From assembly GCA_905178155.1 (NCBI GenBank), contig CAJINV010000004.1, forward strand, positions 6,550,828-6,614,827: a stretch of 64,000 bases of DNA, in the 5' to 3' direction. This stretch comes from Amoebophrya sp. A120 (lineage: Eukaryota; Protista; Dinoflagellata). The notes beneath the pieces are model-generated. The model was not told the origin of the DNA, searched no databases, and was given only the letters and a program-made list of their open reading frames with translations. Position 1 is the first letter of the stretch; each line of letters begins with the position of its first letter. The translations under genes were made by a program, and so were the position numbers. Below are positions 1 through 64,000 of the stretch, one piece after another.

Positions 1-11
1 AAGAACCACGC

Positions 12-1061
12 TTGTACACGCAGGCGGAATACGCGCTGGATGCCCTTACCTCCTGCGAGGGTCACCTGGCAGTAGGAAAAGTCGAGGGATCACCCCTCAT
101 TGGCCTGCAATGGCCACTCCCGATCATCCGCACCTGGAACAGGAATTCCTGCCGCGAATTCGGCTGGGCTAAAGGAAAGAACATGGCGTATCATGCGACG
201 GCAGGTACCGACGGGGTGCCACTCGAGGCTCGCTTCCACAGCTCAACGGGGCGCCAGGCCACGGAGGGCTCGTCAAGGGACGTAGACCGCCTAGCCAGAT
301 TCGGGAACTTCTGCCCCTTGATCCTCCTCCCGAAAATCACGCCATCCCCCAGCCCACTGCTAGTCACTCTTCAAGACCAGATGATGGGTGATTCACACGG
401 AGCAGCGAGGATGGCACAGGCAGTTGCCACCCACCCGGCGCTTGGGCAGCCCGGATTAATCCAAGAACTGGTCCTGCAGCAACTACACATCCGAAACCCG
501 ACGTGCGACCACGACACGTTCAAAACAAAATTCGGCCTCTGTCGCCAGTGCCTGGAAGACGGGGCAAGAGCAGCAATGAGCATGCTCAGCGGCGAAAGCA
601 TGACAGCCGAAATCCTGTGCGAAGCGGTGGGAGATACGGTGGCTCCGGGAGTTCTGGCGCTGGCAAGATCAAACCGCAGGTCAACACGGCGTGCCCTCGT
701 GGACGCAACCAGGAGCGGGTCCCAGGAAGCCTACAACTACTTCTTCGAGGAGCAGGAAAAACTCCCGCAATACCCGCTACAACCGGGGATGGGAATCACC
801 CGCATGGGCCTAGGTTTAATCTGGGCGCACGGGCGCAGTGGCTACCCGATGGAGTGGCTCCTTGTAATGAACAAATGGCTCAGAGGAACAGAAGAAGACG
901 TCGCAGAATTTCTACGGCAACATGAGGAGCTCGACCTCCGATACTCGGGGATAGAGCATCAATACAGCAGGCTAGTTAACCTCCACAGAGGACGGATCCA
1001 TGCAAACAGTCAGATTCAAGAAGAAAAAGTGGATGAATTAAAACTAATTACATGCCAGTGA
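12..1061 (+). CDS. Hypothetical protein, frame open to the window edge; candidate ORF1/accessory ORF of the retrotransposon
   Basis: 349-aa intronless ORF with the same A-rich codon style as ORF2 and a Cys/His cluster CDHD...CRQC. No family recognised. Confidence 0.55.
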   Translation: MYTQAEYALDALTSCEGHLAVGKVEGSPLIGLQWPLPIIRTWNRNSCREFGWAKGKNMAYHATAGTDGVPLEARFHSSTGRQATEGSSRDVDRLARFGNFCPLILLPKITPSPSPLLVTLQDQMMGDSHGAARMAQAVATHPALGQPGLIQELVLQQLHIRNPTCDHDTFKTKFGLCRQCLEDGARAAMSMLSGESMTAEILCEAVGDTVAPGVLALARSNRRSTRRALVDATRSGSQEAYNYFFEEQEKLPQYPLQPGMGITRMGLGLIWAHGRSGYPMEWLLVMNKWLRGTEEDVAEFLRQHEELDLRYSGIEHQYSRLVNLHRGRIHANSQIQEEKVDELKLITCQ

Positions 1062-1942
1062 AAGTTACGGGAGCCCTGTAGATACACAGCAAAGGCTCAG
1101 CAAAAAAACAGGGATAAAAGATAAACAGAAAGTTAGTCACGTGTCGCGCTGATGAAAAAAAGGAAGACGCGCAGCACAACACAAAGGACGTTCGCTGCGC
1201 AGCAATCTGTTCCAAGAAGCACACCTACTGCCCGATTAATGCTATCCCCCATTCCGCGGCCTGGAGGGTTTTTTGCATGTCTTCGTCCTGGGGCCGCCTG
1301 CACTTCTGCTGTCGGGTGATATCAGTGCCTCTGCCCTGCTGTCGTTGCGGGCAGTCTCGGGCACCCACGACGGTGTCCGGTCCCGGGCCGGCCCCGTGGG
1401 TAATCTTGTATGTCTTTGTGCTTCTTGCAAGCACGTTCCAGCTCCTCCAGCTGGCACCAGCCCGCCAGGTCGTCTCGTCCGTGTTTGCAGCTCGAATGAG
1501 CTCGGCGCTAGTGCGCAAGGTTTTGTAAATCAGGAGTGGGGGAACTAGCGGGGTGATCAGAGCCCGGAGTGGCGGTGGATCTTGTAATGCGGGTCTGGCA
1601 AGAAGAGCATCAACCAAACAAAATGAAATATATGGTGTGTAATGCAGGCCGGACAGGAGATGCACAAGCTAAGAGAATCAGTAGTGCGTCAAGGCTAGGA
1701 AAGCCAGCCGACTAAAACTAACGTGAGCTACGATCGCAATAGTTAGAAAAAAAAAAAAGAAAAAAAGCTCCCTGAAAAAAAATATATATGCAACACACAA
1801 GTAGTCCACTTTTTCTGATATGAATCGCTGAACTCGGGGCAGAAGCAGCCTAGGAGAAAAGGCAGATCGGAGTGCGCCGCGTTTCGCTACGGGCAGTAAG
1901 AGTGGCAGTGATATCGAAAGCAGGATCCCGAACTTCAGCCAC

Positions 1943-4900
1943 ATGCTGAAAATCCGACACGGTAGGAACGCGAACCAAGTCAGCGACCGTGACATCACAT
2001 CAAAAAGGGGAGTCGAAACGGCTAACCTCCTCCACCGCAGGTACCCGCTGTATCACAATGCAGAGGAATTACCAGGGGGCAATGAAGCAGGGATCAACCA
2101 AGCCCCACAACCGCCTCAACACAAAGAGCTCCCGGAGGAGCTACTGGCGGCAGCCAGCCCGTACAAAATCACGTTGGAGCCAGCCCTTCTCCCAAGCGGC
2201 CACCGCCTATTCCCGGTGAGGGTATTTGAAAGACTACCGAAGAGATGGGCGAACTGGCTTGAAGCCGCGCACGGAGCCGGTCTTCTCGTGGAGATCGGAC
2301 TGCACTGCATGTCGGAGATGTCGCGCATCACTAATGCGGAGCTAACTGCGAACCGCACGGCAGGAAAGCCAAAGGTGGGATGCGCGCAGTGGGAAAACCA
2401 GCTTTCAACACTGATCAGGAACTACCTCCAGAAAACAGCAGGAAAGGGCTGGCCCACGAAGCAAGCGAAAAAAGAGGAAGTGGCTGCTGGGATCTGGATG
2501 ACCACCGGGAAAATATGGGATGATCAAGAGCGCCGATACCGCAACACGCAGATCAAGCCGAGCGATCTGACAATGCTGCGATGCTGTGCAGAAGGCATAG
2601 CAATTAGAATGACTACGAGATCGGCCCTGGCGCAACCCCTCCCCCCAGCAGACATCCAAGTCTTCTCGCAGTCCCAATCACAATCAGCAACGTCAAAACA
2701 ACTTCTCGGGATGAATGCGATAAAAAAGCGTGGGGGGCTGAAAATAGACGAAAAGCGACCGGCGGGACGGAACGTCAGATCGGACGGTGGCAGCACCGTC
2801 TCCGGACCTCCGCGGGAATGGAAGTCGCAATCAACAAGTACTCGCTGGAAAAAGGAGATGCAAAGCGAGGAAAATCGTCGGGCAGGTGAGTTTCTGTGCT
2901 GCGCCCCGCGTCGCACAATCGATGAAACTTTTGCCGATGAGACAATAAGCGAGCTAGTTTGCGAGCAATGCACAGCACGTGCAGAGGAATTACTAACCAG
3001 CATCCCCCACCGGGAACGTGTCGTCCACCCGCATGCCCTGGGCTTCCTCGCGATTGTCGAATATCCAAAGAAAGGAGTCGATCCAGCTCAAGGTCCCGCA
3101 CTCTATATCCGCATTCCAATACCTGACTCCGCGGCGCGTGACTACGTAAGTCAGGAATGGAGCTGCACAAGATGCCCATGGACGGGCAGCCTGGCTCAAT
3201 CCCTCCAGCACGTGTACCTCTGTGTGGCGGGCCGGGCGGCTCACGCGTCACAAATGCATATCCAGATAGCGGCGGATAACCTCAGGATAGGCGAAAAACG
3301 ACAGCACAGACAGGACCTAGCAAAAAGATCAGGCTACCTCCTCCCCACCACCAGCATCCGCTTAGAGCCGAAGTGGGCCCCCCCAGACCACAACTGGTCA
3401 AAGGGCAAGCCAATGATAGTCCATCTGGTGAACGCGGATGGCGCCCTAGTCAACAACCACATAGGTGTGGCGCTGGACTTGCTCCACAGCCAGGCGCTGA
3501 TAGCGGTGGTGAGCGAGGCATCGATGAAAAAAGAGGAAGCAACTAGCATCTTGAAAGTCATGGACGAGATCACGCAGGGCCGGTACGACTGGCACCGAGC
3601 AGACCGGTCGATCGCGGCAATAGCGCATGGTATCTCACCAAAAGCCAAAAAATGGACACCAGTACAGGGCGCTCCAAATATGCAGCTGGGATGCATCGAC
3701 ACGGAGGTCATGCGGGGAGAAGCGGTTGTGGGGTACGTGTCCCCGGCGTACGCCACCAGGAAGAACGAGCACGCAGTGCTGGCAGGACTAGTGTCCTCAC
3801 AGACGGTGCTGGTGGCGGGTGACCTCAACGTGACGGAAACTGCGTCCTCTCCAAGTAAATCGGCGGCTCACCTCAAGCAGAAACTACAGGCTGCCGGCAT
3901 GAAATCAGCGCTGGAGGAAGCAGCAATAACCTTCCCGAGGGAAGGAACACAGCCGGACTTGCTCTTCTTCCGCCTCACGTCGGAGTCCCCGACTTCCCAC
4001 CGCGTATATGTGGGGCCCAGCGCAAACAGGGAGCTATCAAACGCCTCCCATCATAACATCACGGCCATACTGGACCTCCCACCACCCCCGGAGGGCGAGG
4101 CAGATGAATCCCTCCCCGCGGAAGTGAACCCCGCGATCCAGGAAGCGAGATCGACGGCACACCGGGTGGTGAAGCTTACTGGTGCGAATCTCCGCCGGTC
4201 CTACGCATGGGAGAAAATCCCCCAAGTAAAACAAGCGGAGATCATAGAAGAAGTCTTGGGCGCAATCAAAGAAGGCTCCTTCACCTGGAAAACAGCATCA
4301 GAGGCGTGCCGAAAAAGGTGGAAAGCAAAAATTTCACCAGCTGCGTTCGAAGGATTCAAAACAGTCCTCCTAAAGAGCAATGGCCGTCTCTCCACTAGCA
4401 TCTCGGAAACAATGGAGTGCTTCCGCTCTCGCCTGCTGGACGGGAAGCCGGCAGGAGCAAAACGAACAAGGTGGGAAGCGGTGGCGGTCAACGAATGGAC
4501 AAAAGATCTAGCTGCGGCCTGCCCATCAAGGAAGTACCACATGAGCGAGGATCTGGTGATCCGGGTGCGAAAACGAATCAACAGTTCGTCTGCCCCGGGG
4601 ATAGACGGCATTCCCCCTGCCTTCTACCTGGAGAATGATGAGCTAACGTCGGCGCTGGTCCACATGGCGGTGAACAAAATCAACAGCGGGGACAAGCTTC
4701 CATGGTCCAGGAAATTCCTCATAAAATGGCTCTTCAAAGCCGGGAAAGAAGGCGCGGTAAGAATCACTAAGGAATTCTTTCGGCCCATCAGCCTGATCAC
4801 ATTAGGAGACAAAGTGCTGGAAGCGACGGTCCTGGAACTACTTCTGCCGGAGGTAGTCTGCTTCTCGGAAAACCTAGGATTCCAAAGAACCTGGTCCGCT

Positions 4901-7900
4901 CCCCTCGCCACGTACAGGGGCGTACACTTTTTAAAGGCGCAGAAAAAGGCGGGCCTCCCGTACGGTGCTGCACTAGTACGCGATGTAAAGGGCGGCTACG
5001 AGAACACCGACAAGAGCCGAGCGCTTTTAGCAATAGCCAGGAGGGGTGCGAGCAGCGAGCTGGTGCGCACAGTGGCAGACTGGTTCGAGGACAGGGCGAT
5101 AGTAATAATAACAGACGGACATCTCAGTGAAGAACACAAAGTAGCTGATGTTTTAGGCCAAGGCACACTCAAATCCCCCATCCTCTTCCGGATCGATTGC
5201 GAAATGGGCGCAGAAGACTGTGGACTAGTCAGCAAATCAAGTGTGTCACAAGACGAGGATGGCCTGGACGAATGGGCACGCCAGATGAACAACTTTGTTG
5301 ACGACGCGACAGCATATGTAGCAGCCCGAGACAAGGACAGCTTGAAGGCCGGCCTACTGGCAGCAAATAAGGACATGAACGCTTTCCCCTACCCGTTCAG
5401 CCCACCACGGCTGGCACTACTGTCTGGCCCACAAGACGAGGACATGACTGCATTGGCTCTTACCCTCAACCTCGAGCTTCCGGACGGCACAATTCTCCGC
5501 CCGACGGAGGCACAGGCAGTTCCGGACCCTCGGGAAGATCCAAAAACGGCCACCTTCTATCACGGCAAGCAAACCAGAGTGACAGGTGCCAGGCTCTACA
5601 AATTCGAAAAGATCCTAGGCATCCCGCACACCGCGCACCGAGACGGGTGGGCAGAACATCTTCGCATCTTGGAACAAACGGTGGAGAGCGATGTTACGGG
5701 ATTCACGGCGGACCCCCGCCACCAAGGCAGAAGCGTCCACGACTGCCTCAAATTCTATGCGGAGAGGGTGCTCAACGCCCTCACATACGGGGCCGGCGTG
5801 AAGTTCTTGCTCAACACGGAATTTCTAGCGGCGCTCGACAAACTGGCGGAGTCACAGCTGCAAAAACTTCTTCAGCAAAGCATTCCACCAGAAGGAGGCT
5901 TAGTTCTCGCTTCAGGAGCCACGCTCCCCAGCTCACTGGCAATAGCAGAGCATAGGATTCTGAACCTCCAGGCCATCTCCCTCAACACCGGGGGCGCGCC
6001 GATTCCAGCGGAGGCGGGTACTGCCGGCCAGGAGAAACGTTGGCGGTCGCTCAAGATCGACTTCAGCTACGAAAATGACCCTCCCCTCCCAGCGAATGTG
6101 AAAATCCTAACAGCAAAAGATGTCTACAACCGCTTTGGAGTTCACCACGCGTCGAAAAATGTCGGCTTCCTAGCGGCGAAGATCAAAAAATGGCTCTCAG
6201 CGTTAAAAGCGCAGTATGGGGCCGCCTTGCTAATCCTGGGTGCCGATGCCGGTGCGGGCTGTTCGGACGACAACAGCGACGAGGACAGGATCTCCGCGTT
6301 GGTCGGGCAGCTGGGGAACCAACCAGCAGGTGAATACCTGATTGGCATGCGCCTGTCCCACAGCCTCGACTCATTTCTTGGCGAAGTAGGGGGTCTCGGA
6401 TCTGCCGCAGCAGTAGTCGCGGCAAACGCTCCGGGAATGGCGCAGGCAGCCGCTGCAGGAAAAATTGTCCCGATCAAGCTGATCGTCGTTCTGGAGGACA
6501 ACGATGGGAGCATAGCAACTACACGCAACTCGTCAGGAGGCATCAACAGCTCTAGAACAAGAGCTATGCTGGCAGCGGCGGCGAGAGACCTTCCGGAAGC
6601 CACGCTTCTAGTACATTATGCACCGGGGCACAGCGGCATTCCATGCCAACAAGAGGCGGATCTGTTACAAAGCATGCCACACCAACCCTCCGCTCCGATG
6701 TCGGAAATATTTGAAGTACAGGTGATGCCTCGCCTGATCAAAAAGGTGATTAAGGCGGATGCGCGCTCGATTGCCCTTCGCCGCTTCGCGGGTCCCACGG
6801 CTCCGGGCTCGCAATCCTCGGACCGGTCAGAATCAATCAGGACTACGATTCTGTCACACATAGGGTACGCACCACAGTACTGGAAAAAGCTGCAGGGAAA
6901 AGCGCAGGCACTCATATTTTCAATCGTTTCGGCGGACGGCAACGTGGCTCTACAACAATCAGGAGCTTACCTCAAAGTGGCTCGCGCGAAAGATGCGGGG
7001 AGATCCCTCCATTGCGGGTGGTGCGGCAAGCAGCTTTTCTTCCACGGGAATACGACCAAGCAGTGCGACGACGACGTGCCGTCCTCTCAGGGGAGTGACG
7101 AATTGCAGGTGGACGAGCAGTCTGAGGAAATAACTGCTGTGCAGGACGAGCCCCTTGGCGGCACGGCGTCCCACGGCAACTCCTTTGCGGCTCACGTCTT
7201 GGGAGCGGAATGCCTCAAGGTGGTACAGTGCTGGCCAGCAGAAGATACCCCAGGTTCCCTAGAGAAGAACCTAAAAAACCTGCCGACCACACTTAGGGCT
7301 ATTCTGCGAGCAGCTGGGTTCCGAGATCCGGGGAAGGAGTGGCCGAAGCAGCAAAAGCCAGCGGCGTCGAGGGAAGAGGCCCCCCTTTCACAGGAGGCTA
7401 AACGAAATCTAGAGAAAACAACTCTACGGTGCATGGAACCACACGCAGACCAGGAAGAGGATCTACAAGACCATAATCAGGAAGAGGCCCCGTGGCTGAT
7501 AAAAGAGCTGCAAAAACTACAAGGAGCAGACCCAACCATCCCGGAAGCGGACGCGCGGGACTGGATTCTGCCCCGGGACAAAATCCTGGGGAGTGCACAT
7601 CCGTCACGGGTAGTGGGGAGACCGGCCACGAGGCAAATTGCAGTAACGATTGAATCCCCACGACAACCCAGGCAGCAAGGGGGCGTCAAAAGAAACTGCT
7701 CATCGGGCGGTGTTCACACGGGGATTCAAAGACGGTATGAAACTGTCCACCACGAGCCTGACGAGCAGGACATTGAATCAAACCAGCCCAAGCGTCGCAG
7801 GATTTCCAATGGTGCAGTAGGACAGGAAATGTATGATGCTGATGGGGATGCAATTATGCAAGACGTGGAGGACGAAAGTAGCGGCCCGGTGGAGGACGAA

Positions 7901-7927
7901 GAGGACGACTTGTTAGCGGACACCTGA
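1943..7927 (+). CDS. LINE ORF2-like polyprotein: Cys/His finger, APE-type endonuclease, reverse transcriptase, RNase H, C-terminal Cys motif
   Basis: EN motifs: VHLVNADG, VVSE, YVSP, VAGDLN, TFPREGTQPDLLF, ASHHN. RT motifs: APGIDGIP, FRPISLITLGDKVLE, LGQGTLKSPILF, NFVDD, KILG. RNase H motifs: GADAG, LGEVG, LEDNDG, HYAPGHSGIPCQQEAD. Cys motifs: CTRCPW..H..C and CGWCG. Confidence 0.93.
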   Translation: MLKIRHGRNANQVSDRDITSKRGVETANLLHRRYPLYHNAEELPGGNEAGINQAPQPPQHKELPEELLAAASPYKITLEPALLPSGHRLFPVRVFERLPKRWANWLEAAHGAGLLVEIGLHCMSEMSRITNAELTANRTAGKPKVGCAQWENQLSTLIRNYLQKTAGKGWPTKQAKKEEVAAGIWMTTGKIWDDQERRYRNTQIKPSDLTMLRCCAEGIAIRMTTRSALAQPLPPADIQVFSQSQSQSATSKQLLGMNAIKKRGGLKIDEKRPAGRNVRSDGGSTVSGPPREWKSQSTSTRWKKEMQSEENRRAGEFLCCAPRRTIDETFADETISELVCEQCTARAEELLTSIPHRERVVHPHALGFLAIVEYPKKGVDPAQGPALYIRIPIPDSAARDYVSQEWSCTRCPWTGSLAQSLQHVYLCVAGRAAHASQMHIQIAADNLRIGEKRQHRQDLAKRSGYLLPTTSIRLEPKWAPPDHNWSKGKPMIVHLVNADGALVNNHIGVALDLLHSQALIAVVSEASMKKEEATSILKVMDEITQGRYDWHRADRSIAAIAHGISPKAKKWTPVQGAPNMQLGCIDTEVMRGEAVVGYVSPAYATRKNEHAVLAGLVSSQTVLVAGDLNVTETASSPSKSAAHLKQKLQAAGMKSALEEAAITFPREGTQPDLLFFRLTSESPTSHRVYVGPSANRELSNASHHNITAILDLPPPPEGEADESLPAEVNPAIQEARSTAHRVVKLTGANLRRSYAWEKIPQVKQAEIIEEVLGAIKEGSFTWKTASEACRKRWKAKISPAAFEGFKTVLLKSNGRLSTSISETMECFRSRLLDGKPAGAKRTRWEAVAVNEWTKDLAAACPSRKYHMSEDLVIRVRKRINSSSAPGIDGIPPAFYLENDELTSALVHMAVNKINSGDKLPWSRKFLIKWLFKAGKEGAVRITKEFFRPISLITLGDKVLEATVLELLLPEVVCFSENLGFQRTWSAPLATYRGVHFLKAQKKAGLPYGAALVRDVKGGYENTDKSRALLAIARRGASSELVRTVADWFEDRAIVIITDGHLSEEHKVADVLGQGTLKSPILFRIDCEMGAEDCGLVSKSSVSQDEDGLDEWARQMNNFVDDATAYVAARDKDSLKAGLLAANKDMNAFPYPFSPPRLALLSGPQDEDMTALALTLNLELPDGTILRPTEAQAVPDPREDPKTATFYHGKQTRVTGARLYKFEKILGIPHTAHRDGWAEHLRILEQTVESDVTGFTADPRHQGRSVHDCLKFYAERVLNALTYGAGVKFLLNTEFLAALDKLAESQLQKLLQQSIPPEGGLVLASGATLPSSLAIAEHRILNLQAISLNTGGAPIPAEAGTAGQEKRWRSLKIDFSYENDPPLPANVKILTAKDVYNRFGVHHASKNVGFLAAKIKKWLSALKAQYGAALLILGADAGAGCSDDNSDEDRISALVGQLGNQPAGEYLIGMRLSHSLDSFLGEVGGLGSAAAVVAANAPGMAQAAAAGKIVPIKLIVVLEDNDGSIATTRNSSGGINSSRTRAMLAAAARDLPEATLLVHYAPGHSGIPCQQEADLLQSMPHQPSAPMSEIFEVQVMPRLIKKVIKADARSIALRRFAGPTAPGSQSSDRSESIRTTILSHIGYAPQYWKKLQGKAQALIFSIVSADGNVALQQSGAYLKVARAKDAGRSLHCGWCGKQLFFHGNTTKQCDDDVPSSQGSDELQVDEQSEEITAVQDEPLGGTASHGNSFAAHVLGAECLKVVQCWPAEDTPGSLEKNLKNLPTTLRAILRAAGFRDPGKEWPKQQKPAASREEAPLSQEAKRNLEKTTLRCMEPHADQEEDLQDHNQEEAPWLIKELQKLQGADPTIPEADARDWILPRDKILGSAHPSRVVGRPATRQIAVTIESPRQPRQQGGVKRNCSSGGVHTGIQRRYETVHHEPDEQDIESNQPKRRRISNGAVGQEMYDADGDAIMQDVEDESSGPVEDEEDDLLADT

Positions 7928-8742
7928 ATAATAATATTATGCTGTGTGTCTCTACATATTTGCCTCGAATAAAGAAAGACAAGTAGTGCAGAAGGAAAAA
8001 AAAGAATAGACAGTTACAAGACATGTGATTTTTAGAAACGGAGGAATGAGTAGTAAAAGGATATAAGCGGTCGAACAAAAAGCCTGTGTGCTTGTTTTCC
8101 TTGCTAAAGCAGTAATGATAGCAAAAAAAGAGCAAAACCAAATTACACATTAGGTGGCCGACGCGGGTGTATTGGAGTGATGGACGGTTTCAGGCGCTCT
8201 TTGGTCTGGTGTGTCGTAGTGTCGTGCGGGCGGGGATTTTATTCTGGTCGTGATCGCTGGTCTTCGTCCGGATCGTCCTCTCGGGCTTCGTCTCGGCTGG
8301 TGAGCGGTGAGTGTTGGTCGGAGAGGGTCCGGTGCTGGTGGCTTTGAGCGGAGCGAGGGTTCCTCGCTATCGTCGTCGCCCGGCTTTTGTCTTTAGTGTC
8401 TGTCCGTAGGTGGGGTCCCTATCCCGGCTTTGGCAATAGGGCTTCTAGGTGGACTGCTGGAGACCCCAGTCCTGTCGCTTCGCGATGTTTTACTCAAGCT
8501 GCCGGAGACCCCAGCTATCCTTCTGCTCTGCCCTTTTCAATCGTCGTTGTCTGTTCTCGTGTCTTGCCTGGTTTTCCGGTGGAATTTACCGTGCTCATGG
8601 AATTACCGATTCGACCAGGACATGCTGCCACTCTAACGGTTCCACTCGGGTCCGACCCCCGTTAGAGCTTGACCCTTTCTCCCCCGAGCTCCTACCTGAG
8701 GTAGTGGTCGTAAAGGGGATATAGTGGTTGAGGGGTAAATAG

Positions 8743-8827
8743 GCTCATGCAATACAGATTTTTCTGGAATGCAAATGCAGCATCACAAGTTGCATTCTTC
8801 CAGACCCAGACATTTTTGCATTTGATA
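8743..8827. mobile_element. Right part of a family-A introner interrupted by the LINE
   Basis: Ends with TIR ttccagacccagacatttttgcatttgata; colinear with the right part of 36204-36495 and 52757-53017. Confidence 0.88.
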
Positions 8828-11573
8828 CTGTCTCCAGACGCAGCCCTCCCTGATCGTCAGCCCCACCATGGGGTATTCCTTCAGCCAGAACCGGACCACG
8901 AACACCACCGTGAATGCGGGGATCGGTACGTCGGTGGGCTCCGTCACCGCGGACAGCAGGCTCTCGCTCGCCTCCGTCACCGACGCGATTTGCGATGTGA
9001 TCGAGCAACGGGCGGACCGGAATATGAACTACTATGCATTTTTGCAAATATGTCTGGGTCTGGGAACTTGTGATGCTAATCTGCGGATCACAGGCAACTA
9101 CCTCGAATACGGGGACACGCATGACAAATTTCTGAGCGACTAGGTCTTGCGTAAACTGCATGAGAAGCTGCGTAGTTTTTGCATTACAAAATAAAAGCCG
9201 CGCGGTCGCGTAACATGCATGGCAGATCTTTGTCTCCTGTCAGCAGAGCATTACAGATCTCGCAATCTACTTCCAGGCCCAGACATATCTGCACTCCATA
9301 ACTACGGTGTGGTTTTGATCCCGGACGGGCTTTTGGCTTTGATTCCGGAGATGCGGGAGCTAGTGGAGGAAGTATGAAAGTGCACAACTCGTCCCCCTCC
9401 CCCTCATTTGTATAGCATGAAGAGCAGTACAAACACGACCACAAATGGAGCCTATGCATGACAAGTTTGTGTGCCTAACCATAGTACTGTTTGGGCTTCC
9501 GGAATTTGTCATGCAAGCAGTGCCATAAGGATAAGGGAGCGACCACTGGATTTGGTATTTTGCATTACAAATGAGGGGGAGGGGGAGTTTTGTGCACTGT
9601 CATAGGAGGTGAACGCGATCCACAAGTCGAAACGGGTTTTTCCAAAGAAAGTTTCGGATTTAGTTGGGTTGTTGTCCCCCTTCTCGCACGGGGTCTTTTC
9701 CAACCTGCCCGATCAGATTCAGTATCCTATGTAAAAACGTCCCCACACCAAAGTCAAGATGGGAAGTCTGCAACACAAATCCCCAAGTTTTGGGGGTTTT
9801 GCATGACAAATTTCCATCTGCAGTGTAGTACTGGCTGGCAAGGAAACCCGCATGACAAAGCCATTTTCTCGTCCTGTTTACAGCATTACAAATTCCAAAA
9901 CACGACTGGAAATGCCTCTCATGGAAGTGCGCATTACAAATCTTCCAGTCATTGCGCATTTGCATGACAACTCTGGGGTGGGGACGTTTTTACACAGGAT
10001 ATTCAGTACCAGATTCTCACCTTCGCCAGCCCTTCGAACGACGAGTTTCATAGCCGGTACGTATCCTGTGCAAGAGTATCGTACTCGTACTAATTGCGTT
10101 TATGCATGACAAGTCTTGTCCTTAAGGTAAAACAGCATGACAAAATCCAGCTCTCCTGCTGAGGAAATTTGTAATGCATTTATACGACGAGTACGATGCT
10201 TTTGCAATGCATAGTATGTGGACGTCGCCAACATCGAGGCGGAACTGCTTTTGCGCGGGCTGGTCGAGTCGGAACTGTCGAGGAGAAAAGGGTTCGGGCA
10301 GTACCGGGGCGGCGGGTTCCTGTGTCACACGCACAGTCTGTCGCACCAGGCGAGATCCGCTCTGCCAACCAATCACGATTGCAATCTGGGGTACACGTTG
10401 GGGTACACAGCGGCGCTGTTTGCATTGGAAAGCAAAACGGGCCTGCTGGTCACGGTGGAGAACCAGGCAACGGACTCGGTATAATGGTTGCCCGGCAGCA
10501 GCTTGACAGACTGCTTTTTTTTTGTTATATTCCCAGAACTTCTTTCGTTCTACCCGGTCGTCCTTGCTGCAACATCTGCCATTCGTGCTGGGCCTGGGTC
10601 ATTGACATGATAGTAATCAAGCATAAGCATGCCATTATCAATCAGGTTGACAACTGGATCGTTGGCGGCGCCGTGCTCTCCCACCTCGTTTCCATCAAGG
10701 AGACTAACATCGGGATAAGACGCACCGACAAGGCCGCCCGCGCGTATTCCGTGCGGATGGAATCTGCCCACGGACCGGACGATTTGGTGTCGGAGGCACT
10801 GGCGAGCGGGCAGCTTCTCCCCCCGCCAGTCGACCGCGAGCCAGTGAACCCTATCAAATGCAAAAATGTCTGGGTCTGGAAGAATCCGAACTTGTGATGC
10901 TGGGTTTGGATTCCAAAAAAATCTGTATTGCATGACCAGCAAAGGGAATGCAATTTTGGCTACGCGGAGAGGGCATTTGTGATGCGGAATAGGCATCGCG
11001 AAGCCCTCGAAAAGTCTGTGATGCTACCGCATGCATTACAGACATCATGGCCCATGCTAAACGTGCATGACAAGTCTCAGAATCTTCCAGACCCAGGCAT
11101 TTTTGCATTTGAGAAACCCCGGGCCGGTGCAGTTTTCCGGGCCGCTAGCGGAGACGAAACTGATCACGCAGCGGTTGCTGGCGCCGAGCGGGAACGCGCT
11201 GCGGCAAGTGGAGAAATTGTGCAAGGAGATTAAACTACTCGCGTCCGCAAACTGCCGCAGCAAAGTGCTCGACGGGCTCTGTGCGTACATGAAATCGGGG
11301 TTGGACCTGGTGAATCTGTCTACCAGTTATGCAATACAAATTTCCCGCACATGTACAAAATACATCGCAAATTTCGCCAGTCTGGAGTGTAGGAACACTT
11401 GTCATGCTAAATTAGGATCGAAGGTAGGTTTACTCATGCAGACACCACATGTGTACGTGTAGGTCGTGTGCGGAAAATTTACTGTGGATACCAGTAGTGG
11501 CGCCAGTGCAACGAACCAACTGGCGGTCTCTGCCGTGCGACCGCGACCCAGTGTCAGAAGTAAGAGCAAATGA
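8828..11573 (+). CDS. PPi-dependent-family phosphofructokinase, C-terminal (alpha/regulatory-like) half; 3' exons only, multi-exon
   Basis: Joining exons across the introners gives NYGVVLIPDGLLALIPE, IEAELLLRGLVESELSRRK, HSLSHQARSALPTNHDCNLGYTLG, KTGLL, VDNWIVGG and NPGPVQF, typical of PFP-alpha/alveolate PFK C-halves. One GT-AG intron at 10479-10645; stop TGA at 11571-11573. Confidence 0.8.
9033..9300. mobile_element. TIR introner, family A
   Basis: TIR core tgtctgggtctgg / ccaggcccagaca; DR actac. Confidence 0.85.
9373..9604. mobile_element. TIR introner, family E-like (C/G-run TIR)
   Basis: tatgaaagtgcacaa..ccccctccccctcatttg / caaatgagggggaggggg..tgtgcactgtcata; DR ggaag/ggagg. Confidence 0.8.
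9723..10001. mobile_element. TIR introner, family C
   Basis: tatcctatgtaaaaacgtcccca / tggggacgtttttacacaggata; DR ttcag. Confidence 0.88.
10062..10213. mobile_element. TIR introner, family B
   Basis: tatcctgtgcaagagtatcgtactcgt / acgagtacgatgcttttgcaatgcata; DR gtacg/gtatg. Confidence 0.85.
10852..11114. mobile_element. TIR introner, family A (uninterrupted, opposite orientation to the LINE-hit copy)
   Basis: tatcaaatgcaaaaatgtctgggtctggaag TIR; DR aaccc; carries the empty target atctgtattgcatgaccagc. Confidence 0.88.
11328..11490. mobile_element. TIR introner, family G
   Basis: tatgcaatacaaatttcccgcaca / tgtgcggaaaatttactgtggata; DR ccagt. Confidence 0.8.
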
Positions 11574-12309
11574 TGAAAGAATGTGAAGGTGCCGGGCGTG
11601 GCTAACTTTACTGTATCCTAACGTCTGTGTTTCTCTCTCCCTCTTCATCGCTCTTCTAGGATTATTTGACCGTCATCTAGAAGACACTTGGTTGATAGTC
11701 GAAGTAAGATAAGCTGCAAAGTTACCAAAAAGTTACCTTGTTTTGATGAAAAATGACTCGCTCTGAGAGCGGAATCGTAAAAGCAATCCCAAAAATCTCC
11801 TCGTGCTTTGAACATGCTTCTCTTGCTGCTGAGTGTGAGTTCAGCCCTCACGACTTTGTTCGACGCAAACTGTGTCCACAGAAAAATTTGAGAACGAAGT
11901 CGTTGCGCAAAGTTGTTGTTTCCAAAGATGAATGTTGAACAAAGAACGGATTTGTTTTCTTGCGAGCTGTTTGTGTGTGCGTGAGAAGGACAAAGAAGAA
12001 GAACACACTGTGCAAAAAAGCTGTGAAAGTGAAGATGTTGGCTCCGTGCTTGAGATTTTTGACGGAAAAAAAGCGAAGTTCTCAAACATGCTCGAAGATT
12101 TGGTTAGTGCTGGTGTGACGACGCGGTGAACGAGAATGAATACTGTGATTGACGTCGCGTGCTCTACTTCCCAAAGTGGAAAAAACTAATTGCTGCTTCA
12201 TGTACTTTCGAATGGTGTGGTGTGCGTTGCGGTGCTGTAAATTAGACCACAAATACCTAGAAAGAAGCTGAAAGTTTTTCCCTAGGAGTAGCGGAGGAAG
12301 ATCGAAAAA

Positions 12310-15300
12310 ATGGTCGGCTCACCCAGGAGCCCTCTGGGCAGCCCCGGGCCGTCGGAGTTCGGCGCACGGTCGGAGCGGCCATCGCCCTCGGTTTACCGGT
12401 CCCCCACGGGACGAACGCCTGCTGGGAGTGCGGGAGGCAGCGGGAGACGAAAAAGGAATCGCCACTATCGTGCGGATATTGGTATGATCGGACAAGCGTT
12501 TATCTACTATAATGCATTTGACTTTTTGCAGAAAATTTCTTGTTTTGGTGCGCAAAATGAAGCCTGGGTGTTGCTACAGCGTCTTTATGGTGTTCGTCAC
12601 TACATCTATTTTTCACGCGCCTTTATTGGTGTTCTATTCTTTTTCTCAGGTACCTTGGTCGACAGCAATGCGATGGCGCGACCACGGAATCTGAACGCTG
12701 CCTTTGCGGGGGAGCAGGACACGCTTAACACGGATAACCCGAGCTACACAGGCCCGAACAAGATTAACCAGGACCATTTGCATGCCACCTTCACGAATTT
12801 CATCCGGAAGTACATTCCGGAGGGGGAGATGGCAAAGCAGGGGGACGAGGGGTACTACTTGACGCTGCTCCGGTATCCAGGAAGAAAAGTGTGCATTAGT
12901 GTAACTTTGTAGGATGAAGACTAGCATCACAAATTCGCTCTGCATTATTTGTAGAAAAAATCGCTGATGCGCAGATAGAGCGTGAAATAAACACGTATGG
13001 TGTCTGAGGCTACTAAAACGCACAACCAGCATGACAAGCGTGACTGTCTTGTATCATCTGCAACACAAACTTACACTCGCGCAGTTTTTTTCTTGCATAT
13101 CTGAAAGGAGTGGGAGGCGGTACCGTCGAACCAGCTGGACCAGCGGGTCGACTTTCCGATTGATTTATCGCACGAAAGGACTGTTTTACTGTAAGCTTGT
13201 GATGCATAGAATGGAACACAGAAGCATGTGTCATGGTAGTAGACATGCAAGGCAGTGCATTTTCGGGCGTGGAGTTGTGCCTTCGGAAGCACGCATGGTA
13301 AAAAAATCTTCCTTGTCATGTACAAGTGAAACAACTTCTTATGCAAAATTTGCAATAAAATGCTTTACAGTGAAACACTTTTTCTCACGATATCATTGCC
13401 ATCACTTGCACTTTTTTAACGCGGATCTGTACACGAATCTGGTCAACTTCCCCGCGGATATCATTGCGTTGATGGACCGGGTGCTGTGGGAATTTTCGAC
13501 GGGAATTTTGAAGGAGCTGAACCTTATCCTTACAGGAAAAGACAGGCGCGTCTTATTTGTAATGCAAAAATGGATACACATTCATATTGCTATTGCATGT
13601 CCTAAACAGCACGTTATGGGCTCGCCCATGACAGATCTTTCTGTGTATATATTTTTGCATTACAAATGTGGCCTGCCCCTGCCGGTCTTTTTGCGTGGGA
13701 TAAGCCTGGAAATCAACGAGGAGTCGGATGTGAACATCCGGGCAAAAACCTACAACCTCCTGGACCAGGATTTCCGGAAGATGCGAGATCTGGAACCCGC
13801 TGACATTGAAAAATTGGTGTCGACGCAAGGTATGACAGTGTGATAAGGGACTGCTGCTGTAGTGACAGGCTCTTCTTTTTCTCCATGTTCTTGGAAGGAC
13901 AATCTGGGTGCGATTTTATAAATTTTTTTTCCTTGCTCATGGATGCTGAACAAGATGTGCGAATCGGCATCTCCATTTTTGCAAGCAAACAGGTATCGTG
14001 ATCCGTTGCAGCGACTTGATTCCCGACATGAACCAGGCCGTGTTCGCCTGCACGACGCAGGGGTGCGACGAGCACGTCACCGTCGGCGTGAACAAATTCC
14101 GGGTGTTCGAGCCGCAGCGCTGCGACTCGTGTGGACAGTCGTCCAGCTACACGCTGAAGCACAACTTGTGCGAGTTATCCAAGAAAAAAAGTGTGTAAGT
14201 GTAACTTCCTAGCAAGAACAGCATCACAAATTCGTTTTCTTTGCATTACAGGGAAAACCTGTCATGCGCAGCTAGTACGTGGAAACACGCATGAAAGTTG
14301 CCTATGACGCACATCCGGCATGAAAAGCGTATTCAGTCTTGCATTTTCTGCACCACAGACTTACACTTACACAGTTTTTTTCTTGCATACGAGTTCGGCA
14401 ACAAGCAGTACGTGAAACTCCAGGAGACGCCGGAATCCATCCCGCCCGGTGAGTATCAATCGCTAATATGTCTGGGTCTGGAAAGTTGTGATGCTGGGCT
14501 GTACATGGGTGACACGCTTTCGCATGCAGCCAAGCGTGACAAGTTTCGAGAACTACCCCTTTTCATACCCAGTCCGCATGAGAAACTGCACTTTTGTTCC
14601 ATACCAAATGAGGCTGCGACTTTTGTCGGTGTTGCAATACAAACTTCGCAGCAATGTACGAGCAGCATCACAAGTTCCAACTTTCCAGATCCAGACATGT
14701 TTGCACTGGATAGTGAGACTCCGCAGACGATTCAACTGTACTGTTTCGACGAGCTGTATGACGTGATGAAGCCCGGTGACCGGGTGGAACTGACGGGTAT
14801 TCTCCGCGGGAGCAGCCAGCGGAGCAACTTCATGCAGCGGCGGCAGCGGGCGGTGTACCGCACCTTCATCGACGCGATCGCGGTCCGACGGGAAAACACG
14901 TCAGACAAGTCCACGATCGACCCGGACGCGACCTTTGTCCCGCTGTCCGACGAGTACGACACGAACCCGAGCAAGGTGGGCGAGCAACAGGCGATGCTAA
15001 ACCAGAAAATCCGCGCTTTGGCGAAGGAAACCGACGACCAGGGGCAGCTGACGATCCGGCAAAAGCTGATCGAGTCCATCGCGCCGTCCATTCACGAGCT
15101 GGAGCACGTGAAGCGGGGGCTGCTGTGCCAGCTGTTTGAGGGGACGACCAAAGTGACCGCGGACAAAGCGGCGCAGATGCGGGGGCGGTTTCGCGAGCAG
15201 ATCCACATTTTGCTCTGCGGGGACCCCAGTACCGCGAAGTCGCAGCTGATGACCGCGGTGAACAAGTTGGCGACGCGGGGGGTCATCACCAGCGGCAAGG

Positions 15301-17497
15301 GCTCCTCCGCCACCGGGTTGACAGCGTACATCACGAAAGACCCGGAGACGCGGGACATCATCCTCGAATCCGGAGCGTTGGTGTTGTCGGACAGGGGGGT
15401 CTGCGGTATCGACGAATTTGACAAAATGGACGATTCCACCCGCGCCGTGTTGAACGAAGCGATGGAGCAGCAAACCGTGTCCGTAGCGAAGGCCGGGATT
15501 GTGTGCAGTCTGAACGCCAAGGTGTCGATTCTAGCCACCGCGAACCCGATTAACTCGAGGTACTACAGATGTGAAGGAGACAGATATGTTTCACCTAAAG
15601 CAACAGAAAGACTTTGCAGGTTCTGATGTGCATCTTTTGTGAGTCTGTCGGTCTGCGCTTTCATCATGCGCTTAGAGATGTTGGCTTCGCATAAACGAAA
15701 ACACACATGCAAATATGAAAACCACCTCAGATACGACCCCAGCAAGACTATTATGGAGAACATCAACCTCCCCGCAACACTGACGTCTCGTTTTGACTTG
15801 GTGTACCTGATGCTGGACAAGCAGGACCCGGTGGCCGACCAGCTCCTCGCGCGGCACATCGTCGGGATGTTCTCCCAGCAGGGGCGCCAGGCGGAGCGGG
15901 AGCCCACCATCGATCGGTCCACGTTCCGCTCCTACATCGACTTCGCAAAGAAGCGCTGTCGTCCGCGGCTGATGGAGGACGCGAAGGTGGAACTAGCGGA
16001 AAGATATTTGAACCTCCGGACCGGCACCGCATCGGACGGGGCGGTGTGCGCGACACCCAGAATGCTGGAGTCCCTCATCCGCCTGGCGGAGGCCTTCGCG
16101 AAGATGGAGCTGCGGGAGCAGGTGACAAAACAGGACGTGAACGACGCGTACGAACTTTTGAACGAAGCTATCAAAAGGAAAAATCCCCCCTCCCCATACT
16201 CGAAAAGGAAATCTGTGATGCTGGATTTGCGTACACAAATCTGATTTGTCTTGCAGTAGGGGACTGCATTCCCATATCGTGCCGCAGTCCAGAGGTTTTG
16301 GCCTAGGCACTTAGCATGGGGACCGTCTATGCCGTAGGCCCAACAGCATTACAAACCGACTGAAAAATATGGCGGAGCCTGTGGCATTGCTTTCTTGCGT
16401 CACAGGTGCGATTTGTGGTCACAAATCAGCATGACTAATTTTTTGAGGCGTGCCCTTTCGATATGGGGAGGGGGGATTTTTCCTTGCAATAGAAGCAACG
16501 TTCAAATCCGCGGTGGATCCGGTCACGGGCAAGATCGACATGCAAGCGCTGATATCAAATGCAAAAATGTCTGGGTCTGGAAGAATACAAACTTGTGATG
16601 CGCATTTTGGAACACAGCAAAATCTCTCATGCATAGGCAGCACAAGTTGCCCACTTTCTGTCACCAAAGTCGGGGATTTGTCATGCGGATTCGGGATTGC
16701 GAAAGCTTCTCGAAACCTGTGATGCTGGAGCTTCCATGCCAGACCTTCTGTGTCATGCAAAAACAGCATGACCCTTCCAGACCCAGACATGTTTGCAATC
16801 CATACCTGCGGACCGGGGTCTCGGTGCGTGAAAGGCAGATCATGGAGCTGGGGGCCAAAGTGCTCGTGGAATTCGTATTGACCAATTTAAATTTTCTATT
16901 ATAAGTTTTTTGTTTTGGGATAAGCACGACATAGAAACTTCTGCTCTACTTCTTCAGGCTTGATTGTCATGGTGGCATTCAACGTAGCTGCTTTCGGCAA
17001 CAAGACGAGAACTGTAGTTTTGCCATTGGTCTTCACCTCCAGAGTTGCGTTCCCTTCTTCTCCCCCGCCCTTTCTGGGAATCACTACAAAAAAAATCAAA
17101 AACAGGTGAAAGAGGAGGCCATGAGCTTACGGGACGCGCTGTCCAAGGTGAACCAAGTGCTACAAGACAAGAAGATGAACACACTCCGGTTCAAGCACTT
17201 GTATCACCCGGATTGCATTTTTGAGTGGAGTGAAATTTGCCCCGCGCACCAGCTTCAAAAGTTTGCACACAGGCACAAGAGAAGACGAAAAATATTCTGA
17301 CGTCTCATTCATCCGCTTCTCTACAGTGCTAAGTACAAGACTACAGTTGGCATCTGCGTTCCTTCGTATAGATTTCGTTCGCGTGACAAATTTCACGTGT
17401 CTCAAAATTCCAACTGCATAGCACGCGGGAAGTCGTGGACGGGCTGAAGCGGGAGGGTTCGCTGATCCAACGGGGCGACATGCTTTCGGCGCCGTAA
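12310..17497 (+). CDS. MCM4: DNA replication licensing factor MCM4 (multi-exon)
   Basis: SP-rich N-terminus; IRCSDLIPDM; C4 zinc motif; KQYVKLQETPESIPPGETP; Walker A ILLCGDPSTAKSQL; Walker B IDEFDKM; EAMEQQTVSVAKAGIVCSLNA; SRFD arginine finger; ATPRMLESLIRLAEA; DPVTGKIDM. Confidence 0.93.
12874..13099. mobile_element. TIR introner, family D
   Basis: tatccaggaagaaaagtgtg / cgcagtttttttcttgcata; DR tccgg/tctga; similar to 14176-14389. Confidence 0.8.
13166..13392. mobile_element. TIR introner, family D-related
   Basis: tatcgcacgaaaggactgttttactgtaa / ttacagtgaaacactttttctcacgata; DR tgatt/tcatt. Confidence 0.78.
13525..13702. mobile_element. TIR introner, family F
   Basis: tatccttacaggaaaagacaggc / gccggtctttttgcgtgggata; DR aacct/agcct. 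Confidence 0.75.
14176..14389. mobile_element. TIR introner, family D
   Basis: tatccaagaaaaaaagtgtgtaagtgtaa / ttacacttacacagtttttttcttgcata; DR cgagt. Confidence 0.88.
14454..14712. mobile_element. TIR introner, family A (frame-preserving, hidden in the ORF track)
   Basis: Family-A TIRs; DR gtgag; removal joins ESIPPGE-TPQT of MCM4. Confidence 0.88.
16169..16491. mobile_element. TIR introner, family E
   Basis: tatcaaaaggaaaaatcccccctccccata / tatggggaggggggatttttccttgcaata; DR gaagc. Confidence 0.88.
16553..16804. mobile_element. TIR introner, family A
   Basis: Family-A TIRs; degenerate DR gctga/cctgc. Confidence 0.82.
17202..17420. mobile_element. Degenerate TIR introner
   Basis: tatc..ttgcatttttgag..gtgaaatttg / caaatttcac..ctcaaaattccaactgcata; removal with 5 bp restores RFKHL-REVVDGL. 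Confidence 0.6.
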
Positions 17498-18792
17498 GGA
17501 GAGGTGGACCTCGAGGTTTCTGTCCTGGCTTAAGTATTTACTTACAAACATGCGGGGAGTACTTCTACCGACTGCTTCGTGTCGTGAAAAAGCGTGTTGT
17601 GGTGAAAACACGTGATGATCGCCATGATCTTCCGACTTACAATCGAGAACGTGTATCGTTTTCCTTCTACTAACATTAGTTTATGCTTTATTGGCTTGAG
17701 CAAAATTTCGCTCGCTCGCACGCACTTGTGGTGTTAGTTTTTTTTTGGCAAAATAGTTTACTTATTTGAAAGAGAAAGTTGCATCTACTGCGACTGAGTC
17801 GCGGCCCATGCTGCACAGTAAGATCCTGCAGCATCAGTCAAAGTCACTGATGCGGAGGACAGTTTTAGTTTTTTTGGTTCCAAGCAAAATGTTTGTTTTG
17901 AAAAATTGATGACAAGTGATTGCTGTCCGGCAGAGGCAATAGTGGTATGTTATGATGCCAGATCATCATCCCAGCGGAGCGGAATAAAAGAAGCTGCGCG
18001 GAAGGCATATTTTCGGCCTTTTTCGCTGTCCCCTTTCTTGTATTGTAAGCAGGATTTTTGTGTCGACAACTTATTTCTCGGTGTTTGATTCATCTGAAAT
18101 AAAGGTTGATTGCCCCGACATCTGAAACAAAAAGTTGTGCCTTTCAGAACCCTCGACGCTCGCTCCTGCACAGCAGAAGTTCATCTTGTCGGTATGATCT
18201 ATTGCAGCGCTAAATTACCAAAAAACGAAGCTACATCGGTGATATTTTACTGGTTTTCAATATAGTTCGGGCTCGGCTCGCAACTGCTTCTCAAAGTGAG
18301 ATCTTTTCTCCACTGCCGCATTTGATTGCGTTTCGGACCGCCAGCAAGTTGTGGCTGAAGCACTGGATCTCGGTCTCGGTCTGGATTCGGTGGCATCGGT
18401 GCCTTTAGTGCTGTCATGGCGTGTGAGTCTGGAGACTTTGAAGAGTCGGTGATCACGACTTTTGCGAATGCTAATCACGCGCAGAACATAAATAGTGTAC
18501 ATTGAATATTTTTAAACAAAGAATCAAAAGCGCAGGAGCCATGTGGCGCAGCAACCGATTTTGTTTTGTGGCTCGCTTGCAGAGTTGTAACTAGCGGTCT
18601 TAAAAAATTGTCTCAAAGTTTCCTTTATGATTTTCCACTGTATAATCGGCCAGCTTCAACATCATCATCTGTGCCGATGTACTGAGATTTTTGCTTACTA
18701 CTAGATCCACTTATTTAATGTGATTCGTTTTTCGACCTAGATATGCTTTAATAATTTTTCGTGTCAAACAAACACGCGTATCAAAGACAAAT

Positions 18793-21348
18793 ATGTCGAT
18801 GTCCGCTCGCACCTCAGAGGAGCAGCGGCGTTTGTTGAATGCCCAGGACAACGACAGGACCTCCTATGGAGCGGCAGAGGAGGGCGGTTCTAATATTCGC
18901 GGCAGCGCAGCGGAGGCCCATGGAGGAGGTGTTTATGCGTGAGAAAAGTTTTATTGTCATTGTCTTGCGTTTTTCGGCAGTCTAGGGTCAAATTCTGCTT
19001 TACGGATCTTTTTCTGATCTATAATGGAGAGACAAAATGTATAAATCCCGACGCAAGAAACTGTCCCCCGACGCTCGCGTGCTAAATGTATAAATCCACA
19101 GCATCAACATCTATGCGCCGTGAGAATATACAGCAATTGGGCCCGCCCTGTGGCTGTGCAACATGTTCCTTTTCTTGCGCATAGAGTCCCCCGCCATGGA
19201 CGCGGGTCTCCGAGAGTGGCCGGTGCCGGTGCAAGAAAAGGTGGCCCGGCACCAGTACAGCACGTCCACGGTAAAATGAACAGAGGCCCGCCACCCGCGG
19301 CGAACTACATGGGAGGTGGCCCGCCGCCGCCCAACTATAATATGGGAGGTGGCCCCCCACCGCCCAACTATAATATGGGAGGTGGCCCGCCGCCGCCCAA
19401 CTATGATATGGGAGGTGGCCCGCCCCTTGGTCCTCCTCTTCCGCCGAACTACTATGCCATTCCCGGCGCCGGACCACCGGCGCCTTCTAACTACTACGAC
19501 CCGAGTATGGAAGCGTCAGAATCGAAATCGTCAAAGTTGAAATAGTTTGTGATGCATAAAGTGATGCCAGTTGTCACTCAGTTTCTAAGTGGCGTATGAC
19601 AAATTTGGGTAGAACCGAAACCGAGTTTGTCATGCTGTTTAGGTAAAGAAGACGCCTTTTGTTATGCTACCTTGGCAGCTCAGTTTCTACCCCTCAACAG
19701 GCTTACAGTCTGCCTCACTTACCTACTCTGCAAGACAAGCACTGCGTGGGCTGCATTTTATGCATGACAAATCAATTCAGCTATGTCGATTTCGATGCTG
19801 ACACATCCATACCGAGACAGGCCGCGGCGCCGAGAAATTACGATGCCAACCGCGGCTTTGTCCCGCAACCGCAGCAGATGATGATGCAGAGGGCCCCCAC
19901 GGCGCCCTTCCCGAACGAGGTACCCGTAATTTTCCAGACGGGAATCAAGTACCAGTTTAACTACACCACGCTGGGCGCCTGTCCGATTTTTGTCAAGGGT
20001 TCGCACCAATGCGTGAGCATCATCCGGCACACGCTGGACCAAATGAAGGGCGTGCAAAAGCGCGCCGCGCGGCGGGACGGGAAAATGTTCGACTTTGCGC
20101 GGACGGAGTCCTTTATCTCACAGAATAAAGCAGGCAGAGGTCATGCTTGTAATGCAAAACTAAATAGACACAAAAAGAAACAAAAAGACCCGCATATCCG
20201 AAGTAACACACTATAAGCTCCTTCATGACAGATTTTTCTGCTATATGTTTTTTGCATTACAAATACGTCCTGCCTCCTTTTTTCTGCATGATATCCTTTC
20301 TGTTCGGCGTGTACCTGGTGGATCCGACTAACGGGCAGCTGCAGATGGCCGCGACGAAGCCCGAGTTCGACCGTAGTAACTGGGATTTCAAGACGTACGG
20401 CGACGACCACGAGTCCGAGCGGTTGCTAGGCAGTGCGAAAGTATCGCAATAGTACAAATCGCACGACAATAAATAATTTGTGAAGAAGAAAACTGATTCG
20501 AATTCCCCATGCAGAATGAGGCATGCGTGAGCATGACTGCGATTTTTAGAAGTACGAATGCGATGACTTTGCAGTGCATACTTGTACTTCGGAAACAGTT
20601 TGCAACGCCCCGTGGCGCTGCTCCACGCTGGGACGTTCGGGTGCTGCCCGGGCTGCGGGTGCGGGGAGCCGTACGTGGAGTTTGTGCGGAAGCTTGGGCG
20701 GCCGGTCAAAGATCCCCACCACATCATGGCCTCGAAGCGGTACGGGAGTAGATGTAGAGAAAAGTATTTCGTACAACAACCAAATCGACGCACACTGGTA
20801 CTAGAAAGAACAACTTTGTTCGAGGGCGTCGTGTGCACAGATGCAAGGCACACTCCTGTCATGATTTTCCCGCATCGCATAATTCTGTTTTGCAGAATGA
20901 CAAACATAGCAATCGCGTCTTCGCTCTGCATTTTTCCAACTTGTCGCGTACGAGCAGCAGGGAGATCTTGTTCTGTACCCATTCATTACTAAGCTGCGCA
21001 TAATGTAGTACAGTGCTGTCGGAGGTATACCTATACCCCTGGCGCCGACGAGTGTGTGAAGATCATGGCTAGTAGTAGTACAAGTACTTTTCACGACACT
21101 TGCATAAGCGTGAAATGGGGTGGAGCACGGGCCGGACGGAGTTTTATGTCGGGCCAAAAGGGGGGAACGGGCCAGCCTGTGTCCGGGTGGAGTACACAGA
21201 CAAGCACACGGATCCTGTAACCATCGAAATTCTGCAGGCGTGCACGGGCCGAGCGTCGGAGTTTGAGAAGCAGTTGGCCATGCTGTGCGGCGTTCGCTAC
21301 GCGTGCCGCATGCACCAGCAAAAAATCGATAATAGTGGATGTTGCTGA
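18793..21348 (+). CDS. Hypothetical protein with Pro/Gly-rich N-terminus and Cys-rich motif (possibly scramblase/tubby-like), multi-exon
   Basis: GC-rich exons join in frame across four introners. Contains NYNMGGGPPPP repeats, a GCCPGCGCG motif and a C-terminal GCC. Start exon and family assignment are weak. Confidence 0.55.
19309..19425 (+). repeat. 33-bp coding tandem repeat (~3.5 copies)
   Basis: atgggaggtggc recurs at 19309, 19342, 19375 and 19408, encoding MGGGPPPPNYN. Confidence 0.9.
19506..19811. mobile_element. TIR introner, family H
   Basis: tatggaagcgtcagaatcgaaatcg / cgatttcgatgctgacacatccata; DR ccgag. Confidence 0.85.
20114..20293. mobile_element. TIR introner, family F
   Basis: tatctcacagaataaagcaggcag / ctgcctccttttttctgcatgata; DR tcctt. 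Confidence 0.82.
20427..20580. mobile_element. TIR introner, family B (degenerate)
   Basis: taggcagtgcgaaagtatcgca / tgcgatgactttgcagtgcata; DR gttgc/cttgt. Confidence 0.7.
20741..21106. mobile_element. Degenerate TIR introner
   Basis: gaaaagtatttcgtacaacaac / gtagtagtacaagtacttttc..gcata; DR agcgg/agcgt. Confidence 0.65.
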
Positions 21349-22389
21349 GTAAGTGGCTGTGATGTCCGGGGGTGAGTCTCTTTTGTAAGTAACTATTTTA
21401 GCCAGCGATTTCTGCATACGTTTACGTTGTATCTACCACCTGTGATCTTCTGGTTGAGTAGACTCACAACTTTTTTGGTCTTTTATGAAGTCTTTTAGGA
21501 AAGCAAAATGCACGGAGCCGTGCCTTTTGTGAATGTGGTAGTTTCAACATCATTCCCGAGGGCGGTGGTGCTCGTCGTGAAGTGGTCATGGTCTCTTTGT
21601 GAACAAAGATTGTGAACTTCATCCCAATTTTGCTCGCGCTTCGAAAGAGGCGGAACATTAAACCTGACTTTTCAGGAAGGAAAGCACATAGTACTACGCT
21701 ATTCCGTGCGCAGAAGATGAAGGAGGAAATTCTTGTAAACAGATCTTTGCAAAATAAATGCGATCGCCGGGAGGTCTCTTTTTCGGAGGTGCTCGCGGCG
21801 GGGGGTGTTAGTTCAAAAAATACCATGGGGTTGATATTGAAGCACTGTGCCGGATTTTTCCAGCTTCTTCGGTAGCGCCTGTCACCAGCGGCGGACAACT
21901 TTTGACATTCGGCGGACAAGACATGCTCTCTGAAGTCAAGTTGCGGGATAGATTGATTTCGGTTCAAAGAAGTGAAGTAACATCCACTCTGCTTCTCGGT
22001 TCAAGTTCATCTATCGGCGTAACAGATTCTAGTGACATCATCCACGATAATATTGAATTTCTTGCGTGACAGTTGTGGTGTGCTACTGCCCAGCTAAAGC
22101 CAGTCCCGGTGAATTCTGCAGGGGCTACTCAACATCTTCGGGAAAGACCATTTTGCGAAGGCTCAGAAACAAGCGGTCCTCGAAAGAACTTAGCAGGACA
22201 GGTTTGGTGTGGTCCCCTTCCAACAAATACTACGCCGGGGAGAAGTATTTAAACAAGGAGACTTTGAAAATAGCTAGTGTAGCGAAAACGGAACTTATCT
22301 TCCGTACAGTTGTGTGGTCGTCTTGCGTGGCAACTGTAATTACTACTTTACGTTACTTACAGTTTTATTCAACACGTCGACGACAACTT

Positions 22390-23548
22390 ATGGCCGGCTA
22401 CGTGTTCGTCGCTTTCCGGGAGCTCGGCGGAGATTTTACCGGCTACAAGGAAGCCGTCGCGGCGAATTTAACCGACGGCGCGGAGTGCATTTTTGCCGGC
22501 AAGCCCTACGGGGTGTACGAAATGGCGACGACGGGGAAGGCGGAAATTCCCCACAAAGACCGCCGCGAACGAATTCGTGAAGAACCCAGTATGAAAAGAG
22601 TGCTGCACAAGAATTGCCCACTCTTCCCGTCATTTGTGACGCAAAGTACTTGCCTCAAACAAACGAAACGGAATGCACCCTATACGGTCCTTTAGCAGTG
22701 TCAGCATGACAAAGCCCGGAGTGGGCCGAAACAGGACTACAATTGGTGCGGATTTGTCATATTGAAGCTGCATAATTTTTGTCATTGCTTCTGTTGCCCT
22801 TGCTGGAGATAGTAATACCTTCCAAATGTGTAGTGAAAGGGGGAGTCAGTAGTGCGTGCATTCTCATACGCGGAGTTGCCGTTACAGAAGCAGATTCTGG
22901 CCGAATCCACCGCCGATGTGCGGGTAGTGGAGGCGGACCCGGAGCTGTTTGCGGGCATGAAAACTGGAACGGCGTACTGGTGCGCGTGGATCCACGACGT
23001 GGTAGACGAAGAGCAGAACATGGCCTACATCAACGCCTCTATTGCCGTATGCACTGCAAAGGTATCGTACTATTGTAAATAGCAAGACGTCAGCGTCAAA
23101 AATGAAATTTGTAGTCAGGATTTAACTATTGAGTAATGCATGATGAATGTGGTTAGTATGAGTCCGATACTTTTGTAATGCATACCCCGGGTCCGAGGCG
23201 GGTTACCCCTGCAAGCAGGACGACGACTCTACCAAGCCCGTGACCTGGGCGATCAAGCATCTGTCGCCGTCCGACTTCTACGGCTGCACCGCGAGCTTGC
23301 TGCCGGCCGCGGGCGCGGGGAAGCAGTTCGTAATGCCGGGGAACGTGACGGACCAGGGGCTCGTGGCGGTGTTGGACCTGACGCCCTTCGGCAAGCGGGT
23401 CCGCGGGTGTCCCGAGTACAAGACGGCCTTGTTGAAACCGTTCGGGATGGAGTACAGCGGGGATGAAGAGGAGTACAACAAGTTCGTGGACCGGATCATG
23501 GCGGAGGTTTTGAAACGCGACCTGCGGATCATCTGCACTTCTGCGTGA
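22390..23548 (+). CDS. Hypothetical protein (about three exons)
   Basis: GC3-rich exons MAGYVFVAFREL..., ELPLQKQILAES... and TWAIKHLSPSDFYG...; second intron is a family-B introner; first intron boundaries unresolved. Confidence 0.6.
23048..23184. mobile_element. TIR introner, family B
   Basis: tatgcactgcaaaggtatcg / cgatacttttgtaatgcata; DR tgccg/ccccg. Confidence 0.78.
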
Positions 23549-24668
23549 ACTGTCTTGGTTCGAAAATAATTTGTTCTACGACGTGTTGCTGTTGAGTCAA
23601 CGATTCTTATTGCGTAGAGGAGGTTGTAACGACCTCTACCTCGTCACCCTGAGCTGCGGGATCGAATTCTCAGCGATTCGAAGTCTGGGTGATGATATAG
23701 TACGACCGCGGGGGGCGGTGGATCGATAATGCAACAAAGTACTTACTTACTTACCCGGAGGTCTTCCTCGATGCGATTTTCATCTTTCTTATTATAGTAT
23801 ATTCGTATTGTTGCTAGTACGCCAAAAGGTGCGGGGGCATGCATTCTGGTCGTGGATTCCGAACCTAGGCGAGCGACCTGAGAACAGTTTTTTTTAAGGT
23901 ACCGGGTACGGAGCCTGTAATATGGGCACGCAGCAGTTGAAAGTGCAGCTTGCTCCCTTTTTTTAAAATTGAAACGTTCCAAAAATTTGGACTTGTAACA
24001 GCGGATAAAAGCGAAACTCTCGTCTGCGTAACGATTTTTTTGTTCACAATTGTAAATGCAATGCAGTCTAGCTATCTTTCCAAAAAAGGTAGACGGATGG
24101 GAACACGTAGAAGGCTGATGCAAATTGATAACGAAGTCAAAGTCGGTATATGTTCTTTGTGTCTACGTGTTCCACCTAATAAACTGCAACTTGTGAAGAT
24201 GAAGAGGTAAAGAGCAGATCCATTCCCGCAGTTGCAGTTTGTCGATGAAGCATATGCGTCTGGTCTGCGATAGCTGGAAGTAGAACTGAGAAACTGTTGC
24301 GGCTCGTCCAGATCCTCTGTCGCAAGAGAATGTGTAGTCCGTCTGTGCCTGTGACTATGCTGGAAGAGCTGACCTATGTGCGTTATAGAAGGATTTAATC
24401 TTTGCTCGGAAGCTGCTGTAAAGCTTGATCATTAGCGCTAGCGCAACCAAGGCGATGTTGATGTTTCCTGATGGTTGGATTCCGGAAATATTAACATCAA
24501 ATGACGGGGTCGATCATCTCTCTTCAATTTTTTTTTTTGTGTCGTGGAAGATCATATCAGCACCGTTCTAAAAATGAAATCTCTTATGATCGGAATTTTG
24601 TTGGATGTCCACCGACCTATCTCACTCCAAACTGCATTGGCCATGCGCGTCTCCCATAGTACGACACG

Positions 24669-27600
24669 ATGAGCACCCTTCCACCTGGCCCTCCGGGGCC
24701 TCCTGGTGTCGTGGTGTCCGCTTCCCGCGGTCAGCACGCATTGGACCACGGCCTGAGTCGGCGGGACCAAAAGGAGTGCAAGCGGTTCGAACAGGTATCA
24801 AATGCAAAAATGATGTCTGGGCCTGGGAGATTCCGAGATTTGTCATGCAGTTTTTCCAAGCTCCCCCACGTCTGGAATGCAGGGCCAGCATCACAGGTTC
24901 TGCAGCTCCTTGGTGATGCATATTCTGCATGAGAAATGCCCTCTCAGCATGGCCAGAAGTGGGCACCTTTTGCACTTTATGCATCACAGATCTTTGTAGG
25001 ATCTGAAACACGCATCACAAGTTTGTCTTCTTCCAGACCCAGACATATTTGCAGTTCATAACAGGAACTGTACGGAAAATTGCAGCAGTTCGAGCTCGCG
25101 AAAGAATGGGCGGACCTGTCGAACGTGCTTATGGCGTTGCACCGCGTATTTTCCACGAACGACTCCAGTTCGCAGTACTCAGAGGCGTTTTACCAGCGGT
25201 AAGTAAGTAGCACCTCTTTCGAGAAGACGAATGTGAATCTTTGGCCGTCAAATGCGTTTTCAGTATGAGGAAGATAGTGTGTGATGCAAAAATGGTAGAA
25301 GTAGAAGATCAAAAATCAATTCACTGTGCATATCAAGATTTAGATATCCCCCTCTCAACATCATCCCAGCCGCCTTGCGAAGAGCCAGATGAAGCGAACT
25401 CTGGGCCGGCGGTTAGCGCAGTGTCTGAACCCCCAACTCCCCTCCGGGGTGCACCTCAGCACGCTGAAAATCTACGACTCGATCTTCAGCCAAATCGGGT
25501 CCGACGGACTGGTTTCCGACCTCGGACTGTATTCTTCCGGCCTGTTTCCCCACGTGGCGAACTGCGGAAAGCAGGTCCAGGCCGCGCTGCTGATTTTACT
25601 CGAAAAACATTATTTGCCGTTGAAGTCCCGCTTGGAGCCCTGCATGACGGGTTTGGTGTCCGCGTTGTTACCCTTGTTGGAAGACGAGGCGAATCCGAAC
25701 ATCGCGCGGGTGTCCAACCTGTTCGCGAAACTGGTAGACGCGGTGTCCGAATCTTCTTTCTGTTCCAACCTGTGGCTGCTGCTGCTGAAGACGCCGAAAA
25801 TCCGGTTGCCTGGACTGAAATTGCTGACGAACATCGTGCAGAACTGTTTAAAGAAGAACACCAGTATTCTGGTCGGCTCAACATCTACTGCGCCGGGAGC
25901 CGCGGGGGCTCAACATACGGGCACAGGAAGTGGAGCAGGATCAGGGGCGTATGCGGGGGGAGGAACTGTCGTGAACACCGCCACGCGGTCAAGCCGAGAC
26001 AATGGTTTGCTCCTCGCAGGGAACAACTCTGCGGGCACCAGTACTTTGCTTCTGAAAAGCCCTGGAAGTGGAAGTAAGATGCGCTCCGCACCACTGCTAC
26101 ATGTTCGCGCAGCAGCAGGCGCAGCGTCGTCTGCAGGTGCTGCACAAATAGCAGAACTAGGAGGGGGTAATAAGGGAGGTGCCGCACCGCTCTCCCCCCT
26201 GCGACCAGCCGAGGCTTCTGTAAGAAAGGCCAACCAAGGGAGTTTGCAGCTTCTAGCTCCTCCCTCCTCCTCAGCCCTGCGCGCCGGCGCAAGTGGCAGC
26301 GCGACGCTTTTACCCGCAGCAGCGACCTCCAGTCCGCAAATACGGGGTCAGGTGCAAAAGGATACAGCCAATCGCGGAAGTAGTGGAAGCGCATCCGCGA
26401 GTCAACAACATACTCTTCTCCCTACGTACGAAAAGACCTTCCCATCTGGCGTCGACGCGCTGCCGAGAGCGAAAATCGATGCGCTCTTCCCCTTCCACCG
26501 TTCCCAACTGGTTCTGCAAACGCTGGAAACCCTGCTGCAGGACTCCCAGCAGCCGCTCGTGCAGCGGGCTGCGTTAGACTTTATTGCGCAGTTTCTCCCA
26601 ATGTCTTCCACCGTGTGGCCCCCGGCGACGGGAGGGTCCAGCGGTAGTTCGAGCTCAACATCACACACGACTACAGGTTCAACATCTACTACGACGAGTT
26701 CGAAAGCGAAACAAGCGGTCCTTCGGACGGTTGTGGCGCTGTTCCAGCAGAACGACGGGAGTTTGAACCGGAGAATTGTCTTTTACCTGACCAACCGCTA
26801 CGGTGATTTCGGCGGGATGGACCCCGCCAGCCGAGCGTACTACGATGTGCACGTCCATAAATGTTTAATTCGCGTTTTTATGACCGATCTTCTGGTTGCC
26901 TGCGGCTGGCCGGGGTCCTCGGTCAACGCCGTGGTGGAGCGGGTTTTGTTGGTGGCTGCGAAGAGGCAAAGGGCTAGTGAAGATGGAGCTGGTAATGCCT
27001 CATCCGGTGCTGGGTCGTCTGCCTCTACCACTTCGCTAGGCCCAGCAGCACAACTCCTGGTGTCCTCTCCATTGGGGGCCCACAGCACCCGTACCGGACT
27101 GATTTCGCCGTTGCTGGCGACCAAGGGCAGAGTTGACTCGTCTTTAGCGACACCGGCTCGACCACTGCAGCAGAGTCCACCGGTGGTCGGATTGTCTACC
27201 GCACCGGAGGTTCTGCTTTCCCCAGCTTTGTGCGCCGCTGCGAGCAGCAGTACTAGCCGTATTCCAGGCGAGAAGGGTCCACAGGCTTTCAACCTCCTCG
27301 ATGAATTGCACCGGTATCGGGAGCAGGAGGGTCTAGCAGGTGCGTGTTCCACGACGAGCCAAGGTACTAGTACAACCACTTCTGCAATTGCAACAAGCAC
27401 GATTAGAAGAGCGCAGCAGGAGCAGCATGATTTGTTCAACCACCACAGCACGACCCAGCTGCACACTTTCTCGCAGCATGCGAACTGCCTCCGCTCCATT
27501 ACTTGTTTACTGCAGGAAGTCGAGGAGATCCGCGGCACCGTCGTGCCCGAGCTGAGCATTTTTGTCTTACTATACCTTGACGCGTGCCGAAATTCAACAG

Positions 27601-30600
27601 TCCGCGACCAAGCCAAGGATTTTTTCGACGGGGCAGACCGGGATTTGGTCCTAGAACAGCTGAAGGAGCTGTGGCAAACCTCGACGAACCCGGTGTACGC
27701 ACTGCAGCTCCATCGGGTGTTTCTGGAAGAAGTGTGCGAAGAGGTGGACTTCGGGCGGCATCTGGAGCGGATATTGACCCTGGCGTTTGCGTCGCTACCA
27801 CTAATCGCCCCGACGGTAGAGAAGTTGCCGGACTTGTGCGAGGCCCTGAAATTCTGCCAAAATTTGTTTCAACAATTCGACAAAATACAGGTCGAAAGTA
27901 GACGTCGTGGCAAGAAGATGAACAACCGAGGGAACAATGGGTCAGCTGGGAGAATACAGGAGGAAAACTTTGTTGTCACGGGTGAAGCTGCGCAAGAAGT
28001 TGTAGAGGCGTCAACAGAACGAGAACCAGCGTTTTCCAACTCCGCCACCTCGCCCACAACTACTTCCGAGACCACGACCCAGACCTTACAGCACGCGGTC
28101 AGCCGCCTCCTCGCGCACTTCGAGTTTCTCTTGCGGTCCATGCTGCGGAGCGAGAGCGTCGAGGAGCGGGTGTTGCAGGCCTACGCGGTTTTGTCTGAAA
28201 CCGTGGTACAGCTTCACGATCACTTTCCGGCGAGACAGTCGCTGTTGGAAATCATCTGCATTGCCTGCACGGAACAGGGAATCAGGAATGATTTAGGCAA
28301 GATGTCGAACTACAACTCAAAGAGCCCCCCAACTACAAGAGGAAGTGTGGTAAAGTGGGATAAAGAGGTCTTTTCAGCATCAGGAACAAGCAAAATAAAC
28401 ACCTCTCAACATCTGCTTGTTCCACCACCCATCGCTTTCAACCGTTCGGAGTTCAATTGCCATCTAGTTCGGACCTTCACGGGCTTGCTCTCTTGCTTGC
28501 CAACGTCCTACACGCTCGGAGCCAGTATTCCAAAAATCGTTTTACACCTGTGGCGGCTGTTGAACACGAGTAGCATTGATTTGGACGTAACGATCGTGGA
28601 ACTCTTGATCAACCTGAATAGGGAAGTCATGACGCGGAAGAACTTGACCGAGGAAATCTCCATTGCCGATATCCTGGTTGCCGATTTCCAAAGTGGGAAC
28701 CCCATGACCGGCGTGATCCGCTACGCGAGTCTGTGGCGCAGCGGCGTCACGCTGTTGGCCGCACTACACCAGCACGGGACGAACAATTTTTATCCTACTA
28801 CAACGGCAGGGCATCTTCAAGGGTCTTCTACTTCTTGCGGAATGTTTGCCCGCACGCTGGATGGGGAAGAGGACGGCTCTACTGTCGACATTATAAATCA
28901 GCGCATCCACATTCTCGAGTCGTTGGTCGCCGTGGACCAGTTTTCGCAGACGTTTCTCGCAGAAAAGAGGGTTACGAAAGACCACGCGGCTTACGAAATG
29001 CCACTGGAGATGTTCAACGATGGTTGTTTGAAAAGTATTATGTCGCACGACCGGGTTCAGTTCGTCCCGAGATATGCGAATTTTCTTTTCCCGAATGTCA
29101 CGAAGTTAGTCCTGGGGTGTTTGGACGCCAAGGAGCCGAATTTAAAGCACATCGCGAGGAGCTGGGCCGTGGAGGCGGTTTCGCACCTTCCCTGTTTGCT
29201 GGATCCGTTATTTGAGGACCTTTTGGCCTTTCTCCTTTTGATGGTAACGAAAAATAAGACTGCCTCAAGGTCAACAACACCTGACACGGCGGAAAGAAGT
29301 AGCGACTCTCTGCTTGCACCGGTTGAACTAGCGCCGGACAACGTCGACAGCCAGAATACTCACGAGAATTATTCCCAGCAGCCTCCCGAATCCGTGCGAA
29401 AGCGCGTCGCGTCGCCGAAGCATGTCCTGCTGCGACGGTTCTTTTCCTCCCGCGCGGGGGAGCTGCTCGCCGACGCGACGGCGAAACAAGCGCCCGGAAC
29501 GGCGAGGAACGGTGAACAACCCGAAAGAACCTCCGGGACGACGAATACGAGTGAAGCAGAAACATCAGAAGTTGTCCCGATGCTGCACCAGCAAACGGGT
29601 GATCTTCAATTTCATTCCTCTTCCGAAATGGACCCCCAAGCTGCAGCGGCGAAAATGGGTGCTACAGGCAGCAGGACAACTGTCCTATCGCCAAGAAGAA
29701 TGGAGAAAACCGTGGTCGATGGTGTGGCGAAAATGCTGCAGCGGTGCCTTACCATCTTCGAAATATTCACCTCCCTGGTCCAGGCCGATTACCACTTGAT
29801 GTTCGACCAGATGCGCCGGCACAGGGTGAGCAAGCACCTCACGGAAGCGTTGCAGGACTACTACTGCCACATCCACTGGTTGCAGCTGAGCGTCAGCTCG
29901 AAAGCCAGCGAAGTTGGAAATTTTTGCCCCCGGGATGCGAGTCACGTGAAGGATTACGCTGATTTCATGTGCCACACGTGTCTCTGCTTCCTGGAACTCC
30001 CGACCAACGGCCCGGAGACGAGGCATCAGCTGGACGACTGGCAGAGCGAATTGGGAAAGAACGTTTTTCTCGCAGCGGCAGGGATGCTGGGAAAGGAAAG
30101 TGTTGGAACAAATGCGGCTGGTGCAGCGGCTGGTGGTAGAACTAGAAGTAGTGCGGATTATAATTTCGTTAGACCTCCAAAGTCGTCGGAAAAAAGGACG
30201 AGCGCTGGCGGAAACGTCTTTGACAGTGCGGCCACAACGACAGCTGAAGAGGAGGTCCAAGACGTGCTAGTAGAAACATCACACTTGATAATTCCCGAAA
30301 CACCAGCTACCGCAGACGGGACCAACAGCAGCTCGACTACAGGCCTGGGAAGAACGTCCACAGAATCGACATTCTCGGGCTCGACGGAACTTGTTTCTAG
30401 CTCAGTGTCGACCATTTCGGCCGGTAGTAAGACTAGTCAGCGGAGCTCCGATAGTCGTGGGGGCTCGAATAAATCCGTGATATGTAGTAATAGCGCCGAT
30501 CTTCAGGAACAGGACCAAAGGAATTGCTCCGCCCGTATGACGGAGCTGCCAGTTGTCGCAGAGGGGTGTGTCAGCGGTGAGGGTCCGTGCGAAGATGAAA

Positions 30601-33600
30601 AAGGATGTGCTGAAGATACAGCTGCAAGCGAAAAAGGAGCGGTAGGTGGTAAGGCAGACAGTGGAGAAAATCAGGCGCCGAAGCCGCACGAACATGACGC
30701 AGCAGCAGAGACGCAGCCATCGGGGGGGGAAACCGCGCTTGCCTCGGAGCCGTATCAGTCCCCTTTAGCGACACTGCAACCTAGTCTTGAATCCAAACCC
30801 GCACTACATCCCCTCCCAACCGGGCGCAGTACGCAGGTTGTGCTTCCTTCTGAGCAAAAGTTCTTGCGGCTCAAAGTCAAGCGGCAAGCCGACATTTCCC
30901 CGACCGATCAAGATGCAACCACGAGAACAAGTACCAGCAATAAAGTTTTGAATCTTAGTCCCGATCTCTACTTCTCCAGTCGTATCGAGGGACTTGTGAA
31001 TGCCATTCGGGCGAGTAGCGGCGAGTTTCTCAAGTCCTTTCTCGGTCCGATCAGCAACCCGGAGAAGGGACATATCACGAGAAAAAAGTGTTACAGTTAC
31101 ACATTTGTTGGAGTTTCTGCATCACAAATTTTTTCTGTGTGGCAGAGAAAACTTGTAATGCGAAGATCATAAGGGAAAACAGGAAGGAAACGAGGCTCCC
31201 AAGCATTTCCTGCATGAGAAAGGTTGTCTCTGTTGCCGGTCTTGCAACGCAATGTGTAAGCGTAACACTTTTTTCTTGCGATAGGACGGGAGATCTGTGC
31301 CTGCCTGATTGACCCGCTTTTGCAGATCTATCCTGTGCAAAAGTATCGTACTCGTATAAATGCAATTCTTGCATCACAGGTCTTTTACTTAAGGTAAATC
31401 CGCATTACTTCTCATGCTGAGGAAATTTGTAATGCATTTATACGAGTACGATACTTTTGCAGTTCATAAGATCTTGGACGCGACGATTCGGGCGCGGGAC
31501 TACACCATCCAGGTGCATCTGATCGGTATTCTCCGCGTCATGCTGGTGCTGTCCAACCAATTCGCCTCCGGGGGGCAAGAGATGGCGGGTAAAAGTTGTA
31601 CTAGCAGCTTTGCCGGAACTACGAATCAACAAACTAGTGAGATGGCAACTTCTCACGTGATGCGGAAGGTCATTGGCAACAGCAGCGGTGCTAGTACTAC
31701 CTCTCCGACCTCGCAACGCGACATGATGCTGGAAAGGACTCCACAAATAACCCCCGCGGTTGGACGACAAGGAGAGCCGCAGGATCATTTTGGTTTGACC
31801 GTATCATCTACTTCGCCCTCCGGCTTGAGCCCCAACAGCTCGGTAGATGGTCGTGAAAACTTCACCACTAATGCCTCGCTCCTGCAAGAATCGAGGCGGA
31901 GGACGACCATGAGCCAGGGTGTTTCTGCGACAATGTCTTCGAACACATCGACTCCAACTGTGCGGGAAAAGGCGACTGTTGATTCAACATCGTCGGCAAG
32001 GTTGTACCAAGACCGGCATAATTCGAAGAAGCAAACTACTTCACAAAGAAATTATAAGCCCAGAGCACAACGCGGACCACCAGACCACCAGCGGCAAAAG
32101 TTCTCCGGGTCCCTGGCCTGCTACCCACCGCTGCTGCCTTGTTTACTACGGGCAATCGGCCGGTTGCAGCAGCACGCAGGGATAAAGAACACGGCTGCTA
32201 CTTCTAGATCGATTTCAACTACTTCCTCCTCTAGTACCTCTAATAAACTCCTAACAAGTAATAACAATTTCGGCGACGACGCGATTTTCCAACGGTATTC
32301 GTATCAAATGCAAATATGTCTGGGTCTGGAAGAGTCCGAACTTGTGATGCTGCATTTGGATTCCAAAAAAATTTGTATTGCATAAGCAGCAAAGGGAATG
32401 CAATTTTGGCTATGCAGAGAGGGCATTTGCCATGCGGAATAGGCATCGCGAAGCCCTGAAGAAGTCTGTAATGCTAGGGCATGCATCACAGACATCATGG
32501 CCCAAGGAAAACGTGCATGACAAGTCTGCTCAGAATGTTCCAGACCCAGACATTTTTGCATTTCATAATTCGCAGGCCAGCACGATAGCCCAGTTTGTTG
32601 AGTTCATGGTGTTCATCGTGCGCCAGGTTTCTGTATGCATTGCAAAAGTATCGTACTCGTATAAATGCATATACAAATTTCCTTAGCATGAGAAATAAAA
32701 TTTGTGATGCGGCTTTAGCCTAAGAACAAGATTTGTAAATGCATGTTTGCAAAAATTACTACGAGTGCGATACTTTTGCACAGGATATTCTGCCATGCCA
32801 GCGGAGTTCACGCGCGTGGTGGCTGCGGCGGTGAGTAGTTTTTGCCAGGAGATTCAGAAGGTGATTCAGCTTCGGGGGGACACCCAAGCCATGAACGAGC
32901 GAAAATTGGAGCAGACCGAGCTTGTCACCAGCCACTTTCTCCGAGGCATTTGCGACATCGTGCACGCCTGCTTGTCGCAGTGCGACGCGAAACAGGACGC
33001 GGATGGGAGTGGGGCGAGTGCAACCGGTTATTCAACATCTAAGGGCACGACCACTAACCGGGCGTCCAATTGGTTTTTCGGACTGGTTTTATCGGGAAGC
33101 GGGGGGGACAATTCCGCGGAAAGTCAGACGTCGCAACAAGTCCGGACGATGCTGTTTGAAGTAATCCCGGAAATCTTGGCTGTCACCGTCGCATCGGTCG
33201 CAAGCATTTCGGGGCAGAATAGAACTGGAAATAAACAGATGAATTTTCCTCGTGCAGTGGGAGGGAGGACAACTTCTACTGGCTCCGGATACAACAATTT
33301 GAACGAGAGTTTCACATCTTCTGGAGGGGCATTTGGATTTGCAGCAACATCCTCCTCGTCTCTCGCGCTTAGCGGCACGCGGGACAACATCCGGAGGCAA
33401 ATGAAGACGATGCTGAATTCGATTTTCGCCCGGTTTCCGCAGCTCTTCGTGGAGTCGGTCTTGCGTATCTGCCGCGACAAGCAGAGCATTTTACCGTCTC
33501 TCCTCGAAACACTGGCGTCCTTGGAGAAAGCCAAGCCGGAGATCGTGTTGCGGTGTGTGGCGGTCGCGTTCGAAAAGGAGCTGAGTTGCAGTGTGGGGAG

Positions 33601-36600
33601 CAACAAGAACAAAACCAGGACTGCTTCTTCGAAAGAAGTTCCCCGGGAAGTCTCATCTGCGAAGAATGATCATGCCGATTCTAGTATAGAAGCGGCATTC
33701 ACGACACACAACGAGGATCCTACGACTTTAACGGGACGACCAACCACTTCCAATTTGCGAAATTACCAGCACGGCACTTCGGGCACTAGAGCAAGTACTA
33801 CTCAAGATGGCTCTACTAGCTCCCGAGGACCGAACGTCGCGCAAGAGACCACTCCTGTATCAAGCTGTATCCCGCCGAACGAGGAAAACTTGCTTCTCTA
33901 TTTCCTGTACAGCTACATGTCGCACTGCAGTCGCGGGCTGTCCTCGCTGGAGATCCTCTGGAAGAGCGTCGCGCGTATCGCCACCGCCGCGGTGAAGCAT
34001 TCTAAGCAGCCCGTGACGATGCTATGGGTGCTGTCCTTGATCCAGCTGTGCGATGGGATTACACAGCGGAACCTCGCCGTGAACGCGAGAAGGAGTAAAA
34101 CAGGCCGAAATACGACCAGTAATGGAAGTGCGTTGCAGCAACCAATCCTCTACGAGCAGCAAATTTTCGATCAGTTGGACATCCGACGGTTCCGGAAAGA
34201 CGTCACCGCGCTGGTGGTCTTTCTGATCGGATTAGTGGCCATGGAGCAGCCGACAGAACTGCTGAGTGGCAGTACTAGCAGTAGCTTGAGAAATAAAGAA
34301 CATACAACTTCCGAGGCGCATCACTTGCTGCACCCGCCACTGCCCCCGCAACTCGAAATGACGCGTGAGTATGATGGTGCGCAGAAGAAGTTCTGGCACC
34401 AAAAAACATTGCAGGCAAGGTCGAGAGTGCAGACACCTGGTGTATCTTCGACTTCTGGAGCTGGGGTGGAAATAAAAGACGGAAAGGACCCACGGCAGCA
34501 GCTGAACAGCAACAATAAGATTCTAAAGACTGCTGGAGCGAGCACGAGCAGTAGCAACCTCGATATGCTGAATAAGCACAAGTCCGTTTCTTGTTTGCCC
34601 TGCGCGGGCCCCGGCGGAACCTTCGGTAGTCGAGGGAATACGAATTTTGATCGTTCCCCAGATGAAGCAGCAACGGTTCATCCTGTCAAAACTGCATCAT
34701 CATCAGGCGCTCATTTGGATCTCAGCTGGATGGTACAGCAGCTACAGCAGAAGCAGACTACTCGAGGACCGCATCAAACCCTAGTCGCATCTTCTTCCCC
34801 CTCCGCACCATCAGCACCCCCACCTCCCCTTCCCGCTCGTGATCAACTCGCGATTTGCAGTTTGCGCTTTCTCATCGTTTTCCTTTGCGACGTGAACGAA
34901 TGCAGCTCGACGCAGACGAGATTCGGGACCTTGTTTCTGGACGCTTTACTGTACAGCAGCAAATACTGTAGTTTAGTGCATTCCGTCACCCACAACGAGC
35001 TCCAATATTTGAAAATTGACAAGGGAACGACCAAGCTTTTTCAAGAAGAGTGGGTCTACCTACTGCTAACCTCGGTCGCGAACCTGCCGTTCGATTTGTA
35101 CCGGGAGAGCATTCTGAAGACGAAGTTGAACAAAACGCTCGTGTCCGCAGTGAACAGCCCGAACTTCTTCGCTTTGAACGTTTCTACCGCCCGTAGTTTG
35201 CGTTGCTGGGCCGAGATCGTGGGCGAATTGCTGTTGTATTTCCACGCGGAACAGTTGGGGTTTCCAACTGGAAGTGGGGCGGGCGGGACAAGTGGGAGCG
35301 TATCAAATGCAAGAATGTCTGGGTCTGGAAGAGTGCATGTTTGTCATGCTTGTCTGGCATGACTCTTAAATCTGTCATGCAAGTTACCCAAGAGCTCTAT
35401 TCTTCTGTGATGCAGAAACGCAGTTTGATTGTCATGATGAGTAGGCAACACCTAGAAGCTCAGAAACTTGTCATGCTGAGCCAGCACCTGTGGCCTCATC
35501 ATGAGACGCCACCCAGCATCACAAGTTTCCAGACCCAGACACTTTTGCATTTGATAGAGCGAGGAAGAACGCGATGAACAGTGTTACGCGAGAACAAGAA
35601 CCTCTCGAGGAGCAGGCGTGGAGGAGAATTGTGGAACAATCGGGGAGTTGCAGCAAAGGGGAACAGCCATGGGATCTAAGCAAAATTCGTTTTCGTTTTC
35701 CTCCGCTTCCCGAGAGCAGCAGCAGCACCTGCAACGAATAGAAGTCTCGTCATTCAACAGAAACAACGGCAACAGCGTCGGATTGCTGAATGGAGGTACA
35801 CCAGGACGCAACATCGGCAACAGGGTTGCAAAGTCACACACGTCTCTGCTCGGCGACATAGAGGACGACTTTGAAGACATTAGAACTACTCCGGAAAATT
35901 TTCTTCTCGAAGATGAATCACCGGAACAAATTCTGTCAGCCCAACATCGGCCGCAAGAAGGACTAATGCAGCAGTTGCACAGAGTACCCGCAAGGAAAAT
36001 CAAGAGCCGGCACCAGAAGCAGCGCGCGGAGGTGTTGGCGAACGACGGGCAGGTGCAGTTGTTGTTTCAGATCTGTTGGCCCTCGAAAACCTCATTGCTG
36101 CAGTCCGTCGAGCAGGACCGGGCGCAGCGGTTGCAGTTTCTCCGGCGACTCTGCTTCGTTCTGTACGCGGGGGCGGAGAACCAATTTGCGAGTGAGCTAC
36201 GGGTATCAAATGTAAAAATGTCTGGGTCTGGAAGATTTTTAGATTTGTCATGCATATTTTCCATGACCCATGATGTCTGTGATGCATACTGTAGCATCAC
36301 AGATTTTTAGAGCGCTTTGTGATACCTCTACCGCATGAGAAATGCCCTCTCCTCGTAGCACAAACTGGAGTCCTCTTGCTGGTCATTTTAGTGGTTGAGG
36401 GGTAAATAAGGTCATGCAATACAATTTTTTTCAAAATCCAGAGACAGCATTACAAGTTTAGAATGTTCCAGACCCAGACATTTTTGCATTTGATAACGAG
36501 ACATCATGGACAAACTGTCCGAGTGTCTGCAGACCGTGGCCAATAGCGACTTGCAGTTGGGCGGTGGTGGGGCTACAGGCGGCGTAGGGAATCCTCGGAA

Positions 36601-38038
36601 TTTCTTTAGCAATACTTCCTACATGCCTGAGGAACATGAATTTATTTCTGGCGCATATAATTCCTCGTCTTCCACCTACAACGACTACTACGATGACAAC
36701 GACGCGGTGCGGACCTGCGTCGGGCCCAGCAACGCCATCCCCTCGCCGCAAGTGCTGTCGAAAACGGCCCGGTATTTTTCGGAACTGCGTTCGGAGGTGT
36801 TGTTCGTGATCCGGATGTTGTTACTGAAGATGAGTCCGCGGTACCTGACCCCCTGTTGGCCCATGATTCTCGCGGAACTGATCGGTGTGTTCTCGTCGTT
36901 GAGCACAAATTGTCTCGCGGTCGTGCCCCCGCAAATTGTTGCAAATAGCAGAAGCGGCCGAGAGGGAGATGGAATTGCAAACCAAGAAAACCAGCCGAAA
37001 ACTTCTTACCCGAAATACTACCTGGACATCGACCAGAAACAGGTTTTGGCGGCGTTAAAATTGGTGGACATGGTATCAAATGTAAAAATGTCTGGGTCTG
37101 GAAGAATGCGCGATTTGTCATGCTGCTTTTCCATGACCCACGAGGTCTGGAATGCCGGAGCTAGCATGACAGATTCTGCGAGACCTTTCTAATGCCTATC
37201 CTGCATGAGAAACTACCTCCCGACTTGGTCAAAACTGGACGACTTTTGGTAATCATGCAACACAGATTTTTGCATGCTGCATATTTCGCATGACAAGTTA
37301 CAATCTTCCAGACCCAGACATTTTTACATTTGATACATGGCGGGACTGCTGGATTTAGAGGAGTACACACTGCATAGCTGGATGTTCCAACCAATAGGCT
37401 GTAAAACTTCGTCAAATCTTCGAGCAGACGGCGGTGGAGGGTCCTCTTCGGGTTTGAATAGCAGCACGGCAGCCGAGATAAACTACAGCCACAAGGATCT
37501 CGCTGCTGACCTTCACGGAAATAACAAATTGAAAAAGTTCCGGCCCTTTTCCGTCACTTTAAAACGCCTCTTGGACAAGGCCGCAAATCCGGATTTTGGG
37601 GAACAAGAACTCTCCAGCACCGCCAGCACAGTTTCTAAATCCACCTCCATCTACGCGCAGTCAGCGGCGAGCTCGAAAGTTTCTTCGGGAGTGGCAGGAC
37701 GAGGAGAACTACAAGATAATTCATCTTCTACTTCGAGCGAAAATAGTAATCAGTTTTCGCAGGGACAGGGAGTGATAAATGCCAAGGGGCAGAATGTGTG
37801 CATCGATAAAGACACGAGGTTGTCGGATGCGTGCCGGGTCTTGAACGACGCCAGTATCCACACCATTCTCGCCCGCCAGCGAATCACGCACGAAACGCGA
37901 ATGCGGCTCGCGGCCCGAGATTTTCTGCCGGCGAACGCTCCGGAAACGCCCGATTTTGAAGCGCGAGAGTATTTGAGCAAGATGGAAATGTTCTATGTGG
38001 CGCTGGGGTCGACAACGATGTCTGCGGGGTTTGGTTAG
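24669..38038 (+). CDS. DOP1: Dopey/DOP1-family protein with large low-complexity insertions (multi-exon)
   Basis: Dopey N-terminal motifs KEWADLSNVL, RRLAQCLNPQLPSGVHLSTLKIY and DLGLYSSGLFP. C-terminal motifs LRRLCFVLYAG..QF, RMLLLKMSPRYLTPCWPMILAEL and LAALKLVD. Frame is restored across 8 introners. Confidence 0.88.
24796..25060. mobile_element. TIR introner, family A
   Basis: Family-A TIRs; DR acagg; internal sequence close to 53613-53859. Confidence 0.88.
31073..31283. mobile_element. TIR introner, family D-related
   Basis: tatcacgagaaaaaagtgttac / gtaacacttttttcttgcgata; DR ggaca/ggacg. Confidence 0.85.
31329..31468. mobile_element. TIR introner, family B
   Basis: Near-perfect ~36-bp TIR containing tgcaaaagtatcgtactcgtataaatgca; DR agatc. 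Confidence 0.9.
32302..32567. mobile_element. TIR introner, family A
   Basis: Family-A TIRs; DR attcg; close to 10852-11114. Confidence 0.88.
32634..32787. mobile_element. TIR introner, family B
   Basis: Family-B TIRs; DR ttctg. Confidence 0.88.
35301..35556. mobile_element. TIR introner, family A
   Basis: Family-A TIRs; DR gagcg. Confidence 0.88.
36204..36495. mobile_element. TIR introner, family A, carrying a 23-bp LINE 3'-end insertion
   Basis: Family-A TIRs; DR acggg/acgag; 292 bp versus ~262 bp for sister copies. Confidence 0.88.
36387..36409 (+). mobile_element. Extremely 5'-truncated copy of the LINE 3' terminus with a 6-bp TSD
   Basis: ggtcat[tttagtggttgaggggtaaataa]ggtcat; 36389-36408 is identical to 8722-8741. 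Confidence 0.85.
37074..37335. mobile_element. TIR introner, family A
   Basis: Family-A TIRs; DR catgg; same length as and colinear with 54474-54735. Confidence 0.9.
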
Positions 38039-38896
38039 AAGAGAGAGTGGTGGCCGGGGAGGTGTGTTACAGGATATTGTAGATTTTTTGGTTGGTTGTA
38101 TAGGTAATCTGCCCGCTTTTGGATTCTTACATATAATGACGAACGTTGCAGTTGTTGTCCGCAACAAAGCCATCTATGCCGAATTCTTGATGCCGAGTTT
38201 TTGGAAGAATCATGTCAATAAGATTCATTTTCATCATAAAAATGTATACGAACAAGAAAAATTACAGCTAAACTGCCGGGCGCAGATGTTGGTGATGCGA
38301 AAAAATGTTTGAAAGCTATCTTCCAGAGAACAAAGACATGCTGAAACCGTTCGAAGAATGGGTTGTTGTGAGGTTGAAACTATTCTTAGCAAAGAGACAT
38401 GAGCTTCATGTCCAATTCCTCTTTGCAGATTAAGTACTGAGTAGACCATCAAATAACATGCATTGTTTTCGGCAAAGTGATCAATGCAGACAAATCGCGG
38501 AGCTATGTGTAGGCAACAGTGTTCTTCACTGTCCCCTTCAATGCACATGCAGAATGTAGATTCGCAAATCGTTTCGAGAGAGAAAGGAGACAGATTGCGG
38601 CTTCGACTCGTAGTTTTATCGTGGTCTTTTTCTTGTCTTTTCTAGCAGTCTTGTACACTACCAAGGTCAAACAGTAGCAGAATTTTTTGATTGCTAGGTG
38701 TGTTTCTGTACAGATAGAAACTTCTTGAGAGTAGAATTTTTTGATTGCTAGTCTGTACAGATACATAGAACTTCTTGAGCAACCATGCTCACGGGTGCTC
38801 CTCGATCCTTTTTTTAGAGCACCTGGCTTTGTACCTGTTTAATTCTTTGAGATAAGGAAGAGGCGTACTAGGCACGATCAAACTTTTCAGAAGAGA

Positions 38897-40467
38897 ATGA
38901 AGTTTCAGCCCGAGGACATTGTCCATGTGGACAGCAAGGAGGCCGCAAAAGCTGTCAGCTGTTCCGTTTGTCTCTGTCTTTGGGTCGACCCAGTGCAGAC
39001 GATGTGCCAGCACATCTTTTGCCGGTCTTGCATCGGTATAGTTTTTTCATCTGTTGTGTCGTATGATTTGCTGTGCCTGGTCGGAGCCCTTATTGTTCGG
39101 ATTCGGAATGCATGAAAAAAAGACGTAAAAACCTATTCTACTGCAGATCCACTGCTTGCGTGCCCGCATTGCCGCAGAGACTTCTCAGGACTAGAGCCAA
39201 GCAAGAGATATACGCCACTGCGGGATATCAACCTGTTTGCCTTGAACCAAATGAATGACCTGAAGGTAAGTACGCAATATCTTCGTAGTTGTTTGCACCT
39301 TTGCTTTCATGAGTCGTCGTCGTTTTTTGGCACACTTTCCTGATGCGAGTAGGTCCAGGTCCACCGGAAGTTTCCCACAACTCAAAAATTTAAAATCAGG
39401 TTCACTGCCCCAACGCTACGCCAATGCAACAAGGAGGAAGTAGCTCCAGTTCCGGCCCGGGGACGGGGTCCAGTAGTGCAACAGAAGATGATCAGACAGG
39501 AGCGGGTGCCACTGGCGGCGAACCAGCAACGAAGCGCGTCAAGCGCGAACAGGACCATGAGACGGAGTGCGCTGTAGCAGATGCTAGCTCCTGCACGTGG
39601 ACCGGAACGTACGGCGACTTGCTTGCGAAGCACATGGCTGAGTGTCCGTGCCAACTGATATCCTGCCCGCGGGGGTGCGGCATGGAGTTCCCACGTGGAG
39701 AGTTGACCGCGCACGAGAAGACCTGCGCGAAGAATCTGACGAAGTGCGAAATTTGTGGCGAGATGATTAAGGAGGAGGCGCTGGAACAGCACAACGAGCA
39801 GAAGGCGCGACTTCACGTCTACATACTGCAGAAGAAGCTGGCGGAAGCCAGCCCGCTGCTGGATTTGGTGAATGGAATGGACAAGCGCCTACAGAGGCTG
39901 GAGGAGGAAACAGCGAAGAGCAGTCAAATCGCGTCGCTGCGCGGGCACGTAAGCAGCCAGATCGCGTCGCTGCAAGGGCACGTAGCGACCAGTTGCAAGA
40001 AAGCTGCGGACGACGCACGACAAGCGGTAGCGAATCTCCCAAAATCTTCAGCAAATACGAGCTCGTTTTTTTGGACAGTGGATGTGCAGAAAGCCTACGC
40101 CGACAACCCCAATCGAAGTCGGAAAATTACGCGCACTCTTCAAGGGCCAAACGGCTCCTGGGAGTTAGTGTTTCTTCCGCAAGGCTATCAAAGGGATGGG
40201 TGGGCATCTGTCGGATTGATAGCGCCGCCGGGCAGGCCGGTCGTTGTTGGCACAATTGTTCTCCGCAGCGGGGATACTACCTCTCTGCATATCGTCACAC
40301 AAGGACAAGAGTTGGCTCGGCACACGTTTGACCAGGTGGTGATCGATTCCGACGTTGGAACGGGAATGCCGGACTTTGCGGAGATAGCGAAAATAAAAAA
40401 GCACAAAAAAGTTATTTTTTATGTAGATTTTGTGTCGGTGCAGACCCGCCTTCCAGACTACGGCTAG
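38897..40467 (+). CDS. TRAF-like protein: RING finger, TRAF-type zinc fingers, coiled coil, MATH-like domain
   Basis: RING CSVC...CQHIFCRSC...CPHC; CTWTG...HMAECP...CPRGC...HEKTC; C-terminal FFWTV..WELVFLPQG..WASVGL. Two GT-AG introns. Confidence 0.82.
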
Positions 40468-41119
40468 CGCCTTTGTTTCGCCACCCACGACTACTTTGCT
40501 GGACTTTTCGAGCTGTATTTATTGATCCGGTACTTTCTCGATCAGCTCGTTACAAATGATACCCTTTTCGAGAGCTACGTGTGCACGTGCTTGCTTTACT
40601 TTCGAATACTGCTCCGATGGATCCGAGGCACGATCGGCCCCAACAGGACAGGAAAAATGTTAAATTCGTCACCAACGCAACGCAGGTGAATGTGATTAGG
40701 CCAGGAGAAGGGCCTTCATCAATCCGTTGAAAGATAACTTATTCCAGACACGTGAATCAAAATTCCGAATCCAGTTGGTGGATACTTACACGGGTCCAGT
40801 GAAATGAACCACGATGAAGATACGCAGAAGCAGAACTTCCTCCCTCTTCATTTTTGTTCGTTAGCTTTTTCGTGCGATCGATCCAGTGCCCTTCTAGCTC
40901 TAGTGATTTTTGATAATACGCGAGTGCGAATCTAAACCTGATTCGAAAGCTACGCTGCTGGTGTTTGAAAAACATCCAACTACGAACACTTTTTGTGAAT
41001 TTATGCAGCATTTTTACATTGTGCTCCAAGAAGGTGAAGGAGAAGAGTTGTTTCGTAATTTGTGGTAATAGATACTTCGTAACAGCAGGCTTTCGCTTTC
41101 CTGACGGTGACGACACAAA

Positions 41120-44100
41120 ATGGCGCGTTTTCTAGGTACGGGAACCTTCCTGTCTGATAGTGAAGCCGGCTTCATCCAGCTTCCCCGAGATACCAGACTG
41201 CGATCAACGGACGAGAACGGGAAGAATGAAACTTTTCTCACTGTGCTTTCTTCACTTATTGCGGTAGACCGCTGTAGCAACGAGCCCATACCACATTACG
41301 AATTGCGCCACGAGGCGTCCGGGGCTGTGTGGAAGGTGCCCATCGAAGACGCTCATCAGGATTACGAGCTAGCCTTGGGTGACCGCAAGTACGAGAAAGT
41401 GATAAAGCGTTTCCCGCCGACGGCAGCGAACCGAGGTAAGGTTCGCAACAAGATGATTCGCATGATGCAGTGCCTACCCGACCACTTTATCCAGCCCAGA
41501 TGGTGCGAAGGGCTCAGCCCGGAACAAATCCAAATGACGAAGCAGAAGATTGGCGACGCGGCCACTCCAGGTTTTGCTTCGCATGTGCAGGTTGCGACTA
41601 GGGGCACGGGGTCGACGACAGAATCGGTCCCGCGGCGCAATGATGCCGCGGCGTCAAGCAGCTTGAGACGAAGCGGTACTACTGCAGAGTCCGACGGGCA
41701 AAAACAAAACCGCCAGGATAGGCCGCCGGAGAAGTTTGACGGCGGCGGAATCTTCCGGGGAATGTTCACCAGCGGGGGGATAAAGAAATCTCTTAGCAGC
41801 AACGGAGACGCGGCAAAGCAAAACAACCGCGCCACTCCTGCGGAAAAGCACAGCGTGCTCCCTCAGGAGGAGCACCCAGTTTTCCAAGACTGGCAGACGG
41901 CCGCACGTTACCTCGTGGAGCAGCGGCCAGAGATAACTCCGAAAGAAATCAAGAAGGAATTGGAGCGTGGGCCGCTACTGGAGGACAGAGAAGCGTTCGT
42001 CAAAGCTGAGGTGACGGCAAAAGCCATCAAGTTCCACCTCGCCCGCGACAGAAAGAAGACGAACTTGACCCTCGACGCACCATCCGCCGCCGGGAACAAG
42101 GGCGCAGGTGCAGCGAGAACGAAGCGCAACGCCTCGCCGGTCATCGTAGGCAGTGCGACGCGGAAGGACAAGAAGACTCATCCGAGCGGCAATCGGTCCG
42201 GAAACTTCACTGCGTGTGGTCCGCCACCGAAGCTTGCACCGACGTTGGTGGAAGACACGACTTCGGGAAGCGGAGGGAAAAGCAAGTCTGCTGTGGCGGG
42301 TCCTGCAGCAGAAGATGCCGAAGCGCCAGCGGACGATCTCCCGGCCGGCAGTCTCGAGGGCATTCTGAAGTCTGTTGCGTACGAGGAGGCCGAACGTTAC
42401 ATGTTGGTACCGACGGAAGACGACATCAAGGACGTGCTGTACGCAGGAATTGTGCTCGACGACTTCGAATTCCTGTCGGAAGCGGTGGAGCAGTGGGCCA
42501 TAATGGCGTGCACCGGTTTTGCGCAGAAGAGCGGCAGCCTCCGCGACAGCATTCCAGAAGCGATCGAGCGCGCCCTGGAATTTGAGAACCACAGAGCCCT
42601 GGAAGTTCTTTTGAACTCTGACGATATCCTCGATAAGCCGCTTCCACCGAGGAGCCAGATACTTCGCGGACGCAGCACCGCCTTTCCCCAGTCCACCATG
42701 GCGAGGAGACGCGAAATTATGGCGGCCAAGAAATGGCCCTCGGGGACGGAGTCGTACTTTCGCGGCCTTGTGCATTTGTTCCAGGGGTTGTACGTGTTCG
42801 AGCGCATCATGTGGGACAGGGACGAGAAATTTCGGGCGGAGATGAATCCCAACGCCGACGAGGAGCAGAAGCAACATATCACAAAGGCTTTCACATTTTT
42901 CATGGACTGCGTTGAGAAGGGGCGCATGGCCGAGAGCGCTCTGCCGCGCCTGCTATCCACGCTCAGAGCCATGCGGATCTCTGACAAGGTGGAGAAGAAT
43001 CTGCGGGTACTGCAGAAAAAATGCGAGAAGCTGCTTGGGATCAATGTGAACTACCCTCTGAACAACTGTTCATCACATCAGGAAGAGAAGTTAGATTCTA
43101 ATGGGATAAATCACATCGGCCAGGCTGACGGAGGTGCATCCGCAGAGGACGTCGTGATTCGGAAGCAACGCGAGAAAAATGCCCGCGAAGTTTACGCGAC
43201 GATTCTACTTGAGATTGGGGTGATGAAAAGGAAGAGCCACTGCTTCGTAGCAGCCGCGGAAATGATGCGACGTGCGGAGGACGTGGTGAAAGAGCTGCGT
43301 GGAGAAAAGGAACAAAACGCCAAAAAGCAGAGCTCCTTGAAGAACGACGACTACCTGTACCTGGGCCTCCGCGTCGATTTTGAGCTCGCGCACGTCGAAG
43401 TCGAGCTGCGGAAGTTTGCTGATGCCGAAAAACGACTGAAAAAGCTGGAGGGCGTCACCAGCGCGGACCAGGTGCTTTGCGTGCGGGGCACATCCTCGGA
43501 CGTGCCCATCGCGTATCGAGAGGAGCTGCAGGTCGACGGCGCCGTTGGACGGGCGCTAACCATGCTGCGGGTGCGGATTCTGATGGAACAGGGTAGAACG
43601 GCAGCGGCGCGCGAGATGGTGCAGAAGCTGAAGCACATAGAGCACCGGATGTCCTACATAACGATCCCTGCGGATAACAATTTTCCGGAGGACGGGCTGG
43701 CCTTGATCGACACCTTCGTCCGCATGAACGACGAGCGCACGAAATTGTCCTCCTTGCGGGGCGTTTCTGCCTCCCTGCTGCAAAAGAAGCAAGGCACACG
43801 ATTTTTCGAGTGCGTGCGACAGCAGATTTTGGGAATCGACGCGCGCCGTCGCGGGGACGCAGTCGCGGCGACGAAACTTTTCGAAGGCCTGCTTCTCTTG
43901 AACGGCTGGAACCACGTTTACGTCTGGAACGTGCTGAAAGCGTTGCTCGCGCAGGAGAGTCAGGGCGTGGAGGCGGCCACGAGGAAATTGCGAGATTTCC
44001 GAGCCACTTTTCCGTATGAGATGCGGATGCATGAGTGTGTGCCGCTCCTGCTGCTTGAGTCGGAGCTAACGGTGTGCAGCACGAGTGCTGACCGCGTACT

Positions 44101-45202
44101 GGAGCGTCTGCAGGTTTGGCTGGCTCACGGGAGGGGAGAAGTAACTGCAACACCAACTGCGACTGCAGAGCAAACCGCAGAAGCAACAACCGACGCCTCT
44201 GGCATGCGTGAGCTGGCGCTCCTGCAGGTGGTAAAGCAGAGCAAGGACGTTTTGCAGCAAGGGCGTTACCAAGCCGCGCGGGACATCCTGGAATCCCTCG
44301 CTGAGTGCCTGGATCTTCCCGAAGGCGCGTTGCTGCTCGCCTTTTTGGAACGATTCTGCCACCTGGAGGAGGCGGAGGCTAGCGCAAATCTTGGTATCCC
44401 AGATACAACACCAGCGGAGCGCGACGAGGAGGAGTATTTTTCGCCTGATGAAGAAAGTACTCTTTCAGACGAGGAGCGACACGAAGGTGAAGGTAGCGAA
44501 AAACCACGTAGTCCGGGGGCTGGTCCAGTCTCGGGGGCAGCAGCGCAGCTTCTGCTTTTGGATTTGTACGGCACAGACGACCACAAGGACGCGGAGCTCG
44601 CGGACGAGTGGTTCACGCAGGCGACGAGGGAGCAGATCGAGGAGTATTTCATGCCCAAGTACAAGCAGCACCTGCTCGCCACCATCACTGAGTTGCAACC
44701 AACACTCGACCTACACGGACGCGCGATTCCAGCGGCCAGTACCACCGAGAGCACCTCCTGGCGCGTGCCGCAGGCTACACCTAGCAGGTCTTGGTTCGGG
44801 CGGGCGGCGGAGGAAACGAAATACGTTTGGAAGAATACGTCTGCTGATGAGAAAGATCATTCTGGTGTGAAAGAGGTTGTGCGGCTGGCGAACCAGACGC
44901 GGTATTTTGCGGCCTTCGTCACAAAGATCGAGGATCTGGAGAATCTACCTGCGTACAAGCGCGCAATCCAGGAGAAAGGATTTGTGTCGTCGCAACACAA
45001 AGCGAATGGGGTGAAATACGATGCGCCCTTGGTGAAGGTGAAACTGCACACCGATTCGCGCCTCTACGCCACGACAATTTTCGAAAATCCAGCTCGCAAG
45101 AAGCTCATCCTCTTCGAGGGGGAGGCAAACCACGCGGGCATACAGAGGAAAAAGCAGGAGCAGCGGCGAAAGCACATTCAACTTCAGAAGGTGCAACAGT
45201 AA
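41120..45202 (+). CDS. Intronless 1360-aa hypothetical protein with helical-repeat-like middle and small basic C-terminal domain
   Basis: Long uninterrupted ORF with GC-rich coding-like codon usage; no family recognised with certainty. Confidence 0.8.
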   Translation: MARFLGTGTFLSDSEAGFIQLPRDTRLRSTDENGKNETFLTVLSSLIAVDRCSNEPIPHYELRHEASGAVWKVPIEDAHQDYELALGDRKYEKVIKRFPPTAANRGKVRNKMIRMMQCLPDHFIQPRWCEGLSPEQIQMTKQKIGDAATPGFASHVQVATRGTGSTTESVPRRNDAAASSSLRRSGTTAESDGQKQNRQDRPPEKFDGGGIFRGMFTSGGIKKSLSSNGDAAKQNNRATPAEKHSVLPQEEHPVFQDWQTAARYLVEQRPEITPKEIKKELERGPLLEDREAFVKAEVTAKAIKFHLARDRKKTNLTLDAPSAAGNKGAGAARTKRNASPVIVGSATRKDKKTHPSGNRSGNFTACGPPPKLAPTLVEDTTSGSGGKSKSAVAGPAAEDAEAPADDLPAGSLEGILKSVAYEEAERYMLVPTEDDIKDVLYAGIVLDDFEFLSEAVEQWAIMACTGFAQKSGSLRDSIPEAIERALEFENHRALEVLLNSDDILDKPLPPRSQILRGRSTAFPQSTMARRREIMAAKKWPSGTESYFRGLVHLFQGLYVFERIMWDRDEKFRAEMNPNADEEQKQHITKAFTFFMDCVEKGRMAESALPRLLSTLRAMRISDKVEKNLRVLQKKCEKLLGINVNYPLNNCSSHQEEKLDSNGINHIGQADGGASAEDVVIRKQREKNAREVYATILLEIGVMKRKSHCFVAAAEMMRRAEDVVKELRGEKEQNAKKQSSLKNDDYLYLGLRVDFELAHVEVELRKFADAEKRLKKLEGVTSADQVLCVRGTSSDVPIAYREELQVDGAVGRALTMLRVRILMEQGRTAAAREMVQKLKHIEHRMSYITIPADNNFPEDGLALIDTFVRMNDERTKLSSLRGVSASLLQKKQGTRFFECVRQQILGIDARRRGDAVAATKLFEGLLLLNGWNHVYVWNVLKALLAQESQGVEAATRKLRDFRATFPYEMRMHECVPLLLLESELTVCSTSADRVLERLQVWLAHGRGEVTATPTATAEQTAEATTDASGMRELALLQVVKQSKDVLQQGRYQAARDILESLAECLDLPEGALLLAFLERFCHLEEAEASANLGIPDTTPAERDEEEYFSPDEESTLSDEERHEGEGSEKPRSPGAGPVSGAAAQLLLLDLYGTDDHKDAELADEWFTQATREQIEEYFMPKYKQHLLATITELQPTLDLHGRAIPAASTTESTSWRVPQATPSRSWFGRAAEETKYVWKNTSADEKDHSGVKEVVRLANQTRYFAAFVTKIEDLENLPAYKRAIQEKGFVSSQHKANGVKYDAPLVKVKLHTDSRLYATTIFENPARKKLILFEGEANHAGIQRKKQEQRRKHIQLQKVQQ

Positions 45203-45783
45203 GCTTTGGAAACGAAACCTGAGGCTTGCTAATGTGTTTTTATATCCACTACCCACGAGGACGACGACACCAAACTACAGACGACAGCACATCACAACTG
45301 AAAGCCCCATTCTAACTCCGATCTAGCGAATTTGTCTTCCTTGTTGATCCGGTTTCATCCTAAAGAACCAACGGTAAAATCACTGGCGTTGTTCGCTTGA
45401 TTTTGATCACGATATGTGTTTGTGTGCGTCCTCGAAGGACCGAGGTTCGACGTTCTTGGCGAAGGCAGTTTTATTTTTGGTTTCTTATTATTTTCCGCTG
45501 AGCAATGGTCTTTTGTGATTGTATCCACCAACATGCTCGACTACGACTTCAAGCGTGTCGAGGGACAGCGAAAGTTGGTATTCTTCTCGTATACAAGAGT
45601 TTCCGATTAAGTAAAGATGTGTATACAAGAGTTTCCGATCTTCTGGTTTATATATTCGATTGTTGATATCAGGTCAGGTTTGGTATTGCTTTAGGGTTTA
45701 CATTTTCCAACTGCAAGAGTTTTGCGCTTTGGCGAAAGTTGTACTAGTACATTGCCGATTATCTCTGGGAAAGAATTGAAAGC

Positions 45784-47646
45784 ATGGCTCGCTTCTACGT
45801 CGAGGATATTTTGCTATCGAAGAAAGACGCGGAAAACGTGACCTGCCCCGTCTGTCTGCACGTCTGGCTTGACCCGGTGGAGACCACATGCAGTTGCCGA
45901 CGGATCTTCTGTCGCTCGTGCATTGGTATGGTTTTTCGGATTCTCATCATAATTCTCGTCAGGTGTCAGCATTTACATAGTGGGCATGATCATTTTATTG
46001 GCCATCGTGACTTGTCACTCAAATGATCTTCGTTTTGCATGTTGATTTTTGTTACCGGCAAACCCAGATTCATCAACAAGCAACTGCACAGATCCGCTGC
46101 TTAAGTGCCCCGTATGTAGGGATGACTTCAGTGCACAACGACAACTCGAGAAATACAAGTCATGCGGCCGATTTGCCCTGAGCGCAAGAGACGATCTGAA
46201 GGTAGAGATATGTTGCAGTGTTTTTGTGCAAAGTCTTAGGACAACTTACTTGGCATTTTCATCGTTGTTACCTCCAACCTCAACACTACATCATCAACAC
46301 ACAACAACATGCATCAGGTTCGTTGTCCCAACGCGATGCCTGCAACGAGTACTAGCAGTGCGACGGAAGAGGTTCGGACTACTGGAGCCATCGGAGTAGA
46401 GCCGGCCCTAAAGCGCATCAAGTGTGGCTGCGACGAAGCGAAGATCAACCCAGTGCGTACCCCCGGGTGCACTTGGACCGGTACCTACGGCGACTTCCTC
46501 TCGAAGCACATAGGCGAATGTCGGCACGAGGTCATTTCTTGCCCTCGCGGTTGTGGTGTGAAGTTCCAGCGCGGGCAGCTAACTGCTCACGAGGCGGTCT
46601 GCAAGAAGAACTTTGCGGAGTGTGCCATCTGCTGTGAACTTGTTAAGCCCGACCAAATGGAAGAGCATAACAATCTGTCAGCTGAGCTCCACGTCAGCAT
46701 TCTGCAGGAACAGTTAGCAGCAGCTGATCCCCTGCTGAACCTCTCGAAGAGGATGCAGTCCATGGAGACCAGCATCAGCGTTCTCGCTAACAACCAGGAT
46801 ATATTGGAGAAGAACATCCACGGCGCATTTACCGGGCTGGGAACGCGTGTAAACGAATGCTATGGGAGGATGCAGTCTTTGGAGACCGGGATTTCTGGTC
46901 TCCAAGCCGGAATGGTGAAGCTCGTTGACGACCAGAACACATTTTGCCAGAAGATCCAGGGCGAAACTGACGGACTGGGAACGCGTGTAAACGAATGCTG
47001 TGGGAGGATGCAGTCTTTGGAGACCGGGATTTCTGGTCTCCAAGCCGGAATGGTGAAGCTCGTTGACGACCAGAACACATTTTGCCAGAAGATCCAGTGC
47101 GAAGTTACCGGGCTGGGAGCGCGTGTAAACGAACGCTGCGAGTAGGCCGGCAGGAAAGAATCGCAAGAACAAACACGACTACTGGATGTCAATCCAGGGG
47201 TCCGCGGTTCCTGCGAATGGCCACTCTCGGTGGCAAAAGCGTACAAAACCTGTTCCGCCAAAGGGCAGTGCGTTTCCTCGCCGGGGTTTCAGGTTATTGG
47301 GGCTGACGGACCGTGGCACCTGATGTTCTACCCCCACGGAGTAAATGAAGAAGCTGAAACGAATAATAAAGCGAGTATTTTTGTGGCGAAAAAGCACAGT
47401 CCCGGCGACGGTCGTCGGTACAGGACTAGTGGGAGAATTGTCCTGCGTACTACATCTCAGGGGTACGGAGCTATACCGAACGATACCGTTCTCGCCGAAA
47501 CAACATGGAGCGACAAGGTTTGTATGCACGCTGGACCTCTCGGCGAGTGCAATTTCGTCGACACAACGGTCCTGCGCCTGTACGACGAAGTGACATTCGT
47601 GGTCGACATAGAATCGCTGCGGATCTGTCTGCCGAAGTACTACTGA
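45784..47646 (+). CDS. TRAF-like RING/zinc finger/coiled-coil/MATH paralog with an in-frame TAG at 47143-47145 (truncated gene or pseudogene)
   Basis: Paralogous to 38897-40467 with matching intron positions (CRSCI|DPLL.CP.C, DLK|V.CPNA, CTWTGTYGD). ORFs 46309-47145 and 47230-47646 are in the same frame, separated only by one TAG. Confidence 0.78.
46749..47140 (+). repeat. 138-bp (46-aa) coding tandem repeat, ~2.8 copies
   Basis: gcgtgtaaacgaa recurs at 46845, 46983 and 47121; unit GLGTRVNECxGRMQSLETGISGLQAGMVKLVDDQNTFCQKIQ. Confidence 0.92.
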
Positions 47647-48331
47647 AGTGGCCAAATATCACGCTTTATTCCAAAACGTGATAAGTATGAAGATTCCATC
47701 CACGACTGGGTAACATCTTTTCAACCCTTTACTGGTTAACATCATCATCGTCATCCACTTTCTATTTCCACAAGCAAAGAACCGCGAAGGAGCAAGAACG
47801 ACAGTTTCCGATTTGTATTTAGCACAAAAAGTTCCGGACGATTTTAATTTTTATCAGTATCGCCGTGAGCCACGTTCGTCTCGCTCTCAGTCTGAGTCGA
47901 GACGGATTTGATTGCCGTGATCTACTGCATCGCGTCCTTGGTGGTAAATGCGACTATTGTAGGTGTCTATGTTTTGTTTTTTGTCGGTTTCTTTTTTCTT
48001 GTTGTTTTTTCCTGCAAGAAATTGTACGTAATAGACTGGCTGCAGCAGTCGCTTGCTTTTTTTTGCGAGCGGTACCGGAGTGCATTTGTTTTTTTGTGTA
48101 CTTCGACCGTACACCGAGCGTGCTGCTTTTTTGTGCAGCAGGTTTTTTTTCCAGTATTTCGCTAACCGTTTCAAACGCGGTCGCACACAATCATACTTGA
48201 CAAACACACCATCACCACAGTTCCAATTTGTTTGTGCCGTGTCCGACAACTCATTCGTCGGGCTGTGCACAAAAAATATCTTCGTTCTAGTACTTCGGTA
48301 GATAGATAGCAGGTTCAAAAGTAACTTCACG

Positions 48332-50308
48332 ATGTCTTCCCTCCTCGCCCAACCCCGGCTGGACCCGCAAGCCAGCCACAAGCTCGGCTTTGGCCGCAAG
48401 CACGCCACGGACTATTACGCCGACGCCGCTGGGATGCGTCCGAACTCCGCTGCGGGGAAAGACAAAAATGCCCACACGCGCAGCACCAACACTCTGCAGT
48501 CGCGGCAAATGGCGACGTTGCTACAACATCCTGATGGTCATTCTACTACTGCCACCACCGGTGGTACACGGGGCGAAAAGTTCGGCAAGAGCAAGGCCAC
48601 GCAAAGTACCACTTCTACGGAAACGATGAAAACCAACGCGATCACCGACGCAGCTGTGGTCCCCACTATCTCCGCGAGAAAGTTCCTGTCCATCGACCGT
48701 CAGCAGTGGGATCAGTGCAACCGCTTTGACGCGGAGCAGTACCGAATCAAGAAGAAAACGCCGACCATGCTGGTCTGCTCCCCTAGAACGGCCGCCAACA
48801 ACGTGTCGAAAACGCTTGCGGGGATTTGTCACGGACGCGCCCCGGCGGCCTTTTCGGAGAAAACTTTGACCGCCACCCGGGCGAACAAAGTGTCCAGCCG
48901 GTTTGAAGCGCAAGTTCCGTCTCAGAAGAGCAAAGAGTCAGCGACAAATTCTACTATCGACGGCGGAGATAGGGTCCTTACAACCACCACCAACATCGGG
49001 TACCAGACCAGTGTAAACGCGGACAAAACCTGGTACACGGAATTGAAGCAGAACGGCCAGCACGGAGATAAAATCGGATCATCAGCACATCAAGGAGGAA
49101 CTACTAATACTTCCAAGTCCACCGCCGAGGTGGTGAAAAGCAAAGCTTCCATCCTGCAGAACGACAGTATCCTCACTCCGAAAATCACCCGAGCGCCGCT
49201 CGGGTTCAAGCCGCAGCCGCGAACGCAGTTGCTGCAGACCGCTCGGAGCACGACGAAAGTGTGTGCGGACGCACGAGACGTGTACCGCGGAAAAAAGTGC
49301 GACTACAGTGCGAATATAGAGGAAACGATGGTGGCGCAAATGATGGTGGATAGTGATAATAGCAGTAGCAGTAGTTGTAGCGGTAAAAAGGGTGCATGTG
49401 TAAACCCGGTGAAGACATCATCCTGCTCCACGCCAGCGCCACCATCTTCGCACGGCACGATTCTGAAACCCGCGGGAACGTCGGTGCAGCTCGTCCGGGA
49501 ACGACAGCACGATATTCTGCCGGCGGACATGAGTAGAAGCGGAGGCAGTTGTTCGAACACCCAAGCTCCAGCCGAGTACGTGCCGGAGTCGCTTTTCGGG
49601 AAACCGCCGGAGATCCATTTCTCCTCGTTGAAAACGAAGTCATCTCCGAGGACGAGTCCAGGGCAGGCCGCTCCGGTAGTCCATCTTCTAGCGGGATCTC
49701 CTACTCCTGCGAGTAATGCGAACGGCAAATCATCTCCGCTGCTTTCCTCCTCTCCGATAAAGTCTAATTCCACCTCCCAGCAACAAAAATCACTTTCGCC
49801 GTCTCTGGACCCGAAAATAAAACAGCTGAAACTGTCGACCCGGGTGCTTTGGAGTGATAGTGAGAAGGCGGAAAATAAACCCACCGCGACAACCACTGCT
49901 AGTACAACGCTGTGGCCGGAGTATAAAAATGTCGGAGAACAACAATATAAGAAAAGCAGGGGCGACCACAAATCAACCACCGTCTCACCAGTTTCAGGAA
50001 AGAAGGCAAACAGCCCTTCCAGTGGCGGTTTCCGACAGGCCTGTGGGTCTTTTCGGAGTCCCCGGATGGCAGAACTAGCAGGCATTCGGCAGGACGTCGA
50101 CCAGATGTTTAATAATTCTTCCGGTACTGCAGTACTAGCTGCGTCGTCGACGCCAAAACAAGCTGGTGCGGCGAGGAACAAGACGAATGCATCCTCTGGA
50201 TTGAAAAGTAACAAGACTTCCACCGCCTCGCCCATCAAAATGAAGTACGGCCCGGCTCCGAACAGCAACGCTTTGGCGGCGAGAACCAAGCTGGCAACGC
50301 CGCACTGA
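48332..50308 (+). CDS. Intronless Ser/Thr/Lys-rich low-complexity hypothetical protein (658 aa)
   Basis: Long ORF flanked by T-rich intergenic DNA; no domain recognised. Confidence 0.7.
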   Translation: MSSLLAQPRLDPQASHKLGFGRKHATDYYADAAGMRPNSAAGKDKNAHTRSTNTLQSRQMATLLQHPDGHSTTATTGGTRGEKFGKSKATQSTTSTETMKTNAITDAAVVPTISARKFLSIDRQQWDQCNRFDAEQYRIKKKTPTMLVCSPRTAANNVSKTLAGICHGRAPAAFSEKTLTATRANKVSSRFEAQVPSQKSKESATNSTIDGGDRVLTTTTNIGYQTSVNADKTWYTELKQNGQHGDKIGSSAHQGGTTNTSKSTAEVVKSKASILQNDSILTPKITRAPLGFKPQPRTQLLQTARSTTKVCADARDVYRGKKCDYSANIEETMVAQMMVDSDNSSSSSCSGKKGACVNPVKTSSCSTPAPPSSHGTILKPAGTSVQLVRERQHDILPADMSRSGGSCSNTQAPAEYVPESLFGKPPEIHFSSLKTKSSPRTSPGQAAPVVHLLAGSPTPASNANGKSSPLLSSSPIKSNSTSQQQKSLSPSLDPKIKQLKLSTRVLWSDSEKAENKPTATTTASTTLWPEYKNVGEQQYKKSRGDHKSTTVSPVSGKKANSPSSGGFRQACGSFRSPRMAELAGIRQDVDQMFNNSSGTAVLAASSTPKQAGAARNKTNASSGLKSNKTSTASPIKMKYGPAPNSNALAARTKLATPH

Positions 50309-51035
50309 GAAGCGTGGTGCATCGTACAACTCAAAATAAGCAAAGTTTTGTTTCTTTCACCTCGTGTGCCATTCGCGCAATTGATTTTTCAAGTCAAGTA
50401 TTTGTTTTAGTTCTGGCTCTATGTAGTCGCGTTTATTTTTTTCGTGTCACGACGGTCTTTCCCCCGTTATTTCATCAGTTTCATTTTCATAGTTTTTCAA
50501 GGTTTGGAATGAAAAAAGATAATGATAAACAACGTAGAAGCTGTATGATATTTCACAAAAGGATCATGCTATTTCTATTCTGTACAATACAAATACGATA
50601 GCTACGATACGGTTAATTGTCATTCTCTAGCATGCTTTTAGGGTTGTGGGTGTTTGCAAGTAAAAAGCAGAAGTGATTCTGATAATCCGTTTGTTTACGA
50701 CGAAGAGACTGCGTCTGGTGCGTTCTTGTCTTTGATCTGCAAAGCAGATCTGATGCTGCGGGCAGCCAAGGAGTAAGTTGGCGATCTCAACAAGAGCAGG
50801 ACGAGTGCAGGCCAGAGCAATGAAAATTTGATTTTGCGGAGCGGGAATTGAAATTCACTGCTTCACGCTTCTGGAGAGAATAACTTAGTAAAAGTGAGTT
50901 GAGTCACTTCGTTCGAGGAGCGACAAGCCGCGTTTTTCCAACAAACTACTCTAAACCAACCACTACCATGACAATTGCGGGGCGAATAAAAGCCATCGAA
51001 AATAAATCATGTTTTCGGGAAATTCCCGCTAATAA

Positions 51036-54000
51036 ATGGCTCGTATTTTGCACTTCAAGAGGTGCACAGTGAGCCGGTGCACGGTGGGGCCGTCCTTTCG
51101 GCAGCGCTTCCATGCGCGTTTAGCCGAGCGGATTGCCGAATTGGAGAAGCAAGAGGCGGAAAAAGAGAACAAGGACGGTTCTTTATCTCCCGGCAGCGGT
51201 GCAAAAAAGCCCATCGCAAGTAAAGGCAAAAGCAAGGGCGGCAAGCTTGCGCAGGCAATACTCTCGCCGAAAAGTAGCGGCGCAGCAGCCGGGGCGGGTA
51301 AGAAGAGAGGAGAGTCGTCGCCGAAATCAGCGTCGGGAAACAAGAAGGATAAACATAAGTCGCCCAAAGCTTCAACAAGCCCAAAAACCGGGAGCAAGAA
51401 AACTTCTACCCCACCGAAAGAACAGGAGAAAGCGAAGGCAGAAATCGTTGAGAAAAAAGTAGAAGCTAAGCCGGATGACCCAGCTAAAACAGTACTAGAG
51501 CCTACTACGAACAACAAATTTGAGGCCAAGCCGCGTGGAGGTGAGCAACAGGTTGTTCCGAAGGAGCGCGCAACCGCGCCAGCCAGCTTTGCGCCGAGAG
51601 GCAGGGGGGACGATGAGAAGAAGGGGTTGGAGCTGAAGAAAGAGAAGGAAGTTGTTTCAGCGAAACCCAAGGAGGAGGAGCAGTCGCAAAAAGCCGAAGA
51701 CGCACGGAAAGACGCTGAGCAGCGACGGGAGGACTTGAGCAATGTGTTGAATAAGTACGGGGACGGTGGGTCAGCGAAAACAAGTACAACATATCAAATG
51801 CAAAAATGTCTGGGTCTGGGAGATTGCGAGATTGGCATGACTCTGAACTCTGTGTTCCATGGCCGCGAAGAGCTCCTCCTTCCTTTCATGCAAAAACGTA
51901 GTTTCTCATGCGGAGTACGCAACTCAGAGCCATGGAAAAAACTTGTCATGCTTGGCAGCGCATTATAGTGAGTTCACCATTCCATTTCTTGCATCACAAG
52001 TTTCCAGACCCAGATATTTTTGCATTTGATACAACAACCCCTGCTACTACCAGCACCGCGCCGCCCACAACCGACGCGGCGGACTCCAAGGTCGCAACCG
52101 AGCTCCGCGCCAAGGCGGCAGAGGATCCTCCTGCGGGAACCGCGACAGGTACTAGAGAGAGCGCAGCAGAGAAAGAAGGGGGAAGAACAAGTACCGCTGG
52201 TGCAAAAGCACCAACAGCAGCTGCTGGTGTTTCAGAAAACAACAAATCCACCACTGCTGCTGCGCCGAAGTTCGCAGCCGCTCCGAGGACAAGTGGCGCA
52301 GCAGCGGCTAAGGAAGAAAGGAAGTCTGGTCAACAAGAAGCTGTTGTTTCTGTTCCCACTACAGAACAGCAAGTAGAATCGAAAAAGGAGGACCAAACAC
52401 CAGCTGCACCAAAGCCCGAACCTCCGAAAAAGCCCACAGGGTCGCTCGTTGCGGCACTCGGCGCAAACAAAGCAGGGACATCAACTCCCGTTGCGAAGGC
52501 GGTTGCTGTTGTACCTGGTGGAAGCGAGGCGGCATCCTCGGCTGGTGTAGTTGTACCGGTCGCGAAAGCCGTTGTTCCGGCTAAAGCCGTCGCGGTAGCC
52601 ACCGAATTAGCATCTTCAAAGCCGGTCGTCGGTCCCGCCGCGAAGCAGCAGGCCAAAGCAGTCGTCGGAGTTGGGGCGAACAAGATGGGGAACTGCGCCA
52701 CCTCCACGGGCAACAAGGCCTCCACAAACCTGGAGCCGAAGGGAGTCGTGCCCGCGTATGAACTGCAAATATGTCTGGTTCTGGAAGAGTCGGGGCTTGT
52801 CATGCACATTTTGCATGACCCATCAGGTCTGCGATGCTGGTGTTAGCATCACAGATTTTTTGAGAGCTTCTTGATGCTAATTACGCATGGCAAATGCCCT
52901 CTCCGCGTGCCAAGAACTGACTCCTCTTTACTGCTCATGCAACACAGACATTTTTAGAATCCGCAGACAGCATTACAAGTTCCACTTTGTCAGACCCAGA
53001 CACTTTTGCATTTGATACCGCGGCGGCGGAGGCGAAAAAGGGGGAAGCGGTGGCCGCTCCGAAAAAACAGTTCTCCTGGGAGAAGAAACAGACGATCAAC
53101 AAAAAGGACTACATGCTCATGGACAGAAAGAATGAGGTATTTCTGATAATTTGCATCTGGGCATAGAAGATTTCAGAACCAAGATAATTTGGTGCGCTCG
53201 ATGAATCCTATCAATTGGGTCCAACGCATGATAATTGCTGAGACCTTGAAAAGACACAACTCTTAACCACAGGTAATCGTCAAAGAGGGCTTACAGCTGC
53301 AGCAATTTCTCGTTGACGGTTGCGAAAACTGCGACATTTTTGTCCTCGACCCCATGGCCACAGTGTCTGTCGATTACAGCAAAAATTGCAGGATCTTCAT
53401 GGCGCCGGTATTTTGTTGTTGTTTGTCATGCGGAAAAAGCATAGCCAGTGTAAAAAATGTAGTACAAAAAACAGCTACAGTGCAGTTCCAGATCGAATTC
53501 TTGACTCACATTTTGTTTTCGGTCCGACTTTGGTGTGAATTTTGTCCATAACATTTTTGCAGATCGAGTCCTCGATTTTCGTTCGCAACTGCGAGAACTG
53601 CCAGTTCGTGCTTATCAGATGCAAATATGTCTGGGTCTGAGAGATTCCGAAATTTGTCATGCAGTTTTTTCAAGCTCCCCCACGTCTAGAATGCAGGGCC
53701 TAGCATCACAGGTTCTGCAGCCCCTTGGTGATGCGTGGTCAGCATGGCCAGAAGTGGGCACCTTATTCACGTTGAGTACGCATCACAGATCTTTGTAGGA
53801 TCCGAAACACGCATCACAAGTTTGGATCCTTCCAGACCCAGACATATTTGCAGTTGATAGTGCTGTGCGTGCAGCAATTCCGGAGCCGGGAGTGCACCGA
53901 CTGCAAGATCGCGCTGTTCTCGCAAACCGACCCAATCATTGAGTACAGCAACAAAATGGAATTTTCCTGCTGGCCGATCTCCTACTTCAGCCTCAAGTCG

Positions 54001-55907
54001 CACCTGGACGTCTGCAAAATTAACCCGTACAGCAACAAGTGGAACAAAATTTTTGACTTCAACAAGAAGGACGACGGCAGTCTGAACTACAGTCTCTCCG
54101 CTGCCTACAACGCCAGCCGGGAAAAACTCGCCGAATTGATCGACTTTGCAAAGTGTACCAACACCGAGTTTCGGGACGAAATTTTTCAGTTTTTGGAAAA
54201 CCCCAACACGTTCGCCGCAATACCGGTCACCCTGGGGAAAGATACAGTACTACTAGAGTGCAGATTCTTTGAAGGAAGTGAAAAACGTTTGTTCATGTTG
54301 ACGGATGGTTTCACTTTCATCCGTGTTCGCGTTGCTGGTTAATCTCCGCATGTGACAAATTCAAATTTGAGTTTGAATTTTGCAAATTTTTCTTCGACGT
54401 CTCACAACATCAGGGCTCCAAGTTCGACACCAAACCCGAGAACCGCGTCTTCGTGTTATTCCTCGACACCGCGTATCAAATGCAAAAATGTCTGGGTCTG
54501 GAAGAGTGCGCGATTGGTCATGCAGCTTTTCCATGACCCACGAGGTCTGGAATGTAGGACCTAGCATGACAGATTCTGCGCGATCTCTCTCATGCCTATC
54601 CTGCATGAGAAACTCCCTCCCGACTTGGTCAAAACTGGGCGACTTTTGGTAATCATGCAACGCAGATTTTTCCATGCTTCGGATTTAGCATGACAAGTTG
54701 CTTTGTTCCAGACCCAGACATTTTTACATTTGACACCGCGAAGCTGGAGCTCTTCCTCCAGGCGTTTCACGACATATCCTGTGCAAAAGTATCGTAGTCG
54801 TACTAATTGCAAATATGCATGACAAATCTCCTTCCTAAGGTAAAACGGCATTACAAATTCCTTTTTTCTTCTTGCCAAAATTTGTGATGCAATTTATACT
54901 AGTGCGATACTCTTGCAATGCATACGACAAAAACTCCGGCAATTACGAGGTGCTGCAGACCCGGGTGCTAGGTCTGGACGAATCAAAAGCGAAGCAGCTG
55001 CAGGTGTTGGACGTAAAAGCGCTGGACTTCGGCCGCGGGGAGGTGCCCTGCATCGGGTTGGACCTCTGTGGGGAAGGGATCAACGCGAAGGTATTTAATA
55101 TTCCTGTTTGGGTTCTTCACACTTCTCAGGAGTGCATCGATGAGTAAGGTTATGCAGTTGTTCACTCGAGTATTTTGCTACCGCATGACGGCCCGCTAAT
55201 TGTTCGTATCATTACCAAGGTCTCCGATTTCGAGGAGGAGCTAAAGGGGTCCTTTGTCATCCCGCGCGAGCGGCTTACCGCTTTCGCGGAGTTGTTCTTT
55301 GTGACACTGTATCCACTGCAAATATCCCTGGATGTTGTCTGGAAAGAATGGGATCATTTGTGCAGGACAGGCGTGAGCAAGTCTTTGCGGGAGCTGTGAT
55401 GCTAGAGCATGCATCACAGGCATCGTGGCTCCCGTACAATTGTGCATGACAAGGGATTGTGCATGACAGTTCGCCTTGTTGCGGCTGCTCGCCATGAAAA
55501 CAACTACATTACATCTCGCCTCACTTTTTTAAGATGGGTTTTTTCGTACTTCGGACTGTGCCATAGTAGATGACTTTACCGCTTTTTTACTGTTCTTTTA
55601 TCCCTCAGCGCTGGTGGGTCTGCCGGCAAAGTTATCCCTACTCAGATGGCTACAAAGCTCATCCCGCAGCCGTCCCAGGAGCTCTTGTGGCTGTCTCTCG
55701 GTAGTGATCGCTTTGCCCGTGCTTATTCCACTCAGAGTTTGCTGGGTAGGTGGCTACCGTTTTAAGTTTATAAACGAATGGGACGCCCTGCCCTTAGCCT
55801 TCCAACATGACAAGCTCCCCGCCCATCTTCCAGACATCTAAGTAGGGATATTTGCATTTGATACGCTGAAGGACGACGAGGGAATGGCGCACGGAATCGG
55901 AAAGTGA
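51036..55907 (+). CDS. RP2: RP2/XRP2-like protein (TBCC/C-CAP beta-helix domain) with long Lys/Ala-rich N-terminal extension (multi-exon)
   Basis: FSWEKKQTINKKDYML, QQFLVDGCENCDIFVLD, SIFVRNCENC, QQFRSRECTDC, QTDPIIEYS and NKWNKIFDF match the RP2 cofactor-C domain. Start codon uncertain; stop TGA at 55905-55907. Confidence 0.8.
51792..52031. mobile_element. TIR introner, family A
   Basis: Family-A TIRs; DR caaca. Confidence 0.88.
52757..53017. mobile_element. TIR introner, family A (empty-site equivalent of the LINE-hit copy)
   Basis: Family-A TIRs; DR ccgcg; contains uninterrupted ctgctcatgcaacacaga. Confidence 0.88.
53613..53859. mobile_element. TIR introner, family A
   Basis: Family-A TIRs; DR gtgct. 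Confidence 0.88.
54474..54735. mobile_element. TIR introner, family A
   Basis: Family-A TIRs; DR ccgcg. Confidence 0.88.
54775..54924. mobile_element. TIR introner, family B
   Basis: Family-B TIRs; DR cgaca. Confidence 0.88.
55310..55863. mobile_element. TIR introner (family-A variant) enlarged by a nested insertion
   Basis: tatccactgcaaatatccct..tgtctggaa / ttccagaca..agggatatttgcatttgata; DR cactg/cgctg. Confidence 0.8.
55469..55805. mobile_element. 337-bp nested insertion with 7-bp TSD catgaca
   Basis: catgaca at 55462-55468 and 55806-55812; removal restores the usual gtgcatgacaag...cttccagac right arm. Confidence 0.6.
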
Positions 55908-57056
55908 GTGGTGGCGCCAGAGCCCGCTCATCTGCAGTTTGCAGCTATTCGGCCTGAGCTTGGGTCGCTGTCGAGAAGATTTTTTGTGGTACAAAGCACT
56001 GGTGGCGAATCGTCGGCGGGTGGGGGACGTGCCCACTTGCCGTTTGTGCTACTGTTGCGAACCTGGTGACTATTATATTCGTCGCAGAAATAAACTGCTA
56101 AGCATCGCATTCTATTGGCTTCTCATAAGTACATGAAAAGAAGAGCATAGAGGAAGAGAAAGTCCGACCAAAATAGTACACCAGTTGTCACGCGCCTAGT
56201 CACCTCTCCACGCCGTGGATGTTCGAAAATAAAGGAAGCATTTCGGTCTTCAGCAGTGTTGAGTCGGTTTTCTGTTACTTCTTTCGCTGCTGTGTTAAGG
56301 TCAACAACAAGAACGTCTCCCATTTTCATCGGTTTATTTTGTGCTTCGTACAACACCTAATGCCATCTTCGTGCTGCAGCTCGTCCAAAAGAAATTTCAA
56401 AAGAATCGGTACACGTAAACTCGAACACAAAAAAACGTTCCATCGGGCATTGAATGCGTGTACTTCTAAGAGCAACAAACTCGTGCAGTAAAAGGGGTCG
56501 GTCTCTGACTCTTGATGGTCAACAGCCTTTGATTTTTCCGTGCAAAAGTGGTATTCAAATCGTGCAGATGAAAAAGCAAACCGGTCGCCGTTTTTCGTGT
56601 CGGTAATACTAGGATGAATCTTATCTCAATGCAAAACATTACTGTTACAGGGCCCCATTTTGAATAAAACCTATCACTAATATTTCATTCCTTTGATGAG
56701 TAGCGGCATGATGATCACATCATCTTCAGTGTCTTTTACCAAGGGTCGTCGGCGGAATTGTCCGTTCTTCGCATCCTGTCAATAAGAAAAATCAAAATCC
56801 TAATCCCACTATGCGTGAAATAACCGGGTGGGGGTGTCGACGGTGCCGTGTCTGGGATTTCTAGGGCGCGGGGGCTGCATTTGTACCACTCAAAGCAGTG
56901 CCGGTCGTGATTTCTTACCAACACGCACGTCGACAGGGGAGGGTGACTTACTTACTGCTATTTTCGAGCTGAAACTACAATTTTTGGAATTGCACTAAGA
57001 AGAGCTGCCTCCCTAGGCGCAATTGTACTTAGTTTATTGAGTGCACCACGCGCAAG

Positions 57057-60000
57057 ATGGCGGAAGTTTTGCTAAAATTGGTGGAGGAGGGGCGATCCGA
57101 CTACGAGATCTGTCAGGGTGACTACGTGAAAAACCTGAAGCCCGGCGACCGCAACGTGGTGATAAAAACGTCGGGGGCGCGGCAGTTGACCGCGCTGTCG
57201 TTCGCGGCCTCGCTGAATTTGAACAAACTTTTGTCGCAGCTGCTCGACGCCGGGTGCGATCCCAACATCGGGAACCCGTCGGCCTTGCACTATGCGGCCT
57301 CCTCAGGGAACATAAACACGGTCCGACAGCTCATAAAACACGGAGCGGACGTCAATATAAGAGACGCGTATTTATTGATACATTTATTGTTGAATTTTGG
57401 TTGCTGTTGCTCGCTCTTCGTTCACTAAAAATAACGATTTGTGTGATTCGATTGATCTCAGATGTAACTACAGACCCGGATCTTCGCGCTCGGGTCGTGC
57501 CTAGGTGCTGGCACAAATAACGCAATTTTGGACGACTCTCGTGGCCTATGCCATGGTTCGTTATTTCTATGAATGGAAAGTAGACAAAATCAAAAACAGG
57601 TACGACCAAACACCCCTGTTTTTCGCCCGAAATGCAGAGACGGTTCACTACCTGCTTGACCACGCCGCAAACACGGATTTAAGGAACACGGCCGACCAAA
57701 CACCACTACACACACTCGCCTTCAACGGCTGCAGCGAGAGCTTAACGTAATTATACCAAAGCAGACCTTTCTTGAATTGTGATTGTCGCATGTTTTGTAG
57801 TTGCGCTTCCCGGTGGTAAGTACATTGATTTGTCTTTAAGTGAATCTTTTTCGTGTCGTCTATTTGTTCAAAATCCACTTCACCACACCAAAACAGGTAT
57901 CTGATGAAGGTCCTCCCGAAGGAAATGCTGGACTGGCCCGACCGGGCGGGAAGGACCTGTCTGCACCACGCAGAGTACCACTTCATTCAGGTTGGGGACC
58001 CGCATTGCGTGGCGTTGCTTCTCACCAACGGGGCCAATCACCTCTGCAAGACAAATAAGGGCATTGTCATCCAAACAGAAACCATGAACGCGGCGATTAC
58101 ACACGCAAAGGTATTATAAGGGTTTTTCTTTCTTCGCGGTAGTAGATCTCAATGAGAAACAAGTTGTAGCCTATCCTGGTGTTTATCTTCATCGTTGCTT
58201 TTTAGCAGGATCAAAGAGCCCCCTCTGCGAGATTGGCTTTTCGCATGGCAAATAATACTTTTTAATCATCGATGACAAAACAGCACCTCTCTGGCGCCGT
58301 GATGAGTGACGTGAACATTGAAGAAATGGAGCAGAACATCGCGGAAAACGCTGTTGCGGCGAAACTCCAGGCCGCCGCCCGCGGAAAAATGGCCAGGAAA
58401 AAAGTCGACGAGAAGAAGCAGCAAATGAAGTATAAGATGATATTTCTTGATTGTTCTTTTGCAAAGAACAGCACTTCACTCATGCATGGAAAAATGCAAG
58501 TTTTTGCCTCTGGGCACCACATGCATGATCATACATGCTCCAGCAGGGTCTTGCTCGCGAAATATATACTCCAAAGAAAAACTCCAAATTCCCATCATCT
58601 ATGAAAATCAGGCAAGAAGAGGAAGCTGCGGCCACCCGGGTGCAGAATCTGTATCGCGGGAAGATGGCTCGGAAGCAGGTCGGTGCGAAACGGCACCAGA
58701 AGGCGCGCAAGGAGCAGGAAAAGGAGCTGCAGGAGGTGTTAGGCGCCGAAGTCACCATCGACGAGGCGGAGAAGGCCGCGCAGAAGATGCAGGCTGGGTT
58801 TCGGGGCCGCAAAGCCCGAGATCGAGTGGACGACCTGAAGGTGGAAAACCGCTACAGCAAGCCGTTCGTGATGTCGACCACCAGTTTCCGCCCGCCCGAC
58901 GACCGCCCCCAGAAATTCACCGTCACCATCAAAAAAGAATCCACCGACGACACGCTAGGCCTTGTTTTCTTGAACGGCGAAAGCCACTTCCAGCACAACT
59001 TCCCCTCCGTCCCCGCGGAATACGCGCCGAAGGTACTTCATTTTTACTTGCTTCCTTGTCGTCTACTGGTTTCTCTTTTTACAAAATTCGCCGATTATGC
59101 GAAGTAGATGATAGGACGTTCTTCTTCTTGTGACTTCCTGCTTCTAGCTACGCGTGCTCGTCGCGGCTACACAAATCCTTGTTTTCAACTGTATCAGCGA
59201 AGCGCCGCTGACTAAGTGTTTTTTTGAATAGCATTTTCCAGCCACTGACTGACTATCATATCCAAACAGTGTCTCGTCGTTACCCGCATCGGGCTTGGCG
59301 CCGTCGTGGAGCATAACCGTACCATGGCCGAGGCGAGCAATGATTTGAACCACCAGATCCGGGTCTATGACCGGATATTGGCGGTCAACAAGGAGCAAGA
59401 CGTCGCGAAAATGATCGCCGCGATGCACAATTCGCAGACCCTGGAGTTCGAGCTCTCCATTGAGCGGTACCCAACGACCTTCCGGGTCAGTCTCGACCGG
59501 TCCGCGGGGAAGAAAATCGGGTTGTCTTTCGACCGCAAATACAGCAAAACCCACCTGCGCGTCCTCCACGTCAAGGGCGGGTCCGGCGGGGAGGCCGAGG
59601 CCGGCGGGGACGGCGGCGAGGCCGGGGGCGAACCCGTGGAGAAGGAAAGTCGGGAGACCTTACGGATTGCAAAAAAGTCTGGGTCTGCAAAGAGTGGAGC
59701 TTGTGATGCTGTCTTTGGATTCTAAGACAATCTGTACTGCATGACCAGCAAGACGAGGAGTCCAGTTTGTGCTGCGCGGAGAGTGTAATATTTCTCATGC
59801 GATAGAGGCATCGCAAAGCCCTCGACAAACCTGTGATGCTAGAGCATGCATCACAGACATCATGGGCCATTCAAAATATGCATGGCAAGCCTGGCAATCT
59901 TTCCGACCCAGACACTTTTGTATTCCATAGAAGTACGCGAAGAACAACTACGAACCAACGACGGTCGTAATGGCGCACAACGTGAACGCCGCGAAGGCGG

Positions 60001-62957
60001 GGAAACACTGGCAGTGCCTGCAACGAAACCAAATTATCTCGGAGGTGAACGGAGAAACAAATGACGCGACTTCCCTCGGGGAAGTAATGCGCGACGCGAA
60101 AACTCACCCGGTGCTGCACATGACCGTGCACCGGGGCAGCACGCAAGCAAGAAGAGATCTCGCGGAAATGCTCTTTTCCCCCGCACATGATTTGTACCTG
60201 CGACCCTCGAAGCTGCGCAACTTCACCGGGGTGACCAGGAGAAAACCGAAGACGCAGGCGGAAAAGAAGGCGGCGGATAAATTGTACACGCAAAACATGT
60301 CAAGACAAGTGACGCAAAACAAGGAAACGGGGGAGAATTACGTGTCCGCACTGTCGGTTGTGTCCCCGAAACAGAAGAAAGCCCGGGAACAGATGCTGGA
60401 AAAGGCGGTGGCGGTCGAGGCGTTCATGAAAATGCAGCAATACTGGGAAAAGGCGGTCATTCTGTCGATAAATTTGAAAAAAACCGAAACGGTCACGAAA
60501 TTCGGGATCTCGTTTTTCGACGGCGGTCAGGCCTTCACAGAAGCCAACAGGGGACTCGCGGTCGACGCACCGGCGCACCTGGTATGAGTTTTCTTGCTGA
60601 TGAAGGTTTATTTGTCCGGACTTGCATACAAAAGAAATGATTCGGAGTTCCGCACCATTCTGAGCCTCAGCAGCGGAAGATACAAGCAGAGCAGCAGGAG
60701 TCTCTATTCAATCGTGTATTTTTTGCAAAGAAGAAGACCATGAGTTTGAGTTCTGCATGCAGTATGTGAAAATTTGCGCAACAAGTATATCAAAATCGAA
60801 CTCCCCCACGAAAAATCCAGGTGGTCAAATCCGTCGTTTGGGGCGGACTCTTGCACAATTACAACGAGGCGCAAACGGACGCCAACAAGAAGGTGATCGT
60901 GGGGGATCGCATCGTTGCTGTCAACGGCGTCATATGCACTGCAAAAATGTCTGGGTCTGGAAGGATCCGAACTTGTGATGCTAACTTTGGACTCTAAAAA
61001 AAATCTGTATTGCATGACCAGCAAGAGGAGCCCAGTTTGTGCTACGCGGGGAGGGCATTTGTCATGCGGGATAGGCATCAGGAAGGCCTCTAAAGATATG
61101 TGATGCTAGATCATGCATTGCAGACATCGCGACTCATGCAAAATATGCATGACAAACCCGGCAACCTTCCAGACTCAGACACTTTTGCATTTGATACGTC
61201 AAGGACGACGTGGAAGCTATGAAAGAGGAGCTCCGCACGGGGGACGACATCATGGTGCAGGTTATCATTTGTAAAAACGTCCCCACGACCCCATAGTTGT
61301 CATGCAAGTCTGCATGCTCAAAATGTTCCTCATGCGGAGCCCCATGACAAGCATTCTCTAGTCGTGTTTGGGAATTTGTAATGCTCTAAGCAGCATAATA
61401 GGATAGACCTGTGATGCTGCTGAACGAGCGAAACAGGACTATGCTACGAGGTCAAACGTGTCATGCGCAACACCCAAAGCTGACAGATTTGTCTAGCAAA
61501 GATTTGCATCTTGACTCTGGGGTGGCGACGTTTTTGCACAGGATACAGGTGCAGAAATTTTCGCGCTACTTCAGCTTCTACACGAAGAAGGTGTCCGGCG
61601 ACATCGGGCTGTATGAAAGCCTCAGAATGGAAATCCTCAAAGTGGAAATAATTTGTGATGCATGAAATGCGACGCAAGAAAGACTGCATTGCAGAGGACG
61701 CAATGGAGGCCGACTATTCTCCTCTTACGGGTAGATAATTGAGCTGCTGACTGGCACGAGAGAAGGGCACCCCTTTGCCCAACTAGCATGACAGACACGT
61801 TTTGAGTGCTCGGGAAATTTGTCATGCGACGACTAGAAATGGCGCCTCAACTGGAGTCGTTTTTTTGCATTACAAGTCATTTCCACTTTGCAGATTTTCA
61901 ACCTGTGGCTTTCATAGACTGGGGCTGCAGATGCAGGAGCACTCGGGGCTGCGTTCGGAATTGAAAATCGGCAAGGTCTACGGCGTCACGCAGGTGATCA
62001 ACAAACGTATCAAATGTAAAAATGTCTGGGCCTGGAAACTTGTAATGCTGCGTTGGCCCTCCTAGGTTTTTCTAGCCGTTGCTGGCTACGTCCCTACACT
62101 TTCCAATTGAGGTCTGAGTAGGGACGATTTTCTCTTTTTTCGCGCTGCCAAGCGGCGTGGCACGGCGATAGAACAAGTTTTCACGCAGTGGTGAGCATGC
62201 ACCCACGGTGCGCTGCGTGTGGACCGAAACTTGTTTTATGTGAGCACCCACGAAGACCTCCAGGCCTTTTATTTACCGCAGGTCCGGTAAGCCTGTTCTC
62301 GGTCCTCGCGGGACCCCGTGTGGCTGTAGTCGTCCCGTTGCCGCTGGCTTTCTTAGTTAGTCGTATCGTTCGAGCCGTACCGTGATTTCGTAACAACGTC
62401 TCGTTCTAAGCTCTTCCTTACGTTTCCTTTATTTTTGTTGGCGCGCCCTGCTTTTCTGCATGCGCCATCAGAAGTGCATTGAATCGCGGCGGGATAATTA
62501 CGAATTTTTTATTGGTTTTAAGTAAGGCCTGATGCCGGTAGGGACGAACAGCCCGTAGACTTCCGATGTAATGCTGCGTTGGGAATAGTGAATGCTCTGT
62601 AATTCACAGCCAAGCATGAGAAATAGCTGCGCTTCTTTGTGTTGCGTTTTCCGCAGAAGAAACTGCGTTTTTGCATGACAGGCAAAAGGGTCTCTTCTTG
62701 GACACGCATCGCAAGCTTTTTGGTCATGCCAGACAAGCATGACAAGTCTCGCAAGCTTCCAGACCCAGACATTTTTGCATTTGATAAAACGCCTCGTCCA
62801 GCAAATGGGGAGGTATGATTTGGTTTTGGAGCCCTACATGCGCCTTATCGGCGTCAACGGACGGGTTGACTGTGACGCAACGGAACTGCGGCAGGAAATC
62901 GCGGACGCAAAGGAGGGAAGCTGGCTCAAGTTGCAAGTCAGGAGGGCAGCGGTATAG
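57057..62957 (+). CDS. Ankyrin-repeat / IQ-motif / multi-PDZ-like protein (multi-exon)
   Basis: Ankyrin motifs SALHYAASSG, TPLFFA and TPLHTLA. IQ motifs LQAAARGKMARK, VQNLYRGKMARK and MQAGFRGRKAR. PDZ-like segments DRILAVN, KIGLSF, QIISEVNG and GDRIVAVNG. The ankyrin-IQ join is inferred via a GT at 58111 and an aaaacag acceptor at 58283; it could be two genes. Confidence 0.7.
59661..59929. mobile_element. TIR introner, family A (degenerate ends)
   Basis: Family-A TIR core and internal sequence; DR gacct/gaagt. Confidence 0.8.
60933..61196. mobile_element. TIR introner, family A
   Basis: Family-A TIRs; DR cgtca. Confidence 0.88.
61263..61545. mobile_element. TIR introner, family C
   Basis: tatcatttgtaaaaacgtccccac / gtggcgacgtttttgcacaggata; DR caggt. 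Confidence 0.85.
61612..61916. mobile_element. TIR introner, family H
   Basis: tatgaaagcc..gaaatcctcaaagtggaaat / atttccactttgcagatttt..ggctttcata; DR ggctg/gactg. Confidence 0.83.
62008..62786. mobile_element. TIR introner, family A, enlarged by a 510-bp nested insertion
   Basis: Family-A TIRs; DR aaacg; 253 bp after removing the insert plus one TSD. Confidence 0.86.
62057..62566. mobile_element. 510-bp non-coding, hairpin-rich insertion with a 16-bp TSD (SINE-like or truncated LINE UTR)
   Basis: tgtaatgctgcgttgg at 62041-62056 and 62567-62582. Confidence 0.8.
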
Positions 62958-64000
62958 ATTTTTAAGGGGATTTGTTGGAGGTCGTTTTTAGATTTGGAGT
63001 CGTGTAGTGAGTCTCATGCAAAAAGAAAATCGCAGGCTTTGTAGCTTGACACGACTACTACCGGCGTTCTTGTTGAAATATGCCACAGCCTGGTATAAAT
63101 AGAGGATTTCCATGTCGCGCGGTGCAACGTTGTTTCACTGTCCACCCGAAACTACAAACATGAAAACACTTTCTCTACCCACAGGTTCTGAAGCTGGCAG
63201 TGATGAAGGTGCGCAAGCAAGTGATGGCGATGATGTTTCTACGGAAAATGTCGTTCGGTGGGCCGCCAAGGATCGTGTTTCCCAACGAATCAGACTCGGA
63301 AGAGGAGGAGGACGAAGACGATGATGATGACGACGATGATGAGGAGAAGGAGGAGGAAGAAGAGGAGGACGACTAGGCGGGTGCTGTGCGGATTTCTTTA
63401 GGAGGACAACGGGCCAAGCCGTGGTTTTTTGTGGATTGTTGGACAGCACGTGATACTAATAGAGTAGTGCACCCCGTCAAAGAACCGGTTTGAAAGTACT
63501 TTCATACATTTTCTGTACAATGTCGAAAACGAAAAGCGAGGGTACAACTGTGCTTTAAAAATGCGGCTGCATCAGTATTCTCGTGCATCCGTGCTGCTTC
63601 TGGTTCTGGGTTTGCACTGCTTCCACATTCACGTTGAACTGTATGCTAACATTTTGGTCGTATTCACCCTGTACGAGAAGCCGAAAACTACGGCGTCTCG
63701 CTCCTCTAGTAGCTTTTTTGTCGCACCTCTGATGTCGTTTTTTTCTCCCCAAGAATAAAACTGAATCGATCCATTGTCTCGCCCTGTTCGACGGTTGGTG
63801 GTTTAGAAGCTCCTTGTGATTATCGGAAGTAGTTTCAACCAGCCCGCTATGGAATAATTGTAATTCTACCTCCTTACCTGTACCTCCCCTATTGCCTCCT
63901 GACTGGCCAGTGCACAAGATGTAGTATGAAATTTGTATCTTTTTTTTGTTCTCGCCAAGTTCAAAAAACCTAAATTTTTCCCAGTTTGCTACCTAAATTT

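Follow-up and report, generated by a model that had tools for sequence, protein, structure and literature searches.

How does a LINE come to end in the middle of an introner, inside a gene for PPi-dependent phosphofructokinase (PFK), and can that gene still work? The question is raised by a 64,000-nucleotide stretch from the marine parasite Amoebophrya sp. A120, a relative of dinoflagellates (contig CAJINV010000004.1, positions 6,550,828–6,614,827, forward strand), hereafter designated the window. The introners of A120 are mobile elements numbering 29,850 (PMC7789003, in excerpt); they carry TAT-starting inverted repeats and short direct repeats and are removed as non-canonical introns, and some of their families have been attributed to non-LTR elements (PMC7789003 and PMC12130899, in excerpts). 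Within the window, 17 elements have TAT-starting inverted repeats together with 3–5-nt direct repeats. The introner TIR string was absent from the 12 of 14 supplement files of PMC12130899 searched.

An APE-type LINE of the Amoebophrya lineage

The sequence-only reading had proposed an intact open reading frame (ORF) for an endonuclease (EN), a reverse transcriptase (RT) and an RNase H. Indeed, translation, homology and folds together define a plus-strand ORF of 1,994 residues without internal stop (ORF2; 1943–7927), in which EN and RT were confirmed by folds and profiles, and the RNase H by motifs only. The protein comprises, in order, an N-terminal extension of ~480 residues with Cys/His motifs, EN, RT, an RNase H-like region, and a C-terminal CxxC motif with an acidic tail. 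Its closest relatives are Amoebophrya proteins, the only ones scoring above 60 bits; matches outside Amoebophrya reach at most 57 bits. A Cys/His cluster preceding EN (2960–3223, plus strand; C340, C343, H362, C408, C411, H423, and C427), whose residues are invariant in all four aligned proteins (blastp E 4e-8 to 2e-4), is likely to be zinc-binding, as judged from its sequence.

The EN domain (3380–4120, plus strand; N497, E525, Y598, D627/N629, D672, and H703) is predicted to adopt the EEP/APE nuclease fold (TRAS1 EN, 1wdu, E=3.7e-7; middling model pLDDT of 65). Foldseek with this model gave 269 matches at E<=0.001, with TDP2 first and TRAS1 EN, APE1, and ExoIII among them, and Pfam gave Exo_endo_phos_2 at E=0.096 only. 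The usual Asp before the catalytic H703 is replaced by Ser, and one homolog likewise lacks this Asp. The non-LTR RT (4520–5640, plus strand; FVDD at residues 1118–1121) finds its best match in LINE-1 ORF2p both by profile (E=3e-8) and by Foldseek (E=9e-16), the best 13 Foldseek rows being all L1 or R2; structural comparison (VIA) gave Z 18.3 and rmsd 4.3 with 445 aligned residues for R2Tg, and Z 16.2 and rmsd 4.2 with 441 for L1. The RNase H-like domain (6200–6700, plus strand) is assigned at the motif level only, by a D/E/D/H/D set (D1435, E1481, D1519, H1563, and D1573) invariant in three of three aligned proteins; a Pfam search of this region gave no match. RNase H-bearing LINE clades include I, Ingi, R1, and Tad1. 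A word-seeded search with ORF2 residues 480–1300 found no homolog, a PDB search with ORF2 as a single sequence no match, and an Atlas search with residues 1–480 no usable match; a metagenome protein-pattern scan confirmed none of 400 candidate stretches. At the level of sequence and modelled structure, the element is an APE-type non-LTR retrotransposon (LINE) of the Amoebophrya lineage.

Upstream on the same single-copy contig lies a 5'-open ORF of at least 352 residues (3–1061, plus strand, from translation), a candidate for ORF1, for cargo, or for another element nested here. Homolog searches with it, word-seeded and others, found none, and an Atlas search gave as its only lead the winged-helix domains of NACHT/TANC-type proteins (score 0.85). 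The spacer that follows (1062–1942, plus strand), A-rich and then A-poor, resembles the LINE's own 3' UTR and holds the motif TGTAATGC twice, at 1583 and at 1638. A left introner half, a 5' duplication, and a spliced-leader-like core were sought in 1–1942, and none was found; the 5' end of the LINE lies beyond the window, the contig extending 3,670 bp further upstream. At the other end, the 3' UTR (7928–8742, plus strand), conserved and multi-copy over its last ~130 bp, closes without poly(A): in three of three 3' ends, TAAATA and one purine are followed directly by the target. A poly(A) or simple-repeat tail is usual in LINEs, though not universal. The LINE 3' end folded no better than shuffled sequences (z −1.16).

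Insertion at base 178 of the introner

Within the PFK gene, a TAT...ATA introner of ~263 bp is joined at its base 178 to the LINE 3' end. Alignment to the homologous introner column assigns 8743–8827 (plus strand) to a family-A introner, of which this segment holds everything from base 178 (GCTCATGC...) rightwards, the TIR included (...TTTGATA), in agreement with the sequence-only reading that the 3' UTR ends at 8742 and is followed by mid-introner sequence. The same reading had placed the 20-bp LINE terminus at the homologous nucleotide of a second introner, and this also held: the 20-mer occurs exactly twice in the window, at 8722–8741 and 36389–36408, as an exact match in the same introner column. 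Chance occurrence of the 20-mer was considered and discarded (0 of 100 shuffles matched). The second host is a family-A introner of the Dopey gene (36204–36495, plus strand, by alignment), 292 bp long instead of 263 owing to a 23-bp insert and a 6-bp duplication. The insert is a 5'-truncated LINE copy (36387–36409, plus strand) made up of TT, the 20-bp terminus, and A, and is flanked by the target-site duplication GGTCAT, at base 178 on the left (36381–36386) and repeated on the right (36410–36415), both on the plus strand.

A third copy, L011, resides in a CDC48-like gene, with 313 bp of LINE, an 18-bp duplication, and both junctions at base 178, as both are in the Dopey copy. It came from an 18-mer scan that gave 11 loci, of which only L011 was used; the other ten (L001–L010), flanked by unrelated sequence and without resemblance to the LINE, were rejected as chance matches. 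Since the Dopey and L011 copies were located by the LINE terminus alone, their flanks are unselected. The direct repeats of the host introners are CCGAG on both sides in L011 and ACGGG/ACGAG in Dopey.

Accordingly, all three visible 3' junctions, in three introner copies of three genes, lie at base 178, and each time the LINE reads in the same direction as its host gene. The 5' truncation varies among the copies (23 bp, 313 bp, and >8.7 kb), as does the duplication (6 bp, 18 bp, and about 9 bp where only a 5' junction is visible). Between copies, identity is 20/20 and 94/101 for the LINE ends and 80–82% for the right halves of the host introners (70–76% outside the TIR); because the Dopey and L011 hosts are only this much alike, the insertions appear to be separate. 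By rough arithmetic, the chance that two further copies strike the same base in the same orientation, within an element of 263 bp, is about (1/526)^2 = 4e-6, an estimate that stands even with insertion survival limited to introners. The uninterrupted site reported for three empty family-A introners was found in all of them, at 10852–11114 (minus strand; of those in the window, the one most like the PFK right half, 79/85), 52757–53017 (plus strand; CT|GCTCATGC), and 60933–61196 (minus strand; CT|GGTCATGC); it reads CT|G[G/C]T[C/T]ATGCA and is also present at 32302 and 59661.

DNA contigs from run X1, taken from six of the 11 loose-end rows and eight of the 29 piece rows, agree with these junctions. 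Three of the six loose ends join introner-like sequence, and none of the six shows a foreign 3' flank. Moreover, a 5' junction at 8698 is preceded by introner left-half sequence ending GGTCATGCA, an end that matches the homologous site in two empty introner copies, and in a diverged LINE copy GTCATGCA precedes 7822 by about 22 nt. Two X1 contigs extend beyond 8756 into introner-like sequence, which alone is weak (7 of 100 shuffles matched), and three reach beyond 8760. In run X6, the contig of a second LINE copy spans the LINE–introner junction. Collectively, the three base-178 junctions, the differing truncations and duplications, and the DNA contigs support the proposed site-specific insertion into introners.

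An alternative reading, which we regard as unlikely, is that the enzyme recognises the short motif CT|KSTVATGC and not the introner, copies outside introners having been purged as gene-breaking, so that preference and survival together made the pattern. The genome is gene-dense, and GTCATGCA is found 27 times in the window. Furthermore, a related introner (62008–62786, plus strand) carries an unrelated 510-bp insert (62041/62567) with a 16-bp duplication at CT|TGTAATGC, that is, at the same core motif in an introner position other than base 178. However, each introner offers 1–4 heptamers in the same orientation, and despite this choice the three visible 3' junctions and the 5' junction at 8698 all use base 178, which suggests a longer recognition site; survival, moreover, cannot pick out a single base.

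Probable removal of the enlarged introner from PFK

Downstream of the LINE, the PFK exons (8828–11320, plus strand) are split by further introners and one GT-AG intron. The gene was identified through exon 10215–10478 (1kzh, E=1e-7); a PDB search with exon 8829–9035 alone gave no match. A spliced contig of run X6 matches 8828–9026, 10218–10477, and 10645–10784 without differences. It restarts exactly at 8828, retaining the first base of the right 5-bp direct repeat CTGTC (8828–8832, plus strand), and carries 1,740 more nucleotides upstream (positions 840–2579) that lie off the window, suggesting that the PFK intron is probably removed. X6 is presumed to be RNA, since the GT-AG intron near 10478–10645 is removed in it. 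The enlarged introner is thus probably spliced out, provided that the LINE-to-PFK join is right. The earlier claim that host mRNA is freed of the LINE by introner splicing accordingly finds support in one gene and one contig, and hangs on this join, which none of the contigs listed bridges at 8641–8802. The predicted intron size of >9 kb holds as a lower bound and, with a correct assembly, grows to no less than about 12.5 kb, because the contig goes 3,670 bp past the window start.

It is improbable, in our estimation, that the targeting is real and yet the giant PFK intron is an assembly artefact caused by wrong joining across the repeated 3' end, or that the cells behind the RNA carried an empty PFK introner. 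The window itself shows neither the 5' junction of the full-length copy nor the PFK exons upstream of it. No contig bridges 8641–8802 among those listed, X6 and X1 are from different samples, and all X1 contigs aligned at 8677 and 8719 among the rows listed differ from the window letter, which may reflect bubble removal in the repeat or a polishing error. Against this, X1 depth is even across the LINE (43) and the PFK contigs (44–50), and the exact UTR of the window copy is present in X6 (8471–8671, 0 differences).

As to the remaining reads, X6 cover over ORF2 is almost nil and was counted neither for nor against, the raw RNA reads of X8 fall on introner arms only, mostly at <90% identity, and are uninformative, and run X7 added little.

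Proposed mechanism

Least probable of all, and rejected, is a single ancestral insertion that was spread by transposition of the composite introner, or copied between introners through gene conversion or through abortive gap repair, with later trimming by deletions: introners are mobile and abundant and common descent predicts the one position shared by all junctions, but the host halves diverge far more than the LINE ends, the duplications differ (6 versus 18 bp), all short copies keep the 3' end and lose the 5' side, and the PFK host matches an empty copy at 79/85 but the Dopey host at only 69/85.

We consider it probable that the LINE sits at base 178 through targeting by its EN, that the enlarged introner is spliced out, and that the gene still works. 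From sequence and model, the LINE likely nicks the introner with this endonuclease. The EN would nick the bottom strand at CT|G[G/C]TCATGC, one base ahead of a GTCATGC-type heptamer that recurs within introners, and reverse transcription would be primed there; a second nick would follow 6–18 bp downstream. The Cys/His domain ahead of EN may contribute to specificity. The splicing signals would be located at the introner ends and so escape disruption by an insertion at base 178, and the host would splice the enlarged introner out and keep the gene function.

A further view, in which a LINE lineage lives entirely off introners, is possible but doubtful with all its features taken jointly. The zinc-binding domain and the APE endonuclease would read the introner's internal repeats; insertion would be in sense, the host pre-mRNA or the excised intron serving as the LINE transcript; downstream target sequence, transcribed together with the LINE, would replace the poly(A) tail and determine where the 3' junction falls; and retroelements of several unrelated families would have the heptamer in common, at differing introner positions. 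If true, this would constitute a hyperparasite layer rendered harmless by non-canonical splicing of introns >12 kb long.

Comparison with known systems

The site-specific LINEs R1, TRAS/SART, and R2 have a fixed 3' junction, variable 5' truncation, and a multicopy target, as found here. They insert into rDNA or telomeres, and an rDNA unit is inactivated by such an insertion, whereas in Amoebophrya splicing would keep the gene working. Introners would thereby represent a new type of safe harbour for site-specific retrotransposons, with thousands of sites in coding genes made neutral by splicing and not by redundancy; the LINE could likely live inside genes without breaking them if enlarged introns are spliced. 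The case is also relevant to how the non-canonical introns of Amoebophrya are cut, a question still open: removal to the base despite growth from 263 bp to >12 kb, if it occurs, would locate the signals at the ends and show that short length is not needed. The EN and its defined target further offer a system in which the acquisition of specificity by APE-type LINEs could be tested directly in vitro.

A LINE targeting a fixed site inside introners was not found in our literature search or in the excerpts of PMC7789003 and PMC12130899. The idea of a parasite of a parasite, put forward as undescribed, nevertheless has precedents, and what is new is that the target is spliced as an intron. In crocodilians, SINEU-3 has repeatedly inserted into Mariner-N4_AMi, an abundant non-autonomous TIR element, much as here, and its transcription from flanking sequence is considered possible (PMC4494074, in excerpt); SINEU-3 is a non-autonomous SINE and its target is no intron, unlike that of the Amoebophrya LINE. 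Closer is Tx1L of Xenopus laevis, an APE-endonuclease LINE that occupies a single site in the non-autonomous piggyBac element Tx1D with little harm to the host (PMC4494074 and PMC1950540, in excerpts). The Amoebophrya LINE works like Tx1L in Tx1D and shares the Tx1-type trait of sequence-specific insertion into a multicopy target, as seen at the introner junctions and in the X1 contigs; the likeness is one of mode, with no claim to membership in the Tx1 clade. It differs from Tx1L in its ~480-residue Cys/His N-terminal extension and RNase H-like motifs, in a protein diverged to the point that Amoebophrya alone yields scores above 60 bits, and in its target, a spliced intron inside coding sequence.

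Probable site-specific insertion of the LINE into introners

The analysis drew on public sequencing runs, a single metagenome record, searches for homologs and the window itself. Inverted-repeat elements of about 260 bp with a TAT start, an ATA end and 5-bp direct repeats are abundant across the window, where 32 introner arm matches gave 15 pairs, plus one element with a left arm found by eye and a half element at 8743–8827. In these features they agree with the introners that Farhat et al. (PMC7789003) describe for A120, in the accessible part of that paper. The LINE, which ends at 8742 against the half element in the PPi-PFK gene, shares its terminal 20-mer (8722–8741) with a second exact site at 36389–36408, as the sequence-only reading had noted; none of 100 shuffles matched. 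The second site lies in a 292-bp introner (36204–36495) of the Dopey gene, in which a 23-bp insert (36387–36409) stands between 6-bp duplications GGTCAT at base 178; subtraction of insert and duplication leaves 263 bp. A scan of metagenome contigs with an 18-mer gave 11 loci, ten of which were chance matches. The one retained (L011), from either the A120 genome or a close relative, carries an introner flanked by CCGAG in a CDC48-like AAA gene (CDC48 named by eye from the translation, AAA by Pfam), into which 313 bp of LINE 3' UTR, 87% identical to 8433–8742, is inserted at base 178, flanked by a perfect 18-bp duplication.

All three LINE 3' junctions fall in one alignment column, across which the five empty copies compared align without interruption, so that both the intact site and the fixed insertion point claimed earlier hold in differing hosts and with differing duplications. 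The right halves of the three host introners are only 80–82% identical (70–76% outside the TIR), whereas the LINE ends match at 20/20 and 94/101 positions; moreover, the PFK host is nearer to the empty copy at 10852 (79/85) than to the Dopey host (69/85). These comparisons mark the three copies as separate insertions. All are sense to the host gene (a lead only, with n = 3), and the Dopey and CDC48-like reading frames are regained, by eye, on removal of each element plus 5 bp. Collectively, site-specific insertion into introners is well supported, and we regard it as highly probable.

At the genome level, 24 contigs of the DNA sequencing run X1 over 7300–8760 were sampled, with the best 6 of 11 loose-end rows. 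Depth reached about 1,220 at 8623–8671 and 640 at 8721–8760, against 43 per single copy. A 5' junction at 8698 is preceded by introner left-half sequence ending GGTCATGCA, with one and two mismatches to the corresponding position in two empty copies. In a diverged copy, GTCATGCA stands about 22 nt ahead of 7822, a match of the motif only, its introner position being deduced from length. Rows 8533 and 8589 resemble, by eye, the diverged UTR of L011, and row 8407 lies within a diverged copy. Two contigs run past 8756 into introner-like sequence by a 14-mer match that also arose in 7 of 100 shuffles. Four contigs overran the ends and record 1 alone reaches the left one, hence three pass 8760. Among the matches listed (6 of the 11 rows), no foreign flank was found at 8741. 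Record 10 of X6, another sample presumed to be RNA, is a further LINE copy with 8 differences that spans the junction to 8756.

Other introners and genes of the window

The introner at 53613–53859 has an internal deletion of about 33 bp and, at the target-site column, a few additional bases, which an insertion or repair event could have left behind. An 83-bp repeat pair (13595–13677 and 20192–20274) resembles part of another introner family. Family-A introners interrupt an MCM helicase subunit gene (14295–16800) and the Dopey-family gene (25344–37700); a continuous 1,363-aa ORF at 41111–45202 is free of introners. The ORFs at 39394–40467 and 46240–47145, the latter terminating in tandem repeats, are Cys/His-rich paralogs, alike at 39592–39734 and 46468–46610 and TRAF-zinc-finger-like by eye.

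The LINE protein

The ORF at 1943–7927 encodes 1,994 aa with no internal stop. Its best homologs are three Amoebophrya AT5.2 proteins (P0001–P0003; E = 1e-78 to 1e-60, about 31% identity), and a partial A120 protein ranks lower; together with the introners, these hits point to an Amoebophrya-type organism. Pfam was nearly blind to it (RVT_1, E = 0.0016); a four-sequence profile matched LINE-1 ORF2p (E = 3e-8), and the reverse transcriptase model (pLDDT 69) was structurally closest to L1 and R2. Residues 480–726 were modeled as an EEP/APE nuclease fold matching the TRAS1 endonuclease (E = 3.7e-7). The customary endonuclease positions (N, E, Y, GDxN, D, H) are all present, except that Ser takes the place of the Asp normally found before His, likewise in P0002. 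A Cys/His cluster N-terminal to the endonuclease is invariant in each of the four proteins aligned. Of the EN-RT-RNase H architecture proposed earlier, the first two folds and the open frame are thus borne out; an RNase H-like domain is putative, at the level of motifs: the RNase H-type residues D, E, D, H and D do not vary among the window protein, P0003 and the further homolog P0005, and Pfam gave no RNase H match.

Extent and probable splicing of the PFK copy

One X1 contig of 12,310 bp spans 1–8640 with no differences at a depth of 43 (PFK contigs, 44–50) and reaches 3,670 bp upstream of the window; thus, the long LINE copy is single-copy and its 5' end lies beyond the window. The same contig holds a 5'-open ORF at 3–1061, for which homolog searches found none and which gave only a weak winged-helix lead of NACHT/TANC type. 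An A-rich and then A-poor stretch follows, mirroring the LINE 3' UTR and ending at TGTAATGC motifs (1583 and 1638). A second element, or a retrocopy, may thus occupy 3–1942 within the intron that holds the LINE.

X6 record 11 (2,579 nt) matches 8828–9026, 10218–10477 and 10645–10784 with no differences; the GT-AG intron separating the second and third of these segments is missing from it, so that it behaves as mRNA. Its positions 840–2579 lie upstream of 8828, have no match to 1–8827 and are read as putative upstream PFK exons. The exon at 10215–10478 matches PPi-PFK 1kzh (E = 1e-7), confirming the host gene named earlier. Since X6 also includes 8471–8671 with no differences, this sample carries the long LINE copy. 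Splicing across an intron of more than 9 kb, as the sequence-only reading had it, is strengthened by record 11, the removed intron measuring at least 8,827 + 3,670 nt, about 12.5 kb, if the assembly is right. Against a spliced full-length copy, no contig among the matches listed bridges 8641–8802, and all matched X1 contigs differ from the window letter at 8677 and 8719, which a polishing error or the loss of alleles during contig assembly might explain. X6 and X1 are, moreover, different samples. On balance, clean removal of the full-length copy by splicing appears quite likely.

Proposed mechanism of targeting

APE-type LINEs integrate by target-primed reverse transcription, and when the first nick is specific and the second loose, copies share their 3' end but differ at the 5' end and in duplication length. 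The junctions described here, with duplications of 6–18 bp, follow this pattern, and the LINE would integrate likewise, with a putative site-specific first nick and a loose second one. The insertion site lies one base ahead of a GTCATGC-type heptamer that occurs 1–4 times per introner in that orientation, and the base-178 heptamer is used in every placeable junction. The introner at 62008–62786 is enlarged near its left arm by an unrelated T/G-rich insert of 510 bp (62057–62566), devoid of similarity to the LINE; its insertion site lies between CT and TGTAATGC, and the two copies of the 16-bp duplication, which begins with TGTAATGC, stand at 62041 and 62567. The insert probably represents the 3' UTR of a different retroelement that uses the same core motif, which may thus serve several families. 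That the LINE ends carry no poly(A) tail and the copies lie sense to the host gene suggests that intron RNA may serve as the LINE template, to which downstream target sequence would be attached. Taken jointly, site-specific insertion, clean splicing and endonuclease-directed targeting are fairly likely.

Comparison with known systems

In the accessible part of Gozashti et al. (PMC12130899), some A120 introner families are attributed to non-LTR elements; these may in part be nested LINE copies. The A120 rows of its supplement file 8, as far as available, give several short TIR families coordinate values of 4–14 kb and one family classed non-LTR a value of 18.8 kb; on our reading of that column, the large values may reflect nested insertions like that of the LINE in the introner. 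Safe-haven targeting in general is treated in the available parts of PMC6719617 and PMC8869645. No retroelement aimed at a spliced introner was found in the literature covered, although one may be described in supplementary tables, in supplements on bioRxiv, in journals behind subscription or in Repbase; such targeting is apparently new, whereas that of a non-autonomous TIR element is known. Indeed, according to the accessible parts of the sources, the non-autonomous piggyBac Tx1D receives insertions of Tx1L (PMC4494074, PMC1950540), and Mariner-N4 those of SINEU-3 (PMC4494074). In both pairs, too, a non-autonomous TIR element is the target of a retroelement, and the A120 LINE differs from Tx1L and SINEU-3 in that its target is a spliced introner.
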